The notes under the pieces: generated by a model
Databases searched by the model: none
Told to the model about the DNA's origin: nothing
Seen by the model: the letters and a program-made list of their open reading frames with translations, nothing else
NCBI GenBank assembly: GCA_023267435.1
Contig: JAHFNH010000002.1
Location: 88,706 to 152,705 of the forward strand
Direction of reading: 5' to 3'
DNA from: Candidatus Nomurabacteria bacterium
GTDB lineage: Bacteria > Patescibacteriota > Minisyncoccia > Phycocordibacterales > UBA9973
DNA length: 64,000 bases
Program-made: the position numbers and the translations under genes
In this document: piece after piece, positions 1-64,000 of the stretch
How the letters are laid out: every line of letters begins with the position of its first letter
Position numbering within the stretch: position 1 is the stretch's first letter

Positions 1-25
1 GTAAAATTTCATCAATAAATTTAAA

Positions 26-60
26 AGACCGATATTAATATTAATATCGGTCTTTTTTTA
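26..60. terminator. Intrinsic terminator hairpin (agaccgatattaatattaatatcggtct) with flanking A/T runs; usable on both strands
   Basis: Perfect inverted repeat read directly from sequence, followed by T-run; sits just 3' of minus-strand ORF 58..498. Confidence 0.7.
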
Positions 61-498
61 TTTCCTTCCAATTTGATAAATCAGTTTACCAAAAGTGCCA
101 AAAGTAAATCTGGCATCTAGGGCAATAAATTCAGAATGTTCATTGTATATAACATTTATCAATTCAAAACTCCCATGTATATAAGGAGATTCTTCACTGA
201 AAATATTTTTTGCCCTGATAAACTTATCAGTCGGTTCTACAATTCTTGCATTTAATATTTCATGATTAATAAATGTATGAGTCCCCTGTGTTCCCTTAGT
301 AGGACGTTCAAACCATAAAGACAAAACAGTATTTGTAACTTTGAGAAAGAAGAGGTAATCAATAGCGTCATAATATAGCTTGTTTGGAACTAAACAAAAT
401 TCTATACTAGTTTGCTTTTTTGTAAAATCATCATGAATACTGTACACAAGTAAGGAATATTCAGAGTTTTCTGATAGTTTTAGAATTTTTGTTTCCAT
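58..498 (-). CDS. Hypothetical protein (146 aa)
   Basis: ORF track; preceded on minus strand by TTGACT -35 of bidirectional promoter module at 558..589; terminator at 26..60. Confidence 0.55.
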   Translation of the reverse strand: METKILKLSENSEYSLLVYSIHDDFTKKQTSIEFCLVPNKLYYDAIDYLFFLKVTNTVLSLWFERPTKGTQGTHTFINHEILNARIVEPTDKFIRAKNIFSEESPYIHGSFELINVIYNEHSEFIALDARFTFGTFGKLIYQIGRK

Positions 499-557
499 TT
501 TATAGAGCTAAAATTGTTTAAGGACTACGTTTATTTACTTTAAAACTACCAAGAAAT

Positions 558-589
558 CATTTACAAGTCAATATATTTGTGATATTGTG
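558..589. promoter_or_regulatory. Bidirectional promoter module copy A: TTACAAGTCAA palindrome (divergent -35 hexamers) plus TGaTATTGT extended -10 toward gene 634..984
   Basis: Near-identical to module at 56318..56353 (catttaTTGACtcGTCAAtatttttgTGaTATTGT); -35/-10 spacing 16-17 nt on both strands. Confidence 0.6.
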
Positions 590-633
590 TATTTGAAAAA
601 ATAATTGTTTTTAAACATAAAAAGGAGGTAAAT

Positions 634-984
634 ATGCTAATAAAACTTATAAGTTCACATATGGGTGGACATACAGTAATTGAATTTCAATCTGAAAAAA
701 ATATCTACAGAATGGGAACATTTTGTTCTCAAATTCCGGGCCAGATAAATTCAAATGATTTTTTTGAAATTCCCGATGAGTTTATGAAAAAGGAATTGGG
801 TCTTACTGAAAATCAGAATCCGTTAAAATGGTATACGGATGAGGATAAAAAAGCTAAAAACAATGCATCTGAAAGCAACAATCTTTTTGAAAAATTTATG
901 GATGCAGTAGCTAAATTTTGTAATTATGATCGAAAAGGAGAAATGGAAAAACGGCAGAGATGGTATGAAAGTAATTTTGGATAA
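634..984 (+). CDS. Hypothetical protein (116 aa)
   Basis: ORF with strong Shine-Dalgarno aaaaGGAGGtaaatATG; terminator follows at 1000..1030. Confidence 0.6.
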   Translation: MLIKLISSHMGGHTVIEFQSEKNIYRMGTFCSQIPGQINSNDFFEIPDEFMKKELGLTENQNPLKWYTDEDKKAKNNASESNNLFEKFMDAVAKFCNYDRKGEMEKRQRWYESNFG

Positions 985-999
985 TTTATGCTAAAAAGT

Positions 1000-1030
1000 A
1001 GCCCCGTCTTAATGATGGGGCTTTTTTATT
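1000..1030 (+). terminator. Rho-independent terminator (agccccgtcttaatgatggggcttttttatt)
   Basis: GC stem plus T-run immediately after stop of 634..984. Confidence 0.75.
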
Positions 1031-1121
1031 TCCCCATTTTTCAATCTTTAATCTGACTTGCTAAATCTTCTAGTGAATAGACTATTTCTATTTCAGGACG
1101 CTGCTGGTGCTTCTATATAAT

Positions 1122-1706
1122 TCATAAAAAAGATTTAAATTTGGGCTTCACCTTTTTCCAATCTTCTTTCAATAAACCATAAACATATTCATCGTGAAGT
1201 CTTCCTGATGCTAAACTTCTCGCGACCTTTCTCATAAGTCCTTCGAGTTTATACCCCATTTTTGATTGAGTAGCATTTGAAGCTTTATTTTCTTTGAAAA
1301 CTTTTGAAGTTAATCTTATTAATCCGAGCTTATTAAACGCAAAATCATTTACAGCTATTTTCGCTTCAGTCATATAACCATTTCTCCAATATTTTTTATT
1401 TATCCAAGAGCCCGTCGTGCCAACTCCAGAAAATTTATCTATCTTATGAATTCCAATGGCTCCAATTACTTTCTTTTCAGATTTTAATTCAATAAAAAAT
1501 AAAATATTAGCTGGTTCTTTCTGTTTCCATTCTTTTATCACTTTATTTACAAATTTTTTCGCATCTTCTTTTTTATATGGGTAAGGAACTCTTAGTAACA
1601 TTTTTGCAACATCATATTCACCCACTCCTTCTAAAAGATCCTTCCAGTCACTATTTTTAGGTTTTCGTAATATTAATCTTTTTGTTTCTAATTTTATATC
1701 TAACAT
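1122..1706 (-). CDS. GNAT family N-acetyltransferase (RimJ/RimL-like)
   Basis: Protein has GNAT fold signature and resembles ribosomal-protein acetyltransferases (…RLILRKP…GAIGIH…WINKKYWRNGYMTEA…). Start moved from 1754 to the internal Met (MLDIKLETKRL) because the first 16 codons overlap the terminator at 1741..1770. Confidence 0.7.
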   Translation of the reverse strand: MLDIKLETKRLILRKPKNSDWKDLLEGVGEYDVAKMLLRVPYPYKKEDAKKFVNKVIKEWKQKEPANILFFIELKSEKKVIGAIGIHKIDKFSGVGTTGSWINKKYWRNGYMTEAKIAVNDFAFNKLGLIRLTSKVFKENKASNATQSKMGYKLEGLMRKVARSLASGRLHDEYVYGLLKEDWKKVKPKFKSFL

Positions 1707-1740
1707 AGATAAATAATACCAAATAAAATCATTTAAACAA

Positions 1741-1770
1741 AAAAAACACCCCACTAGAAAAACTAGGGGG
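1741..1770 (-). terminator. Rho-independent terminator for gene 1864..2097 (minus strand: ccccTAGtttttCTAgtgggg + U-run)
   Basis: Stem-loop followed by gtttttt on the minus strand. Confidence 0.6.
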
Positions 1771-1863
1771 CAGCGATTTAAAACTATTTAAAGGTTTTAG
1801 AAAACTAACTAAAAAAGAATTTTAGGTATTCTTAACCTTTTTTAAAAAACTAAAGACAAGAGA

Positions 1864-2097
1864 CTATCTACGTCTTCCATATTTCTTAATAACTCCAGGG
1901 GTCATAACTGTTCCACAATCTCTACCATTAATGTAAAGAGTGGCTTCTCCTGTAGATGAGTGATCTAGATCTACTTCTCCGTTTGAATCAGTCCAACCAT
2001 TTTGGGAATGACCCCAGGTGAATCCTAGGCATACTTTTGCGTTTTCGATGGGTTCATTTGTTTCCCTATCGATTAAAATAATTGTTGTCGTTGGCAT
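1864..2097 (-). CDS. Hypothetical small protein (77 aa), possible prealbumin/carboxypeptidase-regulatory-like beta domain
   Basis: ORF; weak motif resemblance (TDSNGE...YINGRD); co-oriented with and 13 nt from the zinc-ribbon gene. Confidence 0.45.
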   Translation of the reverse strand: MPTTTIILIDRETNEPIENAKVCLGFTWGHSQNGWTDSNGEVDLDHSSTGEATLYINGRDCGTVMTPGVIKKYGRRR

Positions 2098-2109
2098 TTT
2101 TACCTCCTT

Positions 2110-2445
2110 TTATAAATCATTTAAATCATAAATATAAGCATCACAACCCTTTTCAACCTTTTTACCACAATTATTACAGGTATAAACATGTATTGGATAG
2201 GTTGGACTGAAAAATCCTCCTGTTTTTCTCATAACTGTAACTGGTTCATTGAGATTAAAATCATGACGACCATAAATCTTTTTTTGTCCATTACATGTAG
2301 GACAAGTCTCACGCCATGATGGGCGTTGATACTCTTTAAAACCATTAAAACATAAATTGAGTTTATGTTCTCCTTCTGATTCATAAACCGTAACTTTACC
2401 TTCACCTTTACAACGGCTACAGGTTACTTTTTTACTGCAGGACAT
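2110..2445 (-). CDS. Cysteine-rich zinc-ribbon protein (three CxxC(G) motifs, DnaJ-zinc-finger-like)
   Basis: CSRCKGEGKV, CPTCNGQKKI, CNNCGKK motifs in translation; immediately downstream of tRNA-Trp. Confidence 0.5.
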   Translation of the reverse strand: MSCSKKVTCSRCKGEGKVTVYESEGEHKLNLCFNGFKEYQRPSWRETCPTCNGQKKIYGRHDFNLNEPVTVMRKTGGFFSPTYPIHVYTCNNCGKKVEKGCDAYIYDLNDL

Positions 2446-2586
2446 TTTGACCTCCTTTTTTAGTTAATTATTAAAGAACTTATTTACACTAATATAGTAT
2501 AACTATTAGTTAAAAATGTCAATAAAAAGTTCGATTCCTTTATCGGGTATTAAAAATAAACATTATAAAATATAGTTCAAAATCTG

Positions 2587-2657
2587 CGGGCGATGAGAGA
2601 ATCGAACTCCCACCAAAGGTTTTGGAGACCTTCGTTCTACCATTAAACTAATCGCCC
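2587..2657 (-). tRNA. trnW: tRNA-Trp (anticodon CCA), CCA tail not encoded
   Basis: Hand-folded cloverleaf: acceptor GGGCGAT/ATCGCCC, anticodon loop CTCCAAA, T-arm GGGAG-TTCGATT-CTCTC; closely resembles E. coli tRNA-Trp. Confidence 0.9.
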
Positions 2658-2822
2658 ACACTCCGCATACGCGGAGGTGCGAGAATGTGGAAAATAATAA
2701 TACTTAACGCATTCCCTAGAGTGTCACCCCTTGCGGGTGGACTCATTGGAAAGAACAAACAGCAATAAATTGCTGTTTGTGAATTATAGCAATAAATACT
2801 GAAAAAACAAAAAAACTGGATA

Positions 2823-2987
2823 TTATCCAGTCATTTTTGCTTCTTTGTGTTTAGTCTTCTTTCTGCAAGTTTTACAGAACTTTAAAAGCTCAATCTTTTT
2901 AGGAACGAGTTTTTTGTTCTTACTAGTATAGTAATTAGCATTTTTACAAACGCTGCATTTTAATCTAAAAAGTCTATCTTGGGACAT
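2823..2987 (-). CDS. rpmG: 50S ribosomal protein L33 (54 aa), missed by the ORF track because <60 aa
   Basis: Translation MSQDRLFRLKCSVCKNANYYTSKNKKLVPKKIELLKFCKTCRKKTKHKEAKMTG has the L33 CxxC...CxxC zinc-ribbon pattern; classic rpmG-tRNA-Trp synteny. Confidence 0.8.
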   Translation of the reverse strand: MSQDRLFRLKCSVCKNANYYTSKNKKLVPKKIELLKFCKTCRKKTKHKEAKMTG

Positions 2988-3010
2988 GGTTCTAGGATAA
3001 TATAAAACGC

Positions 3011-3036
3011 TTAAAAAAGCAACCTTAATAAAGGTT
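3011..3036 (-). terminator. Terminator after alr (minus: aaccTTTATTAaggtt + gctttttt)
   Basis: Hairpin plus U-run directly 3' of alr stop. Confidence 0.6.
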
Positions 3037-3041
3037 TTACC

Positions 3042-4178
3042 TTAAATTACAACTCTAGGCAAAAGCGGACTGATACGAGTGGTAATTTCATAGTTAATTG
3101 TATCGATATGAGAGGCCATTTCTTCAACTGATATTTTCTCCTTTCCTTGTGCTCCAATAATCACAACCTCATCTTCAGCCCTAACATTTGATAAATGACT
3201 CACATCTACTACAAGCATATTCATCATAACTCTGCCCAATATTTTACAGCGCGTTCCGCCAATTAACACAAAACCTTTATTGGAAAAACCTCGATCAAAA
3301 CCATCAGCATAACCTTGCGGTATCACTGCTATTTTTGTCACTGAATAAGTCATGAAGGTCAATCCATAACCGATAGTGTACCCTTCTGGTAAAATTTTTA
3401 CTTGAGCTATCTTTGTCTTCCAAGAAAGAACTGGTTTTAGTTCAATTTTATTTTTATATAAATATTCAATTTGAGTAGAAGGCCACAATCCATAAGCACC
3501 GACACCAAGCCGAACAATAGAATTTATGCCTTGATTTTTCTCATAAACCAAAAGCCCTGAAGTTGCCGAAATATGAGTATCTAATTTTTTAAAGCCAAAT
3601 TTTTGCGCAAGTTTCAAAGCCTCTTCGTATCTTTTAATTTGTTTTTTTGCGTGAGTAAAATTATTTGTATCTTCAATATTTGCAAAGTGTGCATACATGC
3701 CGGTAAGTTTTATAAATCTGGATTTCTTAATCTCTGTAAAAATTTCTCCAAGATCTTCTTTTAAGAATCCTTCTCTTCCCAAATATGCATCCACTGAAAT
3801 ATGAACCTCTTGTTTGATTTTATTTTCACCAGCAACCTTTTCTAAATTTCGCAATTGTTCGATTGAAAAAATAGACAAAATGCAACCCAGTTTTATCGTT
3901 TCTAATAAATCAGTCTTCTGTATATACCCAAAAACAAAAGTTTTTTTATTAGTGACCTTTCGCAGTAATTTTAATTCTTCAATACTATCAACCTGTAAAT
4001 AATCGACATACGGCTCGATAATCTTTGCAACTTGATTTTGCCCATGCCCATAAGCGTTGCCTTTAATAGCCACAGACATTTTAATGCCTTTCTTTGCCAC
4101 ACTTTTTAATTGCTTAATATTATGAATTAAATTTTCTTTAGATAATTCAATATAAGCAAGAGGTAAATTTTTGACCAT
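3042..4178 (-). CDS. alr: Alanine racemase
   Basis: PLP-lysine motif VAIKGNAYGHG and overall alanine racemase architecture. Confidence 0.9.
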   Translation of the reverse strand: MVKNLPLAYIELSKENLIHNIKQLKSVAKKGIKMSVAIKGNAYGHGQNQVAKIIEPYVDYLQVDSIEELKLLRKVTNKKTFVFGYIQKTDLLETIKLGCILSIFSIEQLRNLEKVAGENKIKQEVHISVDAYLGREGFLKEDLGEIFTEIKKSRFIKLTGMYAHFANIEDTNNFTHAKKQIKRYEEALKLAQKFGFKKLDTHISATSGLLVYEKNQGINSIVRLGVGAYGLWPSTQIEYLYKNKIELKPVLSWKTKIAQVKILPEGYTIGYGLTFMTYSVTKIAVIPQGYADGFDRGFSNKGFVLIGGTRCKILGRVMMNMLVVDVSHLSNVRAEDEVVIIGAQGKEKISVEEMASHIDTINYEITTRISPLLPRVVI

Positions 4179-5278
4179 TAGAGCAATTTGACAATATCGT
4201 GATAAGTAACGAGAAGCATTAGAATAATCAAAATAGCAAAACCAATCATGTTTACAGTATTAGCGACATTAGGATTGATACGTGAACCTTTAATTTTTTC
4301 AATCAAAAGAAAGAATAGACGTCCGCCGTCGAGTGCTGGAAATGGTATCAAATTTATCACTGCAAGATTTACGGAAATAAGAGCAGCAAAAGAAAGGAGG
4401 TATGCGAAGCCAAATTTATAAGCATCTCCTACGACACCCACCATGCCGACAGGTCCAGTGACTTCAGAAAAGCTACCTTTACCGTGTATACCCTGCGCTA
4501 TAAGCGTATAAAGCCCTACAACAGTACCTTTAGTAACAGACCAGTCCATCTTTAATCCCTCCCAAATAGCCAAGAAAAATGGCAATTTAGCCATTCCGAT
4601 CTGATCCATGGCGATACCAATACTAGGGTTACTACTAGTGGTATTCACAACTGGAATTATTTTAGTATTGTTTAATTCTTCTGTTTTACCGCGTAAATAA
4701 CCAACTTCAATTTCTTTACCTCCATGCGAAACAACAAAAGATTTTAATGAATCTGGATTTACATCTGAAACTACATCATTGCCACTTTTTACAGATATTA
4801 TTTTATCGCCAGATTTAAGTCCTGCCATCTCAGCTGGAGATTTTGCAAGAACAGATACTACAACTAAATGTACATTTTCCAATGCATAGTCTTTTGATTC
4901 CGTACCGACTGAAGTAGGAAGTCCAGACATAAATCCAAAAGAAAACAAAAGCCAAGCGAGTACGAAGTTCGCAAAAACTCCAGCAAAAAGAACAACTGCC
5001 TGCATGTATTTTGGTTTATTCACAAAACTTCGTGCACTATCAGCGCCAGTAGTATTTTCCTCATCTGGATTCTCTCCAAAAATTTTAACAAAACCTCCGA
5101 AAGGTATTGCGTTAAAAGTATATTCTGTCTCCCCTTTTTTAACGCCAAAAAGTTTTGGCGGAAAACCGAAACCAAATTCATCAACTCTGATGCCGAATTT
5201 CTTCGCACTGAAAAAATGTCCGAATTCATGAACCAAAACCACCACAAGTAAAATTATTATAAATATAATAGCGTTCAT
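4178..5278 (-). CDS. rseP: RIP zinc metalloprotease (site-2 protease, M50 family) with one PDZ domain
   Basis: HEFGH zinc motif at N-terminus, PDZ segment, NLIPFPALDGGRL C-terminal motif. Confidence 0.9.
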   Translation of the reverse strand: MNAIIFIIILLVVVLVHEFGHFFSAKKFGIRVDEFGFGFPPKLFGVKKGETEYTFNAIPFGGFVKIFGENPDEENTTGADSARSFVNKPKYMQAVVLFAGVFANFVLAWLLFSFGFMSGLPTSVGTESKDYALENVHLVVVSVLAKSPAEMAGLKSGDKIISVKSGNDVVSDVNPDSLKSFVVSHGGKEIEVGYLRGKTEELNNTKIIPVVNTTSSNPSIGIAMDQIGMAKLPFFLAIWEGLKMDWSVTKGTVVGLYTLIAQGIHGKGSFSEVTGPVGMVGVVGDAYKFGFAYLLSFAALISVNLAVINLIPFPALDGGRLFFLLIEKIKGSRINPNVANTVNMIGFAILIILMLLVTYHDIVKLL

Positions 5279-5283
5279 TAGAA

Positions 5284-5835
5284 TTATCCTAGAACTTCTA
5301 TTTCTTTCTTTTCAAAAATAGATTCTAGATTATTATTAACCTCATCTACTAATTTTTGGATTTCTTCTTTGGCATTAAATTTTTCATCTTCAGTCATTTT
5401 GCCTTCTTTTTCTTGAGATTGAACATCGTTCCAAACATTTTCGCGTTCTTTGCGGACTGTGATTCTAGCTTCTTCCATTTTTGTTTTTAAAACTTTTACT
5501 AAAGTTTGTCTTGTTTCAGTTGTTAATTGAGGAAAAATAACACGAATACCCATGTCATCGGTCGCGACAGATAAACCTAAATTTGCAGCGTTAATAGATT
5601 TTTCAATGCCTTTAATCTGACTTTTATCCCAAGGCACAATACGTAAAGTTTTAGGATCTTCTATAGAAACTGAAGCCACATTTTTGATAGGCTGATATGC
5701 GCCGTATACTTCGATAGAAACTCCATCAAGCACCATCGGTGACGCACGGCCAGTAGATAGCTGACTATATTCTTTACTCAAAAACTCCCCTGCTTTTTTT
5801 AATTCTATTTTAAAATTTGAAAAATTGTATTGCAT
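5284..5835 (-). CDS. frr: Ribosome recycling factor
   Basis: Full-length RRF-like sequence (…VSIEVYGAYQPIKNVASVS…). Confidence 0.9.
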   Translation of the reverse strand: MQYNFSNFKIELKKAGEFLSKEYSQLSTGRASPMVLDGVSIEVYGAYQPIKNVASVSIEDPKTLRIVPWDKSQIKGIEKSINAANLGLSVATDDMGIRVIFPQLTTETRQTLVKVLKTKMEEARITVRKERENVWNDVQSQEKEGKMTEDEKFNAKEEIQKLVDEVNNNLESIFEKKEIEVLG

Positions 5836-5856
5836 ATTTTGATAGTATATCAGAAA

Positions 5857-6603
5857 TTATAAATTTGGCACAACGATAGCCACTGATTCCATGAGAGATT
5901 TTACGGACGAACCAGGTTGACGCAAAAATTCTCGAACCTTAAAGAAATGCTTAAAAAAGCTAGTATCAATATCTGTCTTTTTTGAAAGAATTTTTCTGTG
6001 CAATGCCACTTCTAGTGCATTTAAGAATTTAGAAGCTCTTATGCGTGGAGATTCAAAATCTCCCTCTCCTTGATAAGGAGAGGGTTGGGGTGAGGTAGAT
6101 TCCTCATCTTCATCTTTTTCAGTTTTAGCAAATATTTTTAAAAATTCTATTCGATCAGCCAACTTCATACTAATAAATTTCTCAGCTTCTTTTATTGCAT
6201 CTTTCATTTCTGGCTTGGTAGAAATAAAATAAAACCTAGAAATAACAGTTTTTAACAATGCTGCCGTATCGGGCATGATTAAGAAAAAATGAGTATCAAG
6301 AGTGGGTTCTTCAAACATTTTCAAAAGAACTCCTTGAGCATCCAAAGTAAATTGATTAGCAGATATAACAAATACTTTTTTACCAGTGGAAAAACTTTTC
6401 TCAGTTCCAAAGGCTCTTAAATTTAAAGCATCATCTATTTTTAAATTATCATATGCAATATCGTAAAAATCAGGATTAGCGGATGTTTTTATATTTATTT
6501 CTTCAAGAAAAGAAATTATTTCCGGTAATATTTCATTACGTGATCCTTCTATCAGATATGCGTGATGTAGGTTGTCTTTATCTAAATGCTCTAAAATATT
6601 CAT
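5857..6603 (-). CDS. holB: DNA polymerase III delta-prime-like clamp-loader subunit (AAA+ without Walker A), with a GC-rich hairpin-rich insertion in the C-terminal region
   Basis: HAYLIEG, KMFEEP (LKTLEEPP-like) and SRF (SRC-like) motifs; low-complexity stretch DEDEESTSPQPSPYQGEGDFESP encoded by palindromic DNA at 6040..6110. Confidence 0.6.
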   Translation of the reverse strand: MNILEHLDKDNLHHAYLIEGSRNEILPEIISFLEEINIKTSANPDFYDIAYDNLKIDDALNLRAFGTEKSFSTGKKVFVISANQFTLDAQGVLLKMFEEPTLDTHFFLIMPDTAALLKTVISRFYFISTKPEMKDAIKEAEKFISMKLADRIEFLKIFAKTEKDEDEESTSPQPSPYQGEGDFESPRIRASKFLNALEVALHRKILSKKTDIDTSFFKHFFKVREFLRQPGSSVKSLMESVAIVVPNL

Positions 6604-6611
6604 ATGAGCGA

Positions 6612-7625
6612 TTATTTTTTACTTAAAACAGTTTTTTTGTATACGTCTAAATGTTCTAGTGCTATACCTGTGCCTTTTACAACACAAAAAAGAGAATCTT
6701 CTGCGAGAACTGCTTTTACGCCAGTCTTTCTGTAAACCAAATCAGTAAAACAACGCAACTGAGAAGAACCTCCAGTCATAACAATGCCGTGATCAATAAT
6801 ATCAGAAGCGAGCTCTGGAGGAGTTTCTTGCAGGACATCTTTTATAGCTTTAATAACTTGTTTTAATTCACTGTCTATCGCTTTCACTATTTCATTGGTT
6901 CCGACTTGAGCAGAACGAGGCAAGCCTTGAATAAAATCTCTTCCTTTGATGGTGACACGGAGTTCTTCTTCGAGAGCAACAGCCGCACCGATTTTTATTT
7001 TTACTTCTTCAGCAGTTTTATCACCGATAGCTAGATTGAAAGTTTTTTTAATATAATCTGCGATAGCCTGGTCGATTTTATTTCCGGCGCATTTCACGGA
7101 AGTCGAGGCCACTATTCCTCCTAGAGATATAACTGCGACATCCGTCGTGCCTCCGCCAATATCGACAACCATGTGACCCTTTGATTCGTAAATAGGAATT
7201 CCTGCACCGATAGCTGCAAGAATTGGCTCCTTCACCACGTATGCATTTTTTGCACCGGCGCGAATTGCAGCCTCGACGACTGCTCTGCGTTCTGTTGAAG
7301 TCACGCCGGCTGGAACTGAAACCATCACATCTGGTTTAAATAAATTAAATTTACCCATCGCTTTATTTATGAAATATCGAAGCATTGCTTCAGTCACGCG
7401 GTAGTCTGCTATCACTCCGTCTTTCATCGGGCGATAAGCAATAATAGAATCTGGAGTTTTGCCGATCATATCTTTCGCTTCAAAACCGATAGCTAGGATT
7501 TTATTATCTTGTTCTGAAACAGCCACCACGGAAGGCTCGTTTAAAACGATACCTTTACCAGGCACGAAAACCAATGTATTAGCGGTTCCAAGATCTATTC
7601 CTATTTTCTTTGAAAACATTCCCAT
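6612..7625 (-). CDS. mreB: Rod shape-determining protein MreB
   Basis: Actin-fold motifs GIDLGTANTLV, DIGGGTTD. Confidence 0.92.
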   Translation of the reverse strand: MGMFSKKIGIDLGTANTLVFVPGKGIVLNEPSVVAVSEQDNKILAIGFEAKDMIGKTPDSIIAYRPMKDGVIADYRVTEAMLRYFINKAMGKFNLFKPDVMVSVPAGVTSTERRAVVEAAIRAGAKNAYVVKEPILAAIGAGIPIYESKGHMVVDIGGGTTDVAVISLGGIVASTSVKCAGNKIDQAIADYIKKTFNLAIGDKTAEEVKIKIGAAVALEEELRVTIKGRDFIQGLPRSAQVGTNEIVKAIDSELKQVIKAIKDVLQETPPELASDIIDHGIVMTGGSSQLRCFTDLVYRKTGVKAVLAEDSLFCVVKGTGIALEHLDVYKKTVLSKK

Positions 7626-7663
7626 AGGGCTAAATATAGCATAAGTTATGTTAGAATAAAACT

Positions 7664-9592
7664 ATGAAAATAGTGACGGTAATTCCACTTAAAAAAGGAG
7701 CTTTTAAGGAAAATCTGACCTATTTCACCTCGAAAGATATACCTGATGGAAGTATTGTGACTGTGCCTATGCGCAACAGTCAAATTCTTGGTTTAGCTGT
7801 CTCTTCTGAAGAAGCAACAGACACCAAGTCCGACATAAAAAATCTTAAATTTAATTTAAAAAAAATAACTGAAGTAAAAGAGAATTCTATTTTCTTAAAA
7901 GAATATATCGAGTCCACTCTCGAAATAAGCAAATATTTTAGTTCAAAGAAAAATGATGCGATCGTATCTCTTATACCAGCAATATTACGCGAAGAGTATG
8001 ACAAGATATCTAAATATAAAAATGAAACAGAAAATGTAAAAGAAGTAGAAAATAATTCTGTAAAATTAAAAAAAGAAAAATTACTTTTTCAATTTCCATT
8101 CGCCGACCGTATTAATTTTTATAAAACTTTAATTCGCGGATCCTTCGCTGAAAAAAAATCTGTCTTCATTGTATTACCGACTGAAATAGATATAGAAAGT
8201 TTTTCCAATGCACTTTGCAAAGGCATAGAAAATTTTACTTTCATTATGCACGGAGGATTGAGTTCAAAAAAAGTATTGAAAAATTTCGAAGAAATCATTA
8301 CATCCACACACCCTGTACTCATATTTGGTACTGCACCATTTCTTTCAATTCCCCGCCGAGATTTCGGGACGATTATCGTAGAACACGAAAGTTCTAATGC
8401 TTACAGAATGATCAGCCGGCCATATTTCGACTTACGTTCCTTTGCAGAGCTTTATGCTTCAAAAATAGGCGCAAAACTAATACTAGGAGATTCATTGCTC
8501 CGTTTTGAAACAATAGCTCGAAAAGAAATAGATAATTTTTCAGAAGTTCATCCATTATCTTTTAGAATAAATTTCGAGGGAGAAATAAAGATTCCTAAAA
8601 AAGAAGATAAATTTAAAATACTATCTGATGACAGTATCGAAGAAATAAAAAATAAAATTTCAAAAAAAGAAAACGTATTTATTTTCTCACTTCGAAAAGG
8701 CCTAGCATCTGAAACACTCTGTCAGGATTGTAACAATCCTGTCATGTGTGAAAAATGTTCTGTGCCTGTCGTTCTGTATTTATCTAGAGATAGTAAAAAA
8801 AGAATGTTTGCCTGCAATAGATGCAATACTGAAAAAGACCCTGAAACCAGATGCCTGCACTGTAATAGCTGGAATTTAATGCCACTCGGCATAGGTACAG
8901 ATACAGTCTACGAAGAAGCAAAAAAACTTTTCCCTAAAACTAAAATTTTCCAACTCGACAAAGAATCTGCCAAGACTGCTAAAGGTGCAGAAAAAATCAT
9001 GAAAGAATTTGAAGAAAATTCCGGATCAATCCTCGTCGGGACTGAAATGGCACTTTTATATATGAAAGAACCAGTAGCTCTGTCAGTTATCGCTTCCTTT
9101 GATTCTCTTTGGAGCGTACCGAGTTTTAAAATGAATGAGAAAATTATTCAGCTCATTGTATCGATAATTTCTAAGACAAAAGAGGAACTAATCATCCAAA
9201 CTAAAAATGAACAAGACCCTGCTATTCATGCAATTAAGACTGAAAATGTTTTAGCTTTTGTGCGCGAAGAGCTAGAGGACAGAAAAAACCTTGGCTATCC
9301 GCCATTTAAAAGATTTATCAAAATAACACACATGGGTAGTAAAGAAGAATCAGATCATACTAAAAAAGCATTAGCGGATGTCTTTAAAGACTACGACCCA
9401 GATATTTTCGGTGGTTTTATAAATAAAATAAAAGACAAGTATGTCACCAATATGCTTGTAAAACTAGACCCTAAAAAATGGTCTCTATCTGAACTATCAT
9501 CAAATTCTGAAATAGATGAAAAACTCCTCTCAAAACTCCTCTCTCTCCCGCACGAATTTTCAGTAACCGTTGATCCAGAAAATTTGTTGTAA
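7664..9592 (+). CDS. priA: Primosomal protein N' (PriA)-like with degenerate ATPase motifs
   Basis: PriA-like N-terminus, Cys4 zinc region (CQDC…CEKC…CNRC…CLHC), LVGTEMAL motif. The Walker A position reads IRGSFAEKK (no GxGKT) and the DEEH box reads VEHE. Confidence 0.65.
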   Translation: MKIVTVIPLKKGAFKENLTYFTSKDIPDGSIVTVPMRNSQILGLAVSSEEATDTKSDIKNLKFNLKKITEVKENSIFLKEYIESTLEISKYFSSKKNDAIVSLIPAILREEYDKISKYKNETENVKEVENNSVKLKKEKLLFQFPFADRINFYKTLIRGSFAEKKSVFIVLPTEIDIESFSNALCKGIENFTFIMHGGLSSKKVLKNFEEIITSTHPVLIFGTAPFLSIPRRDFGTIIVEHESSNAYRMISRPYFDLRSFAELYASKIGAKLILGDSLLRFETIARKEIDNFSEVHPLSFRINFEGEIKIPKKEDKFKILSDDSIEEIKNKISKKENVFIFSLRKGLASETLCQDCNNPVMCEKCSVPVVLYLSRDSKKRMFACNRCNTEKDPETRCLHCNSWNLMPLGIGTDTVYEEAKKLFPKTKIFQLDKESAKTAKGAEKIMKEFEENSGSILVGTEMALLYMKEPVALSVIASFDSLWSVPSFKMNEKIIQLIVSIISKTKEELIIQTKNEQDPAIHAIKTENVLAFVREELEDRKNLGYPPFKRFIKITHMGSKEESDHTKKALADVFKDYDPDIFGGFINKIKDKYVTNMLVKLDPKKWSLSELSSNSEIDEKLLSKLLSLPHEFSVTVDPENLL

Positions 9593-9593
9593 A

Positions 9594-9629
9594 TAAAAAA
9601 AACAAGGGATTTAAATTCCTTGTTTTTAA
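9594..9629. terminator. Bidirectional terminator (aacaagggatttaaattccttgtt) between convergent genes
   Basis: Perfect hairpin flanked by A-run and T-run. Confidence 0.75.
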
Positions 9630-9646
9630 TTCTGTTTATTAATAAC

Positions 9647-9847
9647 CTAATTCCAAGTTACTGAGTTCGATGGAACCTCATAAAATGGAGCCTGTCCTGG
9701 TTTATCAGATACAGCAATTCCATCTTTCCCAATGCAACCATAAGTATACTCACTATACTCATGCACTTCTTTCCCTTTTTTTAGATCATTACTGAGCCAA
9801 GGATAATCTTTTTTCCTTAAATCTCTATTTAACACACCCTTTTTCAT
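9647..9847 (-). CDS. Hypothetical small protein (66 aa)
   Basis: ORF only. Confidence 0.4.
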   Translation of the reverse strand: MKKGVLNRDLRKKDYPWLSNDLKKGKEVHEYSEYTYGCIGKDGIAVSDKPGQAPFYEVPSNSVTWN

Positions 9848-9934
9848 GTCTTTGGAATTTTAATTTGTGAACTTTTTTATTTCCAACTCAAAGTTTACCA
9901 TATATAATATATCTGTCAAATAAGACAACCTTTA

Positions 9935-10681
9935 TCAAGAAACAAGCACAACAAACTCCCCTTTTTGTTTTACAGGGTTTTTGGTTAGATATGCAAGAAG
10001 TTCTTCTGCAGAACCGGTTTTAAATTCTTCATAGATTTTTGTTATTTCACGAGCAATGCAGACTTTTTTGTCTGGGCAGAATTTTATTAACGATTCTAGA
10101 GTTTTTAAAATTCTGTGTGGAGACTCATAAAAAACCATCGTGCGTTTTGCTTCGGAAATTTCTTTAAATAATGTTTCTCTACCTTTCTTATGTGGCAAGA
10201 AGCCTAAAAATGTAAATTCATGAGTTGGCAAACCTGACGCACAAAGCGCAGCGATCAAAGCCGTCGCACCGGGTATAGGAATAACTTGAACTTCATCGCC
10301 AAATTTCTCTTTCATTTTTGAAACAAGCATTGCACCTGGGTCTGATATTGTCGGCGTGCCGGCATCAGAAACTAAAGCAAGATTTTTTCCTTGTTCCAAT
10401 AATTCAAAAATTTTATCAGTCTTCGCTAGTTTACTCTGAGCATGATAACTCATCGTTGGCTTGCTGATATTATATTTATCTAAAATTCTTTTTGTATCGC
10501 GAGTATCTTCGCACAATATCAAATCCACTTCTTTAAGTGTTTCAATTGCTCGGAGTGTAATATCTCCCATATTTCCTATTGGTGTGGCAACTATATAAAA
10601 TTTAACCACACACTTATTTTCTAAATGTTCAGAAAAACCTTTTGCAGAATTGTCATTAAATAAGTGTTTGGTTTTAGACAT
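9935..10681 (-). CDS. rsmI: 16S rRNA (cytidine1402-2'-O)-methyltransferase RsmI (tetrapyrrole methylase fold), TGA stop
   Basis: …IVATPIGNMGDITLRAIETLKEVDLILCEDTRDTKRIL… is the RsmI signature. Confidence 0.85.
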   Translation of the reverse strand: MSKTKHLFNDNSAKGFSEHLENKCVVKFYIVATPIGNMGDITLRAIETLKEVDLILCEDTRDTKRILDKYNISKPTMSYHAQSKLAKTDKIFELLEQGKNLALVSDAGTPTISDPGAMLVSKMKEKFGDEVQVIPIPGATALIAALCASGLPTHEFTFLGFLPHKKGRETLFKEISEAKRTMVFYESPHRILKTLESLIKFCPDKKVCIAREITKIYEEFKTGSAEELLAYLTKNPVKQKGEFVVLVS

Positions 10682-10685
10682 AATA

Positions 10686-11171
10686 TTAAGCTATTTTCTC
10701 AAGCTTATTTTTTTCTTTATAAACGAGAGGATGTAGATGCGCCAAGATAACAATCATCAAAGCAATAGTTAAAATATTATCAATAATAAATCGTCCTTCT
10801 AATGTTGGTATTAAAAAACCACTCCAAGTAAATTCTGGCAATAAGAAAAGCGGTAGGATCACTACTATTAAATGCAAAGTAAGAAAGAAAAGCGCCAAAT
10901 GTCTCAAACTATGATTGATAATAGTCAGAGCTATAATTATTTCGAAAACTCCCAACACAATAAGAAGATTATTCAAAGGCACTCCTGGTATTGTTTTTGT
11001 TATGAGTTCAGAAATAATCGGATTTAAAGGAGAAAGAGAAAGTAATTTTAAAATACCAGACCAAAAATAAACTATAAAAATAGAAAATCTGGCAAATGGC
11101 ATCGCCCATCTTCTAACATTAGATATCATCCAATAATCAAAATTTTCTATTCTTTCAAGAATTTTTCCCAT
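10686..11171 (-). CDS. Integral membrane protein (4 TM), possibly DoxX-like
   Basis: Hydrophobic segments; weak DoxX resemblance. Confidence 0.45.
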   Translation of the reverse strand: MGKILERIENFDYWMISNVRRWAMPFARFSIFIVYFWSGILKLLSLSPLNPIISELITKTIPGVPLNNLLIVLGVFEIIIALTIINHSLRHLALFFLTLHLIVVILPLFLLPEFTWSGFLIPTLEGRFIIDNILTIALMIVILAHLHPLVYKEKNKLEKIA

Positions 11172-11225
11172 AAAAATATTATACCACCTACCTTATAATA
11201 TCCACAATAATAATGTTTATGTTAA

Positions 11226-11687
11226 TTATTTTCTATTGTATCTACCCATCAATTCTGCTTCAGCTAAAATATACCCTTGCATAGCATCGATAACTTCCTG
11301 TTTCATAGCACCCTCAGCTAGATTGAGCATAGAATCAAGAGCGTAAAGCTTGAAGAAATATCTGTGTTCTCTGTCAGGCGGACAAGGACTTCCATATGCC
11401 ATATTGCCTCTGGTATTTTTACCTAAAACTCCAGGCGGAGTGGAATTTTCTTTTATCTCTTTTACATCTGGCGGCATATTAAAAACAACCCAGTGATCCC
11501 AAACTTCAATTCCAAAACTTTGTTTGGCAGAATCTGGAATATCAGGATCATCCATCAAAAGAACTAAACTTTTAGCCTCTATAGGAACATCACCAATAAT
11601 AAGTGAAGGATTTATCCCTTCGCCATCGCAAGTGTACTTCGATGGAATTTCTTTTCCATTTTCAAAACTTGGACTTTGTATATTCAT
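11226..11687 (-). CDS. YbhB/YbcL (PEBP/RKIP-like) family protein
   Basis: DDPDIPD and HRYFFKLYALD motifs; start set to Met-8 to avoid overlap with atpC. Confidence 0.75.
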   Translation of the reverse strand: MNIQSPSFENGKEIPSKYTCDGEGINPSLIIGDVPIEAKSLVLLMDDPDIPDSAKQSFGIEVWDHWVVFNMPPDVKEIKENSTPPGVLGKNTRGNMAYGSPCPPDREHRYFFKLYALDSMLNLAEGAMKQEVIDAMQGYILAEAELMGRYNRK

Positions 11688-11694
11688 ACATGAA

Positions 11695-11946
11695 TTATAT
11701 AATATCAACCAAAATAATCACACTGCTTTTTGGTTTGATTTCTAAGACCCCACCAGAAATGGTAAAGGTATTTTTTTCAGATCCAGTATCAAGAACAATA
11801 TCTCCTTTTGCCAGAGCTGAGACGAGTTGCATATGTTCAGGCAGTACTTCGATAATTCCGCTCTTTGTGGGCACAACTACAGAAATAGCCTCACCATCGT
11901 AGGCGACTTTATCTTTAGCTATAATTGCGATTTTAAGATTTGTCAT
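11695..11946 (-). CDS. atpC: ATP synthase epsilon subunit (beta-sandwich domain only, 83 aa)
   Basis: Position after atpD and epsilon N-domain similarity. Confidence 0.8.
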   Translation of the reverse strand: MTNLKIAIIAKDKVAYDGEAISVVVPTKSGIIEVLPEHMQLVSALAKGDIVLDTGSEKNTFTISGGVLEIKPKSSVIILVDII

Positions 11947-11962
11947 TTTAAAAAATTAAAAA

Positions 11963-13381
<1,419 letters not shown>

Positions 13382-14287
13382 TTAATTGCTTGATAATGCT
13401 TCCGCTCCGGCGACTATCTCGGAAAGCTCTCTGGTGATACCGTCTTGTCTTGCATGGTTGTAAGACAACATAAGTTTATTTAATATTGTCGTGGCATTGT
13501 CTCCGGCGTTCTTCATCGCAAACATTCTGGCGGAGTGTTCTGAGGCAAAGGCTTCGGATAATGCTTGATAAACGACTACATCGACTAACCCTGGTAAAAT
13601 ATTTTCTAAGATCGTTTCTATGTCTGGCTCAAATTTATAATCTACAAAACTTTCATCTTCTTTCACACTCACTTTTTCTTCTTCAGTCTCTATTATATTT
13701 TTTACTGATTCAGGGCTGATTGGGAAGAGTTCTCGCAAGACTGGTTTGTAAGAAGTTGATTTCAGGAATTGTGTGTATAAAATCTTTGCGCTCTTGTATC
13801 CCCCTTCGACATATTCTTTTGAAACCAAATCCGATAATTCTTTTATCTGTTCCATACTCGAAGCTTCGGAGAAAGTTGTGAAGCTTGCGAAAGTTGGGAC
13901 ACCAGCTTTCTTGCAAATCTTCTCGCCATACTTTCCTATCGTTATGGCTTTCAAATCAATTCCTCGAGACTCTTCTTTTTTCAAATAAATATTTAAAGCT
14001 TTAAAAAGGTTTGTATGATACCCACCGCAAAGACCCTTACTACTAGCGACAACGACAAGTAATTCCTTGTCAGTTTTCCCTTTTTCCATCAAAGGATGTG
14101 AGACATCTTTATTTTTTGAAAGGTTCACCAATAGGTCTAAAGCAAAACGAGCATAAGCGCGTGAGGCAAGAGTTTTGTCCACCGCGCGACGCATTTTGGA
14201 AACAGAAACCATCTCCATCGTTTTTGTGATTTTTTTGATGTTTCCTGTCGATTTTATTTTTTGTTTTATTTCTTTAGTTGAAGCCAT
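13382..14287 (-). CDS. atpG: ATP synthase F1 gamma subunit
   Basis: Gamma subunit length and conserved C-terminus …ITRELSEIVAGAEAL. Confidence 0.92.
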   Translation of the reverse strand: MASTKEIKQKIKSTGNIKKITKTMEMVSVSKMRRAVDKTLASRAYARFALDLLVNLSKNKDVSHPLMEKGKTDKELLVVVASSKGLCGGYHTNLFKALNIYLKKEESRGIDLKAITIGKYGEKICKKAGVPTFASFTTFSEASSMEQIKELSDLVSKEYVEGGYKSAKILYTQFLKSTSYKPVLRELFPISPESVKNIIETEEEKVSVKEDESFVDYKFEPDIETILENILPGLVDVVVYQALSEAFASEHSARMFAMKNAGDNATTILNKLMLSYNHARQDGITRELSEIVAGAEALSSN

Positions 14288-14317
14288 ATGAGTAGCTAAA
14301 TAAATTAGCTTTTAAAA

Positions 14318-15805
14318 TTACATTCCCATGAATTCAATAATTGCACCGCGTAGTTCTGTCTCTATAACATCATCCCAACCTCCTGATAATTTTGTAAGTA
14401 AATCTTTTTTGGCACGCTCTAAGTGTGTGTAGAAATTTTCTTCCCACGCTTTGATTTCTGTAGTTTCTAATTCATCCAAATATCCTTCGTTTACAGCGAA
14501 AATAGAGGTGACTTGCTTGGCGACAGATATAGGAGAATATTGATTTTGTTTTAGAAGTTCAGTCACTCTCTTTCCTCTGTTGATAGATTTCTTTGTTTCA
14601 GGATCAAGATCGGAATCAAACTGTGCGAAAGATTCAAGTTCACGATATTGAGCCATCGCTAGTTTCATTTTACCAGCAACTTTCTTCATTGATTTTATTT
14701 GTGCACTTGAACCCACGCGAGAAACAGAAAGACCGACGTTGATAGCTGGACGAAGACCTTTGTTGAAAAGACCTGTCTCCAAGAATATTTGTCCGTCAGT
14801 GATAGAAATAACGTTAGTAGGAATATATGCAGACACGTCACCGGCTTGAGTTTCGATGATAGGCAAAGCAGTGATAGATCCACCTCCGTAATTTTTATTC
14901 AATCGGCAAGCGCGTTCCAATAAACGGGAGTGCAAATAGAAAACGTCTCCAGGATAAGCTTCACGACCCGGTGGACGGCGAAGCAAAAGAGAAATCTCAC
15001 GGTAAGCCACAGCGTGCTTGGAAAGATCATCATAAATTATTAAAACATCTTTTCCTTTGTCCAAGAAATATTCTCCAAGTGCTGTACCAGAGTAAGGAGC
15101 AAGGTATGAGAAAGCTGGACCGTCAGATGATCCGGCTGAGACGACGATAGTGTAATCCATCGCACCTGCTTCTTTTAATTTTGAAACGATACGAGCGACT
15201 TTTGATTGTTTTTGTGAAATAGCGACATAGATACAAATAATATCTTCGCCTTTTTGGTTGATGATAGTGTCGATAGCTATCGCAGTCTTACCTGTCTGAC
15301 GGTCACCGATGATAAGCTCGCGTTGTCCGCGACCGATCGGAATCATAGCGTCTATGGCCTTTATACCAGTCTGTACGGGGGTTTTCACAGGTTCACGAGT
15401 CATAACACCTGAAGCGACTTTTTCCACCGGGTAAACAGCGTCTGACTGAATAGCACCTGCTTCATCGATAGGTTCACCTAGAGGGTTTACCACACGTCCG
15501 ATGAAATTTTCTCCGACAGGAATAGAAAGAATCTGGTTTGTTCTCTTTACTGTTTCCCCTTCTTTGATTTTAGAAAAATCTCCGAGGACGATAGCTCCGA
15601 CAGAATCTTCTTCCAAGTTGAGCGCGAGCCCAATAGCTCCGGATTCGAAAGAAACCATTTCTGAAGACTGACATTTTGCAAGACCAGAAATCTTTGCGAT
15701 TCCGTCTGCAACTGAAAGGACTGTGCCATATTCATACATCTCGGCACCTCCTTCAAAACCGGCAATTCTCTTTTTCAAATTTTCTATTGTTGTATTCGCG
15801 CTCAT
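14318..15805 (-). CDS. atpA: ATP synthase F1 alpha subunit
   Basis: GDRQTGKT Walker A and alpha signature. Confidence 0.97.
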
Positions 15806-15815
15806 AATTTTAAAA

Positions 15816-16193
15816 TTAATTATTTATAATATTTTTTTCTAATTTTTTCAGACCTGTCATGATACTCGCGTCATAAATCTTTCCTCCGAACTTCGCTCTA
15901 AACCCTGCGATTAATTCTTTTTTTATTTTTAATGATTCATCTAAATGTTCAGCTTTTAGGAAACTCTTTATTTGTTTAGCGGTCTCGGGTTTTATCTCGT
16001 GAGCTATTTCTATTTGTATTCCTTTTTTCTCTTTTTCTTTTTCAGTAATTCTTTCAAGGTGATAAAGTATTGAATTCATCTGACCTTTCAAATTTCTCTT
16101 TTCAATAAAATCAAAAAACTTCTGGTCGAGACCTTCTGTATTTTCTTCAGACAATTCGAATAAAGCCTGAGCCAGTTGTTTTGATTTGATCAT
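15816..16193 (-). CDS. atpH: ATP synthase delta (OSCP) subunit, short form (125 aa)
   Basis: Operon position; C-terminal [17 protein letters not shown] resembles the delta C-terminus. Confidence 0.7.
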
Positions 16194-16688
16194 TTATTTT
16201 TTGGCCAACATTGCGTTGATAATTTCTTCGCCCTTACCTGCAGATACATAACCTTCAACCATTTTACGAACACCGACAGATACAAGCTCTGCGACTTCTT
16301 TTCTGATTGCGTCATCTCCATTTTTCTTTTCTTTTTCTGCATCAAGCTTGGCTTGTCTCAAGATTTCTTCTTTTTCAAGAGTTGCTTTGTCTTTCGCTTC
16401 TTTTACTATTTCTTTACCGTCAGCTTGTGATTGACTGATAATATTTTTAGCATTATCTTTCGCTTCTCTGATTATTTCTTCTTTTTTGAAACCTGCGCCT
16501 TCAAGTTCGACTATTGCTTTTTCAGCATTAGTCAAACCATCCTTTATTTCATTCTCACGATCATCCATCAACTTGCGAAGAGGTTTCGCTGCAATAAAAT
16601 AAAGCGCAATAAAAACAAGCACAAAGTTAAATAACTGCGCGAGCATTATCTTCCAATCTATGTGAAATGTCGAAATTAATTCATTCAT
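16194..16688 (-). CDS. atpF: ATP synthase Fo subunit b
   Basis: Single N-terminal TM plus long charged coiled coil; operon position. Confidence 0.85.
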   Translation of the reverse strand: MNELISTFHIDWKIMLAQLFNFVLVFIALYFIAAKPLRKLMDDRENEIKDGLTNAEKAIVELEGAGFKKEEIIREAKDNAKNIISQSQADGKEIVKEAKDKATLEKEEILRQAKLDAEKEKKNGDDAIRKEVAELVSVGVRKMVEGYVSAGKGEEIINAMLAKK

Positions 16689-16720
16689 GATTTTTCTTTT
16701 TTGTAAATTAAAAAAATTAA

Positions 16721-16767
16721 GGCGTCGTGGGTCCCCTTTCCTATCTTTTCAGAGGGCGAAGGCGCAG
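16721..16767. repeat. E1 repeat element, intergenic copy between atpF and atpE
   Basis: ggcgtcgtgggtcccctttcctatcttttcagagggcgaaggcgcag; two further copies lie in-frame in the FAD oxidase gene (23470..23514, 23929..23973). Confidence 0.85.
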
Positions 16768-16800
16768 AATTTTTTTAAATTTATAAAAAACTTATAAAAA

Positions 16801-17097
<297 letters not shown>

Positions 17098-17116
17098 TTA
17101 TTCGACTAATTTTTAA

Positions 17117-17153
17117 TTTCGCCTCTTCGGCGAATCAGCCGTTGAGGCTGAAA
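17117..17153. repeat. E2 repeat element (double hairpin), intergenic copy between atpE and atpB
   Basis: tttcgccTCTTCggcgaatcagccGTTGAggctgaaa; stems covary with copies at 18951..18986 and 57815..57852. Confidence 0.85.
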
Positions 17154-17156
17154 TTT

Positions 17157-18029
17157 CTAATGTGCGTGTGCTTCCTTGTGTTCTTCGTGTTCACTGTGAT
17201 CTTGTGCTGCTATTGCGAAATACACAGTGGCGAGCAAACTAAAAATCAAAGCTTGAATCAAGCCAACGAATACTTCCAAAAACAAAAATGGTGCTGGCAC
17301 AAGATATGCCATAATGACACCCATAGAAGCCAATAACACTTCTCCTGCAAAAACATTTCCGAAAAGACGGAAAGATAGTGATGCGATTTTTGCCATTTCA
17401 CCGACTAATTCAAGTATTCCAACAAAGAAATTTATAGGAGCAACAATGAGCACTGTCGGGTCTTTTTTCACCTTTGTGAATATGGAACCGAGCGATATTA
17501 GATTAACATATTTATTGAAACTTTTCCATAATCCAACCATAAATATTCCAAAAATATTTGAAGCGATTACCACCATAATAGCAAGCGCTAATGTGGTATT
17601 TATATCAGCTGTGGCAGATCTGAAAAGAGGTACGAAGGTTGCATTTCCTCCTTCAAAAGAAGTAAAACCTAAAGAACCTAGAAGTGGCATCAATCCAAGC
17701 CAATTACTAATCAGTATGAAAAAGAAAAGTGAAAAAGATAATGGAAAAACTTTTTTAGAAATTTTCCTGTCGCCAGTCACCTGATCGCAAAGAGATAAAG
17801 CGCCTTCCATTATGATTTCAAAAAAATTCTGCAACTTTCCTGGTATTTTTTTTAATTTTAAACGAATAGCAAATGCTAATGCTAAAATTATAAGAAGTGT
17901 TAACCACGAAGTGATGATAGAATTTGTAACAGTAAAATTACCAATATTAAAAATCGGCTCAGCAAAGATAGTCACTTCGTGAGATATTGGAATATTAGTA
18001 TTTATATTTTGCGTATTACTTTGAGTCAT
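17157..18029 (-). CDS. atpB: ATP synthase Fo subunit a
   Basis: Polytopic protein with the conserved LSFRLFGNVFAGE arginine motif. Confidence 0.92.
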   Translation of the reverse strand: MTQSNTQNINTNIPISHEVTIFAEPIFNIGNFTVTNSIITSWLTLLIILALAFAIRLKLKKIPGKLQNFFEIIMEGALSLCDQVTGDRKISKKVFPLSFSLFFFILISNWLGLMPLLGSLGFTSFEGGNATFVPLFRSATADINTTLALAIMVVIASNIFGIFMVGLWKSFNKYVNLISLGSIFTKVKKDPTVLIVAPINFFVGILELVGEMAKIASLSFRLFGNVFAGEVLLASMGVIMAYLVPAPFLFLEVFVGLIQALIFSLLATVYFAIAAQDHSEHEEHKEAHAH

Positions 18030-18031
18030 TA

Positions 18032-18271
18032 TTATAAACTTTTTTGATAATTTTTTACTTCTTTAAATATTCCATAACAAGAAACACCAAAACTTAATCC
18101 GATTAAAATTGGAAAAATAAATTGAGAATTTAGATTAAAAAAATTTTTAACAAATAAAGACAACAAAGCTGGAATCAAAATCCATGCTGTTGTCTTGGCA
18201 TAAAAAACCAATGCTATAACTTTCCAATCTTTCTCTTTTTTATCTAATTCTTTCATTTCACAAAAAACCAA
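18032..18271 (-). CDS. Small membrane protein at head of atp operon (AtpI/AtpZ-like)
   Basis: Two hydrophobic helices; position immediately upstream of atpB. Confidence 0.5.
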   Translation of the reverse strand: MVFCEMKELDKKEKDWKVIALVFYAKTTAWILIPALLSLFVKNFFNLNSQFIFPILIGLSFGVSCYGIFKEVKNYQKSL

Positions 18272-18342
18272 AAATAAATCTGAATAATTAGAATAACTAA
18301 AACAAAAACTATTGTTATAATTTCATTTCTATTATTCATTTG

Positions 18343-18414
18343 TGAGTGTGGATGGAATCGGACCATCGACCTCTGTCTTATCAGGACAGCGTTCTACCAC
18401 TGAACTACACACTC
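18343..18414 (-). tRNA. trnI: tRNA-Ile (anticodon GAU)
   Basis: Hand fold: acceptor GAGTGTG/CACACTC, anticodon loop CTGATAA, T-loop TCCGATT. Confidence 0.85.
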
Positions 18415-18468
18415 ATGTGATCTAAAATTAACTCATAAAATATAACAAATATAACAAAAAAGGGCAAA

Positions 18469-18501
18469 TAAAAAACACTCTATTGCTAGAGTGTTTTTTA
18501 T
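18469..18501. terminator. Bidirectional terminator (aacactctattgctagagtgtt) after the RRM gene
   Basis: Perfect hairpin with A- and T-runs. Confidence 0.75.
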
Positions 18502-18521
18502 TTTTAGAAACTAATTTGAGA

Positions 18522-18857
18522 TTAGTATTCTCGGCGTCCACCGCGGTTTCCACCACCGTATCCACCACCATTGCCTCCTCCGAATCCACCAGTTCTTGGT
18601 GGTCGAGCTTCCATAGGGCGAGCTTCGTTGACTGTTAGTTTGCGTCCTTCGAATTCCTGGCCGTTGAACATTGAGACAGCACTTTGTGCTTCCTCGTCTG
18701 TTGACATTTCAACGAATCCGAAACCTTTTGAGCGACCGGACATTTTGTCCATGATAATCACAGCGGAAGTAACACTTCCTGCTTGTGCGAAAAGCTCTTT
18801 AAGAGCATCTTCTTGTGTACTGTAAGGTAATCCCCCTACGTATAGCTTTGTAGCCAT
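18522..18857 (-). CDS. RNA-binding protein, RRM domain with Gly-rich tail
   Basis: RNP2 LYVGGL and RNP1 KGFGFVEM motifs; GGxGGG C-terminal tail. Confidence 0.88.
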   Translation of the reverse strand: MATKLYVGGLPYSTQEDALKELFAQAGSVTSAVIIMDKMSGRSKGFGFVEMSTDEEAQSAVSMFNGQEFEGRKLTVNEARPMEARPPRTGGFGGGNGGGYGGGNRGGRREY

Positions 18858-18950
18858 TCTTATATTTCTCCCGTTTTTTAAAAATCGGGCAAAAACTATT
18901 TATAATGCGTAGATACTCTTACCGCTCAATTGGCTTAATTGGTGCCTAAC

Positions 18951-18986
18951 AATCGCCTCATCGGCGATCTGCCGTAGAGGCAGATC
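18951..18986. repeat. E2 repeat element, intergenic copy between the RRM gene and prfA
   Basis: aatcgccTCATCggcgatctgccGTAGAggcagatc. Confidence 0.85.
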
Positions 18987-19085
18987 AACACTCACAACTC
19001 AAACAAAAAGCTCTGGAGAAACTACACGCGAAGTATAGCACAAAAATAGAAAAAAGCAATGAAAGTGTATAGGTGTGGATAAATT

Positions 19086-20051
19086 TTATTCCTCTTCTTC
19101 ATCCCCTACAGCTCCAGATTCAATAGATTCTATGATTTCTCCTATTCCGCCTTCCATTATTTTAGGCAGATTATGCCAAGATTTTTTAATGCGGTGGTCT
19201 GTCACACGATCCTGTGGAAAATTATAAGTACGAATTTTCTCACTTCTGTCCCCTGTTCCGATCTGACCTTTACGTTCACTAGAATATTTTTTTGCCTCCT
19301 CTTCTTCTTTTAATTGCTGAATCTTCGCAGTCAGAATCATCATCGCTTTTTCACGGTTTGCGAGCTGACTTCTTTCGTTAGTCGAACGAACATCTAGACC
19401 TGTCGGTATGTGAATCAAACGAACTGCCGTCTCAACCTTGTTCACGTTCTGTCCTCCTTTTCCACCAGAACGAGAATATTCCATTTCCAAATCAGCCGGA
19501 TTAATAACAAAATTCACTCTTTTTTTGATAGGTAAAATAGCAACAGATGCTGTCGAAGTGTGTACGCGTCCATTTTTTTCTGTCGCAGGAATTCTCTGTA
19601 CTCGATGCACGCCAGTTTCATAACGCATTTTTTTATAAACATCTTTGCCTTTTATTTCAAAACTCGCTTCTTTATATCCACCAATATCATTTTTTGATTC
19701 GTCGTTTGTCTTCCATTGCCAACCTTCTACTTCAGAAAATCTTTCATACATGTGCGCCAGTTCCCAAGCAAAAAGAGCGGCTTCATCTCCTCCAGCACCT
19801 GCACGAACTTCGAGAACTATTTCATTTGGAAATTCTTCTTCCTCTTTATCTTTATCTAAAATTTCTTGAATTTGTTTTTCTGCACCATCTTTCTGTTCTT
19901 GAATAGACTTCAACTCAGTTTGAGCCATTTCATGTAAAGTATCATCACTCGCGAGCATTTCACGCACTTCAGCTTCTTCACGAGCAAGACGCTCTAAAAT
20001 ACCTGCTAGATAGCTCGTCTTGTGATTTTTTTTTAATTCTTCTAGATCCAT
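19086..20051 (-). CDS. prfA: Peptide chain release factor 1
   Basis: GGQ motif plus RF1-type PAT tripeptide (RIPATEKNGRVHTS). Confidence 0.88.
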   Translation of the reverse strand: MDLEELKKNHKTSYLAGILERLAREEAEVREMLASDDTLHEMAQTELKSIQEQKDGAEKQIQEILDKDKEEEEFPNEIVLEVRAGAGGDEAALFAWELAHMYERFSEVEGWQWKTNDESKNDIGGYKEASFEIKGKDVYKKMRYETGVHRVQRIPATEKNGRVHTSTASVAILPIKKRVNFVINPADLEMEYSRSGGKGGQNVNKVETAVRLIHIPTGLDVRSTNERSQLANREKAMMILTAKIQQLKEEEEAKKYSSERKGQIGTGDRSEKIRTYNFPQDRVTDHRIKKSWHNLPKIMEGGIGEIIESIESGAVGDEEEE

Positions 20052-20065
20052 ATGATATAAGAAAA

Positions 20066-20150
20066 AAGCTTCTTAAAATTTTTTACTTCCGAGGGTCCCA
20101 ACCGGTACTCCGGGAAGGGCGCAGGAATAAAAAATTTCAAGAAGCTTTGG
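20066..20150. repeat. ~85-nt extended palindromic element between rpmE and prfA with a GC-rich nested core loosely resembling E1
   Basis: Outer arms aagcttcttaaaatttttt / aaaaaatttcaagaagctt (18 of 19 complementary), inner cttccgagggtcccaaccggtactccgggaagggcgcagg. Confidence 0.6.
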
Positions 20151-20154
20151 TCAG

Positions 20155-20373
20155 TTATTTCTTTGCTTTAGGAGATGCAGCTCGGCGCTTGTTGAAACGT
20201 TCTACACGTCCAGCTGTGTCCATGATCTTTTCATTACCAGTATAGAAAGGATGGCACTGACTGCAGATTTCCACAGAAATTTCAGGTAAAGTTGAACCAA
20301 CTTCAAATTCAGCTCCGCAGGCGCAAGTAGCTTTGGTCTTATCACTATATTTTGGGTGTATACCTTTTTTCAT
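20155..20373 (-). CDS. rpmE: 50S ribosomal protein L31 (zinc-binding type)
   Basis: MKKGIHPKY start and CxxC…CxxC. Confidence 0.9.
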
Positions 20374-20394
20374 ATTTAAGAGATTATCACAAAC

Positions 20395-21738
20395 CTAAAT
20401 CGAAAGCAAATCTATATCAGACTGTATCTTCTTAGCCTTACTCATAACACCATCACCATAAAAGGCATTAGCTTTTTTATTCCAATTACTACCGGCATAA
20501 TATTTCAAAGCAGCCGTACGCTCAGCGGTAAATCCTCCAGCACTAGCCCCCAGCTCTCCTAGATAAATAGACGATGCCATAAACGCATGCTCCGGTTCCC
20601 AAGGATTTGGCATTCCGCTTATACCGAGTGCATTTGCGATTTTACCTGCATAAAGTTCCCATGTAGAAGGAATAAATTGTGAAGGACCCATTGCTCCGCC
20701 ATAACCACCCTTCCAAGGACAAGACACTGGCATAGAATATGGATTCAAGCCAAGAGCTGCAGTTATGCGTTCAAATGGAGCTTGATCTCGATCAGGTTTC
20801 ATAACATTTTTCCAACTCTTTGAAGGTGGATCATCTGGTCTATTGCATGTACCGATATTTGCTCCTAGATTTGTTTCTTGAGTAAGAATAGCGAGGACAA
20901 ATGCCGGACGCACACCTGTCTTCTTTTCAGCTTCTTGTGCATACTTCAAAGCTGTTCCGAAAGGAATAGCTTTCGAATCACGCAACTGGAAAAGCGCAGC
21001 GCGAATTTTATCTGCTCTGGATTTTTTCTCAGCGGCAAGTTTTTGATAAGCATCTTCTTTTTGTTTTGAAATTGCTAAAAGCTGCTTCTTGTCGGCTTCA
21101 CTTTTAGCAAATTGTTTCTGTGCAGTCTCAAGTTCGACTTTTGCATCAGTTTCAGCATTTTGTTTTATTTCTAAATCTTTCTTTTCAGTTTCAGTTTGAA
21201 CTTTAACTCCGGTAATTTCTTCCACAGAAGCTTTAACAGCTTGTTTAATAGAAGCATACGATTCTAAATCGCTGTAGAAATTTGAAATACTTTGATCAGA
21301 AAGAATCAAATGCATTATATTTTCATTATCAAATTCATTGGTATTTCTTAAAAGCTGAGCGAGAGATTCATGTTCGCGATCTATCTTGTCGGAAAGAGTT
21401 CCTATTGTTGTTACTTTTTCACTAATTGAAACTTTCAATTGAGCTATAACCAAAGCGCGAGCTTTTATTTTTGTTTTTAGAGCATTGATCTGACTAGTCA
21501 AATAATTTACATCGCCTTTCAATGTACCAGTTTGTTTTTGCTGTTCTTTTTGTTTTGCCAATAAGTCTGTTAATTGTTGTTCTATTTGGGCTAATTCATT
21601 ACGACAGTAATCCTTATCTGTTTGTGAAGAAGATATGGAAAGTGTTAAACAGTCAAAAACAGCGTACGCTTTATGGGCCGTAAATCCTGAAAACAACAAT
21701 ATTACAACAAAAAAAGTTATGACCGTTTTCCGTATCAT
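20395..21738 (-). CDS. Secreted coiled-coil protein with C-terminal lytic transglycosylase (MltB/SLT_2-like) domain
   Basis: Signal peptide MIRKTVITFFVVILLFSGFTAHKAYA, long Q/K/E-rich coiled coil, catalytic LTQETNLG and GAMGPSQFIPSTW motifs. Start set to Met-68; the upstream extension is K-rich and overlaps rplY. Confidence 0.7.
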   Translation of the reverse strand: MIRKTVITFFVVILLFSGFTAHKAYAVFDCLTLSISSSQTDKDYCRNELAQIEQQLTDLLAKQKEQQKQTGTLKGDVNYLTSQINALKTKIKARALVIAQLKVSISEKVTTIGTLSDKIDREHESLAQLLRNTNEFDNENIMHLILSDQSISNFYSDLESYASIKQAVKASVEEITGVKVQTETEKKDLEIKQNAETDAKVELETAQKQFAKSEADKKQLLAISKQKEDAYQKLAAEKKSRADKIRAALFQLRDSKAIPFGTALKYAQEAEKKTGVRPAFVLAILTQETNLGANIGTCNRPDDPPSKSWKNVMKPDRDQAPFERITAALGLNPYSMPVSCPWKGGYGGAMGPSQFIPSTWELYAGKIANALGISGMPNPWEPEHAFMASSIYLGELGASAGGFTAERTAALKYYAGSNWNKKANAFYGDGVMSKAKKIQSDIDLLSI

Positions 21739-21799
21739 AACTTTAATTGTAACATAATTTAGTTTAATTTTTCCCTCGGTCATAAACCTACAGGTGAAA

Positions 21800-22438
21800 C
21801 TATTCCGCTGGAGCAGCTTCTTCTTCTTTCTTACCTTTCTTTTCAACTTCGATTGCAGATAGATCAACTGGTGCAGCAACTTCTTCAACTTCTTCTTTTT
21901 GTTCTGCGATCGATGCAACAACTTCGTCAGCTTCAGCAAGGATTGTAACTCCAGCTGGAGCTTTCAAATCTGAAATAAGTATCTGATCATCTAATGTTGC
22001 AAGCTTGGAAATATCAACAACGATATTGTGTGGAAGATCTTTTGGAAGAGCTTCAACTTCAACTTCGTGCAAAACTTTCACAAGTGTACCAGAACCTGAT
22101 TTAACAGCTTCTGAAATACCTTCGAATTCAAGAGGGATATTAACGGTAATTTTCTTGTTCATATCGATCACTAGGAAATCTGCATGTATAGGATCATCGG
22201 TTACAGGATCAACTTGAACATCATGAATTAAAACATCTACATCTCCTTCTGGAGTAGAAATTTTAACAGCAGAAGACTCTCCTGCTTGTTGCCAAACTTT
22301 TTTAAATTCAATTTTTGATACTGAAATTGAAGTGGTCTTTTTATTTAATCCGTAAAAAACAGCTGGCAATTCACCTGCTTTTCGCATTTCTGATAAGTCT
22401 TGTTTTATATCTCTATTTTTCGCTGTTAATTTAAGCAT
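21800..22438 (-). CDS. rplY: 50S ribosomal protein L25 / general stress protein Ctc
   Basis: L25 N-domain plus acidic C-terminal tail. Confidence 0.85.
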   Translation of the reverse strand: MLKLTAKNRDIKQDLSEMRKAGELPAVFYGLNKKTTSISVSKIEFKKVWQQAGESSAVKISTPEGDVDVLIHDVQVDPVTDDPIHADFLVIDMNKKITVNIPLEFEGISEAVKSGSGTLVKVLHEVEVEALPKDLPHNIVVDISKLATLDDQILISDLKAPAGVTILAEADEVVASIAEQKEEVEEVAAPVDLSAIEVEKKGKKEEEAAPAE

Positions 22439-22479
22439 GAAGACATTATATACAAAATTTTTAAAAAGGCAAATTATTT

Positions 22480-24282
22480 CTATACCCCATGGTGTGGTTT
22501 TGGGTGTTCTATGGCTAAATGGCTTGCAACGTATTCTTTGGTGCCCATACCTCCCTGAGGCAGTGCGATCTTTTTACCAGGATTGAAAATATTTTTGGGA
22601 TCAAAGATATTCTTAACTTCACCAAATAAAGCATAAATTTTCTCGCCGTACATTTTTTCCAAATATGGCGTACGGATTATTCCATCATTATGTTCCGCGG
22701 TAATAGAACCTTCATAATCTAAAACTAAATCATAAACCTTTTCGGAAAGCTCAGTTATAATTTCAGCTGTATTGCTCCGACTAAAATCCATCAAGGGGAT
22801 AATATGAAAATTACCATCACCTGCGTGTCCGGCAATCGTATATTCTAAATTATAATTTTTCAAAATATTATTAAGTTCTGGAATAAATTTCGGTAAGAAT
22901 TCTGGACGAACAATAATGTCATCGATAAATGGCGCAGTACGTTTTCCAGAAACATGTTTGCGTAATAGATTAAAGCTCTCACGTCTAATGTCCCAATATT
23001 TCCCTGCTTCAGCTTCTGTTTTAGTAATGTGCACTTCTAGTTTAAAATCTTTTATTTTTTCTTTCAAACTTAAACACTGCTTATTTACTTCTGTATCATC
23101 GTCACTAGCAAATTCAGCTAATAAAATTAATTTCGGAAATCCGCCCGTAATCATCATTTTTAATTCCGGCAAGAAACTCCACATGAATTTTATCATTCCA
23201 AAAAATCCTTTAGTCTTTAAAAAATCTGGGAAAAATCGCACTGCAAGCTTCATAGTCTTATCGTCATAAGTTTCCAATGTCTCAAGGTTCGTTTCTAAAA
23301 TAGAATCTACAAGTTTACCCAATGGCGCTAAATCATTCATGAAAATAACCACAAGTTTCGAATGTTTTGGATTTTTAACAAGTTTGAAAGTTATTTCTGT
23401 GGCTATGCCTAAAGTTCCTTGTGAACCTACGAGTAATTTATTCAGATTAAAGACCGGCAAAGAATTTTTAGCGTCGTGGGTTCCCTGTCCTATGTCTCCG
23501 AGGGCGAAGGCGCCTAAATTCTTTGCTGGTTGGTTCTCTATAACATTCCAAAGATAATATCCAGCAGAATTCTTATGAACTTTTGGTTTTGCATTATTTA
23601 TTTCTTCTTGATTATTTTTTATTAAATCATAAAGTTTTTTATAATTTTCTTCTTTCTGTGAAATTTCACTTAAAGGAAAAGATTTCACAACTCTTTCCAC
23701 TCCATCTGAGAAAACAACTTTCGCTTCCATAACATAATCTTCCGTCTTGCCATATTTCAAAGTTCTTTCACCAGCAGAATTATTACCATACATTCCACCC
23801 ATCGCATTGAGACTTTTTGACGCTGTATAACAAGGTAAAATTAAACCTTCGGCTAAAGTTATCTTTTCAAAATCTCGGTAAAACGTTCCAGGCTGAACGG
23901 TAATAGTACTCTCCAGTAAAGGATTTTTAGAGTCGTGGGTTCCCTGTCCTTTGTCTCCGAGGGCGAAGGCTCCAAAATCCTTTACTGGAGAGAAGGACAC
24001 CAACTTATTCATATATTTAGTGAAATCTAAAATAATAGATTCATTTATCGCCCCACCAGACATATCTGTACCAGCGCAACGAGCTGTAATTGAGAGTTCT
24101 GGATACTTGGTTTTATTTTCATTTACCCATTTCACTAAATTCTGTACATCTTCTGAATCTTTTGGAAAAACAACTAACTTTGGTCTAACTTCAAAAATAC
24201 TCGCATCATGCGAATATTTTTTGAGAGTTTCTTCACTATCATCCACATCTCCCCTGAAAAATTTTTTAATTTCTTCTTTCAC
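22480..24282 (-). CDS. FAD-linked oxidase (GlcD / D-lactate dehydrogenase family) carrying two in-frame E1-element insertions
   Basis: FAD-binding PCMH-type region (RCAGTDMSGGA), C-terminal HAGDGNFH motif. Two 15-aa insertions GAFALGD(I/K)GQGTHD(A/S) are encoded by the E1 repeat. Confidence 0.8.
   Translation of the reverse strand: MKEEIKKFFRGDVDDSEETLKKYSHDASIFEVRPKLVVFPKDSEDVQNLVKWVNENKTKYPELSITARCAGTDMSGGAINESIILDFTKYMNKLVSFSPVKDFGAFALGDKGQGTHDSKNPLLESTITVQPGTFYRDFEKITLAEGLILPCYTASKSLNAMGGMYGNNSAGERTLKYGKTEDYVMEAKVVFSDGVERVVKSFPLSEISQKEENYKKLYDLIKNNQEEINNAKPKVHKNSAGYYLWNVIENQPAKNLGAFALGDIGQGTHDAKNSLPVFNLNKLLVGSQGTLGIATEITFKLVKNPKHSKLVVIFMNDLAPLGKLVDSILETNLETLETYDDKTMKLAVRFFPDFLKTKGFFGMIKFMWSFLPELKMMITGGFPKLILLAEFASDDDTEVNKQCLSLKEKIKDFKLEVHITKTEAEAGKYWDIRRESFNLLRKHVSGKRTAPFIDDIIVRPEFLPKFIPELNNILKNYNLEYTIAGHAGDGNFHIIPLMDFSRSNTAEIITELSEKVYDLVLDYEGSITAEHNDGIIRTPYLEKMYGEKIYALFGEVKNIFDPKNIFNPGKKIALPQGGMGTKEYVASHLAIEHPKPHHGV
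23470..23514. repeat. E1 repeat element, in-frame copy inside the FAD oxidase
   Basis: agcgtcgtgggttccctgtcctatgtctccgagggcgaaggcgcc. Confidence 0.85.
23929..23973. repeat. E1 repeat element, second in-frame copy inside the FAD oxidase
   Basis: agagtcgtgggttccctgtcctttgtctccgagggcgaaggctcc. Confidence 0.85.
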
Positions 24283-24297
24283 AAAAGATTATTGAGA

Positions 24298-25164
24298 TTA
24301 TTGCATTCCACTAAATAATTTTAATCTTGCTTCGACGACTGCTTCGATAGCATCTACCGCCGGCTGTAAAATTTTTGCCGGAGTTATTTCAGATGAATTT
24401 TCTTTCAAGAATTTTTCTACAGCTTCTCTAAAAGCTAAACGTATCTCACTATTTATATGCACAATGGAAATACCCGCTTTGATAGCATTCGTAAAATCTT
24501 CATCTCGCAAACCTGAACCACCATGAAGCACAAGGGGAATACCTGTAACTTTTTTTATTTCTGTCACAAGTTCTGCATTAATATGTGGCTTGCCTGTTTT
24601 AATAAGTCCGTGAATACTGCCGACTGACGGAGCAAATAAATCTATACTAGTCGCATCTACAAATTTCTTTGCATCTTCAGGAGTTGTTAAAATTCCAGCA
24701 CCTTCCGGTACTACATCTCTGATAATTGACCCAGAACCAATATAACCAAGTTCAGCTTCAACTAAAATATCTCTGCCAGTCTTCGCAGTCACTTCACGTG
24801 CATAATCTACACATTGTTTAGTAACAGCTACATTTTCATCAAAAGGTAATTTCGCAGCATCGATGATAACCATATCGAAACCAACATCAATACACTTCTT
24901 TACTGATTCGAAACTCGCATGATGATCTGCGTTTAAAAATATTGGGTAATTATCACGGGTACGAATTTCAGAAACAACTGCATAAACTTCTTCTAATCCA
25001 GCAAATTTTTCTTCCCCTTCTGAAACTCCAATAATAACTGGAAGATTTAATTTCTTTGCTGCATTATAAATACCGTGTAAAGCTTCCAAATTTGAAATAT
25101 TAAAATGCCCGATGGCAATTCCCTTTTCACCAGCTTCCTTTATGTACTCGCGTAATGTTTTCAT
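24298..25164 (-). CDS. fba: Class II fructose-bisphosphate aldolase
   Basis: HFNISNLE…LHGGSG zinc-aldolase motifs. Confidence 0.88.
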   Translation of the reverse strand: MKTLREYIKEAGEKGIAIGHFNISNLEALHGIYNAAKKLNLPVIIGVSEGEEKFAGLEEVYAVVSEIRTRDNYPIFLNADHHASFESVKKCIDVGFDMVIIDAAKLPFDENVAVTKQCVDYAREVTAKTGRDILVEAELGYIGSGSIIRDVVPEGAGILTTPEDAKKFVDATSIDLFAPSVGSIHGLIKTGKPHINAELVTEIKKVTGIPLVLHGGSGLRDEDFTNAIKAGISIVHINSEIRLAFREAVEKFLKENSSEITPAKILQPAVDAIEAVVEARLKLFSGMQ

Positions 25165-25244
25165 GAATATATTTTATCATATTAAAAATAAAAAAACGCT
25201 ATACTTTTTACAAGCATAGCGTTTTAGCCAAATCATTACTTAAA

Positions 25245-25835
25245 TTAACCTTTTTCAATAATTACTGAAAGTTCTTTTCTTTTTTCAATTCTTTCAGAGC
25301 GAAGCTTTGCGCTTTTATTCCAAAGTCTTTGTAATAACATTTTACGAACTTTTTCGTTTTTTTGATGTTTACTTTCTATCGCAATTTCTTTTTCTTTTTC
25401 TAATTTTTCGTATTGTTCAGCTTCATCACTGTCTTTTTTAGGCCAGGTAATTACTGCCAAAGCATTAAAAAATCGAATATTTGATATATTGCTCTTTATT
25501 TGTAAAACATCACTTTCTTTGAAGAAGCTAACCTCAAGATTATCAATAGTAGGCGGTAAGGCAGATAAATACTTTGTGTGCTTATCTTTTGGTATTATTT
25601 TTTTAAATCCAAAAAACCATTCCTGAGCTCCGTGTCCTCCGGCATAAGAAACATAACCGGTATCAAAATCTTTTTTATTTCTCAATACTAAAATAGAATT
25701 TTTTGAAAAAGCATCAAAGTAATTTCCGTAAGCAATAAGTTTTAAAAAGTAAATTTTTTTACCCCTGTATTTAAACAAAAAGTAAAGTTGTCCGTTTAGT
25801 TTAACAACGGTAATAATTATTTTTTCCATTTTCAA
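25245..25835 (-). CDS. Hypothetical protein (196 aa)
   Basis: ORF only. Confidence 0.5.
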   Translation of the reverse strand: MKMEKIIITVVKLNGQLYFLFKYRGKKIYFLKLIAYGNYFDAFSKNSILVLRNKKDFDTGYVSYAGGHGAQEWFFGFKKIIPKDKHTKYLSALPPTIDNLEVSFFKESDVLQIKSNISNIRFFNALAVITWPKKDSDEAEQYEKLEKEKEIAIESKHQKNEKVRKMLLQRLWNKSAKLRSERIEKRKELSVIIEKG

Positions 25836-25950
25836 AGAGTTTAAATTTTTTATACTGATTTATTTATTTTTATAATACAAAACTTATTTAAATAAGTCAA
25901 TAAAAACGTAACGGGCAACGTACACGCTTCCTGAATTCAATATAAAAATA

Positions 25951-27393
25951 CTATTTAAGTAAATCTTTTAAGATTTCGATAACTATTTTAGGATTTGCAC
26001 TACCATTACTTTCTTTGATGATTTTTCCGACTAGAGACATAATGGCATTTTCTTTTCCACCCTTATAAGTAGCAACAACTTCAGGATTTTCTAAAACAAC
26101 CTTTTCTGCAATAGTTTTAATTGCACCTGTATCATTTTTCTGAAGTAAATCTTTTTCTGTCGCAATTTTGAGTGGCGATTCATCATTTAATACAATCATA
26201 GCCAAGATATCTTTGGCGACTCTGGAAGATATTTTATTTTCAGTAAACAAAGATACTAATTCAGCGAAATTCTCTACTTTTGGGAGTTGAACTCCCAAAT
26301 TTGTTTTCTTAAGACCAAGATAATCAGAAGTTATAAAATTCGAAGCTATTTTTAATTTATCAGCTACTGGAATAATCTTCGCAACGTTTTCAAACCAAGT
26401 TCCAAGTATCGGATCATTGATATATACCTCTATATCTTCTTCTTTAATACCGAAATCATTTTTGTATCGTGCGCGCATTTCTGAAGGAAGTTCCGGCAAA
26501 CTTTTCTTTAATTCTTCTATATTAAAAATCTCATGAAGTTTAAACTTTGTAATATCTGGATCTGGGAAATATCTGTAATCCTGACTAGATTCTTTTTTTC
26601 TCTGTGAGAATGTTTTTTGTTTTCCATCATCCCAACCACGAGTTTCTTTTACTATTTCACTTTCTCTGCCTGTTTCAAAAAGATCTATCATTCTTTCTAC
26701 TTCATATTTGATAGCTTTCTCAACAGTTCGAAATGAATTTAGATTTTTTACTTCGACATATGCAGTCCATTTTTTATCTTTATCTGGAGAAACAGAAACA
26801 TTCGCTTCCACGCGCATCTCACCTTTTTCCATATTTGCCTCGGACGCACCGAGATACCAAAGTATTAACTGGTACTCTTTTGCAAAAATAGACGCAGCTT
26901 TCGCAGCATCATCAGGATTCTCAAATGTATGCGCTTCAGTTACAAGTTCCATAAGTGGTACACCTGCACGATTAAAATCAATCAATGAGTATCCTCCACT
27001 TGCACTCTCATAGTGCTTATTATTTGCGGTATCTTCTTCTAGATGAATACGAGTCAGGTCCATACCTACCAAACGTCCACCGAAAACTATTGGATATTTA
27101 AATTGTGAAATCTGATAACCTTTTGGAATATCTGGGTAGAAATAATTCTTTCTGTCGAACTCTGTAAAATCTGCAATATTTGAACCTAGAGCCAAACCAA
27201 CTTTTATCACACTTTCAACGGCTTTTTTATTTACAACCGGCAAAGTACCAGGATGCGCCATGCAAACTGGGCAGATGTTTTTATTTGGAGTTTCTTCGTC
27301 AGGATCATTTTTGCAACTACAAAACATCTTTGTGTTTGTCTTCAATTCTGCGTGTATTTCTAAGCCGATTGTCGTGTAATATTTCTTTTCCAT
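25951..27393 (-). CDS. gatB: Asp/Glu-tRNA amidotransferase subunit B
   Basis: Characteristic N-terminus (YYTTIGLEIHAELKT) and GatB/YqeY tail. Confidence 0.92.
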   Translation of the reverse strand: MEKKYYTTIGLEIHAELKTNTKMFCSCKNDPDEETPNKNICPVCMAHPGTLPVVNKKAVESVIKVGLALGSNIADFTEFDRKNYFYPDIPKGYQISQFKYPIVFGGRLVGMDLTRIHLEEDTANNKHYESASGGYSLIDFNRAGVPLMELVTEAHTFENPDDAAKAASIFAKEYQLILWYLGASEANMEKGEMRVEANVSVSPDKDKKWTAYVEVKNLNSFRTVEKAIKYEVERMIDLFETGRESEIVKETRGWDDGKQKTFSQRKKESSQDYRYFPDPDITKFKLHEIFNIEELKKSLPELPSEMRARYKNDFGIKEEDIEVYINDPILGTWFENVAKIIPVADKLKIASNFITSDYLGLKKTNLGVQLPKVENFAELVSLFTENKISSRVAKDILAMIVLNDESPLKIATEKDLLQKNDTGAIKTIAEKVVLENPEVVATYKGGKENAIMSLVGKIIKESNGSANPKIVIEILKDLLK

Positions 27394-27414
27394 AGCTACT
27401 ATAATATCATATTT

Positions 27415-27708
27415 TTATTCTTTTATAGTCGCTTCGACGTGAATAGTCTCACTAGAAGAACTTGAAGGTGTGTCACTTTTTACAAATTTGTTATATATCC
27501 AAAATCCTTTTCTTGAAACATTGTTAGCCGTGCCCATTATCGCTTTAAATTTTAAAAATATAATTAGTGAAACTATTCCTGCAATAACAAAAGGCAAAAT
27601 AGCAATAAAGAAAATTACTTTAAAAAATAAATACGGCCCGCCTAGAAAATGCGTAAACCCTAGTGCCCAGATCAAAAGCATTGTTAAAAAAGAGCTGGAG
27701 ATTCTCAT
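27415..27708 (-). CDS. Small membrane protein (97 aa)
   Basis: Three hydrophobic helices. Confidence 0.45.
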   Translation of the reverse strand: MRISSSFLTMLLIWALGFTHFLGGPYLFFKVIFFIAILPFVIAGIVSLIIFLKFKAIMGTANNVSRKGFWIYNKFVKSDTPSSSSSETIHVEATIKE

Positions 27709-28704
27709 TTATTTTTTCTTTAAAATCTTTACTAAGTCGTCTCTGAAATCTTTTACTGACTTATCATCAAATAAAGATATAGTGAAAACTTTCTTACCTA
27801 ATTTTTCAAATTCTTTTTTTCTTTTTTCTATAAGTTTAGGATCTTCTGCAACGTCTGTCTTCGTAAGAAGAATTATTTCATCTTTAGTTGAAAGACCATC
27901 TTCTGTTAAATCATTTTTCTTGTCATAAGCTTCCAGTTCTTTACGAATCTCTTTGTAAACTTTCATCATGTTTGCATTTTCAAAAGAAATAAGATGAGCA
28001 AGCATTTTTGTACGTTTGATGTGTTTCAAAAATTTAACACCTAAACCTTTTCCTTCAGAAGCACCTTCAATAATTCCTGGGATATCGGCAATAATGTATC
28101 CATAAAATTCTCCAAGGTTTGGGTCGAGTGTCGTAAAAGCATAATCGCCCACTTTCGCTTCAGCATTGGTCAAAGCATTCAGTAATGAAGATTTACCAGC
28201 ATTTGGTAGACCAACAAGTCCAATATCTGCGAAAAGTTCGAGTTCAACATGAAAATCACCCTGCTCGCCTTCTTGACCAGGATTAAATTCTTGAGGAGTT
28301 GTATTCGTAGAACTTTTAAAATGTTCATTGCCGTATCCACCATATCCACCTTTCAAAAGTTGAACCTTTTCTCCTTCTTCAAAAAGCTGAATTTTTTCTC
28401 CGGTTGCAACATTGGTAACAATAGAACCGATTGGCAATTCTAAAACAAAATCTTCACCATTCTTGCCATGCAGACTTTTCTTTGCTCCGTCTTCACCGCG
28501 TTCAGCGGAAAACTCTTTTTTCATTTTATATTTCGAAAGAATATTAATATCACGCACAGTTTGCACGTAAAAATTACCTCCACGTCCGCCATCACCACCT
28601 GCAGGCCCACCTTTGGGTACGAATTTTTCCTGACGCCAACGTACTACGCCGTCACCACCTCTTCCAGCCTCTGCATGTATATTTATTTCATCTATAAAAG
28701 CCAT
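27709..28704 (-). CDS. obg: GTPase Obg/CgtA
   Basis: Gly-rich Obg fold (GGDGGRGG) followed by GxxxxGKS GTPase. Confidence 0.92.
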   Translation of the reverse strand: MAFIDEINIHAEAGRGGDGVVRWRQEKFVPKGGPAGGDGGRGGNFYVQTVRDINILSKYKMKKEFSAERGEDGAKKSLHGKNGEDFVLELPIGSIVTNVATGEKIQLFEEGEKVQLLKGGYGGYGNEHFKSSTNTTPQEFNPGQEGEQGDFHVELELFADIGLVGLPNAGKSSLLNALTNAEAKVGDYAFTTLDPNLGEFYGYIIADIPGIIEGASEGKGLGVKFLKHIKRTKMLAHLISFENANMMKVYKEIRKELEAYDKKNDLTEDGLSTKDEIILLTKTDVAEDPKLIEKRKKEFEKLGKKVFTISLFDDKSVKDFRDDLVKILKKK

Positions 28705-28706
28705 AT

Positions 28707-29627
28707 TTAAGATACTAGCGCAATTTGAGCTAATTTGATAGCCCCCTCACGAGATTTCGCTACAGCCAAGAAAAGTGCACGGTGACAAAACACAGCGTCT
28801 TCTACTCCAGAAATTTTTGCAAATTCTTCATCTCTAAGCCCAGCCCAGTTTGTAGGAAAATATTTTTTAGATTTAAAACTCTTATTGTCTACGCGCACAG
28901 TTCTAGCTCCCCAAGTATTATCACTCTCTTTTGGATAAACCACAAAACAAGGTTCTGGAAAATTACTCAAAGCTTCACCGTAAGGATAATCTTTATCTAA
29001 AACAATAATTCTTTTATCTTCGGTATTTTTATAAATAGTAATGACAGACTCTTCAGCAATAATAAAATCTTTCGCGCAAACTATTTCACGCAATAAAATT
29101 TTTTTAGCTATCGCAACACATTCCAAAAACTTCTGATCAACATCCACATAACTCTCTCGCCAGGTAGGACGCATTGATATAAAAAGATCTTGAATTATGT
29201 AAGGTGAAACATCGTATTTTTTTTCAACCAAATCCATACCATTGTCGTGCGCATCTATCGGAGCAGCTAAACGCTTATCTATCATTCTAAATATTTCTTC
29301 TGATTCAGTTATTTCAACTCCGAAATGTTTCCAAACAAGACCGAATGAAGAATATTCTATACTAGAATCCCGTTTTCCTGCACCGCCTATTTGATGATGA
29401 TCGAATCTATTGGTGGCTGGATCGTAAATTCCTCCAACATCAAAAACATAATCCGCATTTTTTATTATCTCTTCATCTCGTGTACGAGCAAGTTCAAAGG
29501 TCTCACCTCTCTTGTCGAATAAAATAGAAAGTGTCGCACAAGCAAAAATATCGTCTGAATGGAACGATCCATTGTGAGTTACTATTTTTCTATTTATTGT
29601 TGTCATAAAATGTTTCAAAAAGTTCAA
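28707..29627 (-). CDS. MYG1/UPF0160 family metal-dependent hydrolase
   Basis: THNGSFHSDD N-terminal motif typical of UPF0160. Confidence 0.75.
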   Translation of the reverse strand: MNFLKHFMTTINRKIVTHNGSFHSDDIFACATLSILFDKRGETFELARTRDEEIIKNADYVFDVGGIYDPATNRFDHHQIGGAGKRDSSIEYSSFGLVWKHFGVEITESEEIFRMIDKRLAAPIDAHDNGMDLVEKKYDVSPYIIQDLFISMRPTWRESYVDVDQKFLECVAIAKKILLREIVCAKDFIIAEESVITIYKNTEDKRIIVLDKDYPYGEALSNFPEPCFVVYPKESDNTWGARTVRVDNKSFKSKKYFPTNWAGLRDEEFAKISGVEDAVFCHRALFLAVAKSREGAIKLAQIALVS

Positions 29628-30195
29628 ACAACCAACCAGCTAATTTATCAAAAATAATAAATCCTATCACCAAAAGTAGAACAATCAACGAAAATCTCCA
29701 TATCTCACGACTCACATTGAGCGCAGTGTAACCGAAAAAATATCCCAACGATAAAAGTAATGGTGCCCAAATGACTGTAGAAATAAATTCTGCTTTCAAA
29801 TATGTTTTCAGTGGTATTCTCTTAAAACCAGAGAAGATTATCACAATATGATTCACTCCCAAGATAAATTTAGAAAGAAAAATTGACCAAAATGGTCTTG
29901 CTTCGAAATGTGGCATGACATATGAAACTCTGCGCTCAAGATATTTTACAAATTTTGTTTCTTTCCAGTTTTTGTTTATAACTGTTCCGATATAATATCC
30001 TAAAAATGTTTTACCCACACCTCCGCATAAAATAAAAACAAAAACAGAGTAAACATCCAATGCTCCCAAATAAGCAAGTATTCCTGTGCAGATAATAATA
30101 AACTCTCCTTCAAAAATAATACCCGCAAAGATCATAGCATAAGCGAGAGCCTCGTGACCTTCTACTAAATGTTTTAATAAATTTACAGTATGCAT
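29590..30195 (-). CDS. DedA/SNARE-associated family membrane protein
   Basis: DedA-like TM topology and G-rich motif (CGGVGKTFLGYYIG). Confidence 0.65.
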   Translation of the reverse strand: MHTVNLLKHLVEGHEALAYAMIFAGIIFEGEFIIICTGILAYLGALDVYSVFVFILCGGVGKTFLGYYIGTVINKNWKETKFVKYLERRVSYVMPHFEARPFWSIFLSKFILGVNHIVIIFSGFKRIPLKTYLKAEFISTVIWAPLLLSLGYFFGYTALNVSREIWRFSLIVLLLVIGFIIFDKLAGWLFELFETFYDNNK

Positions 30196-30204
30196 ATTAA
30201 AAAT

Positions 30205-30654
30205 TTAGAAGAGCGCGTCGACAACCTCTTTCACCACCATGCCGTCAGCCTTGCCTTTCAAGTCTTTCATAAGAGCAGACATAAGCATTCCTTTTTTTGT
30301 CGGATCAGTGATATTTAATTCTTCTTTTTTAGCTTTAGCTATTTTTTCTACTTCTTCTTTACTCATCAATTCTGGTAAATAAGTCTCAAGGATTTTAAGC
30401 TGAGCTTCTTCTTCAGCTACTAGGTCTTCTCTGCCACCCTTCTTAAACTGATCAATAGAATCTTTTCTTTGTTTTGCCAAGCGAGTAATGACAGCTATAA
30501 CTTGTTCATCGGTAAGAAAATCTTGCGGTGTATGCCCTGTCGCCACCAATTCGTTTGTAAAAGCCGTGACCAGTCCGCGCATAACTTCAAGACGAACTTT
30601 ATCTTTCGCCATCATTGCCTCTTTTATTCCTGCTTTTATTTGTTCGTGTAACAT
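30205..30654 (-). CDS. yqeY: GatB/YqeY domain protein
   Basis: 149-aa YqeY-like sequence starting MLHEQIKAG. The 150-aa N-terminal extension in the ORF track is rejected because it overlaps the exonuclease gene on the opposite strand. Confidence 0.75.
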   Translation of the reverse strand: MLHEQIKAGIKEAMMAKDKVRLEVMRGLVTAFTNELVATGHTPQDFLTDEQVIAVITRLAKQRKDSIDQFKKGGREDLVAEEEAQLKILETYLPELMSKEEVEKIAKAKKEELNITDPTKKGMLMSALMKDLKGKADGMVVKEVVDALF

Positions 30655-30690
30655 GTCTGGAATTATAGCAAAATATGGTAGAATAGTGAA

Positions 30691-31407
30691 ATGCAAAAGA
30701 TTATATTTTTCGATACGGAGACCACAGGCAATACTGAAAAAGATTTCCTGTGCCAAATCGCCTACAAGACAGGCGATGAAAATTTTAACGGACTTTATAA
30801 ACCTCCTGTCAAAATTCCACCCGAAGCTTCCGCAGTACATCACATCACAAATAAAATGCTCGAAGGCAAACCGGCTTTCAGTGAAAGTTCCAATTCTAAA
30901 AAAATAAAAGAACTTTTTGAAGATGAAAATTCTGTCGTTGTCGCACATAATGCGACTTTCGACTTGATGATAATCAAAAAAGAAAATATTATCCCTAAAA
31001 ATTTCATTTGCACATTGAGACTCGCTCGACACCTTGATCCGGAAGGAAAAATAGAAAAATATAATTTGCAATATTTGCGCTACTTGCTCGACCTCGATGT
31101 CGAAGCTACGGCGCACGATGCTCTAGGTGATGTTTTGGTTTTAGAAAAACTATTTGAAAGATTAAAAACTAAAATGACTGAAAGTGAAAACTTAACCGAA
31201 GAGCAAGCTATAAATAAAATGATAGAAATTTCTTCACACCCTTCACTACTTAGACACATTCCATTCGGAAAACATAATGGTAAAACAGTCGAAGAAGTTC
31301 TTCGTGTTGATCCTGGTTACCTAGAATGGCTTTTAAAACAAAAACTGGAGAGTGACCAAATCGACGAAGATTGGATTTATACGTTGAAGTATTATTTAAA
31401 TAAATAA
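30691..31407 (+). CDS. DnaQ-like DEDDh 3'-5' exonuclease with C-terminal DUF3820-like domain
   Basis: Exo I FFDTETTG, Exo II AHNATFD, Exo III HDALGD motifs. Confidence 0.8.
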   Translation: MQKIIFFDTETTGNTEKDFLCQIAYKTGDENFNGLYKPPVKIPPEASAVHHITNKMLEGKPAFSESSNSKKIKELFEDENSVVVAHNATFDLMIIKKENIIPKNFICTLRLARHLDPEGKIEKYNLQYLRYLLDLDVEATAHDALGDVLVLEKLFERLKTKMTESENLTEEQAINKMIEISSHPSLLRHIPFGKHNGKTVEEVLRVDPGYLEWLLKQKLESDQIDEDWIYTLKYYLNK

Positions 31408-31409
31408 AA

Positions 31410-32489
31410 ATGGATACACAAAACATTCTCTGGATTATCATAGGAGTTTTAGGCGGAGGAATACTCGCCTATTTGTTGTTGAATAAAAAAGACCTGTCCG
31501 ACGATGAGGCGGAAAAAAAAGCTCACAATGACGTCGGTCTTCAGCTTATTCTGACTCAACTAAATGAAATCTCCCGAACAGTCGACTCTAAAATTGGTGA
31601 ATCACATAGACAAGTCAATGAGAGTCTTAAATTTCACTCTTCTGAATCAAATAAAATAATCCGTGATGTTACAGAAAGATTAACTAGACTCGATGAGACA
31701 AACAAACAAGTCATTTCTTTTGCTGACCAGCTTCAAAGCTTGCAAGATGTGTTGAAAAATCCAAAACAACGCGGAATACTCGGCGAATATTATCTTGAAA
31801 CAGTTTTAAAAAATGTTCTTCCACCGGGAAGCTACCAAATGCAATACCCTTTTCCAGACGGCACTATCGTGGATGCTGTTGTATTCGTAAAAGATAAAAT
31901 AATTCCTATCGATTCTAAATTCTCATTGGAGAATTATAATAGAATGATCGAGAGTAAAAGTACTGAAGAAAAAGACAGATATGAGAAAATTTTCGTGAAT
32001 GATTTAAAAAACAGAATCGTGGAAACTTCAAAATATATCCAACCTGCTCAAGGTACGACAGACTTCGCTTTTATGTTCATTCCGCACGAAGCTATTTATT
32101 ATGATTTGCTTGTAAATAAAATCGGCGGATTAAAAGATGAAGAAAATGAAAACCTCATCCAACGCGCCGCCGGAAAATACAAAGTTATAATCACTTCACC
32201 CACTTCTTTCCTCGCATATTTGCAGACAGTCCTCCAGGGACTCAAAGCTTTACAAATAGAAGAATCTGCAAAAGAAATAATCAAGAAAGTCGAAGATCTC
32301 GGTAAGCATTTAAAGTCTTATGATGAATATCACACAAAGCTCGGCAATTCCCTTTCGACTGTCATAAACCACTACAACGCTTCAAATAAAGAACTTAAAA
32401 AAATAGATAAAGATGTCTTGCGTATTTCTGGCTCCTCACCAGAACTCTCAGCCCTCGAACTCGAGAAACCTAGAACAGAAGAAGATTAA
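31410..32489 (+). CDS. rmuC: DNA recombination protein RmuC
   Basis: N-terminal TM, coiled coil, RmuC nuclease-like core (FAFMFIPHEAIYYDLL). Confidence 0.8.
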   Translation: MDTQNILWIIIGVLGGGILAYLLLNKKDLSDDEAEKKAHNDVGLQLILTQLNEISRTVDSKIGESHRQVNESLKFHSSESNKIIRDVTERLTRLDETNKQVISFADQLQSLQDVLKNPKQRGILGEYYLETVLKNVLPPGSYQMQYPFPDGTIVDAVVFVKDKIIPIDSKFSLENYNRMIESKSTEEKDRYEKIFVNDLKNRIVETSKYIQPAQGTTDFAFMFIPHEAIYYDLLVNKIGGLKDEENENLIQRAAGKYKVIITSPTSFLAYLQTVLQGLKALQIEESAKEIIKKVEDLGKHLKSYDEYHTKLGNSLSTVINHYNASNKELKKIDKDVLRISGSSPELSALELEKPRTEED

Positions 32490-32590
32490 AAAATTACTTG
32501 TTTTAATATTGACATACACGCACTATTTTTATATAGTGTAAGTCTTGATTTTTGACAACTAAATAATACTAACCTCTAAAAACAAAACTT

Positions 32591-33136
32591 ATGAAAAACG
32601 GAAATGGAAAAACATGTCTAACGGTTATAACCTATGCCATGAAACACTTTTATTTAAAAAGTGTAAAAACACTAGAAAAAGAATTGGCTGATTTGATATC
32701 AGCTAATAAGTATCCTGACCCAAACATTGTTGAGGCAACAATGGAAAAACTAACTGAAAAACAAAGAATAGCTAGTTCTACTTCTATTGTTCCACATGAT
32801 CAAACAGAAGAAGTTAAACTCGGCAATGCCGTTGAAGTTATATTGACTGGTGGAAAATACAGAACAATATTTATTGATGGAGTTGGTTTTGGAATGGAAG
32901 GAAAAGACTTTTTACCCGAAAACCATACTGTAATTCCTACAAATTCTCCGTTTGGTAAAGCTATCCTTGGAAAAAAAGTAGGCGAAGAAGGAAGTTATAC
33001 TGTTGGAAACCTTACTTTTAAATTTAAAGTGGTGAAAATAATCCCTTATTTAGAAGCAGTAAAAATATTTTTTAGAGACCTTCGACCTAAAGAGGAAGAA
33101 GTAAAAGAAAAATTACAACAAGAAGTGACAGTATAA
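32591..33136 (+). CDS. GreA/GreB-family transcription factor paralog (C-terminal FKBP-like domain conserved, N-terminal coiled coil divergent)
   Basis: VIPTNSPFGKAILGKKVGEE matches the GreA C-domain; a canonical greA is at 48328..48795. Confidence 0.6.
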   Translation: MKNGNGKTCLTVITYAMKHFYLKSVKTLEKELADLISANKYPDPNIVEATMEKLTEKQRIASSTSIVPHDQTEEVKLGNAVEVILTGGKYRTIFIDGVGFGMEGKDFLPENHTVIPTNSPFGKAILGKKVGEEGSYTVGNLTFKFKVVKIIPYLEAVKIFFRDLRPKEEEVKEKLQQEVTV

Positions 33137-33235
33137 ATGCTGTTACTTAATCACAAAAACGCGTTTCTAAACAGATACGCGTTTTATTTTTTTCTTTTTT
33201 ATAAAAAAATGTTATATTAAAAAAGTTAGTTACAT

Positions 33236-33310
33236 GGCCTCATCGTCTATCAGTTAGGACACAAGCTTCTCAAGCTTGGAAGCTGGGTGCGATTCCCAGT
33301 GAGGTCACCA
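33236..33310 (+). tRNA. trnE: tRNA-Glu (anticodon CUC), 3' CCA encoded
   Basis: Hand fold: acceptor GGCCTCA/TGAGGTC, anticodon loop TTCTCAA, T-arm CTGGG-TGCGATT-CCCAG, then ACCA. Confidence 0.8.
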
Positions 33311-33405
33311 TTTAGAGCTAGCACGAGAAGCATAGAAAATTTAAATAAAAAAACTCCCACCTAAATAATATAGGTAAGAGTTTTGTAAAATTTACTTTTT
33401 AAGTA

Positions 33406-34101
33406 TTAATCAATGGCAGCAGAAAAAGATACAAACGATTCATTGTAAAGTAAAGTCTGAGAAATATCCAAGACTCTATGTGTTTTTTTAACTTTAACGA
33501 TAGTAGTAGAACCATCTTTTAGCTTTACGTAAAATAAATTCGCTGTGCCATCTATAAGTAGACCATCATAAGTTTCGTCTTTAACATGAAATTTAGCATG
33601 AAAAAGCATTGACCATAGTACTCGAACAAAATTTTTGAAATCTATTGGTGTTAAACGATTAAGTTCTCCTCTGAGTACACCCGCTAATTTACCTTCAAAA
33701 GCATCCTTAGAAAAATTATCAATTTTTCTAAGCTTAGTTCGACTTTCAAATTCTAATGTTATATTCCTAAAAGGAGTTATAAAATTATCAAAAAACTCCT
33801 CTGTTAAATATAAATCAATTCCGAGTTGCCTAGAACTGAAATCCCCAAACTTATCTGGAAGATCTAATTTAGAAAGATTTAAAATTATTATGTTCCTAAT
33901 ATTCGCATGATTTTTTATCATACTTCCAGTAAAGAATCCTTTATTCACTAAATATTCAACCGCTTCTGTTATTAATTTTTCTTTAATAACTTTACTCGTC
34001 ACATCGTTCGGATTTATGCCCATATTTTTAAGAGCATTTTCATACCCCAAAAGCAATTCATGCCCTTGAGTGTGACTAATTACCTGGCTTACATTTTTCA
34101 T
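33406..34101 (-). CDS. Hypothetical protein (231 aa)
   Basis: ORF only; first gene of the tRNA-adjacent accessory stretch. Confidence 0.5.
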   Translation of the reverse strand: MKNVSQVISHTQGHELLLGYENALKNMGINPNDVTSKVIKEKLITEAVEYLVNKGFFTGSMIKNHANIRNIIILNLSKLDLPDKFGDFSSRQLGIDLYLTEEFFDNFITPFRNITLEFESRTKLRKIDNFSKDAFEGKLAGVLRGELNRLTPIDFKNFVRVLWSMLFHAKFHVKDETYDGLLIDGTANLFYVKLKDGSTTIVKVKKTHRVLDISQTLLYNESFVSFSAAID

Positions 34102-34240
34102 TTTGCATACCGTATTAAATTAACAAATTACATTATGTCCTTTTAAGGACATGGCCGATATCGTGGAATCGGTTACCTTTACCATTTATTTTACACTACA
34201 ACTTACTTTCTAATTTAGCAAGAAAAAATTCTAAATACCT

Positions 34241-34281
34241 TTATATTACTTATAATAAGGTTCCAATTCCGTCCCGTTTGG
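34241..34281. repeat. 41-nt direct repeat R1 (ttatattacttataataaGGTTCCAATTCCGTCCCGTTTGG) downstream of the secreted-protein cassette
   Basis: 36/41 identical to R2 at 34952..34992. Confidence 0.8.
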
Positions 34282-34329
34282 CTCACAAAAAGATACTTAT
34301 ACGAAAAGTATCAATACCTATCTTTCAAT

Positions 34330-34358
34330 AAAAAAACGCACCATTTAAGATGCGCTCT
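34330..34358 (-). terminator. Terminator of gene 34374..34826 (minus: agcgcatcttaaatggtgcg + U-run)
   Basis: Imperfect hairpin plus T-run. Confidence 0.55.
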
Positions 34359-34373
34359 AATAATTTTATTTAT

Positions 34374-34826
34374 TTAAAACCAATCACCAATTTTACCCTT
34401 AACTCCGAGAGGAGCTTTGTCATCATAAAAATGAACAAAATAATCCTCTACCTTAAGATTAAAATCTTTCCATTTAATCAGAAAGTTTGGATATTCTTTA
34501 CTGTATCGAGAATCTTTAGAAAAAAAATCAATCGGGTATATTTTTGATTCTCCTTTCTTAAGGACATCTCCTTCAGCAATACCACCTGTATGCCACATCT
34601 GTGTTTTCATGTATGGTTCATAATAATAACCACTTTTTGTGCCAACAATAACTTTCTCACATAATAAATTGGTAATTCCCCAGTATTTCTTACCATCTTT
34701 TTGTAAAACACAAATTTTTATACTATCGTTATTTATTTTTTTAATTGCGTAAGTGGTGTAAGTTTTTTGACCAAATACAAGCATACAGGACAACATATAA
34801 GTTGTCAGAATAATTAGTGTTTTCAT
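34374..34826 (-). CDS. Secreted hypothetical protein (150 aa, signal peptide)
   Basis: N-terminal MKTLIILTTYMLSCMLVFGQ; own promoter and terminator; flanked by R1/R2. Confidence 0.6.
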   Translation of the reverse strand: MKTLIILTTYMLSCMLVFGQKTYTTYAIKKINNDSIKICVLQKDGKKYWGITNLLCEKVIVGTKSGYYYEPYMKTQMWHTGGIAEGDVLKKGESKIYPIDFFSKDSRYSKEYPNFLIKWKDFNLKVEDYFVHFYDDKAPLGVKGKIGDWF

Positions 34827-34874
34827 TTTATTTAAGGTTTTTAAAGAAGTTAATACTTATTTCTATCTAAATTC

Positions 34875-34905
34875 AGATTACCATATAAATCATTGACTTG
34901 TCAAT
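34875..34905. promoter_or_regulatory. Bidirectional promoter module copy D: TTGACttGTCAA with TGgTAATCT extended -10 toward gene 34374..34826
   Basis: Same architecture as modules A, B, C. Confidence 0.6.
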
Positions 34906-34951
34906 TATTACGTGGGTACAACTCAATGTGTAAGTACAACACCGAAATTAC

Positions 34952-34992
34952 TTATATTTCTTACTATAAAGTTCCAATTCCGTCCCGTTTGG
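34952..34992. repeat. 41-nt direct repeat R2 upstream of the secreted-protein cassette
   Basis: ttatatttcttactataaaGTTCCAATTCCGTCCCGTTTGG. Confidence 0.8.
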
Positions 34993-35002
34993 GACACAGA
35001 AA

Positions 35003-35037
35003 ATAAAAAAGACCTAACAAATGTGTTAGGTCTTTTG
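35003..35037. terminator. Bidirectional terminator (aagacctaacaaatgtgttaggtctt)
   Basis: Hairpin with A/T flanks, 3' of gene 35057..35554. Confidence 0.75.
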
Positions 35038-35056
35038 AGTGCAATTCATACATGGA

Positions 35057-35554
35057 TCACACTCTGTAATTTTTATTAAAATCATTAATCACAAAGGAAA
35101 GAAGATCAAATCGCTGTTCCCATCTGATATTAACTTTCTCTGTGCTGTATGATTTAAACTGAGCATTAATATCTCCAACCTCATAACCTGAAGAAATAAT
35201 ACATTCAGTTTTTAATTCCATAGTCCATATATATTTTTCATATCCTTTTTCAATGTATTCATCGGGCTTACTCGAACGGGAGCAAGTCATTCGAACATTT
35301 ACACATTGATCGTGTTTTTGAAAACAAAAAATTAAAATACTATGGAACATGTTTATTGTTAATTCAATGTGCCCGGCAATAGGTTTACCATCTTTTCTTG
35401 AAATGGAAAAATCCACTTCCTTTATTATTGTTCCATTACGATCTGTGATTTCTTCTTTTCCAATGGCATGTTTTAAGTATGCTTTATACATTTTTTCGAG
35501 ATTCTTAGGATCAAAACCAATCTTTGGTTCAGTTTCCTTTTTAAATGTTTCCAT
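35057..35554 (-). CDS. Hypothetical protein (165 aa)
   Basis: ORF only. Confidence 0.5.
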   Translation of the reverse strand: METFKKETEPKIGFDPKNLEKMYKAYLKHAIGKEEITDRNGTIIKEVDFSISRKDGKPIAGHIELTINMFHSILIFCFQKHDQCVNVRMTCSRSSKPDEYIEKGYEKYIWTMELKTECIISSGYEVGDINAQFKSYSTEKVNIRWEQRFDLLSFVINDFNKNYRV

Positions 35555-35659
35555 TCTTATTAGTTATTAAGTTGTTAGTATTATTAGTTAATACGCCAAA
35601 ATGTTTGTAAAAGTGCGTTTAACTACAGACTACAACCTTTGTTATTTTTTGTCAAATCA

Positions 35660-35691
35660 AAAAAATCACCTGTTTCAACAAGTGATTTTTA
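35660..35691. terminator. Terminator hairpin (aatcacctgtttcaacaagtgatt) after the CBS gene
   Basis: Hairpin with A/T flanks. Confidence 0.65.
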
Positions 35692-35705
35692 AAAAAGATT
35701 TATTT

Positions 35706-36149
35706 TTACAGATGCTTTTCAAAAATATTTTTGAAAATATCGTGACGAGAAACAATGCCTACGATTTTACCATTTTCAACTACTGGTATTCTATTGATAC
35801 CGCGAGAAAGCATAATGGAACCAATCTTCATAACCGGCATATCCGGATCAGCAAAAATCACAACTTTAGTCATAAATTTTTCAATATGATGATCTTTAAT
35901 TTCTTCGATTTTTTTCTCCCTTTCTTCAAAATCTGTATAAGCTTCGGGGTTAGTATAGAAACTGCTATAAAACGGATACAAGACTCGGAAAAGATCTTTT
36001 TCGGAAAGCACACCGACAAGGTTGCCTGCATCGTCAACTACCGGTGCACCAGAAATATTTTTCTCACGGAGAATTTTTGCCGCATCATGATACGAGGTGT
36101 CTTTGTGAATCGTGACTAATAAGGTTGTCATCACGTCTTTGACTTTCAT
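35706..36149 (-). CDS. CBS-domain pair protein
   Basis: Two CBS motifs (…ISGAPVVDDAGNLVGVLSEKD… and …INRIPVVENGKIVGIVSRHD…). Confidence 0.85.
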   Translation of the reverse strand: MKVKDVMTTLLVTIHKDTSYHDAAKILREKNISGAPVVDDAGNLVGVLSEKDLFRVLYPFYSSFYTNPEAYTDFEEREKKIEEIKDHHIEKFMTKVVIFADPDMPVMKIGSIMLSRGINRIPVVENGKIVGIVSRHDIFKNIFEKHL

Positions 36150-36209
36150 ACTTTAATGATACCACGCCGATAAAATATCTCAACAAGCAAATTATCAATA
36201 TGCAACATA

Positions 36210-36252
36210 AAAAACAAAAATACCAGTGACTCTCATTTGAGAGACACTGGTA
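36210..36252 (-). terminator. Terminator hairpin overlapping the stop codon of gene 36233..36853
   Basis: taccagtgactctcatttgagagacactggta plus U-run on minus strand. Confidence 0.6.
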
Positions 36253-36853
36253 TTAATTCAGCTGCTATTTTTTTGTCGGGACAGCTGGAAAGCTTCGCTA
36301 ATTCTTTTAATTGCTTGGCACAGGTTTGATACAGAACAAGAGTTTCTTTGGTCATCGGCTCAGGTCTGTCATTGTTATGAAAACCAATTATAGTGCCAGC
36401 CAATACGCACAGTTCTTCGAAAGTCATCTCTTGAACATTTTTTTTACAAGTTATGTTCATTCGCAATGCGCCTTTCTCTATGGTCAAGCTGTCGAATGGC
36501 ACTATAATGTAATGTATGGAAATATTTGAAAAGATATTTTCTATATCCTTATCAAACTTTTTCCATAACAATGTCTGCGCTTCAGTAGAATCGCCATAAG
36601 TGTGGCTATTCATAACAAGGCAGAATTCAAGCAGATTCGAAGCATTTTGAGCGGCAGTAAGGTAAGTGCTGGTAACAGTGGGTAATGCTACATCAAATGG
36701 ATCGATTTTACCCTTTTGTGCTTTTGTTTCGTAAGCTTCTTTAGCCTGCAACATTTCCTGGTAACTTGCATCAAATTTTTTCGACACGCAGTCGTTTTGA
36801 GCATGTGCCAGCGGTCCTAAAAGAACCACGAGAATTAGAATTATTTTTTTCAT
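36233..36853 (-). CDS. Secreted hypothetical protein (206 aa, signal peptide)
   Basis: MKKIILILVVLLGPLAHAQ signal peptide. Confidence 0.55.
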   Translation of the reverse strand: MKKIILILVVLLGPLAHAQNDCVSKKFDASYQEMLQAKEAYETKAQKGKIDPFDVALPTVTSTYLTAAQNASNLLEFCLVMNSHTYGDSTEAQTLLWKKFDKDIENIFSNISIHYIIVPFDSLTIEKGALRMNITCKKNVQEMTFEELCVLAGTIIGFHNNDRPEPMTKETLVLYQTCAKQLKELAKLSSCPDKKIAAELIPVSLK

Positions 36854-36990
36854 TTATGAAAGTCCCTCCGCGGACTGTTTTTAAAAAACTATTTATAGAC
36901 TTTTTCTATTTTGATTTTAACATACCAAATATATTTGTCAAACTTTACGTAAACAATGCTCAAAATTTATTTATCTGCTAATATAAAAGA

Positions 36991-37557
36991 GTGAAAATAA
37001 CATCCATGAAATTCGTAAGAGGAATCGTGAGTGACGATCCGATCTTGGGCAACAATATCCCCCAGATCGCCTTTATTGGGCGCTCCAATGTCGGTAAATC
37101 AACTCTTATCAATACTTTGACCAATAGTAAAATAGTTCGCACAAGTTCCTTTCCGGGCAGAACTCAAGAGATAAATCTTTTCCTTGTGAACAACTCGCAT
37201 TACTTTGTCGATCTTCCAGGATATGGCTTTGCTCGCGCTTCTGGTGCTGGCCGTGAAAAAATCAGTAGTTTGATAGAGTCTTATTTGTTTAATTCCCTTT
37301 ACGAACAAAAGAAAATAATATTTATTATTGATGCAAGTGTCGGGATGACAGATGGAGACAAAGCAATGCTCCGAGATCTAGAAGACAATCACAAGGATTT
37401 TATTATTGTTACCAATAAAGTAGACAGAATGAATCAATCTGAATATCACAAAAAAATAACTGAAATAAAAAATACAGTGGGTGCGCACACCATCATCCCA
37501 TTTTCATCAACAAAAAAAATAGGAGTCAAACCGCTTTTGAGCGAGATTTTTAATTAA
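36991..37557 (+). CDS. engB: Ribosome biogenesis GTPase YihA/EngB (YsxC)
   Basis: IAFIGRSNVGKSTLIN G1 motif and EngB architecture. Confidence 0.88.
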   Translation: MKITSMKFVRGIVSDDPILGNNIPQIAFIGRSNVGKSTLINTLTNSKIVRTSSFPGRTQEINLFLVNNSHYFVDLPGYGFARASGAGREKISSLIESYLFNSLYEQKKIIFIIDASVGMTDGDKAMLRDLEDNHKDFIIVTNKVDRMNQSEYHKKITEIKNTVGAHTIIPFSSTKKIGVKPLLSEIFN

Positions 37558-37562
37558 ATAAA

Positions 37563-39107
37563 CTAATTTGTTACAACTAATTGATTGGGAGAAGAAACCG
37601 CCAGGTCAAAATCTATCATATATAATCGTGGTACGCGTTTAAAATCAACATTCTCTTTTTCATCCCTAAAGAAACGAAGACAAAAATTGCGTTCATGAGA
37701 ATGGCCGTGTTTTATTTTTAACTTATTTAAAACTTTGATTATTTTATCTTTTTGTTCTCGCAATTCATCCACAAAAATTTCAGTTTTATCCGCCCAATCC
37801 GATAAATTTAAATCTAAAACACCACTATAGACATCGACCAAACCTTCCTTATTTAATTTATAAGATTGTATTGGTTCTATAGGCACATAATCAAAACTAG
37901 CTTCTTTCCATTCAGCGTAATCTTCATAAAGCTTCTGCCAAGTCATAAATGCTTCCGGTTTTATATGTCGTATTATTGTTTTATCTTTTAATTCACCACC
38001 AATCAATGTGAGACCAGAACCAGTTTTTTCAAATTCTTGTCTTGAGAAAGTTTTTTCATCAATTTTTTTATTGTCATATAAGGGTGATTTGATTAGTTCT
38101 TCACCTAACCCTTTTTCTATCAGCAAATTTATTAATTCTTTTTTATTTTCTTCCGGTACTGCCCAAAGCATTTTTACATATGCTTTTTGTATATCGACAT
38201 TGTGATTTTCAATACCCCTTTTTACTTTTTCTAATATTTTTATTTTTAAATTAACCGCATCTTCGTCAGGCACTGATCTCAGTATACCTACAGCTGCGTT
38301 TTGTATTTCAATATTTGGATTTTCCAGACACAAATTAATCAAATAACCTCTTTCTTTATATAATGCATTTTCGATCATTCTCACAGAGATCTTTTGTATT
38401 TCAATACTTGGATTTTCTAATCCCAGTTTAATCAAAGATGTTCTTTCTTCTTCGGGTACCAATCCCATTATTGATGCAGCTGCTTTTTGTATTTCAAAAT
38501 TTTGATTTTCAAGGCATTGTTTAACAAAAACAGATCTGCCTTTATATGGTAAATCTCCAATCATGCCTATATATGCCTTCTGTATTTCAACATTCGGATT
38601 TTCAAGACCCTCTTTTACTTTTTCTACAAGATCTTTTTTAAAAGAATCTTTTTCTTCATCTGACAACAACCAAAACATTCCGGTAGATATCTTTTGTATT
38701 TCAACATTTTTATTTTCAACCCCCAGCTTGATTAGAGATGCCTTATCTTCTTCTGGTGCAAATTCAATCATTTTTACGGAAGTCTTTTGTATATCAATAT
38801 TTGAGTTTTCAAGACCGAGCTTGATTAAAGATGTTCTTTCTTTTTCTGGTGCAGATGTAACCATTTCTGCAAATTCCCTTTGCACTTCAGTTATATGATT
38901 TAAATTTTGCTTCGGGGAAAATTTTTTTTCTTTTAAAGGCGGAGCATTTTCTATTTGTTCTCTAATGAGATTATCTTGATTTTTATCTTTTATATATCTT
39001 TTAAAACTATGTTCTGTTATTGAGTTTTGACCAGAAATCTCATACATTTTCAAGTATTCTGGCGTTATAGATTCTAGTTTTTTGATCTCTAAATTTGATT
39101 TTTCCAT
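37563..39107 (-). CDS. HEAT-like repeat protein with C-terminal atypical protein-kinase-like domain
   Basis: Seven or more ~33-aa repeats (…SLIKLGLENPNxEIQKxSVxMI…); the C-terminal 180 aa carry HGHSHERNF and YMIDFDLAV, reminiscent of RIO/APH catalytic and DFG-like loops. Confidence 0.55.
   Translation of the reverse strand: MEKSNLEIKKLESITPEYLKMYEISGQNSITEHSFKRYIKDKNQDNLIREQIENAPPLKEKKFSPKQNLNHITEVQREFAEMVTSAPEKERTSLIKLGLENSNIDIQKTSVKMIEFAPEEDKASLIKLGVENKNVEIQKISTGMFWLLSDEEKDSFKKDLVEKVKEGLENPNVEIQKAYIGMIGDLPYKGRSVFVKQCLENQNFEIQKAAASIMGLVPEEERTSLIKLGLENPSIEIQKISVRMIENALYKERGYLINLCLENPNIEIQNAAVGILRSVPDEDAVNLKIKILEKVKRGIENHNVDIQKAYVKMLWAVPEENKKELINLLIEKGLGEELIKSPLYDNKKIDEKTFSRQEFEKTGSGLTLIGGELKDKTIIRHIKPEAFMTWQKLYEDYAEWKEASFDYVPIEPIQSYKLNKEGLVDVYSGVLDLNLSDWADKTEIFVDELREQKDKIIKVLNKLKIKHGHSHERNFCLRFFRDEKENVDFKRVPRLYMIDFDLAVSSPNQLVVTN
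38190..38870. repeat. Tandem ~99-nt coding repeats inside the HEAT-repeat gene
   Basis: Recurring …tcttttgtat(a/t)tcaa(t/c)a…ttttcaa…gat(g/c)… units are visible at the nucleotide level. Confidence 0.7.
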
Positions 39108-39116
39108 TAAAAATTA

Positions 39117-39851
39117 TTAAGAGACAAATAATACTGCGCGGATTTCGTTTACTTTTTTCATAAATTCCATTTCATGATCCCTGCGCGGATGAGCTATGGA
39201 TATAGGTATTTCTTTCAATATTTTTCCGCCAGCGACTACTATCACCCTATCTGCCAATGAGACAGCTTCTTCTACCTGGTGAGTCACCATAAGAACAGTG
39301 ATATTCATTTCTTTACATATTTGAATCAGATCATCATGAAGTTCGGCTGATGTCTTTTCATCAAGAGAAGAAAACGGTTCATCTAAAAGAAGTAATTCTG
39401 GTTTTACAGCTAATGCGCGCGCAATACCCACACGCTGACGCTGTCCGCCTGATAAATTTCTAGGATACTTATCAGCAAAATCTTTCAACTTCATCATTGT
39501 TAAATATTTATCAACTTCTTCTTTTATTCTTTCACCTGAAAGTCCTGACGCTTCCAGTGCAATAGCAATATTGTCAGACACTGTCCTCCATGGCAAAAGC
39601 GCTCCATTTTGAAAAACCATAGAAAAATTGCAATCACACGAAACAGAACCAGCTGATTTATTTTCAATACCAGCAGCTATTTTAAGTATTGTTGATTTGC
39701 TGGAACCAGAAGGTCCGACGATGCAGACAAATTCATTTTTAGAAATTGAAAATGTGACATCACAAAGCTGAGCGACAGAATCATTGTCATAAGTTTTGAA
39801 AATCTTTTTGAATTCCAGTATTTTTTTATTCGAATCTAAATTTTTGTGCAT
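39117..39851 (-). CDS. ABC transporter ATP-binding protein (NitT/TauT-type)
   Basis: Walker A GPSGSSKST, signature LSGGQRQR, Walker B LLLLDEP. Confidence 0.88.
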   Translation of the reverse strand: MHKNLDSNKKILEFKKIFKTYDNDSVAQLCDVTFSISKNEFVCIVGPSGSSKSTILKIAAGIENKSAGSVSCDCNFSMVFQNGALLPWRTVSDNIAIALEASGLSGERIKEEVDKYLTMMKLKDFADKYPRNLSGGQRQRVGIARALAVKPELLLLDEPFSSLDEKTSAELHDDLIQICKEMNITVLMVTHQVEEAVSLADRVIVVAGGKILKEIPISIAHPRRDHEMEFMKKVNEIRAVLFVS

Positions 39852-40650
39852 AATTAAGCAAATTTTGCCATATAAAAATATTAATAATAGCTATAAAAAT
39901 AATCATAACGGTAACAGCAGCAAGAAATATATATGTATTGCCGTCAGTGATTGCTTTTACAAGTTCACTACCTATACCCGGAAGATCTCTGACTGTCGAA
40001 CCGACTGGTAAATAAGTATGCAGAACTTCAGCCACAATGGCTATGTTCCAACTTTGAGACCAAGCTAAAATAGATGCAGTCACGAGCTGTGGCGTAATGG
40101 CAGGAATAATAATGTGCCGTATATATTGATATTTTGAAAAATTAAAAACTTTTGACATAGATAATATTTCTCTCGGAATAATTTTTAAACCTCCAATGAG
40201 AGAGAACGTCATCATCCAAAGCATCGTAAAGAAAAATACGACAATAGCTGCGAGATTAAATAAACCAAATTGCACAAAAAGAAAAACCAAAATCGGGAAA
40301 AATGCCAAAATTGGAACAGATTGCAAAATATCTATTATCGGAAGTAAAACTTTTTCCGTGCGTGGACTTCGAACAGTAAAAATGGCTAGAGTGACTGAAA
40401 AAATAACAGCAAAAATGTAAGCAATAATAATACGTCCAAATGTCTGCACTGCTGCTGCTAAAATGCCGAGCATTGGTATTTCGCGTGCTTCCTCTTTGAA
40501 TTCATGACCGCCTCCAGTGAGAGCCACCACGACAGCGAAAAAAGCAATAAGAACAGTCGGTATTAATATCGATAAATATAAAAGCTTGCCCGTCGGCAAA
40601 GAATATAATCCCCTTATGCTTTCACCTAATTTTTTAATCTTTTGATACAT
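39826..40650 (-). CDS. ABC transporter permease (binding-protein-dependent family); no substrate-binding protein gene adjacent
   Basis: Six-TM permease pattern; overlaps the ATPase gene by 26 nt. Confidence 0.75.
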   Translation of the reverse strand: MYQKIKKLGESIRGLYSLPTGKLLYLSILIPTVLIAFFAVVVALTGGGHEFKEEAREIPMLGILAAAVQTFGRIIIAYIFAVIFSVTLAIFTVRSPRTEKVLLPIIDILQSVPILAFFPILVFLFVQFGLFNLAAIVVFFFTMLWMMTFSLIGGLKIIPREILSMSKVFNFSKYQYIRHIIIPAITPQLVTASILAWSQSWNIAIVAEVLHTYLPVGSTVRDLPGIGSELVKAITDGNTYIFLAAVTVMIIFIAIINIFIWQNLLNYAQKFRFE

Positions 40651-40678
40651 GACTTTTCCAACAAAGTAATTACACTAA

Positions 40679-42001
40679 TTATTCTTTTGATATCCACTCT
40701 GCATCCTGGCGGACTAATAGATTTTCTTTATTCTTCTGGTCTAAGAGCACTGCTTCGACAGTACGTTCCATACGCATCCCCTGAGAGCCTTTTATTAGTA
40801 CTAAATCACCTGGTTGTACAAAGACTTTAAGAAACTCTCCAGCTTCACGCGAATTTAAAAGTTCAAAAATATTTTTTGGATTCATTTCAGCTGAAAGTGC
40901 ACCTTCTTTAATAGCTTGCGCTCTGGGTCCGACAACAACAAGAACTTCAGCATTTTCTTTGGCAATTCTTCCAATATTTTTATGAGCTTCTTCTGTATGC
41001 TTGCCAAGTTCCAACATATCACCCAAGACAGCGACTTTCCTGCCTGTTGTCTCGCCCACACTGACAGGCTTCACTTCTCCTAAAGTTTTCAAAGCAGACT
41101 CGCAAGCAAAAGGAGATGAATTGTAAGTGTCATCGATAATCATAGAATTATTTATGCCTTTCAAAAGACGCATTCTACCCGGAGGAACGTCGTAATTTTT
41201 TAATGCATTAATCGCATTGATGATATTAAATTTCAAACCAAAAGAAAGTGCCAATGATGCGAGTGAAGCATAAACATGATTTCTTCCGAATACTCCCGCA
41301 ATAATAACCGGCAAACTTTTTCCTTCTTTATCTACTCTGAAAATTATTCCTTGAGGTTCTCCTGATTGTGTAGAATCATTATAAAAAATAGTATCTGCAG
41401 AACCCATCACATCAGCGCCTTCTTTGAATCCATAAGTTATGACGCGATTCTTGCTTTTAATTTTCATTTCCAATACAGCCTCATCATCAGCATTCAACAC
41501 TAGAAGACCGTCTTTTTTCAAAGTTTTAATAAGCTGACTTTTTTCATCTATTAAATGTTCGCGTGATTTGAAAAATTCAATATGCACAGGAGTCTCTCCT
41601 ATCGCTGTGATGATAACCGCATCAGTTTTTAACCAAGAAGCAGTCTGTTTCATATCACCCGGCTTGCCTATGCCGACTTCGAGCACAAGCCACTTTGGAT
41701 ATTTATGCGGAGCAATGATAAGCCACAAACCTTTTAAAATATTTTGTAACCAGACATAAGGATTATTCCAACCATTCGGACATCCTAAAATAGTAAGGGG
41801 TAAACCGATCTCGCTATTATAACTTTTTTCACTCTTGCGTACATGTGAAATTCCAGAAAGCACAGCGTATACCGCGTCTTTAGTGGAAGTCTTGCCGACT
41901 GAACCGGTAATAGCCACAACTTTCGGTTTGTATTTCCAAAGAACCAGTCGTGATTCTATTTTTAATATGTTAGCTATTATTTTTTTAAAAGTTGTTTTCA
42001 T
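40679..42001 (-). CDS. murF: UDP-N-acetylmuramoyl-tripeptide--D-alanyl-D-alanine ligase
   Basis: ITGSVGKTSTKD P-loop, Mur ligase architecture, dcw cluster context. Confidence 0.88.
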   Translation of the reverse strand: MKTTFKKIIANILKIESRLVLWKYKPKVVAITGSVGKTSTKDAVYAVLSGISHVRKSEKSYNSEIGLPLTILGCPNGWNNPYVWLQNILKGLWLIIAPHKYPKWLVLEVGIGKPGDMKQTASWLKTDAVIITAIGETPVHIEFFKSREHLIDEKSQLIKTLKKDGLLVLNADDEAVLEMKIKSKNRVITYGFKEGADVMGSADTIFYNDSTQSGEPQGIIFRVDKEGKSLPVIIAGVFGRNHVYASLASLALSFGLKFNIINAINALKNYDVPPGRMRLLKGINNSMIIDDTYNSSPFACESALKTLGEVKPVSVGETTGRKVAVLGDMLELGKHTEEAHKNIGRIAKENAEVLVVVGPRAQAIKEGALSAEMNPKNIFELLNSREAGEFLKVFVQPGDLVLIKGSQGMRMERTVEAVLLDQKNKENLLVRQDAEWISKE

Positions 42002-42061
42002 TATTTTGTTTATGGCCTAGCCATGAATTTGCTAATTCATATCGGGTATAAATTTGCTAAT

Positions 42062-43786
42062 TCACCTATCAGGTGGAATTTCATAATAATTTATCAAAAA
42101 TTTAGAGAGATCTAAAAACGGATCAGACCAAGTTTGAAACGCGTAAGGCACTCCTTTAGGATTTACTGCATAAAGAAAAACTATAAATTTCGGATCATAC
42201 GCTGGAAAATATGAGAAGAAAGAATGCGTATGCCTATCTTCATAATATCCTCCACCACCTTCTTTCGCAACTTGCGCGGTACCTGTCTTTGATGCGATAG
42301 AATAATGTTCTAGATTGGTAATTTTATTTTTCATATAAGCATCCATAACATTCACAAGCATTCGAGTTATCTCTTCGGAAGTTTTTCCAGAAATTTTTGT
42401 AGGCTTGGTAGGATACGATAAAACTTTTTCCGTACCATCGTCATACTTTATAGCTTTTACAATATGCGGAGTAACTAGATTGCCACCATTTGAAAGAGAA
42501 GCCAATGCACGAATCATTTCCATTGGAGTAAAAGAAACACCCTGTCCGAAAGAAGCATTTGCATTCTCAAGATCTCTAGGGCTTTTCAAAAAATTAGAAA
42601 CTAAACCGCTTGTTTCATTTGGTAAATCAATTCCTGTTTTTTCTTTGACGCCATAAGACAACATATAATCATGTAAATTTTGTTTGCCTAAATGCTGATA
42701 AACAAAAACCATTCCAGTATTTAATGATTGATTTAAAACTTCCTGCATTGAAATACCGTTTCCACGTCCCTTTTTATCAAAGTTATTTATTTGCTTTTTA
42801 TCTATAATTACAAAACCCCTATCATTGTATTTAGTATCAGCAGTCACTACGCCAGTATCAAGACCGGCTGCCATAACCAAAGGCTTCACAACCGATCCAA
42901 ATTCAAGAACATGTTCGATTAATGGATTCGCGAAAATTGACGCATCTGTTTCTTGAGAAAAATTATTTGGATTAAAATCCGGCTTAGCACTAAGCGCATA
43001 AATAGAACCGTCTTTAGGATTCATAATTATCCCGCCGACAGCATCGACGTTTTCTTTCTCTTTCACCTCAGATAATTTTTTTTCTAAAAATCCTTGCACT
43101 GCCGGCTCTATTGTCGTCACTACATCTCCGCCTGGTTTTGATTTTTTAAATAGTGTTTCGTTTATATTGGAAAAAACTTCTGCAAAAAAATTAACATAAG
43201 GATTGTCTACATCTCGAGAGAGTTCTGAATTGTATTGCCTTTCTATGCCATAACGCCCGCTAAATTCATTACCTTTGTATCCAACAATACCAAGTGTGTG
43301 TGAAGCAAGTGTATCCCCCGGATAAAAACGCCATTTTTCTTTGTATACGGAAACGCCAGAAATCTTTTCGGCTGAAATGGCATCAGCCTGTTCTTTTGAA
43401 AGACGATCTGCAATCTCTTCATAAGGATCATCTTTCTTAGAAGCTTTAGCAACAAATGAACCATGATCAAGGGTTATTTTTCCTGCTAATTTCTGATAAA
43501 CATTTTCTACATTAACAATTTTGTTTGGAGTGATAGCTAATTTAAATCCGGTAGTTTGCGTCGCAGCAGAAACGAGCTGTCCATCCTTGCGTTCAAAAAA
43601 AATAGTTCTGCGTTCGAAAATATCAGATGATGGCGTGGCGTACTGCCTATCTGCACGCTCTGAATAAGAATTTTTATGAACCACTTGCACCAAAAAAAGC
43701 TTTCCTATTAAAATCAAAGCAAGAACTAGTAACCCTAGAGAGACGATTCTTGTTCGAGAAAGAAAACTATAAGTCATTTTTTGCAA
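42062..43786 (-). CDS. ftsI: Peptidoglycan D,D-transpeptidase FtsI/PBP2
   Basis: N-terminal TM, SVVK (SxxK), SNG (SxN), KTGT motifs. Confidence 0.88.
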   Translation of the reverse strand: MQKMTYSFLSRTRIVSLGLLVLALILIGKLFLVQVVHKNSYSERADRQYATPSSDIFERRTIFFERKDGQLVSAATQTTGFKLAITPNKIVNVENVYQKLAGKITLDHGSFVAKASKKDDPYEEIADRLSKEQADAISAEKISGVSVYKEKWRFYPGDTLASHTLGIVGYKGNEFSGRYGIERQYNSELSRDVDNPYVNFFAEVFSNINETLFKKSKPGGDVVTTIEPAVQGFLEKKLSEVKEKENVDAVGGIIMNPKDGSIYALSAKPDFNPNNFSQETDASIFANPLIEHVLEFGSVVKPLVMAAGLDTGVVTADTKYNDRGFVIIDKKQINNFDKKGRGNGISMQEVLNQSLNTGMVFVYQHLGKQNLHDYMLSYGVKEKTGIDLPNETSGLVSNFLKSPRDLENANASFGQGVSFTPMEMIRALASLSNGGNLVTPHIVKAIKYDDGTEKVLSYPTKPTKISGKTSEEITRMLVNVMDAYMKNKITNLEHYSIASKTGTAQVAKEGGGGYYEDRHTHSFFSYFPAYDPKFIVFLYAVNPKGVPYAFQTWSDPFLDLSKFLINYYEIPPDR

Positions 43787-44117
43787 GTTTTATACTGCCA
43801 AGATATTCACGAGTTGCGTATTTTGTTTTCGTTTCTTGGAAACCCATCGATTTTGCAAGATTAAGATCAACTTTATTTGAGACAGAAAGATATTGCAACT
43901 CCAAATCTTGAACTTGATTTGAAAGAGTGTTAGCCTCAGCTTCAAGACTTTTTCGTTCTACAATATTAAAAACCATATTCGCTAAGAAGAAAACGTAGCA
44001 AGCTGCAAGTGCAACTAAAAACCAAAGCACAATATTTAATACCTGCCTTTCTAGGTTATTGTTTGCGATGTTTATGCTCATCGTATGCATCTTTGGTTTT
44101 ATGGACATTGTTCTCAT
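43767..44117 (-). CDS. ftsL: Cell division protein FtsL-like (single TM + coiled coil)
   Basis: Small bitopic protein between rsmH and ftsI. Confidence 0.6.
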   Translation of the reverse strand: MRTMSIKPKMHTMSINIANNNLERQVLNIVLWFLVALAACYVFFLANMVFNIVERKSLEAEANTLSNQVQDLELQYLSVSNKVDLNLAKSMGFQETKTKYATREYLGSIKLAKNDL

Positions 44118-44122
44118 AATTT

Positions 44123-45037
44123 TTATAATTTTTCTAAAATTCTTAATTTTGCACTTCTTGCTCTTGGATTATTTTTAATTTCTGCATCTCCAGAGACAAT
44201 CGGCTTTTTATTTATTAATTTCGCTTCATCATTCTTTTCTTTCTCTTTAAAAAACTTTTTAACAATTCTATCTTCTAAACTATGGAATGAAATGACTGAC
44301 ATCCTGCCTTCTTTTTTTAAAACACTGAAACCTTTCTCTAAACCTTTCTCTAACGCACCTAATTCATCATTCACTGCTATCCGTATTGCCTGAAAACTCC
44401 TCGTAGCAAAATGTAATCTTCCCTTTCGATATGCAGCTGGAACAGAATCACTGATAATCTTTACTAATTCAAAGGTCGTCTCAATCTTTTTAATTTTTCT
44501 AGCTTCGCATATTGCTTTAGCAATTCTTCTAGAAAATCTCTCTTCGCCGTAACCGTATATAACATTTGCGAGATTCTCTTCGCTCCAAGTATTTACCACA
44601 TCCATGGCGGTTAAATCTTCTGGAAGCGGATTTTCTTTCATCGTCATGAGCAATGGCTCGTTTTTCATGAAAGAAAATCCTCGTCCGGAATTATCTAACT
44701 GGTCTGAACTCAATCCTATATCTAATATGATTCCATCAACTTCTTTTATCTCTTCAGTCTCTAAGGCTTTATCTAATTCTCTGAAATTAACATTGTGAAA
44801 AGAAACTTTGCAGTCCACATTTTCAAACTTACTCTTTGCTTTTTCCCAAGCACTCTTGTCTTGATCGATGGCAATGATTTTCACTCCAGGAAATTTTTTA
44901 CAAACTTCCGCACTGTGTCCTCCGCCACCAAATGTGCCATCTAGCACAATCGACTTTGAATTCAAATTCAAACCCTCTATTGTTTCATTTAAAAGAACTG
45001 TCTTGTGAACGCTCTCCATCTTATAAAACTCCCGCAC
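44123..45037 (-). CDS. rsmH: 16S rRNA (cytosine1402-N4)-methyltransferase RsmH (MraW)
   Basis: DGTFGGGGHS SAM motif. Confidence 0.9.
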   Translation of the reverse strand: MREFYKMESVHKTVLLNETIEGLNLNSKSIVLDGTFGGGGHSAEVCKKFPGVKIIAIDQDKSAWEKAKSKFENVDCKVSFHNVNFRELDKALETEEIKEVDGIILDIGLSSDQLDNSGRGFSFMKNEPLLMTMKENPLPEDLTAMDVVNTWSEENLANVIYGYGEERFSRRIAKAICEARKIKKIETTFELVKIISDSVPAAYRKGRLHFATRSFQAIRIAVNDELGALEKGLEKGFSVLKKEGRMSVISFHSLEDRIVKKFFKEKEKNDEAKLINKKPIVSGDAEIKNNPRARSAKLRILEKL

Positions 45038-45455
45038 TGCTTAACTTTTCTGCTAATTGATCCGCTTGTTTTTCAACAACCTGTCGATAATCTGACCATG
45101 CTTTTTCATTCCACACTTCCACTCGATTCTTTACTCCGATCAATGCCGCCTTGCCGTCTAATCCAACTCTGGCCTTTAAAAAATCTGGAATAAGTATTCT
45201 ACCGATTGAATCTACATCTATCTCTGTCGCTCCTCCGAACATGTAACGATTCAAACCTCTGCTGTCTGACTGCAAGAAAGATGGCGTAGAAAGCTGTTCT
45301 GAAATTTTTATCCATTCCTTGCTGGTAAAAATAAATAAACAATTATCGAAACCGGGAGTGATGACTATTTTCTTACCCATTTCTTTGCGAAATTTAGAAG
45401 GTAATGAAATTCTATTTTTATCATCTATTGTATGTATATATTCGCCGATTAACAT
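45021..45455 (-). CDS. mraZ: Transcriptional regulator MraZ
   Basis: Two DxxxR MraZ repeats (DDKNRISLP …). Confidence 0.88.
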   Translation of the reverse strand: MLIGEYIHTIDDKNRISLPSKFRKEMGKKIVITPGFDNCLFIFTSKEWIKISEQLSTPSFLQSDSRGLNRYMFGGATEIDVDSIGRILIPDFLKARVGLDGKAALIGVKNRVEVWNEKAWSDYRQVVEKQADQLAEKLSSAGVL

Positions 45456-45478
45456 AATTTTTTATTCATTTATTTTTA

Positions 45479-45528
45479 TCCCACTCTTTCCCACTTACTA
45501 CACATTATAAACCACTATCCCCCACAAT
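45479..45528 (-). promoter_or_regulatory. MraZ operator: direct GTGGG repeats at ~10-bp spacing overlapping a TTTATAAT -10 box (minus strand)
   Basis: Minus strand reads GTGGGggata GTGGTTTATAATgtgtagtaa GTGGGaaaga GTGGGat. Confidence 0.65.
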
Positions 45529-45655
45529 GCCAAAGTCTTTACTGTGGATAACTAAAAACAACATTTCCATCTTTATGTTGCAATTTAAGTTTTTTATTGT
45601 ATTATGAGACTTAGACAAATAAATTCTTCACAAACCTATAAAAACATATAGAAAA

Positions 45656-46093
45656 ATGGAAACAGCCCAGACACAAACAGACAAAGGTATTAGACTATAT
45701 CTTTGCAACATAAACTTGTTCATAGCAGAACATTTAGGTTGTACAATTCCAGGTAATAAATATTACAGAAAACCTGACGGAGAATTACGTTCAATGATTC
45801 CTCCAGCTGAATTTGATCACATGAAATATAATCACCCCAATTTGAATAAAAACACTGAACTTTGGGGGAAAGGTAAAGTGCTTTTCTCTGCCGGTGAAAC
45901 ACCTGAACCATTTTTTGAAATGCCATTAGTAGACGAAGTTGTTGATTTAGATGATATAAAAATATCTGACATAATCATAGCAGTGTGGGGTTTCCTTATG
46001 GACGAAGGAAGAATGTTTTTCAAATTAAAAAGTGACAATGTCGCTCTTGAAATTGATTACAAAAATCAAAAAATTCTTCTGTATGAATTATAA
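45656..46093 (+). CDS. Hypothetical protein (145 aa)
   Basis: ORF; terminator follows. Confidence 0.5.
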   Translation: METAQTQTDKGIRLYLCNINLFIAEHLGCTIPGNKYYRKPDGELRSMIPPAEFDHMKYNHPNLNKNTELWGKGKVLFSAGETPEPFFEMPLVDEVVDLDDIKISDIIIAVWGFLMDEGRMFFKLKSDNVALEIDYKNQKILLYEL

Positions 46094-46205
46094 AATTTCA
46101 TGGTAGTTATATCGGTCTACCCAATAAACAAAATCGAGAGAAGAAATAAATATTTTTTTATTTAATATCTTCGAGTACCTACCTTAGGGTACTTTTAAAA
46201 TTAAA

Positions 46206-46232
46206 GGAGTACCGATGGTGCTCCTTTTTTTA
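46206..46232 (+). terminator. Terminator (ggagtaccgatggtgctcc + T-run)
   Basis: Hairpin plus ttttttt. Confidence 0.65.
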
Positions 46233-46857
46233 TTTCTTTTTATATTTTAATAATAAAAAAAACGCCCTCACATATGTGACGACGCTTTTGCGTTTTTCTC
46301 AATCTTTTGATTGATTAAAACTATGATGGAGGAAATGAAAATCGCTTTAGTCCTTATCTTTGGGAGTTGCTCAAGAGCAATCTTATATGATGAAGGACGG
46401 GATTCCATTCGATTTTTACTGGCTTTATTTTTGTCGTAGATTGGCTAACCTTTGACTAAAATAGTTTTGAATATCGTTTGCTTTTTAAGGCAATGATGAG
46501 ACATTACTACTCTCTCGTTTGATAAACTTGCGTTTTTCTTAGAAAGAACCAATATTTTAAAGAACTATATCCTATGTCTTTTTTAGGGACATTATTTATT
46601 TGATTGATCTCTGTTGCCAGATAAAACCAAATTTTTTCGGAAGAAACTTGTCTTGTTTATGTTTATTTGTTTAGCTTTCGCTTCACATTTAGAACATAGA
46701 ACAAGATTACGAAACCCTGACGAATCTTTTGATTTGGAGTCACTCCTTTTGGGAGGCTTTGACATCAATTAACTCGTATTAAAGATACTACTCAAAAATA
46801 AAATTCCGTCAATTGTGGAAAAGTATTCCGCAACAAAATTATATTTTTTGTCAAAAA

Positions 46858-48318
46858 CTATTCTTTTTTAGGTCTCATTAGAGGGAAAATTTGAGTTTCG
46901 CGAATAGGTTTGTCAGCTAGGAACGCGAACAACATTTCACCAAAACCGAAACCACACGTCGGAGGCATACCATGTTCGAGCATTTCTACGAATTCCATAT
47001 CTGGCATCATTGCTTCTTTGTCCCCCGCTTTCAATAATTCTTGTTGAGCTTCGAATCTTTCAGATTGGTCGATGGGATCATTTAATTCGGAGAATCCATT
47101 GCCAACTTCTGATCCAGCGATGATTATTTGAAATCTTTCTGTTAGATCTTTATTATCCAGCATTGATTTTGATAATGGAGAAACAAGTTTTGGATGACCA
47201 GTTAAAAATACCGGACCGGAGATTTGCTTTCGGCAATATTTCCAAAGTGTATCCACCATGCGTTCCATCGTATTGCCATCATAAACAACATGAAGCTCAT
47301 CGAGCTTTTTCTTTACTTCATCATAAGTAGCATCTAATACATCGATACCTGTTTGAGCTTTCACTGTTTCTCGGTAATCTATTTTTTTCCATTCACCACT
47401 CAAATCAAATTTATGTCCGCGTGTTTCGAATTCAGTTTTTCCAAATACATCATTCGCTATTTTTTTATATAATTCTTCGGTGAGTTTCATTCCGTCTTTA
47501 TAATTCGCATAAGCCCAGTAAAATTCCAAATTAGTAAATTCTTGCAAATGATTAGCATCCGAACCTTCATTGCGATAAGCGCGTCCTATTTCAAAAGTCT
47601 TTGGAAAACCTGCCGCCATCAAACGCTTCTGCCAAAGCTCTCCGATAGAGATACGCATATATAAAGGCAGTTTAAAATCTTCATTGTATGTTTTAAAAGG
47701 TGTCGCTTCGGCACCGCCAGTCGTAACTTCCAGCGATGGAGTTTCGACTTCCATAAAACCATGATCTTTCATAAAATTGCGGGCAGTGTCCCAAAATTTA
47801 GTTTTCTTTTCTAATATATCTCTCACTTCCGGATCCATTAAAATATCCAAATATCTTTTTCGAAAACGCTCTTCAATATCTTGCAACCCATGCCATTTTT
47901 CTGGTAATGGCTGTAATGTTTTTGTGAGCATGCGCCAATCTTTCACTTCAACTGTCTTCTCTCCTCTTTTAGTTGTAAAAAATATTCCTTGCACTTCTAC
48001 GAAGTCTCCTATGTCTGTGACTTCATTAAAGAAATCAAATTTATCATCACCGAGAGAATCTTTCTTAAGAAGAGCCTGAAATTGCGCAGTACCATCATTT
48101 AAAGTCAAAAAAATAATCGCACCTTGTCCACGCATCGACATAATTCTGCCGGCAACCCATTTCATCTCGCCAGACTTTTCTAAATCTGAAAAACTCTCAA
48201 TCGCTTCTGCTAAGGAAAGTTCTCTTTTTGATTCTGCTGGATACGGATTAATACCTCTTTCTTTTAAGAGGTTGAGTTTTTTTATTCTAGCGTCTCTAAT
48301 CTCAGCAATTGTAGACAT
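46858..48318 (-). CDS. lysS: Lysyl-tRNA synthetase (class II)
   Basis: Anticodon-binding OB fold and class II motifs 1-3. Confidence 0.93.
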   Translation of the reverse strand: MSTIAEIRDARIKKLNLLKERGINPYPAESKRELSLAEAIESFSDLEKSGEMKWVAGRIMSMRGQGAIIFLTLNDGTAQFQALLKKDSLGDDKFDFFNEVTDIGDFVEVQGIFFTTKRGEKTVEVKDWRMLTKTLQPLPEKWHGLQDIEERFRKRYLDILMDPEVRDILEKKTKFWDTARNFMKDHGFMEVETPSLEVTTGGAEATPFKTYNEDFKLPLYMRISIGELWQKRLMAAGFPKTFEIGRAYRNEGSDANHLQEFTNLEFYWAYANYKDGMKLTEELYKKIANDVFGKTEFETRGHKFDLSGEWKKIDYRETVKAQTGIDVLDATYDEVKKKLDELHVVYDGNTMERMVDTLWKYCRKQISGPVFLTGHPKLVSPLSKSMLDNKDLTERFQIIIAGSEVGNGFSELNDPIDQSERFEAQQELLKAGDKEAMMPDMEFVEMLEHGMPPTCGFGFGEMLFAFLADKPIRETQIFPLMRPKKE

Positions 48319-48327
48319 TATTAATAA

Positions 48328-48795
48328 TTATGATACGTCGATGATTTTATAATTAACTGTGCCACCAGGAGTTTGGAATGAAACACTGTCTCCTTTCTTT
48401 TTTCCAAAAAGAGCTTCGCCGAACGGTGAATGATTTGAAATTTTACCGGCAGCCATATCTGCCTCCTCTGATCCCACAATAAAATAAGTTTTGTTTTCTT
48501 TTGTACCTTCTTTTTCCACCACGACAGTAGAACCGACTTGCGCCGTGTCACCTCCATGTTTTGAAACAACCATTGATGTCTGTAAAATATGTTCTATCTT
48601 TGCAATACGTTCTTCTAATTTACCTTGATCTTCTCTGGCTTGGTGATACTCTGCATTTTCTGAAAGGTCTCCGAGAGATTTGGCGTACTCCAAGGCATCG
48701 ATTATTTCTTTGCGCTTTGGGCCTTTTAAATCTTCAAGCTCAGCTTGAAGCAATTTTTTCTTCTCTTCGGTTATATAATCTGCTGTCTTATCCAT
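48328..48795 (-). CDS. greA: Transcription elongation factor GreA
   Basis: Conserved coiled-coil with acidic tip and C-terminal FKBP-like domain. Confidence 0.9.
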   Translation of the reverse strand: MDKTADYITEEKKKLLQAELEDLKGPKRKEIIDALEYAKSLGDLSENAEYHQAREDQGKLEERIAKIEHILQTSMVVSKHGGDTAQVGSTVVVEKEGTKENKTYFIVGSEEADMAAGKISNHSPFGEALFGKKKGDSVSFQTPGGTVNYKIIDVS

Positions 48796-48917
48796 TAGTT
48801 AAATCTAACTTTTTTCCATTAAAAAGTCAAAAAATGCTTTCAAATTATAAAGATGACGATATTTACACCACGACAAAACTTGCGATAAATTTTTTATATG
48901 ATATTCTATTGGAATAT

Positions 48918-49148
48918 ATGGCAAAAACAATAATAGAAGTTAAGAAAAATCCAAATGAAAATAACGCGAGCATAATGCGCCGTTTTTCTCGTAAGGTTCA
49001 GGAATCAGGCGTAATCCACAAAGTGAAAGGTTCTCGATATAACGAAAGAAAGGAATCAAAGCTTAAGGTTAAAGCTGGAGCTCTAAAGAGACTAGGTAGA
49101 AGAAAAGAAATCGACAAGCTTCGCAAACTAGGCAAATTGGTAAAGTAA
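48918..49148 (+). CDS. rpsU: 30S ribosomal protein S21 (start uncertain; ATG at 48834 would add 28 aa)
   Basis: …IMRRFSRKVQESGVIHKVKGSRYNERKESKLKVKAGALKRLGRRKE… is S21-like. The N-terminal part of ORF 48561..49148 overlaps greA and is rejected. Confidence 0.65.
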   Translation: MAKTIIEVKKNPNENNASIMRRFSRKVQESGVIHKVKGSRYNERKESKLKVKAGALKRLGRRKEIDKLRKLGKLVK

Positions 49149-49151
49149 AAT

Positions 49152-49604
49152 ATGCAGGAAAATTTATCTATTATAAACAAAACAAAAGGCAAGCTTCCGA
49201 GCTTGCCTTTTAACGAGTTGAAAAATAACATCTTGGGCAAAAATTACTCTTGCTCGATTGTTTTCGTCGGAGAAAAAAGATCCAGAGAGTTCAATAAAAA
49301 ATATCGAGATAAAGATAAGTCTACGAATATTTTATCTTTTTGTTTATCAAAAACTGACGGCGAGATGATTCTATGTCCAGCCGTCGCAAAACGCGAATAT
49401 AAAAAATTCGACAGAACTTTTCCAAATTTCCTAGGATTTTTAGTTATCCACGGAATGCTTCATTTGAAAGGAATGGAACATAGTAGTAGAATGGAGAAAG
49501 CGGAACAAAAATATGATCAGAAATATTTCTATCGGGATAGACATAGGATCATCAACGACAAGAGTCGTGGTGGGAGAATTCTTAAAGGGAGAAAAAAATC
49601 CTAA
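49152..49604 (+). CDS. ybeY: rRNA maturation endoribonuclease YbeY
   Basis: HGMLHLKGMEH zinc-binding motif. Confidence 0.85.
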   Translation: MQENLSIINKTKGKLPSLPFNELKNNILGKNYSCSIVFVGEKRSREFNKKYRDKDKSTNILSFCLSKTDGEMILCPAVAKREYKKFDRTFPNFLGFLVIHGMLHLKGMEHSSRMEKAEQKYDQKYFYRDRHRIINDKSRGGRILKGRKKS

Positions 49605-50676
49605 AGTTATTGGCATTGGTGAAAATGAAACAAAAGGCATCCGACATGGTTATGTCGTAAATTTCAATGACGCAGTAAATTCTGTTAAGAAAGCTGTTGC
49701 TATGGCAGAAAAAACTTCCGGTGTAAAAATAAAACACGCATTTGTTTCAGTCGGCGGCACAACTCTGCATTCAGAAATGAGTTCAGGGGTCGCAATTATT
49801 TCCAAAGCAGATGGCGAAGTGACCAGCCTAGACATAAATAAAGCTATTGAAGACGGAGAAAATAATCTAAAACTCGGCAATAAAAGAGTGATCCAATTGT
49901 TCCCTATTTCTTTCCGCCTCGATGGCAAAGAAGTTTTAGGCAGACCGGAAGGAATGCGAGGAGTAAAGCTTGAAATTAAAACTATTTTCGTTGTTTGTTC
50001 AAGTCAACATTTAGAAGACTTACTAGAAGTAATAGCCGAAGCTGGAGTAGAACCGCTAAATATCATCGCCTCGCCTATCGCCGGAAGTAATATCGCATTA
50101 TCCGACAGACAAAAAATCGTAGGATCAGCATTGGTTAGTATCGGTTCGGAAACTGTATCAATCGGAGTATTTGAAAATGGCTCGCTCATATCTCTCCACA
50201 CATTTTCAATCGGTTCATCTGATATCACAAATGACATAGCTTTGGGTTTGAAAATTCCGTTGGAAAAAGCAGAGAGTTTCAAACTTGGAAATATTTCCGA
50301 AGATTATTCAAAGAAAAAACTAGATGAGATCATTGAAGCTCGTTTATCTGATATTTTTGAACTCATCGAGAATCATCTGAAAAAAATAAAAAGAAATGAA
50401 CTCCTGCCTGCCGGCATTGTATGGATAGGTGGAGGTTCTTCTATACCTAAACTTGAAGAATTTTCAAGGTCTGCATTAAAACTCCCATCCAGAGTGGGAC
50501 AGACAGATATGTTTGGTAATGCAAAAACAAAACTTCGAGACCCGTCCTGGTTTACAGCACTGGGTCTTATAATAGAAAACAAAGATAGTAAAGGACCAAC
50601 CGGCAACCCATTTTCCAATCTTTTAAAAGATCTAATAAACGCAATAAAATCAATGACTAAACAGCTCATGCCTTAA
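49513..50676 (+). CDS. ftsA: Cell division protein FtsA
   Basis: Actin-like IGIDIGSSTTRVVVG start; overlaps the ybeY 3' end by 92 nt. Confidence 0.88.
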   Translation: MIRNISIGIDIGSSTTRVVVGEFLKGEKNPKVIGIGENETKGIRHGYVVNFNDAVNSVKKAVAMAEKTSGVKIKHAFVSVGGTTLHSEMSSGVAIISKADGEVTSLDINKAIEDGENNLKLGNKRVIQLFPISFRLDGKEVLGRPEGMRGVKLEIKTIFVVCSSQHLEDLLEVIAEAGVEPLNIIASPIAGSNIALSDRQKIVGSALVSIGSETVSIGVFENGSLISLHTFSIGSSDITNDIALGLKIPLEKAESFKLGNISEDYSKKKLDEIIEARLSDIFELIENHLKKIKRNELLPAGIVWIGGGSSIPKLEEFSRSALKLPSRVGQTDMFGNAKTKLRDPSWFTALGLIIENKDSKGPTGNPFSNLLKDLINAIKSMTKQLMP

Positions 50677-50713
50677 AAATATGAAGTTTTTTTAAAATGT
50701 AATATAGTTGTAA

Positions 50714-50746
50714 AAAAGCAAAAATTTTGCTTTTTTTTATTTTCTG
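50714..50746 (+). terminator. Weak hairpin plus T-run between ftsA and ftsZ (possible attenuator)
   Basis: aaaaagcaaaaattttgctttttttt. Confidence 0.45.
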
Positions 50747-50803
50747 CTATTATAAGACTTATACAAACTAATCATTTTTATTAGAAATTAATTTTAAAAA
50801 CAT

Positions 50804-52030
50804 ATGCCAAAAGTAAACCCAGCTATTGAAACATTCGCTCGCATTAAAGTCATCGGAGTCGGAGGTTCCGGAAAAAATGCCCTTAACCATATGATAATGA
50901 ATAAGGTGAAAGGCGTGGAATTTATCTGTATGAACACAGATACTCAAGACCTACACCACTCTCTAGCTGATAAGAAAATTCACATTGGAAAAAATTTAAC
51001 TAAAGGACTCGGAGCAGGAATGAATCCGGAAATCGGAAGAAAGGCTGCCGAGGAAACTAAGTCTGAAATCCAAGATGTGATCAAGGGAGCTGATATGGTT
51101 TTCATAGCATGCGGTTTGGGCGGAGGTACAGGCACTGGTGCAGCTCCGATTGTAGCTAGAGCGGCAAAAGAGCAAGGCATATTGACTGTCGCTGTCGTTA
51201 CCAAGCCATTCTTTTTCGAAGGCAGTCACAGAATGAAGTTGGCCGACAAGGGACTTGAGGAACTTTCCAAGGAAGTGGATGCAATCATCGTAATCCCTAA
51301 TGATAAACTTCTACAAATTTCCGACAAAAACACCAACTTCAAAGATGCTTTTGCTACTTGCGATGATGTTTTACGTCAAGCAGTAGAAGGCATTTCAGAC
51401 CTTATTACAACTCCAGGTATCATCAATGTAGACTTCGCTGATATAAAGACAATCATGGCTGATGCAGGAAGTGCACTTATGGGTATCGGTTCTGCTTCTG
51501 GCGAGAAGCGTGCTGAGAAGGCCGCACTTATGGCAATCAATTCACCTCTTCTCGAAGTATCTATCAACGGTGCAAGAGGCGTACTCTTTGCTATTTCCGG
51601 CGGGGATGATATTACAATCCACGAAATTCAAGAAGCGGCAAAAATAATTACCGAATCAATCGACAAAGATGCAAAAGTAATTTTCGGAACTATACGAGAT
51701 GAAAAATTAAAAAAAGGAGAATTAAAAGTTACAGTTATTGCTACCAGCTTCCCTACTGAAATGCCAAAGAAAAATCTTTTTAACTCCAACGCAAATCTAA
51801 ATCAGCCAATCTTAAAAGAAGACAACGCGATCACAGCCAAGAAAGAAATTCACAACAGTATTGTGAATCCAAATACACAAAATTCCAATACGCAAAACTC
51901 AAGCATGAATAATAATGACTTTGTGAGAAAAGTAGAAAAAAAGCCTGAAGTTGTTGAAGAAATAATCATCGAAGAAGATTCCGACGACTGGAGTGCTGTT
52001 CCAGCTTTCTTAAGAAGAAATAAAAAATAA
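50804..52030 (+). CDS. ftsZ: Cell division GTPase FtsZ
   Basis: GGGTGTG tubulin signature. Confidence 0.97.
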   Translation: MPKVNPAIETFARIKVIGVGGSGKNALNHMIMNKVKGVEFICMNTDTQDLHHSLADKKIHIGKNLTKGLGAGMNPEIGRKAAEETKSEIQDVIKGADMVFIACGLGGGTGTGAAPIVARAAKEQGILTVAVVTKPFFFEGSHRMKLADKGLEELSKEVDAIIVIPNDKLLQISDKNTNFKDAFATCDDVLRQAVEGISDLITTPGIINVDFADIKTIMADAGSALMGIGSASGEKRAEKAALMAINSPLLEVSINGARGVLFAISGGDDITIHEIQEAAKIITESIDKDAKVIFGTIRDEKLKKGELKVTVIATSFPTEMPKKNLFNSNANLNQPILKEDNAITAKKEIHNSIVNPNTQNSNTQNSSMNNNDFVRKVEKKPEVVEEIIIEEDSDDWSAVPAFLRRNKK

Positions 52031-52037
52031 TATACCT

Positions 52038-52964
52038 ATGATCTATGATTTAATCATTGTCGGAGGCGGACCTGCAGGAGTAGCTGCGGCTGTGTATGCT
52101 TCACGCAAGCGCCTCAACACCCTATTTTTAACTTCCGAATTCGGAGGGCAATCTGTCGTATCAGAAAATATCTATAATTGGATAGGATCAGTTTCTATCT
52201 CCGGCGCAGATCTCGCAAAAAATTTCAAAGCACATGTCACGGCAAATGCTGGTGATATGCTCCAAATAAAAGAAGGCGCCAAAGTTGATAGTATTTCAAA
52301 AGATGGAGATTTATTCAAAATAAAAACAAATTCCAACGAAGAATTTTCAACAAAAAGTTTACTCATTGCGACTGGAAGCGGACGCAGAAAATTGATCGCA
52401 AAAAATGCAGATGCTTTAGAACACAAAGGCATCACCTATTGCGCATCTTGTGATGGTCCGCTTTTTTCCGGTGCAGATGTTGTGGTGATCGGAGGAGGCA
52501 ATGCTGGTTTTGAAAGTGCAGCCCAGCTTCTCGCCTATTGTAATTCTGTAACTTTAATAAACAGAAGTAATGAATTTCGTGCGGATAAAATAACTGTTGA
52601 AAAATTACTTTCTAATCCAAAAATGAAAGTTATAAAAAATGTTGATATCTTGGAAATAAAAGGTGAAAAATTCGTAGAAGGACTCACCTATTTAGATAAA
52701 AATACAAACGAAACAAAAGAATTGAAAGTCACAGGTATCTTTGTAGAAATCGGTCAAATCCCCAACACGGACTGGGTTAAAGACTTGGTGGAGTTAGATG
52801 AAATAAATAGAGTTAAAATAGACCCTTGGACCAATCGCACCTCTGTGCCGGGCATCTGGGCAGCTGGAGACTGTACAAATATCCTCTATCATCAAAACAA
52901 TATCGCTGCTGGTGACGGAGTCAAAGCTCTCGAAGACATATATCTCTATTTACACGCAAAATAG
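52038..52964 (+). CDS. trxB: Thioredoxin-disulfide reductase
   Basis: GGGPAG FAD motif and CASC redox centre. Confidence 0.9.
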   Translation: MIYDLIIVGGGPAGVAAAVYASRKRLNTLFLTSEFGGQSVVSENIYNWIGSVSISGADLAKNFKAHVTANAGDMLQIKEGAKVDSISKDGDLFKIKTNSNEEFSTKSLLIATGSGRRKLIAKNADALEHKGITYCASCDGPLFSGADVVVIGGGNAGFESAAQLLAYCNSVTLINRSNEFRADKITVEKLLSNPKMKVIKNVDILEIKGEKFVEGLTYLDKNTNETKELKVTGIFVEIGQIPNTDWVKDLVELDEINRVKIDPWTNRTSVPGIWAAGDCTNILYHQNNIAAGDGVKALEDIYLYLHAK

Positions 52965-52972
52965 AAAAAATA

Positions 52973-52998
52973 AAAACCGATCTGTGATCGGTTTTTTT
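52973..52998 (+). terminator. Terminator (aaaccgatctgtgatcggttt + T-run)
   Basis: Perfect hairpin after trxB. Confidence 0.8.
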
Positions 52999-53015
52999 AA
53001 TTATTTATAACTATT

Positions 53016-53561
53016 TTAGTTGTATTGCATTCTACCTTGAAAATGAATTTGTAATTTCTTAACTGATTCATGTAAATCGAAAGTTTGATCGTCTTTTTTT
53101 TCGAATACTATTTTTATAAGTTCCGCATCTTGTGTGTTTTTTTCTTTTTGTAAATTTTTCTGTTTTTGCAGATCTTTAATCATTGAAAATAAAAGAGGGG
53201 CAAGGTCTTCGAATATACATTCATAATGACATATTTTTCCCTTACCAAAAATTTCTTCTCTGTAATTGCCAGTCGCAATTAACTTTCCCTTGAATTCCTC
53301 GTCTGATCGCATTTGTTTTACAAAAGGTAGAGTTTCAGCATGACGACAATTTTCCAAAATCGAAGTAATTATTACAAAGTCTAACTTATTCTTATTTAAC
53401 TCAAAAATTTCTTTAGCACTTTTTAACGATTTTGCTCGTAATAAATTGCAAAAATTTCCAATTTTAATTTCACACTGTCCGTAAAGATAAGAACTGGTTA
53501 TAATTACAAGAACATTTACATCTTTAGTAAATTGTCCGTCTGGTTTATTTTCTTTTGTCAT
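53016..53561 (-). CDS. Hypothetical protein, possibly a degenerate receiver-like (pseudo-REC) domain
   Basis: The ORF as given (to 53705) overlaps tRNA-Ser, so the start is moved to Met-49. Alternating hydrophobic-strand/helix pattern (…VNVLVIITSS…LDFVIITSI…). Confidence 0.45.
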   Translation of the reverse strand: MTKENKPDGQFTKDVNVLVIITSSYLYGQCEIKIGNFCNLLRAKSLKSAKEIFELNKNKLDFVIITSILENCRHAETLPFVKQMRSDEEFKGKLIATGNYREEIFGKGKICHYECIFEDLAPLLFSMIKDLQKQKNLQKEKNTQDAELIKIVFEKKDDQTFDLHESVKKLQIHFQGRMQYN

Positions 53562-53632
53562 AGAGCTATAAATTAAGGTTAGTACTAGAATATCTTGAGA
53601 AAGTATAGCACAATCAAACACTAATGTCAATG

Positions 53633-53719
53633 CGGAAGCGGTGAGATTTGAACTCACGATGAGGTTTCCCCCATGCTGGTTTTCGAAACCAGTGCCTTCA
53701 ACCACTCAGCCACGCTTCC
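53633..53719 (-). tRNA. trnS: tRNA-Ser (anticodon CGA), long variable arm
   Basis: Hand fold: acceptor GGAAGCG/CGCTTCC, anticodon loop TTCGAAA, long variable arm, T-arm GTGAG-TTCAAAT-CTCAC. Confidence 0.85.
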
Positions 53720-53765
53720 GTTAAAAGCTTTTTACAACAACATATATTATGTTAGCTGTCAACTG

Positions 53766-53837
53766 TGACCCTACAGAGAATCGAACTCTGATTACCGCCT
53801 TGAAAAGGCGATGTCCTAACCGTTAGACGATAGGGCC
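53766..53837 (-). tRNA. trnE: tRNA-Glu (anticodon UUC)
   Basis: Hand fold: acceptor GGCCCTA/TAGGGTC, anticodon loop TTTTCAA, T-arm CAGAG-TTCGATT-CTCTG. Confidence 0.85.
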
Positions 53838-53880
53838 ATCCAAATAACTTAACCAATATAACATTTTTATAATAAAATGC

Positions 53881-53912
53881 AAAAAATCCCCACAAATTTT
53901 GTGGGGATTTTT
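53881..53912. terminator. Bidirectional terminator (atccccacaaattttgtggggat)
   Basis: Perfect hairpin with A/T flanks. Confidence 0.8.
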
Positions 53913-53927
53913 GATCAAACTAAAATT

Positions 53928-54758
53928 TTATTTTGTAAACAAAGGAACAATGGCTAACGAAAGAAGAATCAAACATACTCCCACATCCAAAAAATTCTTT
54001 TGGATAATACGATATCTTTCCGTATAAACAAAAGACACCAGAACAAAAAAACAAATAAAACAGCCAAGCGAAAAAGTTATTGTAAAAAAATACTCATTAT
54101 TCTTTGGCAATGTAAATAAACAAGCAAAAAGTCCGACAAGTATGAAAGACGCGACCAGTCTGATTATTTCACTTTCAGATAATCCTTTCTCTGTTATTTG
54201 TTCTTTTTTATGGCGCTTTTCCATATCTTTAAGAATTTCCCGCCCAAGAACAACACAAAAAACAAATACAAAGAAAGCTATACATTTCCCCGCCCCGATA
54301 TCATCTATATTAAATGCAAATAATATGGGTAAACTATTTGCTATCGCAGTTAATATTGTCGAGAAAAAATAAAATCGCCTAACACTAGGCAAAAATATTC
54401 CAATAACAATACAAACAAGCAACAAGATGCTTTGATGGTGAGAAAATGAAAATCTGGAATAAGACAACAAAACAGCGGCTATCCATAACAATGAAAGAAT
54501 CATCGAGAAAAAAATTCTATCATTATTATTCATAATGTATTTACTTTTTTCAGGATTATGATTTCTTTCATAAAAATCATTCCAGGTAACTCTGGCCAAG
54601 GTTATGATAAATACTGTAAAAGTTATAAGCAAATAATCTTGTGTTAACCAGAAATCCTTACTGCCGGATAAAACAAAACTGATATGTATTAACAATACGG
54701 ACAATAATGCCACGGACAGCCTGAGGCCACCGAAGCATCTGAATAAATGTTTCGTCAT
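53928..54758 (-). CDS. Polytopic membrane protein, possibly a divergent UbiA-like prenyltransferase
   Basis: Eight or nine TM segments; weak NDFYERNHN Asp-rich-like motif. Confidence 0.4.
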   Translation of the reverse strand: MTKHLFRCFGGLRLSVALLSVLLIHISFVLSGSKDFWLTQDYLLITFTVFIITLARVTWNDFYERNHNPEKSKYIMNNNDRIFFSMILSLLWIAAVLLSYSRFSFSHHQSILLLVCIVIGIFLPSVRRFYFFSTILTAIANSLPILFAFNIDDIGAGKCIAFFVFVFCVVLGREILKDMEKRHKKEQITEKGLSESEIIRLVASFILVGLFACLFTLPKNNEYFFTITFSLGCFICFFVLVSFVYTERYRIIQKNFLDVGVCLILLSLAIVPLFTK

Positions 54759-54895
54759 ATTTAGGGAGTTTTATGTTGTTTATTTTTCAGTGAACTTTTT
54801 TCTTTTTATACATTAACATAAAAAATACGATTTAGCAAATTAAAAATTACTTAAAAAGCTTTTCTTTTTCAAGAAAAAAGAGTAAATTTGTCTAT

Positions 54896-55645
54896 ATGCT
54901 AAATAATCAAGAAAAAATAAAGATTGTCATCTTGGCTGGTGGCAAAGGAAAAAGAATGCAAAGCGAATTACCGAAGGTGCTTATGCCTTTGAAAAACAAG
55001 CCGATGATTTCCCATATAGTTTCAGAAATAAAAAAAATTTCAGATGAAAAGCCGATAGCCATCGTCGGACACAAAGCAGAACTGGTGCAATCCGAACTTG
55101 GTGATTTATGTTTTTATGCACTTCAAGAAGAACAGCTCGGCACAGGCCATGCAGTCTCTTGTGCTAAAGGTGACTGCGCCGATGCTGAACAAATCGTAGT
55201 TCTTTCTGGAGATCAGCCTTTCATTTCAGCAAAGACAATAGTGAACCTGATAGAGAAACAATTAGACTCAAAGTCAAAAATAACTTTCGCTACGACCGAA
55301 GTCCCCGACTTTTTTGATTGGCGCAAAGCGTTTCTTGCTCTCGGAAGAATTCTGCGTAAAGATGGCGAAGTCGTCGGTATTAAAGAATACAAAGACGCGA
55401 CAGAAGAAGAAAAGGAAATAAAAGAAATAAATGTCGGATGCTATTGTTTTGAAGCAAAATGGCTTTGGGAAAATTTAGAGAAAATAAATAACGACAACAA
55501 TCAGAAAGAATATTACCTGACCGATCTTTTAAAGATAGCAAAAAGCGAGGAAGAAAAAATCGAAACAATTAAGATAGATAATCACGAAGCCTTGGGAGCA
55601 AATTCCAAAGAAGAACTTGAGATATTAGAGAACTTTGCTGTATAA
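54896..55645 (+). CDS. Sugar-1-phosphate nucleotidyltransferase, GlmU N-terminal (uridylyltransferase) domain only
   Basis: VILAGGKGKRM and LPKVLMPLKNKPM motifs; no left-handed beta-helix acetyltransferase domain. Confidence 0.75.
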   Translation: MLNNQEKIKIVILAGGKGKRMQSELPKVLMPLKNKPMISHIVSEIKKISDEKPIAIVGHKAELVQSELGDLCFYALQEEQLGTGHAVSCAKGDCADAEQIVVLSGDQPFISAKTIVNLIEKQLDSKSKITFATTEVPDFFDWRKAFLALGRILRKDGEVVGIKEYKDATEEEKEIKEINVGCYCFEAKWLWENLEKINNDNNQKEYYLTDLLKIAKSEEEKIETIKIDNHEALGANSKEELEILENFAV

Positions 55646-55713
55646 AATATAGAAAATAAAAAAAACACCCCTAATTAACAAGAGTGTTTTATACTTAAAC
55701 TAGAACGAAAATT

Positions 55714-56187
55714 TTATTTACTATCCAATAAATTCTTAACCGCCATTTTTATTTTACCATCTAAAAATATAGATAAATTTGGATCACCATCATGAGAAGT
55801 TCCTGGACATGGTAAATTTAAAAAATCTTCCCAACGAATATATCTTCCTTGATAAGCAGAATTGCCTCCATATCTTTCAATCAACCATTCTGACCCATTA
55901 GGACAATAATCAGATAAACCAAATGCACCACTGAGAGCTTTTTTATTAAGAATTATTATTCCCTCAATACTTTCCCTAATAGAAAACCTTATTTCGTATT
56001 TTAATTGGAATTTGCCTTTTTCTTCTTCTTTCGTAATAGTTAAATTGGCAACATCACCATTTTTAAGATATACATAAACATCACTACTAACAACAACCTT
56101 CATTTTTATTCCGTGACGATTATACCAATCAGGAAAAAATGAATTAGAAAGTTTTGGAATTTTTGATTTTACAGTTTGTGTTTCCAT
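55714..56187 (-). CDS. Hypothetical protein (157 aa)
   Basis: ORF; divergent partner of 56400..56822, sharing promoter module B. Confidence 0.5.
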   Translation of the reverse strand: METQTVKSKIPKLSNSFFPDWYNRHGIKMKVVVSSDVYVYLKNGDVANLTITKEEEKGKFQLKYEIRFSIRESIEGIIILNKKALSGAFGLSDYCPNGSEWLIERYGGNSAYQGRYIRWEDFLNLPCPGTSHDGDPNLSIFLDGKIKMAVKNLLDSK

Positions 56188-56317
56188 TTTTTTAGTTTTT
56201 AGTTAGACATAAATTTAGTTAATTTTCTCAACCCTCATAAAGGAGCTGGGAAAATCAACCAAATAGCCTGCTAAAACAAATATTTCAAACAACTGAATCT
56301 TGTCATTATATTATCAA

Positions 56318-56353
56318 ACATTTATTGACTCGTCAATATTTTTGTGATATTGT
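56318..56353. promoter_or_regulatory. Bidirectional promoter module copy B: TTGACtcGTCAA palindrome; TGaTATTGT extended -10 (plus) and TAATAT -10 (minus)
   Basis: catttaTTGACtcGTCAAtatttttgTGaTATTGT; 17-nt spacers on both strands. Confidence 0.65.
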
Positions 56354-56399
56354 TTGGATAAATAAATTTGTTATTGTTAAACCTTAAAAACTAAATATC

Positions 56400-56822
56400 A
56401 TGTTAAACATAAATCGTTTCAATAATGAAACTAAGGAAATCATCAATCTGATAATCAATTGTTGGCCAATGCGGTACGCTGGCAAAAATGAAAACGTCCA
56501 AAAAGATATTGAAAAAACGATCAAGAATCTTAAACGGATGAGGAAAGAAAACCTCAATGGTATTCTTAGTCTTGGTGGTTCAATTGAAGAATATCTTGAT
56601 GCACTTGCCATTTGCGAGAAAAACAAAGAATTATTATCACAAGCCATATTTTCAAGCTTTATTGCAGAAAAGAAAAAAATTGAAATGTACCAAAGATTTC
56701 AAAATGCCAAACTTGGTTTAATTGAAGAACTGCTTGAACGTAAACAAATTACTTCCAGAACAGCTCAATACTTAAGACGATGGAAAAGTTTGGGTAAGGG
56801 TTCAGAAAGTTCATTTATTTGA
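56400..56822 (+). CDS. Hypothetical protein (140 aa), TGA stop
   Basis: ORF downstream of module B. Confidence 0.55.
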   Translation: MLNINRFNNETKEIINLIINCWPMRYAGKNENVQKDIEKTIKNLKRMRKENLNGILSLGGSIEEYLDALAICEKNKELLSQAIFSSFIAEKKKIEMYQRFQNAKLGLIEELLERKQITSRTAQYLRRWKSLGKGSESSFI

Positions 56823-56920
56823 TACATGGTTTAAATTAAAGCTCCACAGAAATGTGAGAGCTTTTTTATTTTCCTAAAATATTTGATAATTTACTAAAAA
56901 ATAGCTATTATAGGTTACAT

Positions 56921-56993
56921 GCGCGGTTAGCTCAGTTGGTAGAGCGACCCCTTGACGTGGGGTAGGTCACAGGTTCGAATCCTGTATCGCGCA
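56921..56993 (+). tRNA. trnV: tRNA-Val (anticodon GAC)
   Basis: Hand fold: acceptor GCGCGGT/ATCGCGC, anticodon loop TTGACGT, T-arm ACAGG-TTCGAAT-CCTGT. Confidence 0.85.
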
Positions 56994-57107
56994 CAAAAGG
57001 CTTATTTTTTAAGCATATTAAAGGGCTTGACAAGTTGTATATTATCTGATATACTTGGTTCAGATAAGATCATTAAACCAAAAAACAAGTCCTGCTGAGT
57101 CAAGTAG

Positions 57108-57452
57108 GTGGGCAAAAGAAAAATGAAAAAGAAAGTAAAAGTTTTCGCAATGACCATTGGGTTTTTTGCACTAATTGCATTAGTACAAATAAATTTAGCT
57201 GGAGGGATCACTTCCGATAATATGATTGCTACCGGTGTTTACATGTTTGCTGGAATAGCGTTAGGATTTTTATTATGTTCTCCTTTCAGTAAAAAGGAAG
57301 TAAATAAAGATGTAACTACCGCTATCAGGACAAGTAACAAACCGGTACACTTCAGAGATATCAAATACCGAAACATTAAAGGACAAAGAAATGTGAGAAG
57401 TACTGAAAAATCTTTGCAAGTATCAGAATGTGACATAGCGATGCGAAATTAA
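57108..57452 (+). CDS. Small membrane protein (114 aa)
   Basis: Two TM helices; strong terminator follows. Confidence 0.5.
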   Translation: MGKRKMKKKVKVFAMTIGFFALIALVQINLAGGITSDNMIATGVYMFAGIALGFLLCSPFSKKEVNKDVTTAIRTSNKPVHFRDIKYRNIKGQRNVRSTEKSLQVSECDIAMRN

Positions 57453-57457
57453 AATTA

Positions 57458-57492
57458 GGGGTTCATGAAATAATTCATGAACCCCTTTTTAT
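57458..57492 (+). terminator. Strong terminator (ggggttcatgaaataattcatgaacccc + T-run)
   Basis: 12-bp perfect stem. Confidence 0.85.
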
Positions 57493-57579
57493 TTTGCAAT
57501 TTTTATAAATTTTTATCTTTAAACACTTCCCCTTTCAAAAAAGATCTTATTTTGATAGTATAAACGAACGTTTTAATTA

Positions 57580-58677
57580 ATGACATATATGAAAATACTC
57601 GCAATCGAAACATCCTGCGACGAAACAGGAATAAGTATATTGGAAATAAAAGGAGGAATTAAAAATCCTTCTTTTAGAGTTTTGGCGGACAGCTTGAATT
57701 CTCAAATAAAAATACACGCTCCTTTCGGTGGAGTGTACCCCATGCTAGCCAAAAGAGAACATCAAAAAAATCTTCCGATTTTATTTGAAAGAACATTAAA
57801 AAAAGCGGGTAAAAAAATCGCCTCTTCGGCGATCCGCCGTAGAGGCGGAAAACTATTTGATTTAATAGCTGTCACTTCCGGCCCAGGCCTCGAACCTGCA
57901 CTTTGGACAGGAATAATGTTCGCGCAAGAACTAGCTAAAAAATGGAAAGTTCCCATTGTACCAGTTAATCATATGGAAGGTCATATTCTTTCTGTATTTG
58001 GAAAACAAAAAGGTGAATTCTCCATTCCAAAAATAAAATTCCCTATTCTTTCCTTGCTTGTTTCCGGCGGACATACGGAATTGGTGCTTTCAAAAGATTG
58101 GATGAAATACGAAGTCATCGGCGAGACACTGGATGATGCAGCTGGAGAGGCTTTTGATAAAGTTGCCAGAATGCTCGAACTTCCCTATCCTGGCGGACCG
58201 GAAATTTCAAAGCTGGCAGAACAAGGCAGGAAAACTTTTAAAAATCTTCCGGAAGAAATAAAATTACCTCGCCCGATGATGTACAGTAAAAATTTTGATT
58301 TTTCTTTTTCTGGATTAAAAACTGCCGTATTATACCTAACTCAGAAAATTGGAAAATTAAACGACAAAACTAAAAAGCAGATAGCAACAGAATTTGAAAA
58401 TGCCGTAGTTGAAACTTTAATTTACAAAACAAAAAAAGCTATAGAAAAATACAATATCAAAACAATCGTGGTGGCGGGCGGGGTATCTTCTAATAAACAT
58501 TTAAGAAAAGAAATAAAAAAAATGGTAGGGTTGAAACAAAAAATTCTATTTCCTGGCAAAAAACTTTCTACCGATAATTCTGTGATGATAGGCATAACAG
58601 GATATTTCAGATTTATAAAAAAAGGAAAAAAAATCGGCGCCTCAAAAATAAAAGCTGAAGGATATATGCACCTTTAA
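57580..58677 (+). CDS. tsaD: tRNA N6-adenosine threonylcarbamoyltransferase TsaD (Kae1/Gcp) carrying an in-frame E2-element insertion
   Basis: ILAIETSCDETGISI start and HMEGH metal motif. The 12-aa insert IASSAIRRRGGK sits just before the conserved IAVTSGPG and is encoded by the E2 repeat. Confidence 0.88.
   Translation: MTYMKILAIETSCDETGISILEIKGGIKNPSFRVLADSLNSQIKIHAPFGGVYPMLAKREHQKNLPILFERTLKKAGKKIASSAIRRRGGKLFDLIAVTSGPGLEPALWTGIMFAQELAKKWKVPIVPVNHMEGHILSVFGKQKGEFSIPKIKFPILSLLVSGGHTELVLSKDWMKYEVIGETLDDAAGEAFDKVARMLELPYPGGPEISKLAEQGRKTFKNLPEEIKLPRPMMYSKNFDFSFSGLKTAVLYLTQKIGKLNDKTKKQIATEFENAVVETLIYKTKKAIEKYNIKTIVVAGGVSSNKHLRKEIKKMVGLKQKILFPGKKLSTDNSVMIGITGYFRFIKKGKKIGASKIKAEGYMHL
57815..57852. 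repeat. E2 repeat element, in-frame copy inside tsaD
   Basis: aaatcgccTCTTCggcgatccgccGTAGAggcggaaaa. Confidence 0.85.
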
Positions 58678-58707
58678 AAAATAACTTAAAAATGCTATAT
58701 TATAAGG

Positions 58708-60867
58708 ATGGAAATTAATCCAAAACTGCTAAAACCATACGATCCGGCTGAAACAGAAAGCAACATCTACAGGCTTTGGGAAGAGAGCGGTTTTTTTAAT
58801 CCGGACAATTTGCCCGATGACAGGAAAAATCCTTTTACTATCATAATGCCACCTCCAAATGTGACTGGTGTCCTTCATATGGGTCACGCATTAATGATCA
58901 CTCTTGAAGATATAATGATCCGTTATAAACGCATGCAAGGATATAAAACACTCTGGCTCCCTGGCACAGACCACGCTGCGATAGCCACTCAGTCAAAAGT
59001 TGAAAAAGAAATTCAAAAAAAAGAAGGAAAATCTCGCCATGATTTAGGTAGAGAAGAAATGTTGAAAAGAATAAAAGAATTTGCTCAGCAAAGTCATGAT
59101 ACGATCATCTCTCAAATAAAAACTATGGGCGCATCTTGCGATTGGTCTCGAGAAGCTTTTACTTTGGATGAAAAAAGAAATCTCGCAGTCAATACTGTTT
59201 TCAAAAAAATGTACGACGATGGCATAATCTATCGCGGTAATAGAATTATAAACTGGGATCCGAAAGGACAGACAACTATTTCCGACGATGAAATTGTTTA
59301 CGAAGAACGTACAGCAAAAATGTACACTTTTAAATATTCAAAAGACTTCCCTATTTCAATTTCTACCACTCGTCCAGAAACAAAAGTCGGAGACGTGGCA
59401 GTCGCAGTGCATCCAGAAGATACAAGATACACAAACTTTATTGGTAAAGAATATGATTTAGTATTCTGTGGAGTTCCTATTCACATAAAAATAATTGCAG
59501 ATAAAGAAGTCGATCCAGCTTTTGGTACTGGCGCGCTTGGTGTCACACCCGCACACTCTATGACTGACTGGGAAATAGCTGATAGGCACGACCTCCCTCG
59601 CCCACAAGTTATAAACGAATATGCCAAAATGACAGTAGGTGCAGATAATTTATTGGGCAAGAAAACAACTGAAGCAAGAGAGGTAATTGTAGAATGGCTT
59701 CGCGCAGAAAAACTTTTAGAAAAAGAAGAAGAAATAAAACAAAATATTTCTACAGCTGAACGCACAGGTGGAATCATCGAACCTCTTCCAAAACTTCAAT
59801 GGTTTATAAATGTAAATAAGCCTATCAAAGAACGCGATAATAAGACTCTGAAGGAGTTAATGCGTGAGCCATTAGAAAATGGAAATATAAACATAATTCC
59901 TGATTATTTTTCAAAAACATATTTCCACTGGATAGAAAATTTGCGCGACTGGTGCATTTCAAGGCAGATTTGGTATGGACATCGAGTTCCTGTTTGGTAC
60001 CGTTCGGCTTCGCTCACGGCGAGTCGTGAAGATGAAGTTTACTGCGGAGTAACAGCCCCTGAAGGTGAAAACTGGAAACAAGATGAAGACACATTGGACA
60101 CATGGTTTTCTTCCGGCATGTGGACATTTTCCACGCTCGGTTGGCCAGAACAAACAGCAGACTTAAAAACATATCATCCGACAGATGTACTAGAAACAGG
60201 TAGTGAAATAATTTTCTTTTGGGTTGCTCGAATGATACTCATGAGTGAATATGTTCTTGGAGAAATCCCATTTAAAACTATTTATCTTCACGGCACAGTC
60301 CGCGATGCAAAAGGACGCAAAATGTCGAAATCTCTCGGCAATGGAATCGATCCTATCGATATTGCTCAAAAATTTGGCGCTGATGCTGGACGCATGGCTC
60401 TCGTTACAGGTACGGCTCCAGGCACAGATAGCAGAATAGATGAAAACAAAATAAAAGGTTATAAAAATTTTGCAAATAAAATTTGGAACATTACCCGCTT
60501 CGTCTTAGATAATGTCAGTGAAAATAATTTTGAAAACAATATCCAAAATGATCTAACAGAAGAATTTAAAAAAATATATCAAGACATAACATCAGATATG
60601 GAAAATTATCGTTTTCATATCGCATCAGAAAAAATATATCATTATATCTGGCACAGATTTGCAGATGAAATAATCGAAGAAAGTAAAGAAATAATAAAAG
60701 CTGGCGGTGAAAAAGCTGAAGAAAGAAAAAACGCATTAGTTTCAATTTGGAAAGATTGTCTTAGAACTCTTCACCCATTTATGCCTTTTGTCACCGAAGA
60801 AATTTGGTCGATGATTCCTAAAAAAAATAAAAATCTTTTAATAATAGAGAAGTGGCCAAATGAATAA
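58708..60867 (+). CDS. valS: Valyl-tRNA synthetase (short form, lacking the long C-terminal coiled coil)
   Basis: PPPNVTGVLHMGHAL (HIGH), WLPGTDHAAIATQ, KMSKSLGN. Confidence 0.88.
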   Translation: MEINPKLLKPYDPAETESNIYRLWEESGFFNPDNLPDDRKNPFTIIMPPPNVTGVLHMGHALMITLEDIMIRYKRMQGYKTLWLPGTDHAAIATQSKVEKEIQKKEGKSRHDLGREEMLKRIKEFAQQSHDTIISQIKTMGASCDWSREAFTLDEKRNLAVNTVFKKMYDDGIIYRGNRIINWDPKGQTTISDDEIVYEERTAKMYTFKYSKDFPISISTTRPETKVGDVAVAVHPEDTRYTNFIGKEYDLVFCGVPIHIKIIADKEVDPAFGTGALGVTPAHSMTDWEIADRHDLPRPQVINEYAKMTVGADNLLGKKTTEAREVIVEWLRAEKLLEKEEEIKQNISTAERTGGIIEPLPKLQWFINVNKPIKERDNKTLKELMREPLENGNINIIPDYFSKTYFHWIENLRDWCISRQIWYGHRVPVWYRSASLTASREDEVYCGVTAPEGENWKQDEDTLDTWFSSGMWTFSTLGWPEQTADLKTYHPTDVLETGSEIIFFWVARMILMSEYVLGEIPFKTIYLHGTVRDAKGRKMSKSLGNGIDPIDIAQKFGADAGRMALVTGTAPGTDSRIDENKIKGYKNFANKIWNITRFVLDNVSENNFENNIQNDLTEEFKKIYQDITSDMENYRFHIASEKIYHYIWHRFADEIIEESKEIIKAGGEKAEERKNALVSIWKDCLRTLHPFMPFVTEEIWSMIPKKNKNLLIIEKWPNE

Positions 60868-61552
60868 CGATCCAAAAATTTTAGGCTTGGCACTCTTGGG
60901 TGGAATCGTCCCCGCACTTTTTTGGCTATGGTTTTGGCTCCGTGAGAATAGAGAAAAACCGGAACCAAAAGGCCTTTTAACTATTTGTTTCATTATCGGC
61001 ATGATCGCGGTTATTTTCGTGTTGCCAATCGAAAAATTTCTTCAAACAAATATTCACGTTAATGAATGGCAGATCATCAGCTGGGCCACGGCCGAAGAAT
61101 TAATAAAATATTTGGCTGTTATGACAATTCTTTTTAGAACGTCTTATGTAAAAAATCCCATAGACTGGCCTATTTACATGATAACCGTAGCTTTAGGTTT
61201 CGCTGCGCTGGAAAATATGCTTTTTTTAATAAAACCACTTTCATTAAATCAATCAACTGTAGGACTTTTAACAAGCCAATTAAGATTCTTGGGGTCTACC
61301 TTATTGCATGCCGTATCGAGCGGAATAGTCGGCATTTCTCTCGGACTTTCTTTCTTTATTAAAGATTGGAAAAAAAAATGGTATCTTCTCATGGGACTTA
61401 TACTAGCTATTTCCTTGCATAGTGCCTTTAATTTTTTTATAATGAAGAATAACGGAAGCGATTTTTTGAAAGTCTTCGCTTTCCTGTGGGTCGCAACCAT
61501 TATCAATATGTTACTTTTTGAAAAAATAAGAAGAATGAGCGGAGAATATTAA
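60860..61552 (+). CDS. PrsW-family intramembrane metalloprotease
   Basis: EELIKY, GFAALEN and HAVSSG motifs on a polytopic scaffold. Confidence 0.7.
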   Translation: MNNDPKILGLALLGGIVPALFWLWFWLRENREKPEPKGLLTICFIIGMIAVIFVLPIEKFLQTNIHVNEWQIISWATAEELIKYLAVMTILFRTSYVKNPIDWPIYMITVALGFAALENMLFLIKPLSLNQSTVGLLTSQLRFLGSTLLHAVSSGIVGISLGLSFFIKDWKKKWYLLMGLILAISLHSAFNFFIMKNNGSDFLKVFAFLWVATIINMLLFEKIRRMSGEY

Positions 61553-61569
61553 TTGCTCATAAAAAAAAT

Positions 61570-62049
61570 ATGTTAAATAATAAAAGAAAATCGTTTTTTG
61601 AGAGATTAACAGGAAGTGTTCGTGCTGACGAAGAACAGGAGCAAGAGGAACAGACAAAAAGAGTGTCAGTGCGAGGAGGTCAAAAAATTCCTAGCAACTG
61701 GATGGAAGAAGAAGTTGAAGAAGCTGAGCTCACTGTGGATGTGTATCAGACACCTACAGACATAATTGTGCAGACAATGGTCGCTGGAGTAAAGCCTGAA
61801 GATTTAGAACTCACCATCGCTCGCGATATGATCACTATCCGAGGCAAGCGCGAAGAATCTCGCACAATAGACGAAGATAATTATTTTACAAAAGAACTTT
61901 ATTGGGGTACATTCTCTCGAACGATACTCCTTCCCCAAGAAGTCGACCCCGAAGAAGCTGAAGCGACAGAAAAACACGGTTTACTCACTATAAAGCTTCC
62001 AAAAATAGACAAAGAGAAAAAAACAAGCGTAAAAGTGAAATCTATATAA
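61570..62049 (+). CDS. Hsp20/alpha-crystallin family small heat-shock protein
   Basis: ACD core (…LTVDVYQTPTDIIVQTMVAGVKPEDLELTI…GLLTIKLPK). Confidence 0.88.
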   Translation: MLNNKRKSFFERLTGSVRADEEQEQEEQTKRVSVRGGQKIPSNWMEEEVEEAELTVDVYQTPTDIIVQTMVAGVKPEDLELTIARDMITIRGKREESRTIDEDNYFTKELYWGTFSRTILLPQEVDPEEAEATEKHGLLTIKLPKIDKEKKTSVKVKSI

Positions 62050-62056
62050 CATAAAA

Positions 62057-62283
62057 TAAAAACCCCACCAACTATGTTGATGGGGTTGCCTCTGCGATAG
62101 AGCACAGGTCTAAGCCGATTTAGCCATAAAATCACAAACAGGACAAAATCGGGTCTTTGATCGCGTTCAATGTTTCCCTTGAGAGCGAGAACGCCATTAG
62201 CAATAAGGGGTAACTGTCCAAGTCGTAGAGTTCACTCACGACTATGCTGATCCGTTACATCGATTTACCAGCCCCCATAGATT
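62057..62283 (-). ncRNA. Candidate ~220-nt small RNA: minus-strand promoter from module C (TTGACA-17-TAATCT), ORF-free and GC-elevated, ending at the hairpin + U-run at 62063..62085
   Basis: Promoter and terminator are both oriented for the minus strand; no ORF longer than 21 codons. Confidence 0.4.
62063..62085. terminator. Hairpin (ccccaccaactatgttgatgggg); a U-run follows only on the minus strand
   Basis: 10-bp stem with one mismatch. Confidence 0.65.
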
Positions 62284-62295
62284 AGCATAATTAAC

Positions 62296-62324
62296 TTGAC
62301 TTGTCAATATTTTTATGCTAGTAT
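62296..62324. promoter_or_regulatory. Bidirectional promoter module copy C: TTGACttGTCAA, TGcTAGTAT extended -10 toward gene 62425..62787
   Basis: Same architecture and spacer sequence as modules A and B. Confidence 0.6.
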
Positions 62325-62424
62325 CAGTTTAGATTGAATTTGTTGGATTTTTATCCGTTAAATTAATAAACCCGATATATATTCCCTCAACTTATTTTAT
62401 TTAACCTTTTAAAACTTAAGAAAC

Positions 62425-62787
62425 ATGAAATTTAAAGATATTAATTTTAACTTCGACAAACTTAGGGAAAATTTCCTTTCTTTATTAAAAGAAGAAGTAT
62501 CTCCCCTTTTTGAGAATGCTGTTCAAGATGAACAAAGTAAAGCGGACGATTTTATTAATTACGACATTATTTGGTCCTTCACTGCTAAAAATAAAAGTCG
62601 TGAAGTTACAATAGATTGCACTAAAAACAAAGGAGTGGCTGTTGGTTTTGATAGAGAAAACTCTGATATTTATTACTGTTCTAAAAGCATGAGCGTACTG
62701 GAATTTCAAAGAGTAATTCCTGACATAAAAGCATATCTAAAAAATGGCAAGGTTAATTATGACAAATTTGAAAAACAGGAATTGTAA
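62425..62787 (+). CDS. Hypothetical protein (120 aa)
   Basis: ORF downstream of module C. Confidence 0.55.
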   Translation: MKFKDINFNFDKLRENFLSLLKEEVSPLFENAVQDEQSKADDFINYDIIWSFTAKNKSREVTIDCTKNKGVAVGFDRENSDIYYCSKSMSVLEFQRVIPDIKAYLKNGKVNYDKFEKQEL

Positions 62788-62805
62788 AAATTAAATCTGT
62801 TTTTA

Positions 62806-62837
62806 AAAGCACTGAATCAATCAGTGCTTTTTTAATT
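62806..62837. terminator. Bidirectional terminator (agcactgaatcaatcagtgct) between convergent genes
   Basis: Hairpin plus T-run. Confidence 0.7.
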
Positions 62838-63221
62838 ATCTGCGTGATTTGAAAGGGCTTTTTTTACAATTTTTATAAATTCTTCAGCCTCAATTGATTT
62901 TGGTATGCATCCCAACACCCCCAGCTCTTTTACTGCTTTTTCTTCTTCAATTGATAAATCTACATTAGTTAAGAAAATAATTGGAATATTAGAAGTTTCT
63001 TTTTCCTCTTTTAGTAAACTGGAAGTTTTTATACCATCCATCACAGGCATGTTTATATCCATCAAGATAAGATCTGGTTGAAAGCGTCGTGCTATTTCTC
63101 GTCCCTCATTGCCATCCTTTCCATATAAAACCTCAAATCCAGCAGAAGCTAATTTGGAGCCGAAGAACCGACGATTTATCTCATCTTCATCAACAAGGAG
63201 AATGTGAATTTTTTTATCCAT
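62832..63221 (-). CDS. Stand-alone response-regulator receiver (CheY-like) protein
   Basis: ILLVDEDE…PDLILMDINMPVMDG REC motifs; start set to MDKKIHILLVDED. Confidence 0.8.
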   Translation of the reverse strand: MDKKIHILLVDEDEINRRFFGSKLASAGFEVLYGKDGNEGREIARRFQPDLILMDINMPVMDGIKTSSLLKEEKETSNIPIIFLTNVDLSIEEEKAVKELGVLGCIPKSIEAEEFIKIVKKALSNHADN

Positions 63222-63304
63222 ATTTTTATTATAACAATAAAATTTTAATATGCGAAATAAATTTGCTTTTTCTTGCACACTTTATGTGTTAGATTATTAA
63301 ATAA

Positions 63305-63376
63305 GTCTTCGTAGTTAAATGGATATAACGACTCCGTCCTAAGGAGTAGTTGCAGGTTCGATTCCTGCCGAGGACA
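63305..63376 (+). tRNA. trnR: tRNA-Arg (anticodon CCU)
   Basis: Hand fold: acceptor GTCTTCG/CGAGGAC, anticodon loop GTCCTAA, T-arm GCAGG-TTCGATT-CCTGC. Confidence 0.8.
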
Positions 63377-63473
63377 CAAGAGAAATAAACTGCTTTATTT
63401 CGAGCAGAAATCGAAAAGCTTTTCGTTCTCTGATGAAATCAGAGCGAAAAGGTATACTGTTCCTGTAAGGAAA

Positions 63474-63493
63474 GATTCCTGCCGAGGACACAA
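63474..63493 (+). repeat. 20-bp exact direct repeat of the tRNA-Arg 3' end (gattcctgccgaggacacaa), ~95 bp downstream of the tRNA
   Basis: Identical to 63359..63378. Confidence 0.8.
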
Positions 63494-63536
63494 ATTTAAA
63501 ATTGGCTTTTTATAAGTCTTATGCTAAAATACCATT

Positions 63537-63797
63537 ATGGATCCTGAATCAAAGCAATTACTTGAAAATACATACGCATTATCCGAGGAGAATAATAAAA
63601 TGCTTCACAGCATGAGACGTGCGCAAAAAATCGCATCTTTTATGCGTGTAATGTATTGGATAGTTATTATTGCCATCACTTTTGGATCTTATTATTTCTT
63701 GCAACCATATGTGACGCAATTGCAGAAATTTATGCAGGATTCCGGTGCTAGTATTGATCAATTAAAAAATATAGGTAATTATTTACCTAAAAAATAA
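63537..63797 (+). CDS. Small membrane protein (86 aa)
   Basis: One TM helix; ORF only. Confidence 0.45.
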   Translation: MDPESKQLLENTYALSEENNKMLHSMRRAQKIASFMRVMYWIVIIAITFGSYYFLQPYVTQLQKFMQDSGASIDQLKNIGNYLPKK

Positions 63798-63880
63798 ACA
63801 CGCAAGCCGAGATGACTGTTTTGGTTGATAACGCCAAATAAAGAAAATAAGTTAAAAAGTTTTGAAAATAAAATAAACAT

Positions 63881-63953
63881 GCCGAGATAGCTCAGTTGGT
63901 AGAGCGCTCCCCTGAAGAGGGATAGGTCCCCAGTTCGACCCTGGGTCTCGGCA
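63881..63953 (+). tRNA. trnF: tRNA-Phe (anticodon GAA)
   Basis: Hand fold: GCCGAGATAGCTCAGTTGGTAGAGC…, anticodon loop CTGAAGA, T-arm CCCAG-TTCGACC-CTGGG. Confidence 0.88.
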
Positions 63954-63967
63954 CATAAAAACAATAA

Positions 63968-63998
63968 AAGGCTGACATTAAAAGTGTCAGCCTTTTTG
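63968..63998 (+). terminator. Terminator (ggctgacattaaaagtgtcagcc + T-run)
   Basis: Hairpin after tRNA-Phe. Confidence 0.8.
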
Positions 63999-64000
63999 TT

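Follow-up and report, generated by a model that had tools for sequence, protein, structure and literature searches.

Patescibacteria (CPR) have genomes that are among the smallest and most streamlined of bacteria. The GC clusters, double-hairpin elements, and byp elements of fungal mitochondria are GC-rich palindromic islands that occur as multiple families in very AT-rich genomes; like the repeat described here, they can be present or absent at orthologous sites and in some cases are located in coding regions. The RNase III hairpins of phage T7 and the intercistronic REP stabilisers of E. coli are sense-oriented intercistronic hairpins of polycistronic mRNAs and have a conserved asymmetric internal loop. 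Rickettsia palindromic elements (RPEs) are found unusually often in frame in unrelated housekeeping ORFs, where they add a fold-compatible peptide segment (PMC10969869). Here we analyze a repeat, E1, found in a 64,000-nucleotide stretch of a Candidatus Nomurabacteria genome (the window). E1 is real, widespread, and previously undescribed in these bacteria, and is most likely a clade-specific, non-autonomous palindromic repeat family of Nomurabacteria/Paceibacteria-type Patescibacteria, to which RPEs are analogous. Our preferred reading, to which we give a probability of roughly 0.55, is that E1 is an RPE-like selfish palindromic repeat, translated inside genes and constrained at some gene boundaries.

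The copies of E1 in the window, the genes around them, and a hairpin of a sister family (E2) are as follows.

16194-16688, minus strand: atpF, flanking E1 copy 1
16705-16781, minus strand: E1 copy 1, an intergenic hairpin with its core at 16722-16765 and a diverged centre
16801-17043, minus strand: atpE, flanking E1 copy 1
20065-20148, minus strand: E2 sister-family hairpin, with a 21-bp AT stem and a 42-nt GC core (z = -6.2)
22480-24282, minus strand: FAD-linked oxidase of 600 aa, PF01565 (FAD_binding_4) and PF02913 (FAD-oxidase_C)
23453-23530, minus strand: E1 copy 2, an in-frame insert at FAD-oxidase site 2, encoding ..QPAKNLGAFALGDIGQGTHDAKNSLPV..; core at 23471-23513
23907-23994, minus strand: E1 copy 3, an in-frame insert at FAD-oxidase site 1, encoding ..SPVKDFGAFALGDKGQGTHDSKNPLL..; core at 23930-23972

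The original prediction had recognized three GC-rich cores, and we confirmed their positions, the placement of copy 1 in the atpF/atpE spacer and of copies 2 and 3 within the FAD-oxidase ORF, and the single orientation common to all three. The sense (functional) strand of E1 is the minus strand of the window, and all genes in that part are on the minus strand. The G+C content of the window is 35%, and the cores are therefore clear GC islands, as had been proposed. In the 64-kb window, the 5′ arm GCGTCGTGGGTNCCC has three matches with zero to one mismatch (0.44 expected even at three mismatches), and the 3′ arm GAGGGCGAAGGCGC matches at the same three places, with one additional three-mismatch chance match; a core profile search of the 64 kb returned only the three E1 copies, with E-values of 5e-12 to 1.5e-15. 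The unit had been put at ~45 nt, but the real unit is the hairpin of 77-88 nt listed above, in which AT-rich arms of 14-21 bp, overlooked previously, flank the cores; the stem of copy 3 is 21-23 bp. Nor is a small CCCT/AGGG hairpin the defining feature, as had been thought, E1 being defined by a long variable outer stem together with a conserved core. Copy 1 fills the spacer from the atpE stop to the atpF start. Copies 2 and 3 are 88% identical across 76 nt, the differences in their arms are compensatory (C-G to T-A, A-T to G-C, and GCG/CGC to GAG/CTC), and their folding z-scores are -2.3 and -5.0, respectively.

More generally, E1 is a palindromic hairpin of 75-100 nt, with a conserved, asymmetric GC-rich core of ~44 nt (43, 44 or 46 nt in different copies) atop variable AT-rich arms. 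On the sense strand the core reads GAG/GCG-CCUUCG-CCCU-CGGAG..loop..GGAC-AGGG-RACCCACGA-CUC/CGC, and the consensus of 116 aligned copies is ...AAAAAATTTTT GAG CCTTCG CCCTC GGAGTCATAAGGAC AGGG AACCCACGA CTC TTAAAATTTTT... Arm sequence differs from copy to copy, yet complementarity is retained and the arms are near-perfect, with a mean of 24 paired bases out of 28 examined; the inner 12-15 nt are semi-conserved between copies, and the outer part is locus-specific. Double changes occur in 22 of the 23 column pairs of the outer stem, with a clear peak at register 0, and number 635 cells compared with 233 ± 12 in shuffles. The closing helix is either GAG/CUC or GCG/CGC (71:41) and is unpaired in only four cells. 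The CCCU/AGGG helix does not vary among the aligned copies, partly because it sits within the search pattern, and because it is invariant, covariation neither backs nor refutes the pairing; the invariance of the core over ~49 species is likewise in part an ascertainment effect, as the scan accepted exact matches only. In E1 itself the apical GUC/GAC helix is paired in only about half of the copies, and it covaries across sister families (CCGG/CCGG, UCGG/CCGA, UCAG/CUGA, and GAC/GUC).

A conserved loop on a covarying stem is the typical architecture of a functional RNA, and E1 could be mainly a cis-acting RNA signal of the host, a "punctuation" hairpin between cistrons whose long stem and asymmetric internal loop are read by a putative clade-specific factor, with the copies in ORFs being tolerated spill-over. 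Candidate roles would be RNase III-type processing, 3′-end protection, attenuation, or stop-start translational coupling. We regard such a signal as possible but doubtful. The RNA-specific wobble signature that we looked for in the arms was not found, with 113 G-U pairs on the sense strand and 138 on the antisense strand; the transcribed strand has no excess of G-U over A-C mismatches, and G-T and A-C mismatches are equally common. Without a strand bias of G-U pairs, the palindrome looks to be maintained at the DNA level, not by RNA-specific selection. Rfam 15 also gave no family, either in E-value scans of the window and a typical copy or in a gathering scan of 16 loci, the only matches to E1 being weak, generic-hairpin ones far below thresholds.

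An exact search for both E1 arms across one genome per species yielded at least 115 loci. Among the matches listed, at least 110 are on AT-rich contigs of ~49 Patescibacteria assemblies, mostly named as Candidatus Nomurabacteria, Paceibacterota or Patescibacteria, and the highest number in any one assembly is 15 exact-pattern copies, in MFTY01. These further copies bear out the proposal that the three in the window belong to a dispersed repeat family and do not arise by chance. Five matches in GC-rich genomes (69-74% G+C; Actinobacteria and others) lack AT arms and are chance matches, and the exact pattern has no matches in viral contigs. A protein-level search with a concatenated E1-peptide query returned nothing, a single peptide being too short to serve as a query. 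We note that several E1 carriers of ~32% G+C (L046, L113, L106, and several 'Saccharibacteria' TPA assemblies) are labelled Burkholderiales, Woesearchaeota, or Saccharibacteria, and these are probably mis-binned or mislabelled Paceibacteria contigs. For binning, the E1 core provides a sharp marker of the clade.

E1 has a marked polarity, with GCCTTCGCCCTC...GGGRACCCACGAC lying on the mRNA-like strand in 89 of 94 scorable copies. Using simple ORF-based gene maps, genic copies are sense to the host gene at 31:2 (31 of 33) and copies between tandem genes are sense at 58:3 (58 of 61); nine copies are in divergent spacers and four in convergent ones. Sense orientation of 95% of copies is in keeping with a cis-acting RNA signal, but the greater number in divergent than in convergent spacers is not. 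Because ~85% of genes are co-oriented with replication, the polarity is compatible with a link to transcription or with a link to replication, and the few discordant loci are ambiguous between the two. In the window, genes change from mostly minus-strand to mostly plus-strand at ~48000-49500 and GC skew changes sign at ~48 kb; this switch is probably the replication origin.

Thirty-three of the ~115 copies (~30%, among the matches listed) lie within long ORFs. Their hosts include LeuRS (two sites), LigA (NAD-dependent DNA ligase), PheT (PheRS beta), the CCA-adding enzyme, MnmA (two sites), UvrC, RsmH, and the FAD oxidase. All 33 are free of stops and preserve the downstream frame, and the insert lengths are multiples of three despite cores of 43, 44 or 46 nt; intergenic copies commonly carry stops, and copy 1 has a TGA in the frame that the genic copies use. 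Three reading frames are used, giving GAFALGDxGQGTHD, GAFALGDKRTGDPRR (in which the core is one nucleotide longer), and LSLRPRSxKDREPTT, and because three different frames are open, it is the nucleotide sequence that is conserved and not a peptide. The potential of the two genic copies in the window for in-frame translation had been missed. The FAD-oxidase ORF is intact with its two E1 inserts, and in an AF2 model of the protein (pTM 0.79) pLDDT falls below 50 at residues 103-122 (copy 3) and 252-273 (copy 2). Genic E1 is carried in the mRNA and, we infer from the open frames, is translated as a low-confidence surface loop of 25-30 residues. In L075, the LeuRS gene contains an in-frame tandem pair (3407-3476 and 3479-3548) from another GC-core hairpin family, which encodes the peptide VDPVRERSPQGDRSTASGRAFSN twice, and a NUDIX domain insert is present in both LeuRS genes examined.

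That genic copies might instead go untranslated, being excised from the mRNA or skipped by the ribosome in an intron- or byp-like manner, is suggested by the presence of a stable hairpin inside ORFs and by GC islands in an AT-rich genome, which recall the mitochondrial byp elements. We consider this highly improbable: 33 of 33 ORF copies are open and frame-preserving, stops are common in the copies between genes, and insert lengths are adjusted to multiples of three, and the untranslated reading is disfavoured. The genic copies also weigh against a cis-acting RNA signal, as about a third of all copies are in essential ORFs, and cleaving or terminating the transcript there would do harm.

The two FAD-oxidase insertion sites were compared across 120 orthologues with 67-82% identity and were found to be empty, or to contain E1, E2-type cores (GLTLPGVPGGTHTVQN), or other cores. 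In L043, E1 is reversed (antisense) at site 2, and in L069 (~3088-3340) site 1 has three stacked or nested E1 copies in different frames. L119 and L120 have a perfect palindrome in common, TGGAATATTCCTGAGGAAAATTTT/..., and differ by exactly a 60-nt core plus one copy of AAAATTTT; L123 and L008 have a stem-only hairpin of 14-17 bp that is related to the filled site of L117. The core is thus a separable module, present or absent on the same arms.

Such comparisons raise the prospect, which we think unlikely, that the GC core alone is mobile, and is inserted into, and precisely lost from, the centres of AT-rich palindromes as folded lagging-strand single-stranded DNA. This would be catalyzed by a putative HUH-type or recombinase enzyme, and polarity would follow replication, not transcription. 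Core presence and absence on otherwise identical arms (L119 versus L120; L117 versus L123 and L008) fits mobility of this type, as do the occupation of the same site by different core families and in both orientations and the symmetry of mismatches between strands. Because gene orientation follows replication, the observed 95% co-orientation is also what a replication-polar element would show. In addition, the outermost arm bases, although only these (4-7 bp) and only sometimes, coincide with short host palindromes at two FAD-oxidase sites. However, an 8-nt direct repeat borders the segment by which L119 and L120 differ, and slippage deletion explains this difference; hairpin-promoted slippage deletion explains the core-present/core-absent cases, although insertion of the core into a palindrome already in place may also account for them. 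Moreover, the insertion between MYG1 and obg (see below) is of a whole unit with its arms, copies 2 and 3 in the window have arms as well as core in common, coreless AT hairpins are rare, and no candidate enzyme was found, the RAYT-like genes carrying other palindromes. An origin of the arms by inverted duplication of host flanks is unsupported at FAD-oxidase site 2 and at the MYG1-obg junction.

Between genes, E1 constitutes the whole spacer. In 50 scorable intergenic cases the hairpin spans the region from the stop codon of a housekeeping gene to just before the next start, with gene pairs that include ftsQ-dus, x-dnaX, MYG1-obg, ftsX-pyrG, and gatC-gatA. The MYG1-obg junction is only 2-4 nt in L117 and L118 and contains an entire 96-nt unit in eight other genomes, in which core and arms are ~94% identical (5′ arm) compared with ~51% at obg third codon positions. 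For 64 orthologous pairs, which are heterogeneous, arms are ~80% identical, compared with 52% at third positions and 55% for non-orthologous arms. Arm identity so far above that of third codon positions argues for purifying selection, and hence function, over selfish neutrality, and these alignments indicate that purifying selection acts on at least some intergenic E1 hairpins. E1 occupies the atpE-atpF spacer of the window; in this spacer L037 and L085 have a 21-bp AT hairpin without a core, and L118 has a different core family.

The exact stop-to-start span, the conservation of orthologous copies far beyond synonymous sites, and the retention of a long hairpin in the atpE-atpF spacer of four genomes with the core differing or absent speak for a cis-acting RNA signal. 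Against it, the MYG1-obg junction is a spacer of 2-4 nt in related genomes, and a terminator scan makes no call at E1 while ordinary AAAA-stem-TTTT terminators are present elsewhere in the window. An intrinsic terminator would have a short GC-rich stem, a loop of 3-8 nt, and a U tract after it, and would lie at the 3′ end of a transcription unit; E1 was rejected as one on the basis of that scan and of the copies inside ORFs and in divergent spacers; the same scan gave no promoter calls at E1. Downstream of E1 in L056, L115, L095, L081, L066, and L038 there are extended -10-like TGnTATAAT boxes, and their location only 6-9 nt before the ATG suggests frequent use of leaderless mRNAs by these bacteria.

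The reading of E1 as a mobile element in the original prediction is thus partly supported. Presence and absence, opposite orientation, stacking, and differing positions within one gene family all favour mobility. Two observations had been proposed as jointly contradicting it, the lack of further copies and presence at orthologous positions in distant relatives, and only the second was found: E1 does occur at orthologous positions in diverged genomes. As these orthologous copies are conserved well beyond synonymous sites, neutral mobile junk is by itself an incomplete description.

E1 has relatives. The palindrome at 20065-20148 had been suggested to be a divergent one, and this holds, with the same architecture, the same polarity, and copies that are found in further genomes and also at the FAD-oxidase sites used by E1. 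This E2 hairpin fills the spacer from the rpmE stop to the prfA start and, like E1, has a closing helix, a CCC/GGG helix, an apical hairpin, and a 3′ ACCC loop; the family also occupies the FAD-oxidase sites in L116 and L117. A longer GC-core hairpin family (..GGGGTTT.GAGCG.GACGGCG.G...CAGGATTTT..AAAATCCGTACCGG..) is present in L118 (17244-17386), L047 (4062-4172), and L088 (7100-7186), and fills the atpE-atpF spacer in a relative with 43% G+C. A second GC-rich repeat family in the window (17119-17150, 18948-18984, and 57813-57849) consists of two adjacent 5-bp GC hairpins (..GCCUC.ACGGC.GA-U-CGCCGA.GAGGCGA) whose stems covary (CAGCC/CUGCC/CCGCC with their partners); two copies are in the atpB-atpE and prfA-RRM-protein spacers, and no Rfam match was found for this family. 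Other repeats and insertions include five to seven tandem 93-nt (31-codon) units at 38170-38875 of the window, within the ORF 37563-39107 (minus strand), and a group I intron (Rfam, 65 bits) adjoining a tRNA gene in L005 (1531-1755).

Several described classes of element were considered and set aside. E1 is not the cognate repeat of a REP/REPIN-RAYT system, as the RAYT-like genes are flanked by their own palindromes, unrelated to E1; the strictly extragenic location of REPs is also at odds with the 33 copies inside ORFs. The RAYT-like genes code for Y1 (Y1_Tnp, IS200-like) transposases and are in L117 (14677-15318), L041 (5268-5912), L109 (4981-5550), and L091 (146-676), and each has on either side a short palindrome specific to that genome, such as TACATAGGAGNNTCCTATGTA, in a REPtron-like arrangement. 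No general target-site duplication of the MITE type was found, the flanks of E1 being inverted and not direct repeats, and direct repeats of the AAAATTTT type occur only where the arm is self-complementary. No transposase or master element for E1 was found, and conservation is highest at the centre and lowest at the terminal repeats, the reverse of a classical MITE. An integron attC site, which follows a cassette ORF and has conserved R''/R' ends (RYYYAAC...GTTRRRY) around a variable centre, does not fit because the centre of E1 is conserved and its ends vary; the flanking genes are syntenic housekeeping genes. A literature search on palindromic or in-frame repeats in CPR bacteria found nothing relevant.

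We therefore return to E1 as an RPE-like selfish repeat. It has colonized many unrelated housekeeping loci with one polarity, replacing the whole spacer between genes, and is seen inside genes only with the frame kept open. Spread may involve a strand-specific step, which would either be coupled to transcription or have folded single-stranded DNA at the fork as its substrate, and would be performed by a putative trans factor that reads the conserved core. What keeps the arms perfect would be template switching or hairpin-templated correction, selection for the hairpin, or both; the equal frequencies of G-T and A-C mismatches point to upkeep of the DNA rather than the RNA. In the polycistronic transcript, intergenic copies may play a cis role, gained later or present from the start, for example as a cistron-boundary hairpin, which would explain conservation beyond the neutral expectation. 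More tentatively, and with low confidence, we speculate that the invariant core is read by a dedicated, putative clade factor, which could be a strand-polar enzyme that inserts or excises the core, or an RNA-binding or processing factor for which E1 would be a genome-wide cistron-boundary signal. In its enzyme form, the factor would act at the centre of an AT-rich palindrome via a folded single-strand intermediate and, if true, this would be a new type of mobile module, one that targets hairpin loops and, in ultra-small genomes, remodels essential proteins.

A streamlined clade thus tolerates, and partly conserves, dozens of hairpin repeats of 75-100 nt, and aminoacyl-tRNA synthetases, DNA ligase, and UvrC are among the proteins with in-frame inserts. 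E1 would be a second and independent case of the RPE phenomenon, that of proteins gaining repeat-driven segments, and partly accounts for the length variation of CPR proteins and for their odd Gly-rich or Arg-rich loops; annotators and structure predictors should be cautious of such repeat-derived inserts. It also poses the questions of what reads the invariant 44-nt core and what causes the single polarity.

Among known systems, RPEs and E1 are alike in being short palindromic repeats of several families in reduced, AT-rich genomes, both intergenic and in frame within genes, with no transposase known. They differ in phylum and in size (75-100 nt for E1 and ~100-150 nt for RPEs), and since its hosts are Patescibacteria, E1 is at most an RPE analogue, likened by kind and not as a sequence family. 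Unlike RPEs, the conserved part of E1 is its GC-rich centre, with arms that vary by compensatory changes; E1 also uses three reading frames, with no conserved peptide resulting, and has a strong polarity in its intergenic copies too. REP/REPIN elements and MITEs resemble E1 as dispersed, hairpin-forming, non-autonomous repeats that are often located between co-transcribed genes, although REPs are extragenic and have a conserved stem, whereas for E1 no general target-site duplication or conserved terminal repeat was found. Compared with the GC and byp elements of fungal mitochondria, E1 is bacterial, has long AT arms, and is always frame-preserving, such that bypassing need not be invoked. In its lower and upper stems E1 is similar to the T7 RNase III hairpins and the E. 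coli REP stabilisers, a likeness that would be one of functional analogy only, and unlike these hairpins, E1 is also found inside ORFs.

Follow-up and report, generated by a model that had tools for sequence, protein, structure and literature searches.

What kind of sequence places the same short, GC-rich double hairpin (DH) in two spacers and, in frame, in a protein-coding gene of one 64-kb window, by which we mean the whole stretch of DNA analysed here, and does it belong to a mobile element, to the transcripts that contain it, or to the host?

Three double hairpins in the window

An earlier note on this DNA had described three copies of a folded repeat, two of them intergenic and one within tsaD. 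We found exactly three DH copies of 33-34 nt in the window, approximately at the coordinates given there and in the same gene contexts (atpB/atpE, prfA/RRM and tsaD), and the stem differences quoted between the copies were exact. Copy 1, in the 34-nt form (17118..17151), lies in the atpB-atpE spacer, which is delimited by the stop of atpB (17157) and the start of atpE (17043), both genes being on the minus strand, and consists of hairpin 1, ttcgcc-TCTTC-ggcgaa (17118-17134), and hairpin 2, tcagcc-GTTGA-ggctga (17135-17151). Copy 2 (18952..18986, with a 33-nt core at 18952-18984) is found in a conserved leader within the spacer between the prfA stop (19086) and the start of a gene for an RRM protein (18857), again both on the minus strand. 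Its hairpin 1, atcgcc-TCATC-ggcgat (18952-18968), has bases in common with hairpin 2, (t)ctgcc-GTAGA-ggcag(a) (18966-18986), the second stem being extendable from 18984 to 18986. Copy 3 (57817..57849; 33 nt, that is, 11 codons) is in frame in tsaD (57580-58677, plus strand), an intact gene of 365 aa. Its stems and loops are atcgcc-TCTTC-ggcgat and (t)ccgcc-GTAGA-ggcgg(a), and it forms codons 80-90 with the peptide IASSAIRRRGG (I80 to G90), flanked by A-runs read as Lys codons.

A covariance model built only from copies of other organisms recovered exactly three sites in the window with E values of 3e-11 to 8e-7 (copy 1, 17117-17152, both strands, 3e-11 and 1e-10; copy 2, 1.8e-8; copy 3, 4e-9), the next best match having an E value of 0.7. 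In dinucleotide shuffles of the window, the expected number of matches to the DH pattern is 0.00. Both results sustain the earlier claim that the repeat is not due to chance. Besides the three copies, a hairpin scan of this 35%-GC sequence detected no further adjacent pair of GC-rich hairpins. Despite its similar stem, the hairpin at 30757-30777 was judged unrelated, being located in a coding region and lacking the DH motif.

A covarying family across Patescibacteria

The family extends beyond the three loci of the window, as a pattern scan yielded 47 Patescibacteria loci with DH, at 1-3 strict-pattern copies per genome in a census that is incomplete genome by genome. Its layout is three variable base pairs plus GCC, the loop TCNNC and the complementary GGC plus 3 bp, followed by a second unit of three variable base pairs plus GCC, the loop GNNGA and GGC plus 3 bp. 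In 33 distinct copies taken from other genomes, pairing in the double hairpin reached 99.2%, and 60 cells were changed on both sides compared with 11.9 ± 3.7 in shuffles (0/500). The covariation score was 0.431; shuffles scored 0.091 and slid controls no more than 0.069. In a second set of DHs, ascertained via protein and not via the DNA pattern, pairing was 95-97% and seven pairs changed on both sides. The covariation reported from three copies therefore persisted when it was re-tested with more of them, and collapsed in the slid controls. The further proposal that the fold and not the linear sequence is selected stands in part: folding and covariation hold, but sequence is conserved as such in the loops (TCNNC, GNNGA) and in the inner GCC/GGC pairs, and core and loops are strongly conserved across Patescibacteria classes. 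Coding and non-coding copies use the same nucleotides. Single-sequence folding favours one long imperfect hairpin over two hairpins; this single long hairpin, or a loop-loop pairing, was considered as the structure and rejected because, although preferred for single sequences, it lacks covariation.

Gain, loss and in-frame copies

The orthologous sites of all three window copies are empty or otherwise filled in the nearest relatives, with synteny kept, and in the closest of these relatives 113 kb of syntenic sequence gave no DH match. The atpB-atpE spacer measures 48-56 nt in relatives, without DH, versus 113 nt in the window. The site of copy 2 is empty in one related locus (L059) and holds a different palindrome in another (L060), and TsaD homologues at 75-77% identity are devoid of the insert of copy 3. 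On the other hand, the DH also occupies the loop of copy 3 in the tsaD genes of two other loci (L001 and L038), being identical at 32 of 33 nt inside genes that are 67-70% identical at the DNA level. These observations support the conclusion that the three window copies behave as a mobile or recently gained element, in agreement with the mobility proposed in the earlier note. Other palindromes were also found at the same TsaD loop.

About a third of the Patescibacteria copies (18/52) lie within open reading frames, and the copies read in frame in housekeeping genes number at least 18. In-frame hosts are TsaD (three times), TrmD, Dus, RNase R, a MurD-like protein, SMC, a LysA-like protein, RpoD and ArgRS (twice), and all of these keep their full Pfam domains. 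The coding copies use three reading frames, in at least 12 different housekeeping genes, and all have the same polarity, the sense strand being the A-rich one. The use of three frames, together with the existence of intergenic copies, excludes selection at the level of the peptide. Solo copies sit in A-runs.

A GIY-YIG cassette in tRNA genes

The partner gene of the DH, a small GIY-YIG nuclease with DH-bounded cassettes, is invisible from the window alone, as the 64 kb contain no GIY-YIG gene. Such a gene was found beside the DH in 12 of the 47 pattern-found loci. Conversely, a DH was located 6-49 nt upstream of the GIY-YIG start codon in 55 of 72 loci that were sampled independently via the protein, most of the remaining 17 having degenerate or nested versions (nested in L071 and L117), and at least ten loci have a DH on both sides of the gene. 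The nuclease is 82-88 aa long and matches Pfam GIY-YIG (E 1e-17) with no other domain. Among annotated proteins and solved structures, its best relatives belong to UPF0213 (YazA, 39% identity; PDB 1zg2, 1ywl), followed by SLX1, and other plasmid-borne GIY-YIG genes gave no match to it at E <= 1e-3.

The cassette is bounded by DH copies in direct orientation and lies within tRNA genes, in their D-arm, where it follows GGTA, GTA or GCAT. An intact tRNA of the same type adjoins it or is part of it, and the 5' part of the adjacent tRNA matches the upstream flank of the cassette DH. DH-to-DH deletion in silico restores tRNA-Gln (L120, L129) and tRNA-Pro (L119). A model trained only on cassette DHs recovers exactly the three solo copies of the window. 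The DH subtype goes with the tRNA, tRNA-Ser cassettes having TGC/TCC stems and those of tRNA-Gln and tRNA-Pro having GTC/CCC stems; none of the sampled cassette DHs shows an outer stem of the types present in the window (ATC/TCC, ATC/TCT and TTC/TCA). A group I intron was rejected as an explanation of the interrupted tRNAs, since the downstream tRNA is complete here; tRNA group I introns are located at position 35/36 and measure 184-894 nt (PMC13011429).

Our best explanation, to which we assign a probability of about 0.6, is that a GIY-YIG mobile element carries this hairpin repeat at its ends, that the DHs of the window are solo copies of that repeat, and that the DH acts as DNA. The full-length form of the family would be a small DH-bounded cassette that encodes the GIY-YIG nuclease within a tRNA D-arm. 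On a single-stranded DNA strand, the two hairpins would constitute the recognition structure for this nuclease, which would nick beside the DH. Host repair or template switching might then copy or leave the DH at new sites, with A-runs as the probable preference of the window subtype. Alternatively, solo DHs could derive from recombination between the two DHs of a cassette. They would persist wherever they are tolerated, that is, in leaders or spacers, or in the surface loops of proteins as in-frame inserts of 11 codons. On this view the window copies would be passengers, through which TsaD gains 11 residues and two transcribed spacers acquire a GC-rich structure.

Several observations count against this explanation. 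The strict-pattern copy number per genome is low, solo copies sit in A-runs versus the GGTA, GTA and GCAT sites of the cassette DHs, and the cassette DHs lack the window stem types. In addition, the window lacks a GIY-YIG gene, single sequences are predicted to fold as one hairpin, GIY-YIG enzymes hydrolyse DNA but cannot paste it unaided, and the nuclease is closest to UPF0213 and not to the demonstrated Ssn enzymes discussed below.

A bolder version, which we regard as tentative and would not favour at even odds, is that the DH and the 82-88-aa GIY-YIG protein make up a mobile element of a new kind, guided by hairpins, hydrolytic (non-HUH) and confined to Patescibacteria. In it, a strand-symmetric double hairpin in single-stranded DNA would be recognised by a minimal nuclease, DH-bounded cassettes would be inserted into tRNA D-arms with a replacement tRNA supplied, and solo 11-codon hairpins would be seeded into essential genes across the classes of the phylum. 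If this were true, and considering the other palindromes at the TsaD loop, in-frame hairpin insertion might be a general source of protein-loop variation in these reduced genomes.

The strongest competitor of the GIY-YIG element, although an unlikely one in our judgement, is that the DH is a selfish hairpin of the REP or MITE kind, autonomous and with tRNA D-arms as targets, captured once at the edge of a cassette and inherited from then on with no functional tie to the nuclease. The association of DH subtypes with the tRNA type is what vertical co-inheritance would predict, no nuclease gene lies near the window copies, and in one locus (L022) a tRNA 5' fragment, a DH and an intact tRNA follow one another with no GIY-YIG gene between them. 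However, the stems of cassette DHs stay intact, with compensatory changes, beside nucleases that are 46-50% identical to one another, which indicates that the DH is maintained within cassettes. The DH is also present at both cassette ends, where excision between them restores the target tRNA, and at least 76% of the GIY-YIG family genes carry it at a fixed distance from the start codon.

Action as DNA or as RNA

The reverse complement of the DH has the same motif layout, so that the model scores both strands, and pairs of the G-U type occupy just 3 of 396 pairing cells among the 33 distinct copies. The near-absence of G-U/G-T pairs together with the presence of the same motif on both strands points to the DH acting as DNA rather than RNA. 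The opposite view, namely that the DH works as a structured module at the RNA level, by stabilising, processing or regulating the transcripts that contain it (for instance the atp operon spacer and the leaders of the RRM and GIY-YIG genes), seems improbable to us. It would be consistent with the location of all three window copies in transcribed regions, with the fact that the GIY-YIG gene has the DH in its 5' leader, hairpin 2 overlapping a purine-rich stretch immediately ahead of the start codon, and with the stability of the hairpins (z-scores of -4.7 to -5.6). However, a typical RNA family would not be so poor in G-U pairs, the motif would not be expected on both strands, and copies would not be expected in three reading frames inside a dozen or more housekeeping genes. 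Relative to their host genes, moreover, the window copies are transcribed from different strands. Rfam 15 at the gathering threshold returned nothing but tRNAs in the window and 14 DH loci, and there is no U-run for termination. An intrinsic terminator was accordingly rejected, as a T-run is missing after either hairpin, on either strand, at all three window sites; the terminator-like hairpins identified in the window by the hairpin scan have the form A-run/stem/T-run. Hairpin 1 was also considered as an anticodon arm (CAU/CUU) and discarded, as its loop has 5 nt and position 37 would be a pyrimidine.

Implications

In the light of these results, the DH appears as a phylum-wide selfish element in genomes that are usually called streamlined. 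It explains odd 11-residue inserts (IASSAIRRRGG and its frame variants) in essential proteins, which annotators could take for functional motifs, and the cassettes account for tRNA 5' fragments and for split or pseudo-tRNAs beside tRNA genes in Patescibacteria genomes. The linkage of a compact, uncharacterised UPF0213-like GIY-YIG clade to a defined DNA structure provides a directly testable candidate substrate and possibly a new pairing of hairpin and nuclease, such as those currently looked for as tools for single-stranded DNA. The presence of a near-identical 33-mer in different classes would be either a marker of horizontal transfer or the sign of a very tight sequence constraint. Presence or absence among close relatives makes DH copies useful as strain markers.

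Relation to known elements

The earlier note knew of no equivalent in CPR-like genomes, and the searchable literature contained no prior description of the element for Patescibacteria; the GIY-YIG linkage and the tRNA D-arm cassettes of the DH are new here. Its analogies with Rickettsia palindromic elements (RPE), for the in-frame coding copies, and with REP elements, for the nuclease-linked hairpin, proved apt. REP elements and REPINs are reportedly associated with RAYT transposases; REP hairpins, which are extragenic and occur in many copies or as inverted pairs, are recognised as DNA hairpins, and RAYT is a Y1 HUH transposase of the IS200/IS605 type. Both REP and DH are short palindromic hairpins with compensatory changes, linked to one nuclease-type gene that they flank, but the partner of the DH is a GIY-YIG hydrolase and not a Y1 HUH transposase, and the DH is not strictly extragenic, is low in copy number and, in the window, lacks the conserved 5' GTAG. 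Only the tRNA-D-loop subtype of DH follows GGTAG, and that GGTAG is tRNA sequence. With IS200/IS605 elements the DH shares end hairpins and insertion 3' of a short specific sequence (GGTA^G, GTA^G, GCAT^A or A-runs for the DH) with no obvious target duplication; these elements differ by their Y1 covalent intermediate, as opposed to a hydrolytic GIY-YIG enzyme, and the ends of the DH cassette are direct copies of one motif. A Y1 transposase was rejected as the DH partner, as the single Y1 transposase-like ORF among approximately 140 loci (in L022) is not adjacent to the DH, a tRNA lying between the two.

RPEs are said to be of approximately 100-150 bp, restricted to Rickettsia and with no identified partner enzyme. 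Like the DH, they are palindromic selfish DNA of a reduced, AT-rich genome, inserted into its housekeeping genes without loss of frame and translated into additional loop residues; the DH differs by its 33-34 nt, its occurrence in Patescibacteria and its link to a GIY-YIG cassette. Double-hairpin elements (DHE) of Allomyces mitochondria and GC clusters of yeast mitochondria have reportedly been described as well. DHEs measure 26-79 nt and occupy intergenic regions, introns and rRNA variable regions. They resemble the DH in form only (two GC-rich stem-loops in an AT-rich genome, signs of mobility and nested or 'twin' insertions) and differ by being mitochondrial and by having no defined nuclease partner. 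The genomes that harbour DHEs also hold GIY-YIG mobile ORFs.

Phage T4 SegB (PMC2330249) is a free-standing GIY-YIG homing endonuclease in a tRNA gene cluster. It resembles the DH cassette as a small GIY-YIG gene among or in tRNA genes that spreads with flanking tRNA sequence; the Seg proteins differ by their DNA-binding domains, the lack of a known hairpin repeat and their phage-borne nature. Our scan of viral contigs detected no DH, its single match being GC-rich and due to chance.

The closest system is that of the single-domain GIY-YIG Ssn nucleases, which bind hairpin repeats as ssDNA and cut beside them in a sequence-specific manner, leaving dsDNA and RNA uncut (PMC11893778, Chenal et al. 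2025); the report makes no mention of Patescibacteria. In both systems (Ssn/SRM, or NTS/SRM, and DH), a single-domain GIY-YIG gene of around 90 aa is flanked by a short GC-rich hairpin repeat, solo repeats are dispersed, and the repeat-gene-repeat layout resembles an insertion sequence. However, the SRM has one hairpin, with an orientation and with GTC at its 5' flank, whereas the DH has two and is strand-symmetric. The published SRM motif, HGTCWYN(0-2)YYVSBRHN(0-5)WNVSBRGN(0-2)RNCYNB, matched none of 68 DH-like sites and no window site on either strand. SRM copies amount to tens to hundreds per genome, versus a few for the DH, and the in-gene share of the DH, about a third, compares with 2% for the NTS (PMC11893778). 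Cassettes tied to tRNA D-arms and a nuclease nearest to UPF0213 are features of the DH. Overall, the DH and its nuclease are similar to the Ssn/SRM and REP/RAYT pairs but do not fit the definition of either.

This comparison suggests another reading, in which the DHs are not selfish but host-serving sites of a domesticated nuclease, for instance for marking or restricting incoming ssDNA in transformation. Patescibacteria are thought to depend on DNA uptake, and the strong conservation of core and loops across classes would suit such a function. A precedent has been proposed for Neisseria NTS/SsnA (PMC11893778). Nevertheless, 1-3 strict copies are far too few for a genome-marking signal, copies are absent in close relatives and placed inside essential genes, and cassettes disrupt tRNA genes, which looks parasitic; we consider this reading slightly less probable still than an RNA function.

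Finally, that the DH matches are due to chance, to assembly artefacts or to a protein-level motif (IASSAIRRRGG) is already refuted, as GC-rich genomes do yield chance pattern matches but these lack outer pairing, none is expected in shuffles of the window, the copies are also intergenic and in three frames, and copy 1 is identical in independent assemblies of the same strain. Pattern matches outside Patescibacteria are chance: eight GC-rich non-CPR matches without outer stem pairing were used as a negative control, and some GC-rich chance matches stem from a PAS-domain-like coding motif (..LYGYTAEEA..).

The double-hairpin element and its family

Re-reading of the window sequence bore out the positions of the three copies reported in the earlier note, each of which consists of two adjoining hairpins with stems of 6 bp and loops of 5 nt (the double hairpin, DH). 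Copy 1 (17118-17151; ttcgcc TCTTC ggcgaa / tcagcc GTTGA ggctga) lies in the spacer from the atpB stop to the atpE start and copy 2 (18952-18984(86); atcgcc TCATC ggcgat / ctgcc GTAGA ggcag) in that from the prfA stop to the RRM-protein gene start, both gene pairs being on the minus strand, while copy 3 (57817-57849; atcgcc TCTTC ggcgat / ccgcc GTAGA ggcgg) makes up codons 80-90 (IASSAIRRRGG) of an intact tsaD. The window has a G+C content of 35%; its shuffles give an expected motif count of 0.00, and a scan of it for GC-rich hairpins found no adjacent hairpin pair beyond these three.

One genome per species was scanned with the pattern GCCTCWTCGGCG-N4-6-GCCGTWGAGGC, which fixes the loops and the inner GCC/GGC pairs and leaves the three outer bp of each stem free, so that the scan underestimates both the diversity of DH and its copy number. 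The 55 loci obtained comprise 47 from Patescibacteria, all AT-rich contigs (Nomura-, Pacei-, Sacchari-, Kuenen-, Colwell- and Magasanik-bacteria; a few come from co-assemblies as bins with other labels, and MAG labels may be wrong), and eight from GC-rich genomes of other phyla. The outer stem pairs of the Patescibacteria copies are nearly always fully complementary despite their differing sequence (ATC/GAT, TCC/GGA, CCC/GGG, TGC/GCA, CTC/GAG, GTC/GAC, AGC/GCT and others) and those of the eight GC-rich matches are mismatched. The latter (L014, L021 and others), all within long ORFs, are chance matches and serve as a natural negative control; some encode a PAS-like ..LYGYTAEEA.. motif, and the conserved coding motif ..RLYGYTAEEA.. 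of GC-rich bacteria yields the DH pattern by chance.

The covariation claimed from three copies holds on 33 distinct ones. In a register-normalised alignment, which writes the base common to both stems of the 33-nt form twice, 99.2% of the cells are paired, both sides have changed in 60 cells against 11.9 +/- 3.7 in shuffles (0/500), and the covariation score is 0.431, compared with 0.091 in shuffles and at most 0.069 with slid partners. Single-sequence folding favours one long hairpin over the double hairpin; this fold was rejected, as covariation for it is absent altogether.

Three lines of evidence point to DH acting as DNA: (i) G-U-type pairs are scarce (3/396 cells), (ii) the loop classes TCNNC and GNNGA are mutual reverse complements, hence the same layout on both strands, and a covariance model scores every window copy on both, and (iii) spacer copies and copies read in three different frames retain identical nucleotides. 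Polarity remains through stems and flanks: the sense strand is the A-rich strand in all coding copies, and A-runs flank the common 33-nt subtype on that strand.

Presence and absence at orthologous sites

The mobility proposed in the earlier note agrees with the orthologous sites: the nearest relatives reached (AtpB identity 87-88% and 81%, L059-L062; TsaD identity 76-77%, L147 and L148) retain the order L31-prfA-RRM-x-x-atpB-atpE and the tsaD neighbourhood, yet copies 1, 2 and 3 are all absent from them, and the covariance model found no match in 113 kb of their loci. Their atpB/atpE spacer measures 48-56 nt, against 113 nt in the window, their prfA/RRM leader can be aligned on both flanks of copy 2, whose site is empty in L059, and their TsaD loop is free of the copy 3 insert. 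Two tsaD genes from other genomes (L001 and L038), only 67-70% identical to that of the window at the DNA level, carry a DH at the same loop with 32/33 bases identical. Either a gain that was recent and independent or a very tight constraint on the sequence explains this; in both cases, DH is something other than ordinary spacer sequence passed on by descent.

At the exact point of copy 2 (window 18952-18986), the relative L060 bears a different palindromic insert (tttgtaccccgtcgctcgcgagtgacagggttt, ~8560-8600). Upstream of the RRM-protein gene (18522-18857), its leader (18858-19050, minus strand) is strikingly conserved among relatives except at the DH insertion point and has a hairpin (cccgattttt..aaaacggg) directly ahead of the start codon. 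This leader may act as a cis-regulatory RNA; it had no match in Rfam at the gathering threshold.

Copies in frame within genes

Intact housekeeping genes contain at least 18 in-frame DH copies; among the hosts are TsaD (three copies), ArgRS (two within a single gene), TrmD, Dus, RNase R, a MurD-like ligase, SMC and a LysA-like decarboxylase. Further copies occupy extreme N-terminal or upstream parts of PurA, UvrC, RpoD and Ddl-like ORFs. Twelve coding copies use the frame I-A-S-[S/T]-A-I-R-R-R-G-G, and the 33-nt, 11-codon form accounts for 16/18 coding copies versus 7/17 non-coding solo copies (Fisher p = 0.0045).

The TsaD loop (window 57805-57860, residues ~76-92) is a hot spot, with homologues bearing 0-40 extra residues exactly there. 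Three unrelated inserts in this loop, read as DNA (L144 1501-2679, L145 844-2061, L146 847-2031), are near-perfect palindromes with stems of 13, about 20 and 18 bp, respectively, all in frame. These genomes seem to harbour several families of hairpin inserts that are translated.

A GIY-YIG nuclease gene and cassettes in tRNA genes

Twelve of the 47 loci have, directly downstream of the DH, an ORF of 82-88 aa (MYYFYVL..GFT.NLKRRI.EH..) made up of one GIY-YIG domain only (Pfam E 1e-17). The linkage was tested in reverse on 80 metagenome loci fetched via the GIY-YIG protein, with no selection for stem sequence. An adjoining double hairpin, ending 6-49 nt ahead of the start codon, was present in 55 of the 72 loci with enough upstream sequence, and most of the remainder had degenerate, tetraloop or nested double hairpins. 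The hairpins of this protein-found set are 95-97% paired, seven pairs vary on both sides, and there is no pairing between the central positions of the loops.

A same-strand tRNA gene (Ser, Gln, Pro, Gly, Ile or Cys) starts at most 150 nt past the stop codon in about 50 of the 72, and the sequence immediately 5' of the cassette DH is the 5' part of the same kind of tRNA, interrupted after GCAT (tRNA-Ser, position 13/14) or GGTA/GTA (D-loop or position 9/10); past the DH, the tRNA sequence often continues for a few bases. Some loci have a second, downstream DH in direct orientation, and in silico deletion from the first to the second recreated an ARAGORN-accepted tRNA in L120, L129 and L119 (Gln-CTG twice, Pro-CGG once). 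Thus, the cassettes are insertions into tRNA genes that have DHs as boundaries and lie next to an intact tRNA of matching type. A covariance model trained on cassette-linked DHs alone retrieved exactly copies 1-3 from the window (E 3e-11 to 8e-7; next match E = 0.7), which places these solo copies within the cassette family. The window contains no GIY-YIG gene, and its stem subtypes occur on none of the sampled cassettes.

Variant arrangements were also seen. Double hairpins with 4-nt loops (e.g. tccgccCAAGgcgga-ccagccTCGGgctgg) hold the same position upstream of more distant GIY-YIG genes (L030 ~250-290, minus strand; L113/L114, L116, L127/L132, L142). Three tandem GIY-YIG genes of the cassette family surround one tRNA-Ser in L018 (2810-3861). 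In L036 (5228-5380), an intact tRNA-Gln is followed by a tRNA-like remnant with a DH in its D-loop and, within its body, two more small hairpins (ccccgcTAATTATAgcgggg and cccgcTACGCATAgcggg); when the second of these was taken out by eye, a T-arm was restored. L022 (3975-4110) has a tRNA 5' fragment (gtcagggtag), a DH, 16 nt and an intact tRNA, the nuclease gene being absent between them.

Possible mechanism and related systems

DH is a conserved DNA double hairpin, gained and lost between relatives, present in frame in genes and fixed in place at the ends of GIY-YIG cassettes in tRNA D-arms. The most likely mechanism is that the nuclease reads the two hairpins in single-stranded DNA, such as arises at replication forks or in DNA uptake, and nicks it at the junction, and that host repair or template switching would then spread DH or the whole cassette. 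A solo copy could be left by recombination between the two DHs of a cassette, and the survivors would be copies in tolerant places, namely spacers and lysine-rich surface loops, preferably in the 11-codon form. We assign a probability of about 0.6 to this overall reading of a DH and GIY-YIG cassette family with nuclease-driven spread. Family membership and the linkage to the GIY-YIG gene are near certain; the enzymology is the uncertain part.

Our literature searches found no description of DH or of GIY-YIG/tRNA cassettes in Patescibacteria, and recent work on tRNA introns in these bacteria deals with anticodon-loop group I introns (PMC13011429). The nearest described system is Ssn/SRM, in which single-domain GIY-YIG proteins of ~94 aa (cd10448) bind the single-stranded DNA of hairpin repeats and cleave next to it; such repeats flank the nuclease gene and are dispersed in the genome (PMC11893778). 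The DH system is similar in logic but falls outside the Ssn/SRM definitions: no DH matches the SRM motif, the repeat is a strand-symmetric double hairpin of low copy number with many copies inside genes, the cassettes are tied to tRNAs, and the closest annotated or solved relatives of the nuclease are UPF0213 proteins (B. subtilis YazA, PDB 1zg2/1ywl), then SLX1. REP/RAYT, which uses a Y1 transposase, is analogous, but the DH partner is not such an enzyme. Among all loci, a single IS200/IS605-like Y1 transposase ORF was seen (L022 4231-4731, 120 nt past the tRNA), and an ORF in a relative's locus near the atp operon (L061 13734-14408) has a faint Y1_Tnp Pfam match. RPE shares the in-frame habit but differs in size and has no known partner enzyme. 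Mitochondrial double-hairpin elements, for which 'twin' insertions have been described, share the form of DH; nested DHs with extra hairpin sequence between or inside the two hairpins, seen 40-110 nt upstream of the GIY-YIG start in L071 and L117, are reminiscent of these.

Follow-up and report, generated by a model that had tools for sequence, protein, structure and literature searches.

The oxidase gene and the hairpins of the window

The window analysed here, a stretch of 64,000 nucleotides from a Candidatus Nomurabacteria assembly, contains a gene for a FAD-linked oxidase and four small inverted-repeat elements, namely three copies of a family termed E1 and one member of its sister family T2 (Table 1). 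The original prediction that the host gene encodes a GlcD-family oxidase is borne out by the Pfam domains FAD_binding_4 and FAD-oxidase_C (E-values 4.6e-23 and 5.5e-45), and both domains together with the conserved motifs place the protein among the GlcD / D-lactate dehydrogenase FAD-linked oxidases. Its closest solved structure is LctD (7qh2_C, E=1.6e-25), and further relatives in the PDB include glycolate oxidase and D-LDH.

Table 1. Coordinates of the oxidase gene and of the palindromic elements in the window
Feature	Position	Strand	Arms (complementarity)	Remarks
FAD-linked oxidase gene (GlcD / D-lactate dehydrogenase-like)	22480..24282	-		600-aa intact ORF
E1 copy A, full hairpin, oxidase insertion site 1	23909..23992	-	23909-23927 / 23974-23992 (19 bp, 100%)	encodes ~P99-L123 (PVKDFGAFALGDKGQGTHDSKNPLL)
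E1 copy A, conserved GC-rich core	23932..23970	-		exact pattern match; nhmmer E=4e-17
E1 copy B, full hairpin, oxidase insertion site 2	23453..23530	-	23453-23467 / 23516-23530 (15 bp, 93%)	adds ~25 residues
E1 copy B, conserved GC-rich core	23473..23511	-		exact pattern match
E1 copy C, diverged, intergenic	hairpin 16697..16789, core 16724-16763	-	16697-16718 / 16768-16789 (82%)	fills atpE-atpF spacer, sense
T2 element (sister family of E1)	20038..20175	-		inverted repeat filling rpmE-prfA spacer, sense

The cores of copies A and B are exact 39-nt matches lying 459 nt apart, with 0 such matches expected from 100 shuffles, and both are in frame in the oxidase ORF, where they translate as GAFALGDKGQGTHDS and GAFALGDIGQGTHDA. 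Two 45-nt copies had been proposed at this spacing; the spacing and the shared frame stand, whereas the true unit is a hairpin of 78-84 nt, which lengthens the protein by about 25 residues per insert (P99-L123 and ~Q251-L275) instead of 15. Copy A has a predicted fold of -37.5 kcal/mol (z = -5.2), and its site is empty in P0002 and P0005. Copy B lies between the AGYYxWN and FxLN motifs, at a site that measures 93 nt in the window versus 18 nt in empty orthologues. At this site, L117, L119 and L173 have cores that match that of copy B at 35/35, 35/35 and 34/35 positions, and more generally genomes that agree at only 49-60% of third-codon positions share 34-35/35 positions of the E1 core there. 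The segments are, as had been claimed, missing from other members of the family: alignment revealed many orthologues without inserts at both sites (e.g., '...D--ENFIT' and 'NVIQNN--IFDLN'), and the same peptides did not appear in homologues devoid of E1 DNA.

The intergenic copy C, described earlier as having the same nucleotide sequence, is actually diverged, with about seven mismatches and one indel in its core (pattern matches at 2-3 mismatches; nhmmer E=2.7e-13). The 5' arm of the T2 element contains the rpmE stop codon and its 3' arm the prfA start codon, and the element folds at -42.1 kcal/mol on the minus strand. The arm sequences of the elements have no second occurrence anywhere in the window, and an origin of the arms as copies of neighbouring sequence was rejected on this ground.

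The oxidase is an intact gene under purifying selection and, as judged from its sequence, remains functional. Two insertions in one gene and the low AlphaFold confidence at both could be read as early damage in a gene decaying towards a pseudogene, a possibility that the original prediction had raised and that we find extremely unlikely. Against it stand a dN/dS of 0.09-0.16 with dS > 1.2 relative to six orthologues, a full-length ORF that keeps 168 columns invariant across 56 orthologues, the presence in dozens of genomes of orthologues of 544-637 aa with none to several inserts, and the occurrence of the same elements inside PheT, LeuRS, LigA and other indispensable genes. In the AlphaFold model (pTM 0.80), residues 104-121 and 252-272 are coil with pLDDT values under 50, and the proposed structural mapping placed both inserts on these low-confidence loops between beta-strands. 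The gene is considered functional because the ORF is intact, dN/dS is low, the motifs are retained and the inserts occupy low-pLDDT coil. The elements also explain the length differences among the oxidase orthologues.

Anatomy and distribution of the element family

E1 probably belongs to a superfamily of small (~75-130 bp) non-autonomous palindromic repeats of Candidatus Nomurabacteria and other Paceibacteria (Patescibacteria/CPR), within which we distinguished the families E1, E1b, T2, T3 and T8 and several larger ones. The inserted E1 unit consists of a near-invariant 35-nt core flanked by a copy-specific A/T-rich stem. Three layers can be recognised in an element: a GC-rich core of 35-45 nt with a small stem-loop of its own, a semi-conserved A/T-rich inner stem, and an outer stem of greater length, which differs in sequence from copy to copy yet is always complementary. 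Mean pairwise identity is 0.93 in the core, 0.73-0.78 in the inner arms and 0.34-0.35 in the outer arms, for which random expectation is 0.30. Arm pairing reaches a DP score of 14.1 versus 1.07 at control positions, and covariation between the arms is massive (at columns 16-89, for example, AU 38, UA 31, GC 20 and CG 5). The T2 core structure covaries as well, with 92% of positions paired versus 75.7% in shuffles and 0/500 shuffles as high. Apical loops on the sense strand include GNRA-like (GUGA) and UUCG tetraloops.

Core matches were obtained in more than 115 genomic stretches, and 124 E1 copies were aligned. Almost all of these stretches come from MAGs whose label reads Nomurabacteria, Paceibacterota/Paceibacteria or Patescibacteria group; the exceptions are a few labelled as uncultured Candidatus Saccharibacteria, some unclassified stretches and one labelled Burkholderiales (L040). 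Viral contigs gave 0 matches to the elements, and phage carriage was rejected for this reason. A description of such elements in Patescibacteria or Nomurabacteria was not found in the literature searched.

Most copies are intergenic (77 of 124, ~60%), and 47 (38%) lie inside long ORFs; about 35% of all copies are in frame within housekeeping genes, the hosts including PheT, LeuRS, MnmA, CCA-adding enzyme, RsmH, LigA, UvrC, DnaB and the FAD oxidase. Landing sites are A/T-rich junctions, positions right after stop codons between co-directional genes, and permissive protein loops. Intergenic copies typically begin immediately past a stop codon, and the ribosome-binding site and start codon of the next gene can fall within their 3' arm, as in the T2 element and copy C of the window (20038-20175; 16697-16789). 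Elsewhere the core appears as SLRPRS... or PSPSRS... in other reading frames and as SWVPCP... or SRGFPVL... on the antisense strand. This breadth upholds the view that the duplication occurred at the level of a DNA element and not of a protein domain: the core occurs in intergenic DNA, in three frames, in antisense and in at least nine unrelated housekeeping families, and some oxidase orthologues have no E1 or have members of other element families in its place.

The orientation of the copies is linked to that of genes. Inside ORFs, 42 copies are sense and five antisense, although antisense E1 has two open frames; the gene upstream of intergenic E1 is co-oriented in 56 cases versus 10. Where the local gene lies on the minority strand of its locus, orientation follows that gene in 11/13 cases, a result drawn from 8-kb loci. 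Such gene-linked orientation, unpredicted by a selfish-DNA model, hints at an RNA-level or transcription-linked constraint.

Translation, flipping and recurrent insertion

Because the copies inside genes are found in frame and stop-free, they are probably transcribed and translated as Gly/Ala/Thr-rich surface loops of about 25 aa. All 83 of the 83 oxidase orthologues collected by tblastn rather than by ORF calling read through both sites without frameshift or stop, across single and tandem inserts alike. This set is the only one free of circularity, since the genome-wide coding class is defined by a spanning ORF. Subject to that definition, an E1 subtype never turns up in a gene in a frame that would close it; genes carry the 'CTGAG' subtype, which has stop codons in two of the sense frames, solely in the remaining one. 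The overall tally by frame is 37/7/1.

The long stem brings both boundaries of an insert together, and the elements, as GC-rich hairpins in an AT-rich genome, resemble the bypassed GC clusters of Magnusiomyces mitochondria (PMC8811140). The elements might accordingly be envisaged as being excised from the message in an intron-like manner across the stem, or bypassed by the ribosome as in byp or T4 gene 60, leaving a protein without the insert. We regard this as highly unlikely: a removed or bypassed element would face no constraint of frame or stop codons, whereas the oxidase orthologues are uniformly in frame and stop-free, stop-containing E1 subtypes are missing from the frames in which they are closed, and every in-gene insertion preserves the frame downstream and is itself free of stops.

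An explanation at the protein level has almost no chance of being correct. Under it, the segments would be lineage-specific loops that arose by ordinary protein evolution or within-gene duplication, their nucleotide similarity being secondary, as the same frame and near-identical peptides of the two oxidase copies might suggest. The core is also present in non-coding DNA, in other frames, in antisense and in unrelated proteins, and the flanking stems covary at the nucleotide level while the amino acids change. In L116 versus L118, for example, compensatory arm changes alter residues on both arms, from P/A to S/T.

The whole hairpin, including its arms, is the inserted unit, and the same sites have been colonised repeatedly by different element families. 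At the rpmE|prfA junction, 10 genomes read TAAATG without any spacer, and other genomes have T2, E1, E1b (facing either way), T8 or one of the larger families there. In 26 loci, oxidase site 2 measures 18 nt and has no element; in other loci it is occupied by E1, flipped E1, E1b, T2, T8 or tandem double elements. Some pairs of copies share their outer arms and have unrelated flanks, including two copies of one genome (L024, L034). Hairpins can also invert in place: at one and the same site, the hairpin of L181 matches that of L125 at 65/68 positions as its reverse complement and at 48/71 directly. The first reading of this locus did not include the covarying stems on either side of the core, the larger size of the inserts, the broad distribution of the family or the recurrent insertion at both oxidase sites.

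Inspection of filled against empty junctions, and of the surroundings of pairs of recent copies, showed no target-site duplication. Terminal inverted repeats conserved in the manner of a classical MITE were not found either, the outer arms being close to random identity. Neither a transposase nor another mobilising gene tied to the elements was found in ~2 Mb of fragmentary loci. A search for fresh insertions returned locus pairs that were either ~100% or <90% identical, with a single, unrelated 144-nt indel. Core swapping, which should leave orthologous arms around different cores at one site, could not be demonstrated: arm identity at one site across genomes with different cores was 0.31-0.36 versus 0.33 for unrelated sites, a comparison of little power since neutral sites are saturated.

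Proposed mobile elements, possible RNA modules and known counterparts

The elements are best read as small palindromic mobile elements, non-autonomous and of a new family, that are analogous to the Rickettsia palindromic elements (RPEs) and the GC clusters of yeast mitochondria. Complementarity of the A/T-rich arms may be preserved at the DNA level, by events in the hairpin such as template switching in quasi-palindromes or arm-to-arm conversion, and not by selection on RNA pairing. This route is favoured because the compensatory changes of L116/L118 alter residues, because arm mismatches have no G.U excess, and because of the L181/L125 flip. Among the mismatches there were 66 G.T versus 90 A.C (p = 0.065, the opposite trend), and a G.U excess as a sign of selection on the sense RNA was rejected accordingly. 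That the core is nearly identical across genomes could mean either that propagation requires this sequence or that copies convert one another ectopically. Such near-invariance counts against a selfish-decay view, since the core of an element that is only selfish and decaying should have diverged further.

Host-level selection could instead drive spread and conservation if the elements were primarily functional structured-RNA modules in mRNAs, either as determinants of stability or processing or as sites for a lineage-specific RNA-binding protein or RNase, with translation inside genes as a tolerated side effect. We consider this rather unlikely. It draws support from the sense bias in ORFs and between genes, the orientation that follows minority-strand genes, the position of intergenic copies directly past stops with 3' arms reaching over the next start, the covarying core stem-loops (T2 in particular), the tetraloops on the sense strand, and a core far more conserved than the synonymous sites of host genes. 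The balance of G.T and A.C mismatches speaks against it, as do the flipped copies that persist at the same sites. No particular site needs an element, since orthologous sites are in many cases empty or occupied by unrelated families or by tandem pairs. At the gathering threshold, Rfam called only tRNAs in the window, and its E-value mode added only miRNA-precursor hairpin artefacts (<=35 bits versus thresholds of >=48.5 bits); with no Rfam score at threshold, known RNA families such as self-cleaving ribozymes and riboswitches were rejected. Similarly, a consensus scan of 15500-24500 for a GC-rich stem, short loop and U-tract called no minus-strand (sense) terminator at any of the four elements, and intrinsic or SPRITE-like terminators were rejected.

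A broader reading, that the hairpins are not mere junk, is put forward only tentatively, as it is on balance improbable. They would then be transposase-free, self-complementary mobile hairpins and/or a CPR-specific structured-RNA module. As transposase-free hairpins, they would constitute a bacterial mobile element of a kind not recognised before, keep their arms paired by templated self-correction, flip in place and exchange cores between resident hairpins. As an RNA module, they would be used by the host within operons, even inside coding regions, which would explain the transcription-linked orientation and the extreme conservation of the core.

On the preferred reading as mobile elements, the closest counterparts are the RPEs. 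According to one account (PMC10969869), RPEs are small palindromic repeats of several families, ~150 bp long and encoding a conserved peptide. They are dispersed through intergenic DNA and, unusually often, are inserted with the frame kept in unrelated housekeeping genes, where their translation yields additional peptide segments considered compatible with folding of the protein. The likeness is one of functional class and not of sequence family: here, too, many palindromic copies lie in intergenic and coding DNA (77 + 47 of the 124), and they sit in unrelated housekeeping genes with the frame preserved. In contrast, the hosts are CPR/Patescibacteria rather than Alphaproteobacteria, a distance of phylum across which homology should not be presumed, and only a core of ~65 nt is conserved here, the outer stem being copy-specific and covarying. 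Colonisation of one site by different families, tandem occupancy and in-place flips are not mentioned for RPEs in that account (PMC10969869). New questions of mechanism are raised by covarying stems unique to each copy, by inversion in place, by hot spots that several families use, by the link between orientation and genes, and by the mobiliser.

Mitochondria offer a further precedent. The GC clusters of yeast mitochondria include optional in-frame insertions in var1 that are not removed from the RNA (PMC8811140), and repetitive hairpin-forming elements of mitochondria are of the same kind (PMC2800124). Like these GC clusters and repetitive or double hairpin elements, ours are GC-rich palindromes in a very AT-rich genome, mostly intergenic, of many families, and probably hot spots of recombination and conversion (PMC8811140; PMC2800124). 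The setting is bacterial here and organellar there; the terminal AG/TAG repeats of GC clusters are regarded as target-site duplications, whereas none were seen here, and long copy-specific A/T stems such as ours are not described for GC clusters.

Bacterial MITEs (Correia, ERIC, RUP, BOX, QMITE and others) share with E1 the form of short, multi-copy, non-coding hairpins, presence/absence differences between genomes and occasional intragenic in-frame fusions (PMC10969869). Classical MITEs are marked by terminal inverted repeats that are conserved throughout the family, by target-site duplications and by a cognate IS transposase; none of the three was found here. The REP/REPIN elements mobilised by RAYT (Y1/HUH) are similar in having a GC-rich imperfect palindrome at their heart, no target-site duplication and strand or orientation specificity, and Y1_Tnp genes occur in the genomes studied here as well. 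However, REPs are extragenic whereas 38% of E1 copies are intragenic, which sets E1 apart from the REP/REPIN-RAYT system, and the conserved part is the stem in REPINs and apical in E1. RAYT genes are flanked by the same REPs; here, Y1_Tnp homologues were detected in four loci (L118, L036, L164, L095) and none in the window, and each is flanked by small hairpins of its own that are unrelated to E1/T2, so that no link to a RAYT/Y1 transposase as mobiliser could be drawn.

The invasion of AT-rich, reduced genomes by GC-rich palindromes translated in frame is known from Rickettsia and mitochondria, and the Candidate Phyla Radiation is now added. Many housekeeping proteins of Nomurabacteria, whose genomes are ~1 Mb or less, vary by multiples of ~25-30 residues, and with these elements in view annotators can avoid taking such segments for novel domains, assembly errors or pseudogenes. 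The elements also constitute a natural experiment that shows which loops of essential enzymes tolerate insertion.

Hairpin inserts in a functional oxidase gene

The window has two exact matches to the 39-nt string GCCTTCGCCCTCGGAGACA(A/T)AGGACAGGGAACCCACGAC, where none is expected by chance. Both lie in the frame of the FAD-linked oxidase gene and encode GAFALGD(K/I)GQGTHD(S/A), which bears out the original observation of two in-frame copies of the repeat element E1 (copy A at site 1, copy B at site 2). Every E1 core in the window is bordered by a copy-specific inverted repeat, and copy A has a predicted fold of -37.5 kcal/mol (z = -5.2). Codon alignment with orthologues empty at these sites revealed that the inserted unit is not the 45-mer first proposed: it is the entire hairpin, ~75 nt or 25 residues per site, extending from P99 to L123 at site 1 and from about Q251 to L275 at site 2. 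The intergenic copy between atpE and atpF (copy C) was thought to have the same sequence and is instead a diverged relative; the interpretation of the duplication as one of a DNA element was right. All four hairpin elements in the window are on the minus strand, on the negative-skew side. The cumulative GC skew reaches its minimum and changes sign at ~46000-50000, which suggests a replication origin or terminus inside the window.

Features of the window, and hairpin elements found at oxidase site 2 and at the rpmE|prfA junction (L-numbers are compared genomic or metagenomic loci)
Feature	Position or loci	Strand	Details
FAD-linked oxidase ORF	22480..24282	minus	600 aa; Pfam FAD_binding_4 + FAD-oxidase_C
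E1 copy A core	23932-23970	minus	exact 39-nt match
Copy A inverted repeat			CTCTCCAGTAAAGGATTTT / AAAATCCTTTACTGGAGAG; 19 bp, perfect
E1 copy B core	23473-23511	minus	exact 39-nt match
Copy B inverted repeat			15 bp, 93% complementary
E1 copy C core	16724-16763		diverged; between atpE and atpF
Copy C inverted repeat			22 bp, 82% complementary
T2 hairpin, rpmE-prfA spacer	20038-20175	minus	rpmE stop in 5' arm, prfA start (20051) in 3' arm
Site 2, E1	window, L117, L119, L173		
Site 2, antisense E1	L161		
Site 2, variant E1b	L124		
Site 2, T2 (sister family of E1)	L116, L118, L129, L137, L149, L152, L171		
Site 2, T8 (related family)	L125, L181		either orientation
Site 2, tandem pair	L133:5256-5430, L142:10768-10942, L177:1337-1529		in frame, together ~52-58 residues
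rpmE|prfA, T2	window, L043, L142, L143		
rpmE|prfA, E1	L044		
rpmE|prfA, E1b	L131, L171		opposite orientations
rpmE|prfA, T8	L125		
rpmE|prfA, larger hairpin families	other genomes		

Among proteins of solved structure, the oxidase is closest to LctD, glycolate oxidase and D-lactate dehydrogenases. Its dN/dS is 0.09-0.16 against six orthologues, at dS >1.2 (dS was saturated for a seventh), and all 168 columns invariant among 56 orthologues are kept. In the AlphaFold2 model (pTM 0.80), the segments with pLDDT <50 (residues 104-121 and 252-272) match the two inserts and form coil between strands 94-98/126-129 and 248-250/276-278. Thus, the gene is functional and tolerates the inserts as loops, and the suggestion of a gene on the way to becoming a pseudogene was rejected.

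Insertion sites shared by several families

The best 120 homologues (67-80% identity, 544-637 aa) belong to Candidatus Nomurabacteria and related Paceibacteria, and their lengths vary at the two E1 sites and at two minor sites. Many orthologues are empty at the E1 sites, whereas others have either the E1 peptide there or peptides of quite another sequence. Another 80 oxidase loci were recovered from metagenomes by tblastn, making the set independent of ORF calling. Site 2 is empty (18 nt) in 26 loci, and its occupants in other loci are listed in the table. In the tandems of L133 and L142, the two members are T8-family elements in mutually opposite orientation.

In 10 genomes, rpmE runs directly into prfA or shares one base with it (TAAATG), and comparison of this empty junction with its variously filled counterparts indicates that the whole hairpin, including the arms, is inserted DNA. 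The junction is struck by several element families, and the T2 hairpin in the window could sequester prfA translation initiation. Outer arms are common to copies with unrelated flanks (L024/L034, in one genome; L030/L073/L114; L072/L093; L033/L039), which indicates that the arms travel with the element. In L024/L034/L056 and L030/L073/L114, the element starts right after a stop codon and ends a few nt before the next ATG; no target-site duplication was seen around the shared-arm copies or at the filled and empty junctions inspected. Intergenic E1 copies are co-directional with the upstream gene in 56 cases and opposite in 10, with the upstream stop codon usually 23-45 nt 5' of the core, i.e., in or at the 5' arm.

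The site 2 hairpin of L181 matches the reverse complement of that of L125 at 65/68 positions, including arm mismatches, compared to 48/71 in direct orientation, which marks it as an in-place flip. Opposite orientations at a shared site were also observed for L131/L171 (rpmE|prfA) and for L037 and L038/L161, and such hairpins imply in-place inversion.

Distribution and translation of E1

A degenerate E1 core pattern, scanned over one genome per species, matched at least 115 stretches. Among the matches listed, nearly all labels are MAGs of Nomurabacteria, Paceibacterota/Paceibacteria or the Patescibacteria group, with a few Saccharibacteria or unclassified labels and one Burkholderiales. The last (L040, JAMPXW010000002.1, a MAG) probably reflects mis-binning of a Patescibacteria contig rather than horizontal spread. 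A search of viral contigs gave no match to E1. Across 124 aligned copies, pairwise identity averages 0.93 for the core, a value partly built in by the search pattern, 0.73-0.78 in the inner A/T arms, and 0.34-0.35 in the outer arms (random expectation, 0.30). Despite this divergence, the arms pair strongly (anchored DP score 14.1, compared to 1.07 at control positions) and covariation is abundant.

Within long ORFs lie 42 sense and 5 antisense copies, and the other 77 of the 124 are intergenic. Host proteins include PheT, MnmA, LeuRS, CCA-adding enzyme, RsmH, LigA, UvrC, DnaB and the oxidase, which is one among many Nomurabacteria genes with translated hairpin repeats. Two Nomurabacteria leucyl-tRNA synthetases, L065:1282-4431(+) and L082:4922-7855(-), contain a NUDIX domain (PF00293) inserted at about residues 420-519 besides the E1 insert.

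Open frames vary by subtype. The common intergenic subtype, with closing bases cTGAg and core ...TCATAAGG..., has stops in two sense frames and occurs within genes in the third frame only, while the AFALGD frame is open in the coding subtype; the in-gene frame tally is 37/7/1. This restriction and the frameshift- and stop-free reading of 83/83 oxidase orthologues indicate that the elements are translated, and argue strongly against their removal by splicing or ribosomal bypass.

Arm maintenance and relation to known elements

The arms of L116 and L118 (CAGCCTGT/ACAGGCTG and CAGTCTGT/ACAGACTG, respectively) differ by a compensatory change that substitutes Pro->Ser on one arm and Ala->Thr on the other. 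The T2 arms of the window and L043 differ at two positions, and the partner arm is changed to match. Arm mismatches on the sense strand comprise 66 G.T and 90 A.C, and the lack of a G.T excess makes the pairing look Watson-Crick or DNA-like rather than RNA-like. Together with the L181/L125 flip, these patterns point to arm maintenance at the DNA level. Quasi-palindrome template switching and arm-to-arm conversion are established mechanisms, and either may be the process that keeps the arms complementary by acting on the hairpin.

A structured-RNA function of the elements is unlikely. It would fit the element orientation, which tracks the local gene in 11/13 cases of a gene on the minority strand of its 8-kb locus (a crude proxy for replication direction), the GNRA-like and UUCG tetraloops among the sense-strand apical loops, and the placement of the window T2 3' arm over the prfA start codon and of the copy C hairpin end 9 nt upstream of the atpF start codon. 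However, the wobble comparison does not favor RNA pairing, flipped elements are tolerated, and any given site is dispensable.

The T2 core folds as a stem-loop of three tiers, and its covariation is clear: 92% of cells are paired, compared to 75.7% in shuffles (0/500 as high), seven pairs changed on both sides, and slid-register controls pair at 35-56%. E1, E1b and T2 have CGCCCT, CGGAG and GGGA(A)CCC(A/T)C in common and appear to be modular relatives. At oxidase site 2, the E1 core is identical at 34-35/35 positions in four genomes, compared to 49-60% at third-codon positions of the same genes; this near-identity may come from a constraint on the sequence, from ectopic conversion or from separate insertions that happened recently.

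No Rfam family matches the elements, and terminator calling did not call them. Classical MITEs have family-wide terminal repeats and target-site duplications, neither of which was seen in the Nomurabacteria elements, and these also lack the defining features of REP/RAYT systems. Y1/HUH transposase genes are present in four related loci with flanking hairpins of their own, unrelated to E1/T2. These genes (L118:14674-15318(-), L036:5268-5912, L164:8363-9025, L095:4981-5550) are single, IS200-like or RAYT-like, and encode proteins of ~214 aa with PNHFHIL and YIHLNP motifs; each has a small genome-specific hairpin on both flanks, e.g., GCTAGGTCTTGCCTAGC.

The closest phenomena, which the Nomurabacteria elements resemble in behavior, are Rickettsia palindromic elements, in-frame palindromic repeats within housekeeping genes (PMC10969869), yeast mitochondrial GC clusters, some of them optional in-frame insertions in var1 (PMC8811140), and mitochondrial repetitive hairpin-forming elements (PMC2800124). 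A search of the literature turned up no account of elements of this kind from Patescibacteria. The traits that call for explanation are stems that are specific to each copy and covary, the flips, the hot spots shared by several families, and an orientation linked to the gene.

Another GC-rich double-hairpin motif, TCGCCTCTTCGGCGA..(N)GCCGTNGAGGCNGA, occurs in the window at 17119-17152, 18952-18987 and 57816-57857, with one copy between atpB and atpE and one downstream of prfA; its copies had no Rfam match at the gathering threshold. More GC-core hairpin families, larger or different, were found in the rpmE|prfA spacers of L117, L127, L134, L156 and L038 and at L133, L198, L065:3420-3534, L043:6643 and L085:457. 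The sequences of these families include GGGTACGGATTTTTTGAAGCTTAAAAAATCCTGAAG..., T5 (AGGTCGCCCCAAGGTGACCGAAGCACTGCC...) and T4 (GGTGGCTC..GAGACGGGGTGGA...), and the phenomenon is thus broader than E1 and T2.

Follow-up and report, generated by a model that had tools for sequence, protein, structure and literature searches.

Two short direct repeats enclose a gene for a signal-peptide-like protein near tRNA-Glu(CUC) in a Candidatus Nomurabacteria contig, which raises the question of whether they mark the ends of a mobile gene cassette, and what kind of site they represent. The CPR/Patescibacteria have very small genomes with few recognised mobile elements, and the gain and turnover of their accessory genes are poorly understood. 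These accessory genes include genes for secreted and surface proteins, which probably mediate the episymbiotic lifestyle. Here we analysed the whole stretch of 64,000 nucleotides (64 kb) that contains the repeats, referred to as the window. A sequence-only reading of the window had suggested recombination (att) sites, or copies of a repeat element that mobilised the cassette.

The repeat pair R1/R2

The two repeats, R1 and R2, are present where the sequence-only reading had placed them, in the same orientation and 711 bp apart. Over the 41 nt that it had compared (34241-34281 and 34952-34992), 37 of the 41 positions are identical, rather than 36. The similarity that it had seen beyond these 41 nt on the 3' side continues to 34291 and 35002, so that R1 and R2 share 44 of 51 positions (86%) by the repeat finder and by reading. 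A 22-nt core, GTTCCAATTCCGTCCCGTTTGG, is exact in both copies, which are its sole two sites in the 64 kb with up to three mismatches allowed, and it was absent from 100 shuffled sequences. A profile built from related copies matched the window at 34231-34290 (E = 4e-18) and 34942-35001 (E = 1e-17), the next-best match having an E value of 1.3.

The two intergenic regions that carry R do not align with each other outside the 51-60 nt of the repeat. Neither the repeat finder nor the folds revealed inverted repeats within R, and a tandem-repeat scan of the window detected no CRISPR-like array around it. A CRISPR array or a solitary CRISPR repeat (the core ends in ..ATTGGAAC) was rejected, as there is no array and the copies are spaced by 500-1050 nt containing genes. 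No cas domains were found in the scanned ORFs.

R1 possesses a right-hand extension, with 81-85% identity over about 100 nt in the alignment, which defines a long variant of R. The extension holds a conserved sigma-70-like pair, TTGCTA (34221-34216) and TAGTGT (34198-34193), separated by a 17-nt spacer, which may be a promoter. It is common to R1, to the copy on L011 and to copies 1 and 4 of L001, all of them ahead of unrelated genes.

Genes and transcription signals around the repeats

Genes A, B and C, which surround the repeats, are all encoded on the minus strand (Table 1). The complete unit described by the sequence-only reading between the repeats was recovered with its promoter-like site, its signal-peptide-like ORF and its terminator; its strand had to be corrected to minus. 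In the direction of the minus strand, the order is gene C, terminator, R2, about 120 nt, gene B, terminator, R1, about 135 nt and gene A, followed by the terminator of gene A, a 45-nt trailer and tRNA-Glu in antisense. On the plus strand, the layout is accordingly tRNA-Glu, trailer, gene A, R1, gene B, R2 and gene C. On the coding strand R2 is upstream of gene B, and R1 is downstream of the gene B terminator. Each R follows the terminator of one gene and precedes the next gene by 120-140 nt, and this order places each R between the terminator of one gene and the promoter of the next. The promoter-like site of gene B is located downstream of R2, outside the conserved element.

Table 1. Features of the window at and around the R1/R2 locus. 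Positions are those of the 64,000-nt window.
Feature	Position	Strand	Description
tRNA-Glu(CUC), array anchor	33236-33310	+	same orientation as the reverse complement of R1/R2
Trailer 3' of tRNA-Glu(CUC)	33303..33353	.	CCA-TTTAGA-GCTAGCACGAGAAGC-ATAGAAAATTTAAATAAAAAAA
Terminator of gene A	33350..33384	-	terminator prediction
Gene A	33406..34101	-	231-aa ORFan downstream of R1, in the cassette between R1 and the tRNA; 30% GC
R1 right-hand extension (long R variant)	34185..34230	-	81-85% identity over about 100 nt (alignment)
R1, boundary-element copy	34231..34291	-	minus-strand sequence TGTGAGCCAAACGGGACGGAATTGGAACCTTATTATAAGTAATATAAAGGTATTTAG; repeat finder, core scan, profile, alignment
Intrinsic terminator of gene B	34333..34358	-	terminator prediction
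Gene B	34374..34826	-	150-aa cargo ORF between R2 and R1; signal-peptide-like N-terminus MKTLIILTTYMLSCMLVFGQ
Promoter-like site of gene B	34875..34904	-	TTGACA, 18-nt spacer, TAATCT; consensus match only
R2, boundary-element copy, short variant	34942..35002	-	repeat finder, core scan, profile, alignment
Intrinsic terminator of gene C	35007..35036	-	ends 5 nt before R2; z = -5.5
Gene C	35057..35554	-	165-aa ORFan upstream of R2; 31% GC
tRNA genes of the window	2587-2657, 18343-18414, 33236-33310, 53633-53719, 53766-53837, 56921-56993, 63305-63376, 63881-63953

No Pfam family was found for genes A, B and C, and gene A had no homologue among 5.8 billion proteins. The protein of gene B has only one homologue, a distant one of 54% identity (L015, 10001-10516). 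The sequence-only reading had called for a search for the cassette in other contexts; this homologue does lie in an unrelated neighbourhood, but there is no R nearby. The C-terminus is strongly conserved between the two proteins (DYFVHFYDD.APLGVKGKIGDWF). The gene B family appears to consist of rare secreted proteins to which no function is assigned. The AlphaFold model of gene B is all-beta with low confidence (pLDDT 59), which is too poor to justify a fold search. Gene C may belong to the same accessory islet, although it has no R upstream.

The GC content of genes A-C is 30%, compared to 35.5 +/- 3.6% for the other genes of the window. Neighbouring genes have housekeeping functions and encode RmuC, a GreA-like protein, a CBS protein, EngB, a mur/PBP cluster, ATP synthase and FtsZ. 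The GreA-like neighbour had no relatives in the protein database. Exact-protein look-ups for orthologous loci recovered nothing beyond the contig itself and a Logan contig identical to it (L003), and the databases hold no sequenced close relative or strain variant of the window locus.

Two further repeats were observed in the genes beyond gene C. An inverted repeat at 36219-36254 (17-nt arms with 94% complementarity and a 2-nt loop) overlaps the 3' end of a gene for a 206-aa secreted protein and is probably its terminator. A 93-nt tandem repeat at 38690-38866 (1.9 copies, 80% identical) is located within a HEAT-repeat-like gene of 514 aa (37563-39107) and reflects internal repeats of that protein.

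The R family in other genomes

The sequence-only reading had recommended a search for further copies of the core, and these were found. We used an exact 20-mer scan of one genome per species and a 19-mer scan of metagenomes, followed by BLAST and an nhmmer profile. The 20-mer scan detected the core twice in L001, a Minisyncoccia (Patescibacteria) MAG, plus one chance match in a GC-rich gene. The metagenome scan added the contigs L006, L008, L009, L011 and L013. The data set comprises at least about 14 copies on seven contigs, three of which come from one metagenome. The element consists of TGTGACCCAAACGGGACGGAATTGGAACC followed by TTATTGTAAGnAATATAAGGGGATTTAG, and is about 57 nt long (up to about 105 nt). 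With nhmmer, four copies were found in L001, three in L013, two each in L009 and the window, and one plus a partial copy in L011.

All copies within any one contig have the same orientation and are 0.5-1.05 kb apart, with one or two small genes in each interval. Only R and the trailer are common to the arrays, as all cargo proteins are unrelated in all-against-all tblastx and blastn comparisons. The cargo includes a methyltransferase, an NlpC/P60 hydrolase, a membrane protein and many ORFans, with miscellaneous Pfam domains or none. The sequence-only reading had considered the repeats too long for target-site duplications and had seen in them copies of a repeat element; this is borne out by the R family, which bounds unrelated single-gene units in other genomes. 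That reading had also held that a core found nowhere else, with the same arrangement in relatives, would argue for a remnant of local duplication, and instead R recurs beside other genes. From these comparisons, R1 and R2 are evidently real copies of a repeat family whose members stand between unrelated small accessory genes, arranged head to tail, in several Patescibacteria.

L006 and L008 represent more distant genomes, in which only the core of about 30 nt is kept. The MurF of L008 shares only 40% identity with that of the window, whereas the core keeps 29-30 of its about 31 bases between the two; this conservation goes far beyond what neutrality would predict. L009, L011 and L013 are short metagenome contigs that break off inside R, as is typical of assemblies at repeats with several different neighbours. 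Viral contigs (searched with three sub-patterns) and phage and plasmid collections (searched with BLAST) gave only chance matches or none for R, and literature searches returned no description of such an element in Patescibacteria.

Several matches were discarded as copies of R, namely L002, L010, L014 and the group L004, L005, L007 and L012, which share the 19-20-mer by chance or belong to something different. In the last group, the R 19-mer (L004 6236-6256, L005 234-253, L007 490-510, L012 3583-3603) lies inside a different region, which is conserved over more than 150 nt (..CACGTGGCCATACCGAGGCAACGGGACGGAATTGGAACTACACCGAGCACAG..) and unrelated to R outside the 19-mer. The contig L006 carries a separate 97-nt direct repeat (857-953 and 2699-2794, 76% identical) along with its distant R core. 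Directly beyond the array of L001 there are genes for a DUF4238 protein (4456-5406) and for a 755-aa protein without Pfam family (5731-7998), which places this array within a larger accessory region.

Conservation profile of R

In an alignment of 11 R copies, conservation sets in sharply at (T)GTGACC and tapers off toward the opposite side, the pattern predicted if one edge were a recombination junction. The body of R consists of a near-invariant GC-rich block, GTGACCCAAACGGGACGGAATTGGAAC, followed by a semi-conserved AT-rich block, CTTATTGTAAGnAATATAAGGGGATTTAG. The first 27 nt, which form the GC-rich block, are invariant. Four copies (R1 of the window, L011, and copies 1 and 4 of L001) share a further 45 nt with TTGCTA-N17-TAATGT.

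The tRNA-Glu(CUC) gene and its trailer

The proximity of the cassette to tRNA-Glu(CUC), pointed out by the sequence-only reading, was confirmed. CA directly follows the discriminator base in all eight tRNA genes of the window, and only tRNA-Glu(CUC) among the eight encodes a full CCA. This gene also has the lowest tRNA-model score, 51 bits compared to 58-72. The low score and the encoded CCA would be consistent with recombination having exchanged the 3' end of the gene.

The trailer, 50 nt directly 3' of tRNA-Glu(CUC) and a single-copy motif in the window, is homologous to the sequence next to the sharp edge of R in L001 (688-740) and L009 (63-115), with 83% identity and E values of about 1e-8 to 6e-8. 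In the alignment, homology runs to ..ATGGTGACC, where the tRNA body switches to the R body. The trailer GCTTCTCGTGCTAGC..ATGGTGA is thus joined to the tRNA-Glu body in the window, to the R body in L001 and L009, and to unrelated DNA at the far end of L001; across these junctions blastn E values range from 1e-8 to 6e-7. There, beyond the array, the trailer recurs at 4263-4300; with the trailer at both ends, the four-copy array of L001 is bracketed by 38-nt direct repeats. The trailers of L001 (703-738 and 4263-4300) and L009 (65-115) contain a perfect 12-nt palindrome, CGTGCTAGCACG, which is degraded to GCTAGC in the window copy. The palindrome could be a protein-binding site of the junction.

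The end of R resembles the ends of tRNA-Glu genes (GGGTCA+CA). The reverse complement of R ends in ...TTGGGTCA+CA, and tRNA-Glu(UUC) of the window genome ends in TAGGGTCA+CA. R shares GGTCAC with the CUC gene and GGGTCACA with the UUC gene. Identity to the end of the adjacent tRNA-Glu(CUC) amounts to only about 6-8 nt, which indicates that R is not a copied partial tRNA. A partial or pseudo-tRNA was also rejected, as neither ARAGORN nor the tRNA covariance model gave a match and alignment scores to tRNA-Glu did not exceed those to other tRNAs. The sole tRNA likenesses of R are the terminal GGGTCA+CA and a T-loop-like GGTTCCAATTCC.

R as a candidate boundary site of a cassette array

We tentatively favour, at somewhat less than an even chance, that R is an att-like boundary site of a tRNA-anchored array of single-gene cassettes. 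R looks like an apparently undescribed cassette-exchange site. In this model, R (about 57 nt, up to about 105 nt) would mark the boundaries of single-gene accessory cassettes, which would line up head to tail from the 3' side of tRNA-Glu(CUC) as their anchor, each with its own promoter and terminator. R would act most likely as double-stranded DNA. The crossover point would be located at the outer edge of R, GTGACC (GGTCAC on the tRNA strand), coinciding with the 3' end of tRNA-Glu. The invariant 27-nt GC-rich block and the adjoining AT-rich block would be bound by a recombinase whose gene lies elsewhere in the genome, and cassettes would be gained, lost or exchanged when two R copies, or R and the tRNA end, recombine. 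Recombination, either site-specific or homologous between R copies, is what we infer as the role of R, and the crossover position is likewise inferred.

The oriented arrays, the unrelated cargo, the sharp edge, the near-invariance, the mimicry of the tRNA end and the junctions at which flanks are swapped together give R the look of a site bounding a cassette array. This combination of features would be hard to obtain from a duplication, a dispersed MITE or a regulon. The low GC content of genes A-C and the metagenome contigs that break off inside R also speak for the cassette reading. The att-type site suggested by the sequence-only reading fits the link to tRNA-Glu, but no recombinase was found: Phage_integrase or recombinase domains were absent from 48 ORFs of the window, which covers 64 kb of a 312-kb contig, and from the 8-kb locus of L001. 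The short identity to the tRNA also counts against recombination, as does the fact that R has neither an attC fold nor the dyad symmetry typical of tyrosine-recombinase core sites. Neither an empty site nor a circular junction came to light, and no cassette was encountered in identical form in two contexts. By inspection, R does not fit dif/Xer sites, a sigma-54 promoter (the -24/-12 spacing is one nt short) or an ECF-type promoter.

If the preferred reading is true, a 57-nt boundary site that stacks ORFans beside a tRNA would be a compact mechanism of gene capture in the CPR, and R would offer an easy sequence marker by which to find their flexible genes in metagenomes. A wider proposal is possible, though rather unlikely, namely that Patescibacteria own a hitherto undescribed integron-like cassette system, in which cassettes with their own promoter and terminator are captured and shuffled at the 3' end of tRNA-Glu through an unstructured 57-nt site with a tRNA-mimicking edge, by a recombinase acting in trans.

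Possible regulatory features of R

About nine of the twelve R copies are followed by a co-directional gene, which counts against the recombination reading in that a regulatory role would account for it too. R could instead be an expression or regulatory module that travels with accessory genes, in the form of an operator or upstream element for a dedicated regulator, a small RNA or a leader ORF. We regard this as rather unlikely, though a serious rival; if it is true, R would be a rare conserved cis-element in the CPR. The small RNA would be a plus-strand transcript that starts at the invariant TACAAT/TTATATT boxes and ends in the bidirectional terminator of the neighbour, and the leader ORF would have 22-24 codons on the minus strand with a GTG start.

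The promoter-like extension in four copies (TTGCTA-N17-TAATGT) speaks for a regulatory module. So do TACAAT and TTATATT, invariant hexamers on the strand opposite to the genes, which are similar to the -10 box that precedes both tRNA-Glu genes. In front of each of these two genes of the window (33195-33235 and 53838-53877) there is a promoter-like AAAAATGTTATATT box at equal distance to the tRNA, and its TTATATT is also invariant inside R on the same strand. On the gene strand, the core of R has no well-spaced sigma-70 pair, the best being TTGGAA-15-TATAAG. Behind three copies (L001 copy 3, L013 copy 1 and L006) the next gene is convergent or missing, and the 57-nt core is therefore more than a plain promoter or something else. 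Anything from 44 to 134 nt separates R from the following start codon, and promoters belonging to the cassettes themselves lie downstream of R. The cargo is without functional coherence, and the junctions between tRNA and trailer are left unexplained by regulation.

A micro-ORF runs through R on the minus strand from GTG (V/M-TQTGRNWNLIVxNIRGF..). It is open over 22-24 codons in eight of the 11 copies and begins with ATG in L006, and some of the changes within it are synonymous. Nonetheless, two copies are broken, L008 by a stop at codon 3 and L001 copy 1 by a frameshift, and there is no Shine-Dalgarno sequence. Variation by codon position (11/17/23) is not 3-periodic, and the first nine codons are invariant at all positions. 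Given the broken copies and the lack of periodicity, a coding role was rejected and retained solely as a minor rival. No RNA structure, covariation or Rfam match was found in support of an RNA.

Transposable-element and local-duplication readings of R

It is improbable that R is a small non-autonomous transposable element (MITE-, REP- or PATE-like) inserting after terminators, with the arrays arising from target preference. R does resemble such elements as a short intergenic repeat that is conserved across genomes and often lies directly after terminator hairpins and T-runs. However, it lacks terminal inverted repeats and end hairpins, and no transposase was found. The two copies in the 64 kb are adjacent and co-oriented, and copies on the same contig always form direct repeats. 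A single scan for the exact 20-mer found it nowhere in the L001 genome but at the array locus.

A remnant of local tandem duplication of an intergenic or promoter region, which two same-orientation copies 711 bp apart could suggest, is very improbable, since the similarity is limited to 51-60 nt, genes A, B and C and the remaining spacers are unrelated, and the presence of the same element beside other genes in other genomes already contradicts it.

Folding of R and the integron explanation

R does not fold into a recognisable structure. The DNA folds of R1, R2 and L001 copy 3 were no better than shuffles on both strands (z = -0.4 to -1.3), and the DNA and RNA folds of R on either strand gave z = -0.3 to -1.3 with the terminators of neighbours set apart. 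The consensus fold of 11 copies reached -2.4 kcal/mol with essentially no compensatory pairs and no covariation. In a search of the window with Rfam 15, only tRNAs reached the gathering score, and nothing relevant was found around R at E <= 10. Without a fold, covariation or an Rfam family, R is not attC-like, and the attC-like structure that the sequence-only reading had proposed to look for is not supported.

An integron cassette array with R as attC is likewise scarcely credible: the mostly co-oriented single-gene units separated by a repeat are reminiscent of one, but R forms no attC hairpin, its boundary is without GTTRRRY/RYYYAAC cores (CCCAAAC, GTTCCAA and GTTTGGG are off consensus and without an inverted partner), no IntI-like gene was found in the 48 window ORFs or in L001, and the cassettes carry their own promoters and terminators.

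Comparison with known systems

The closest known logic to the att-like reading of R would be that of tRNA-anchored islands built by successive integrations, and that of integron cassette arrays. The locus nevertheless differs from tRNA islands and integrons in the features that define them: R was not copied from part of a tRNA, there is no attC fold, and a search for an integrase gave none.

Prochlorococcus tycheposon islands are anchored at tRNA genes and built by successive integrations (10.1101/2020.12.28.424599). Their repeats correspond to about 40 nt of the 3' part of the tRNA, and the elements are several kb in size with integrase and replication modules; integrase-less remnants are common, and new insertions push older ones away from the tRNA (10.1101/2020.12.28.424599). 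Similar to these islands, the window locus has a full-length tRNA at one end, same-orientation repeats amid variable cargo, and a repeat that ends where the tRNA gene ends. The same flank is joined to the tRNA in the window and to R in L001 and L009, as would be expected of a tRNA-targeting island. In contrast to tycheposon islands, R has only about 8 nt (GGGTCACA) in common with the ends of tRNA-Glu genes, the units hold single genes and measure 0.5-1 kb, no integrase was seen, and R is near-identical across distant genomes.

Integrons and CALINs possess arrays of attC-bounded cassettes, CALINs being attC clusters without an integrase. The R arrays share with them the unrelated, mostly co-oriented single-gene cassettes with one repeat copy each, stacked at one chromosomal site, and a boundary near one edge of the repeat. 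However, neither the attC structure nor R'/R'' core motifs are present in R, and there was no sign of IntI, attI or Pc. Each cassette brings its own promoter and terminator, and R is placed 5' of the genes. The R array is not a member of the integron/CALIN family.

In dif-integrated elements and Acinetobacter pdif modules, small modules are bounded by Xer sites and the housekeeping recombinase is encoded elsewhere. R arrays are similar in that small gene modules are bounded by copies of a short conserved site, but R does not have the 11-6-11 dyad of dif; by reading, the arms match at 5/11 and the inner positions at 2/5. In the minimal mobile elements of Neisseria, accessory genes are swapped between conserved flanks without a dedicated mobility gene, and conserved intergenic repeats can anchor homologous recombination. 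The R arrays likewise hold accessory genes between conserved flanks, and no recombinase was found at those of the window and L001. Unlike the anchors of the Neisseria type, which are whole conserved genes or dispersed repeats, R is a dedicated 57-nt element in a local array.
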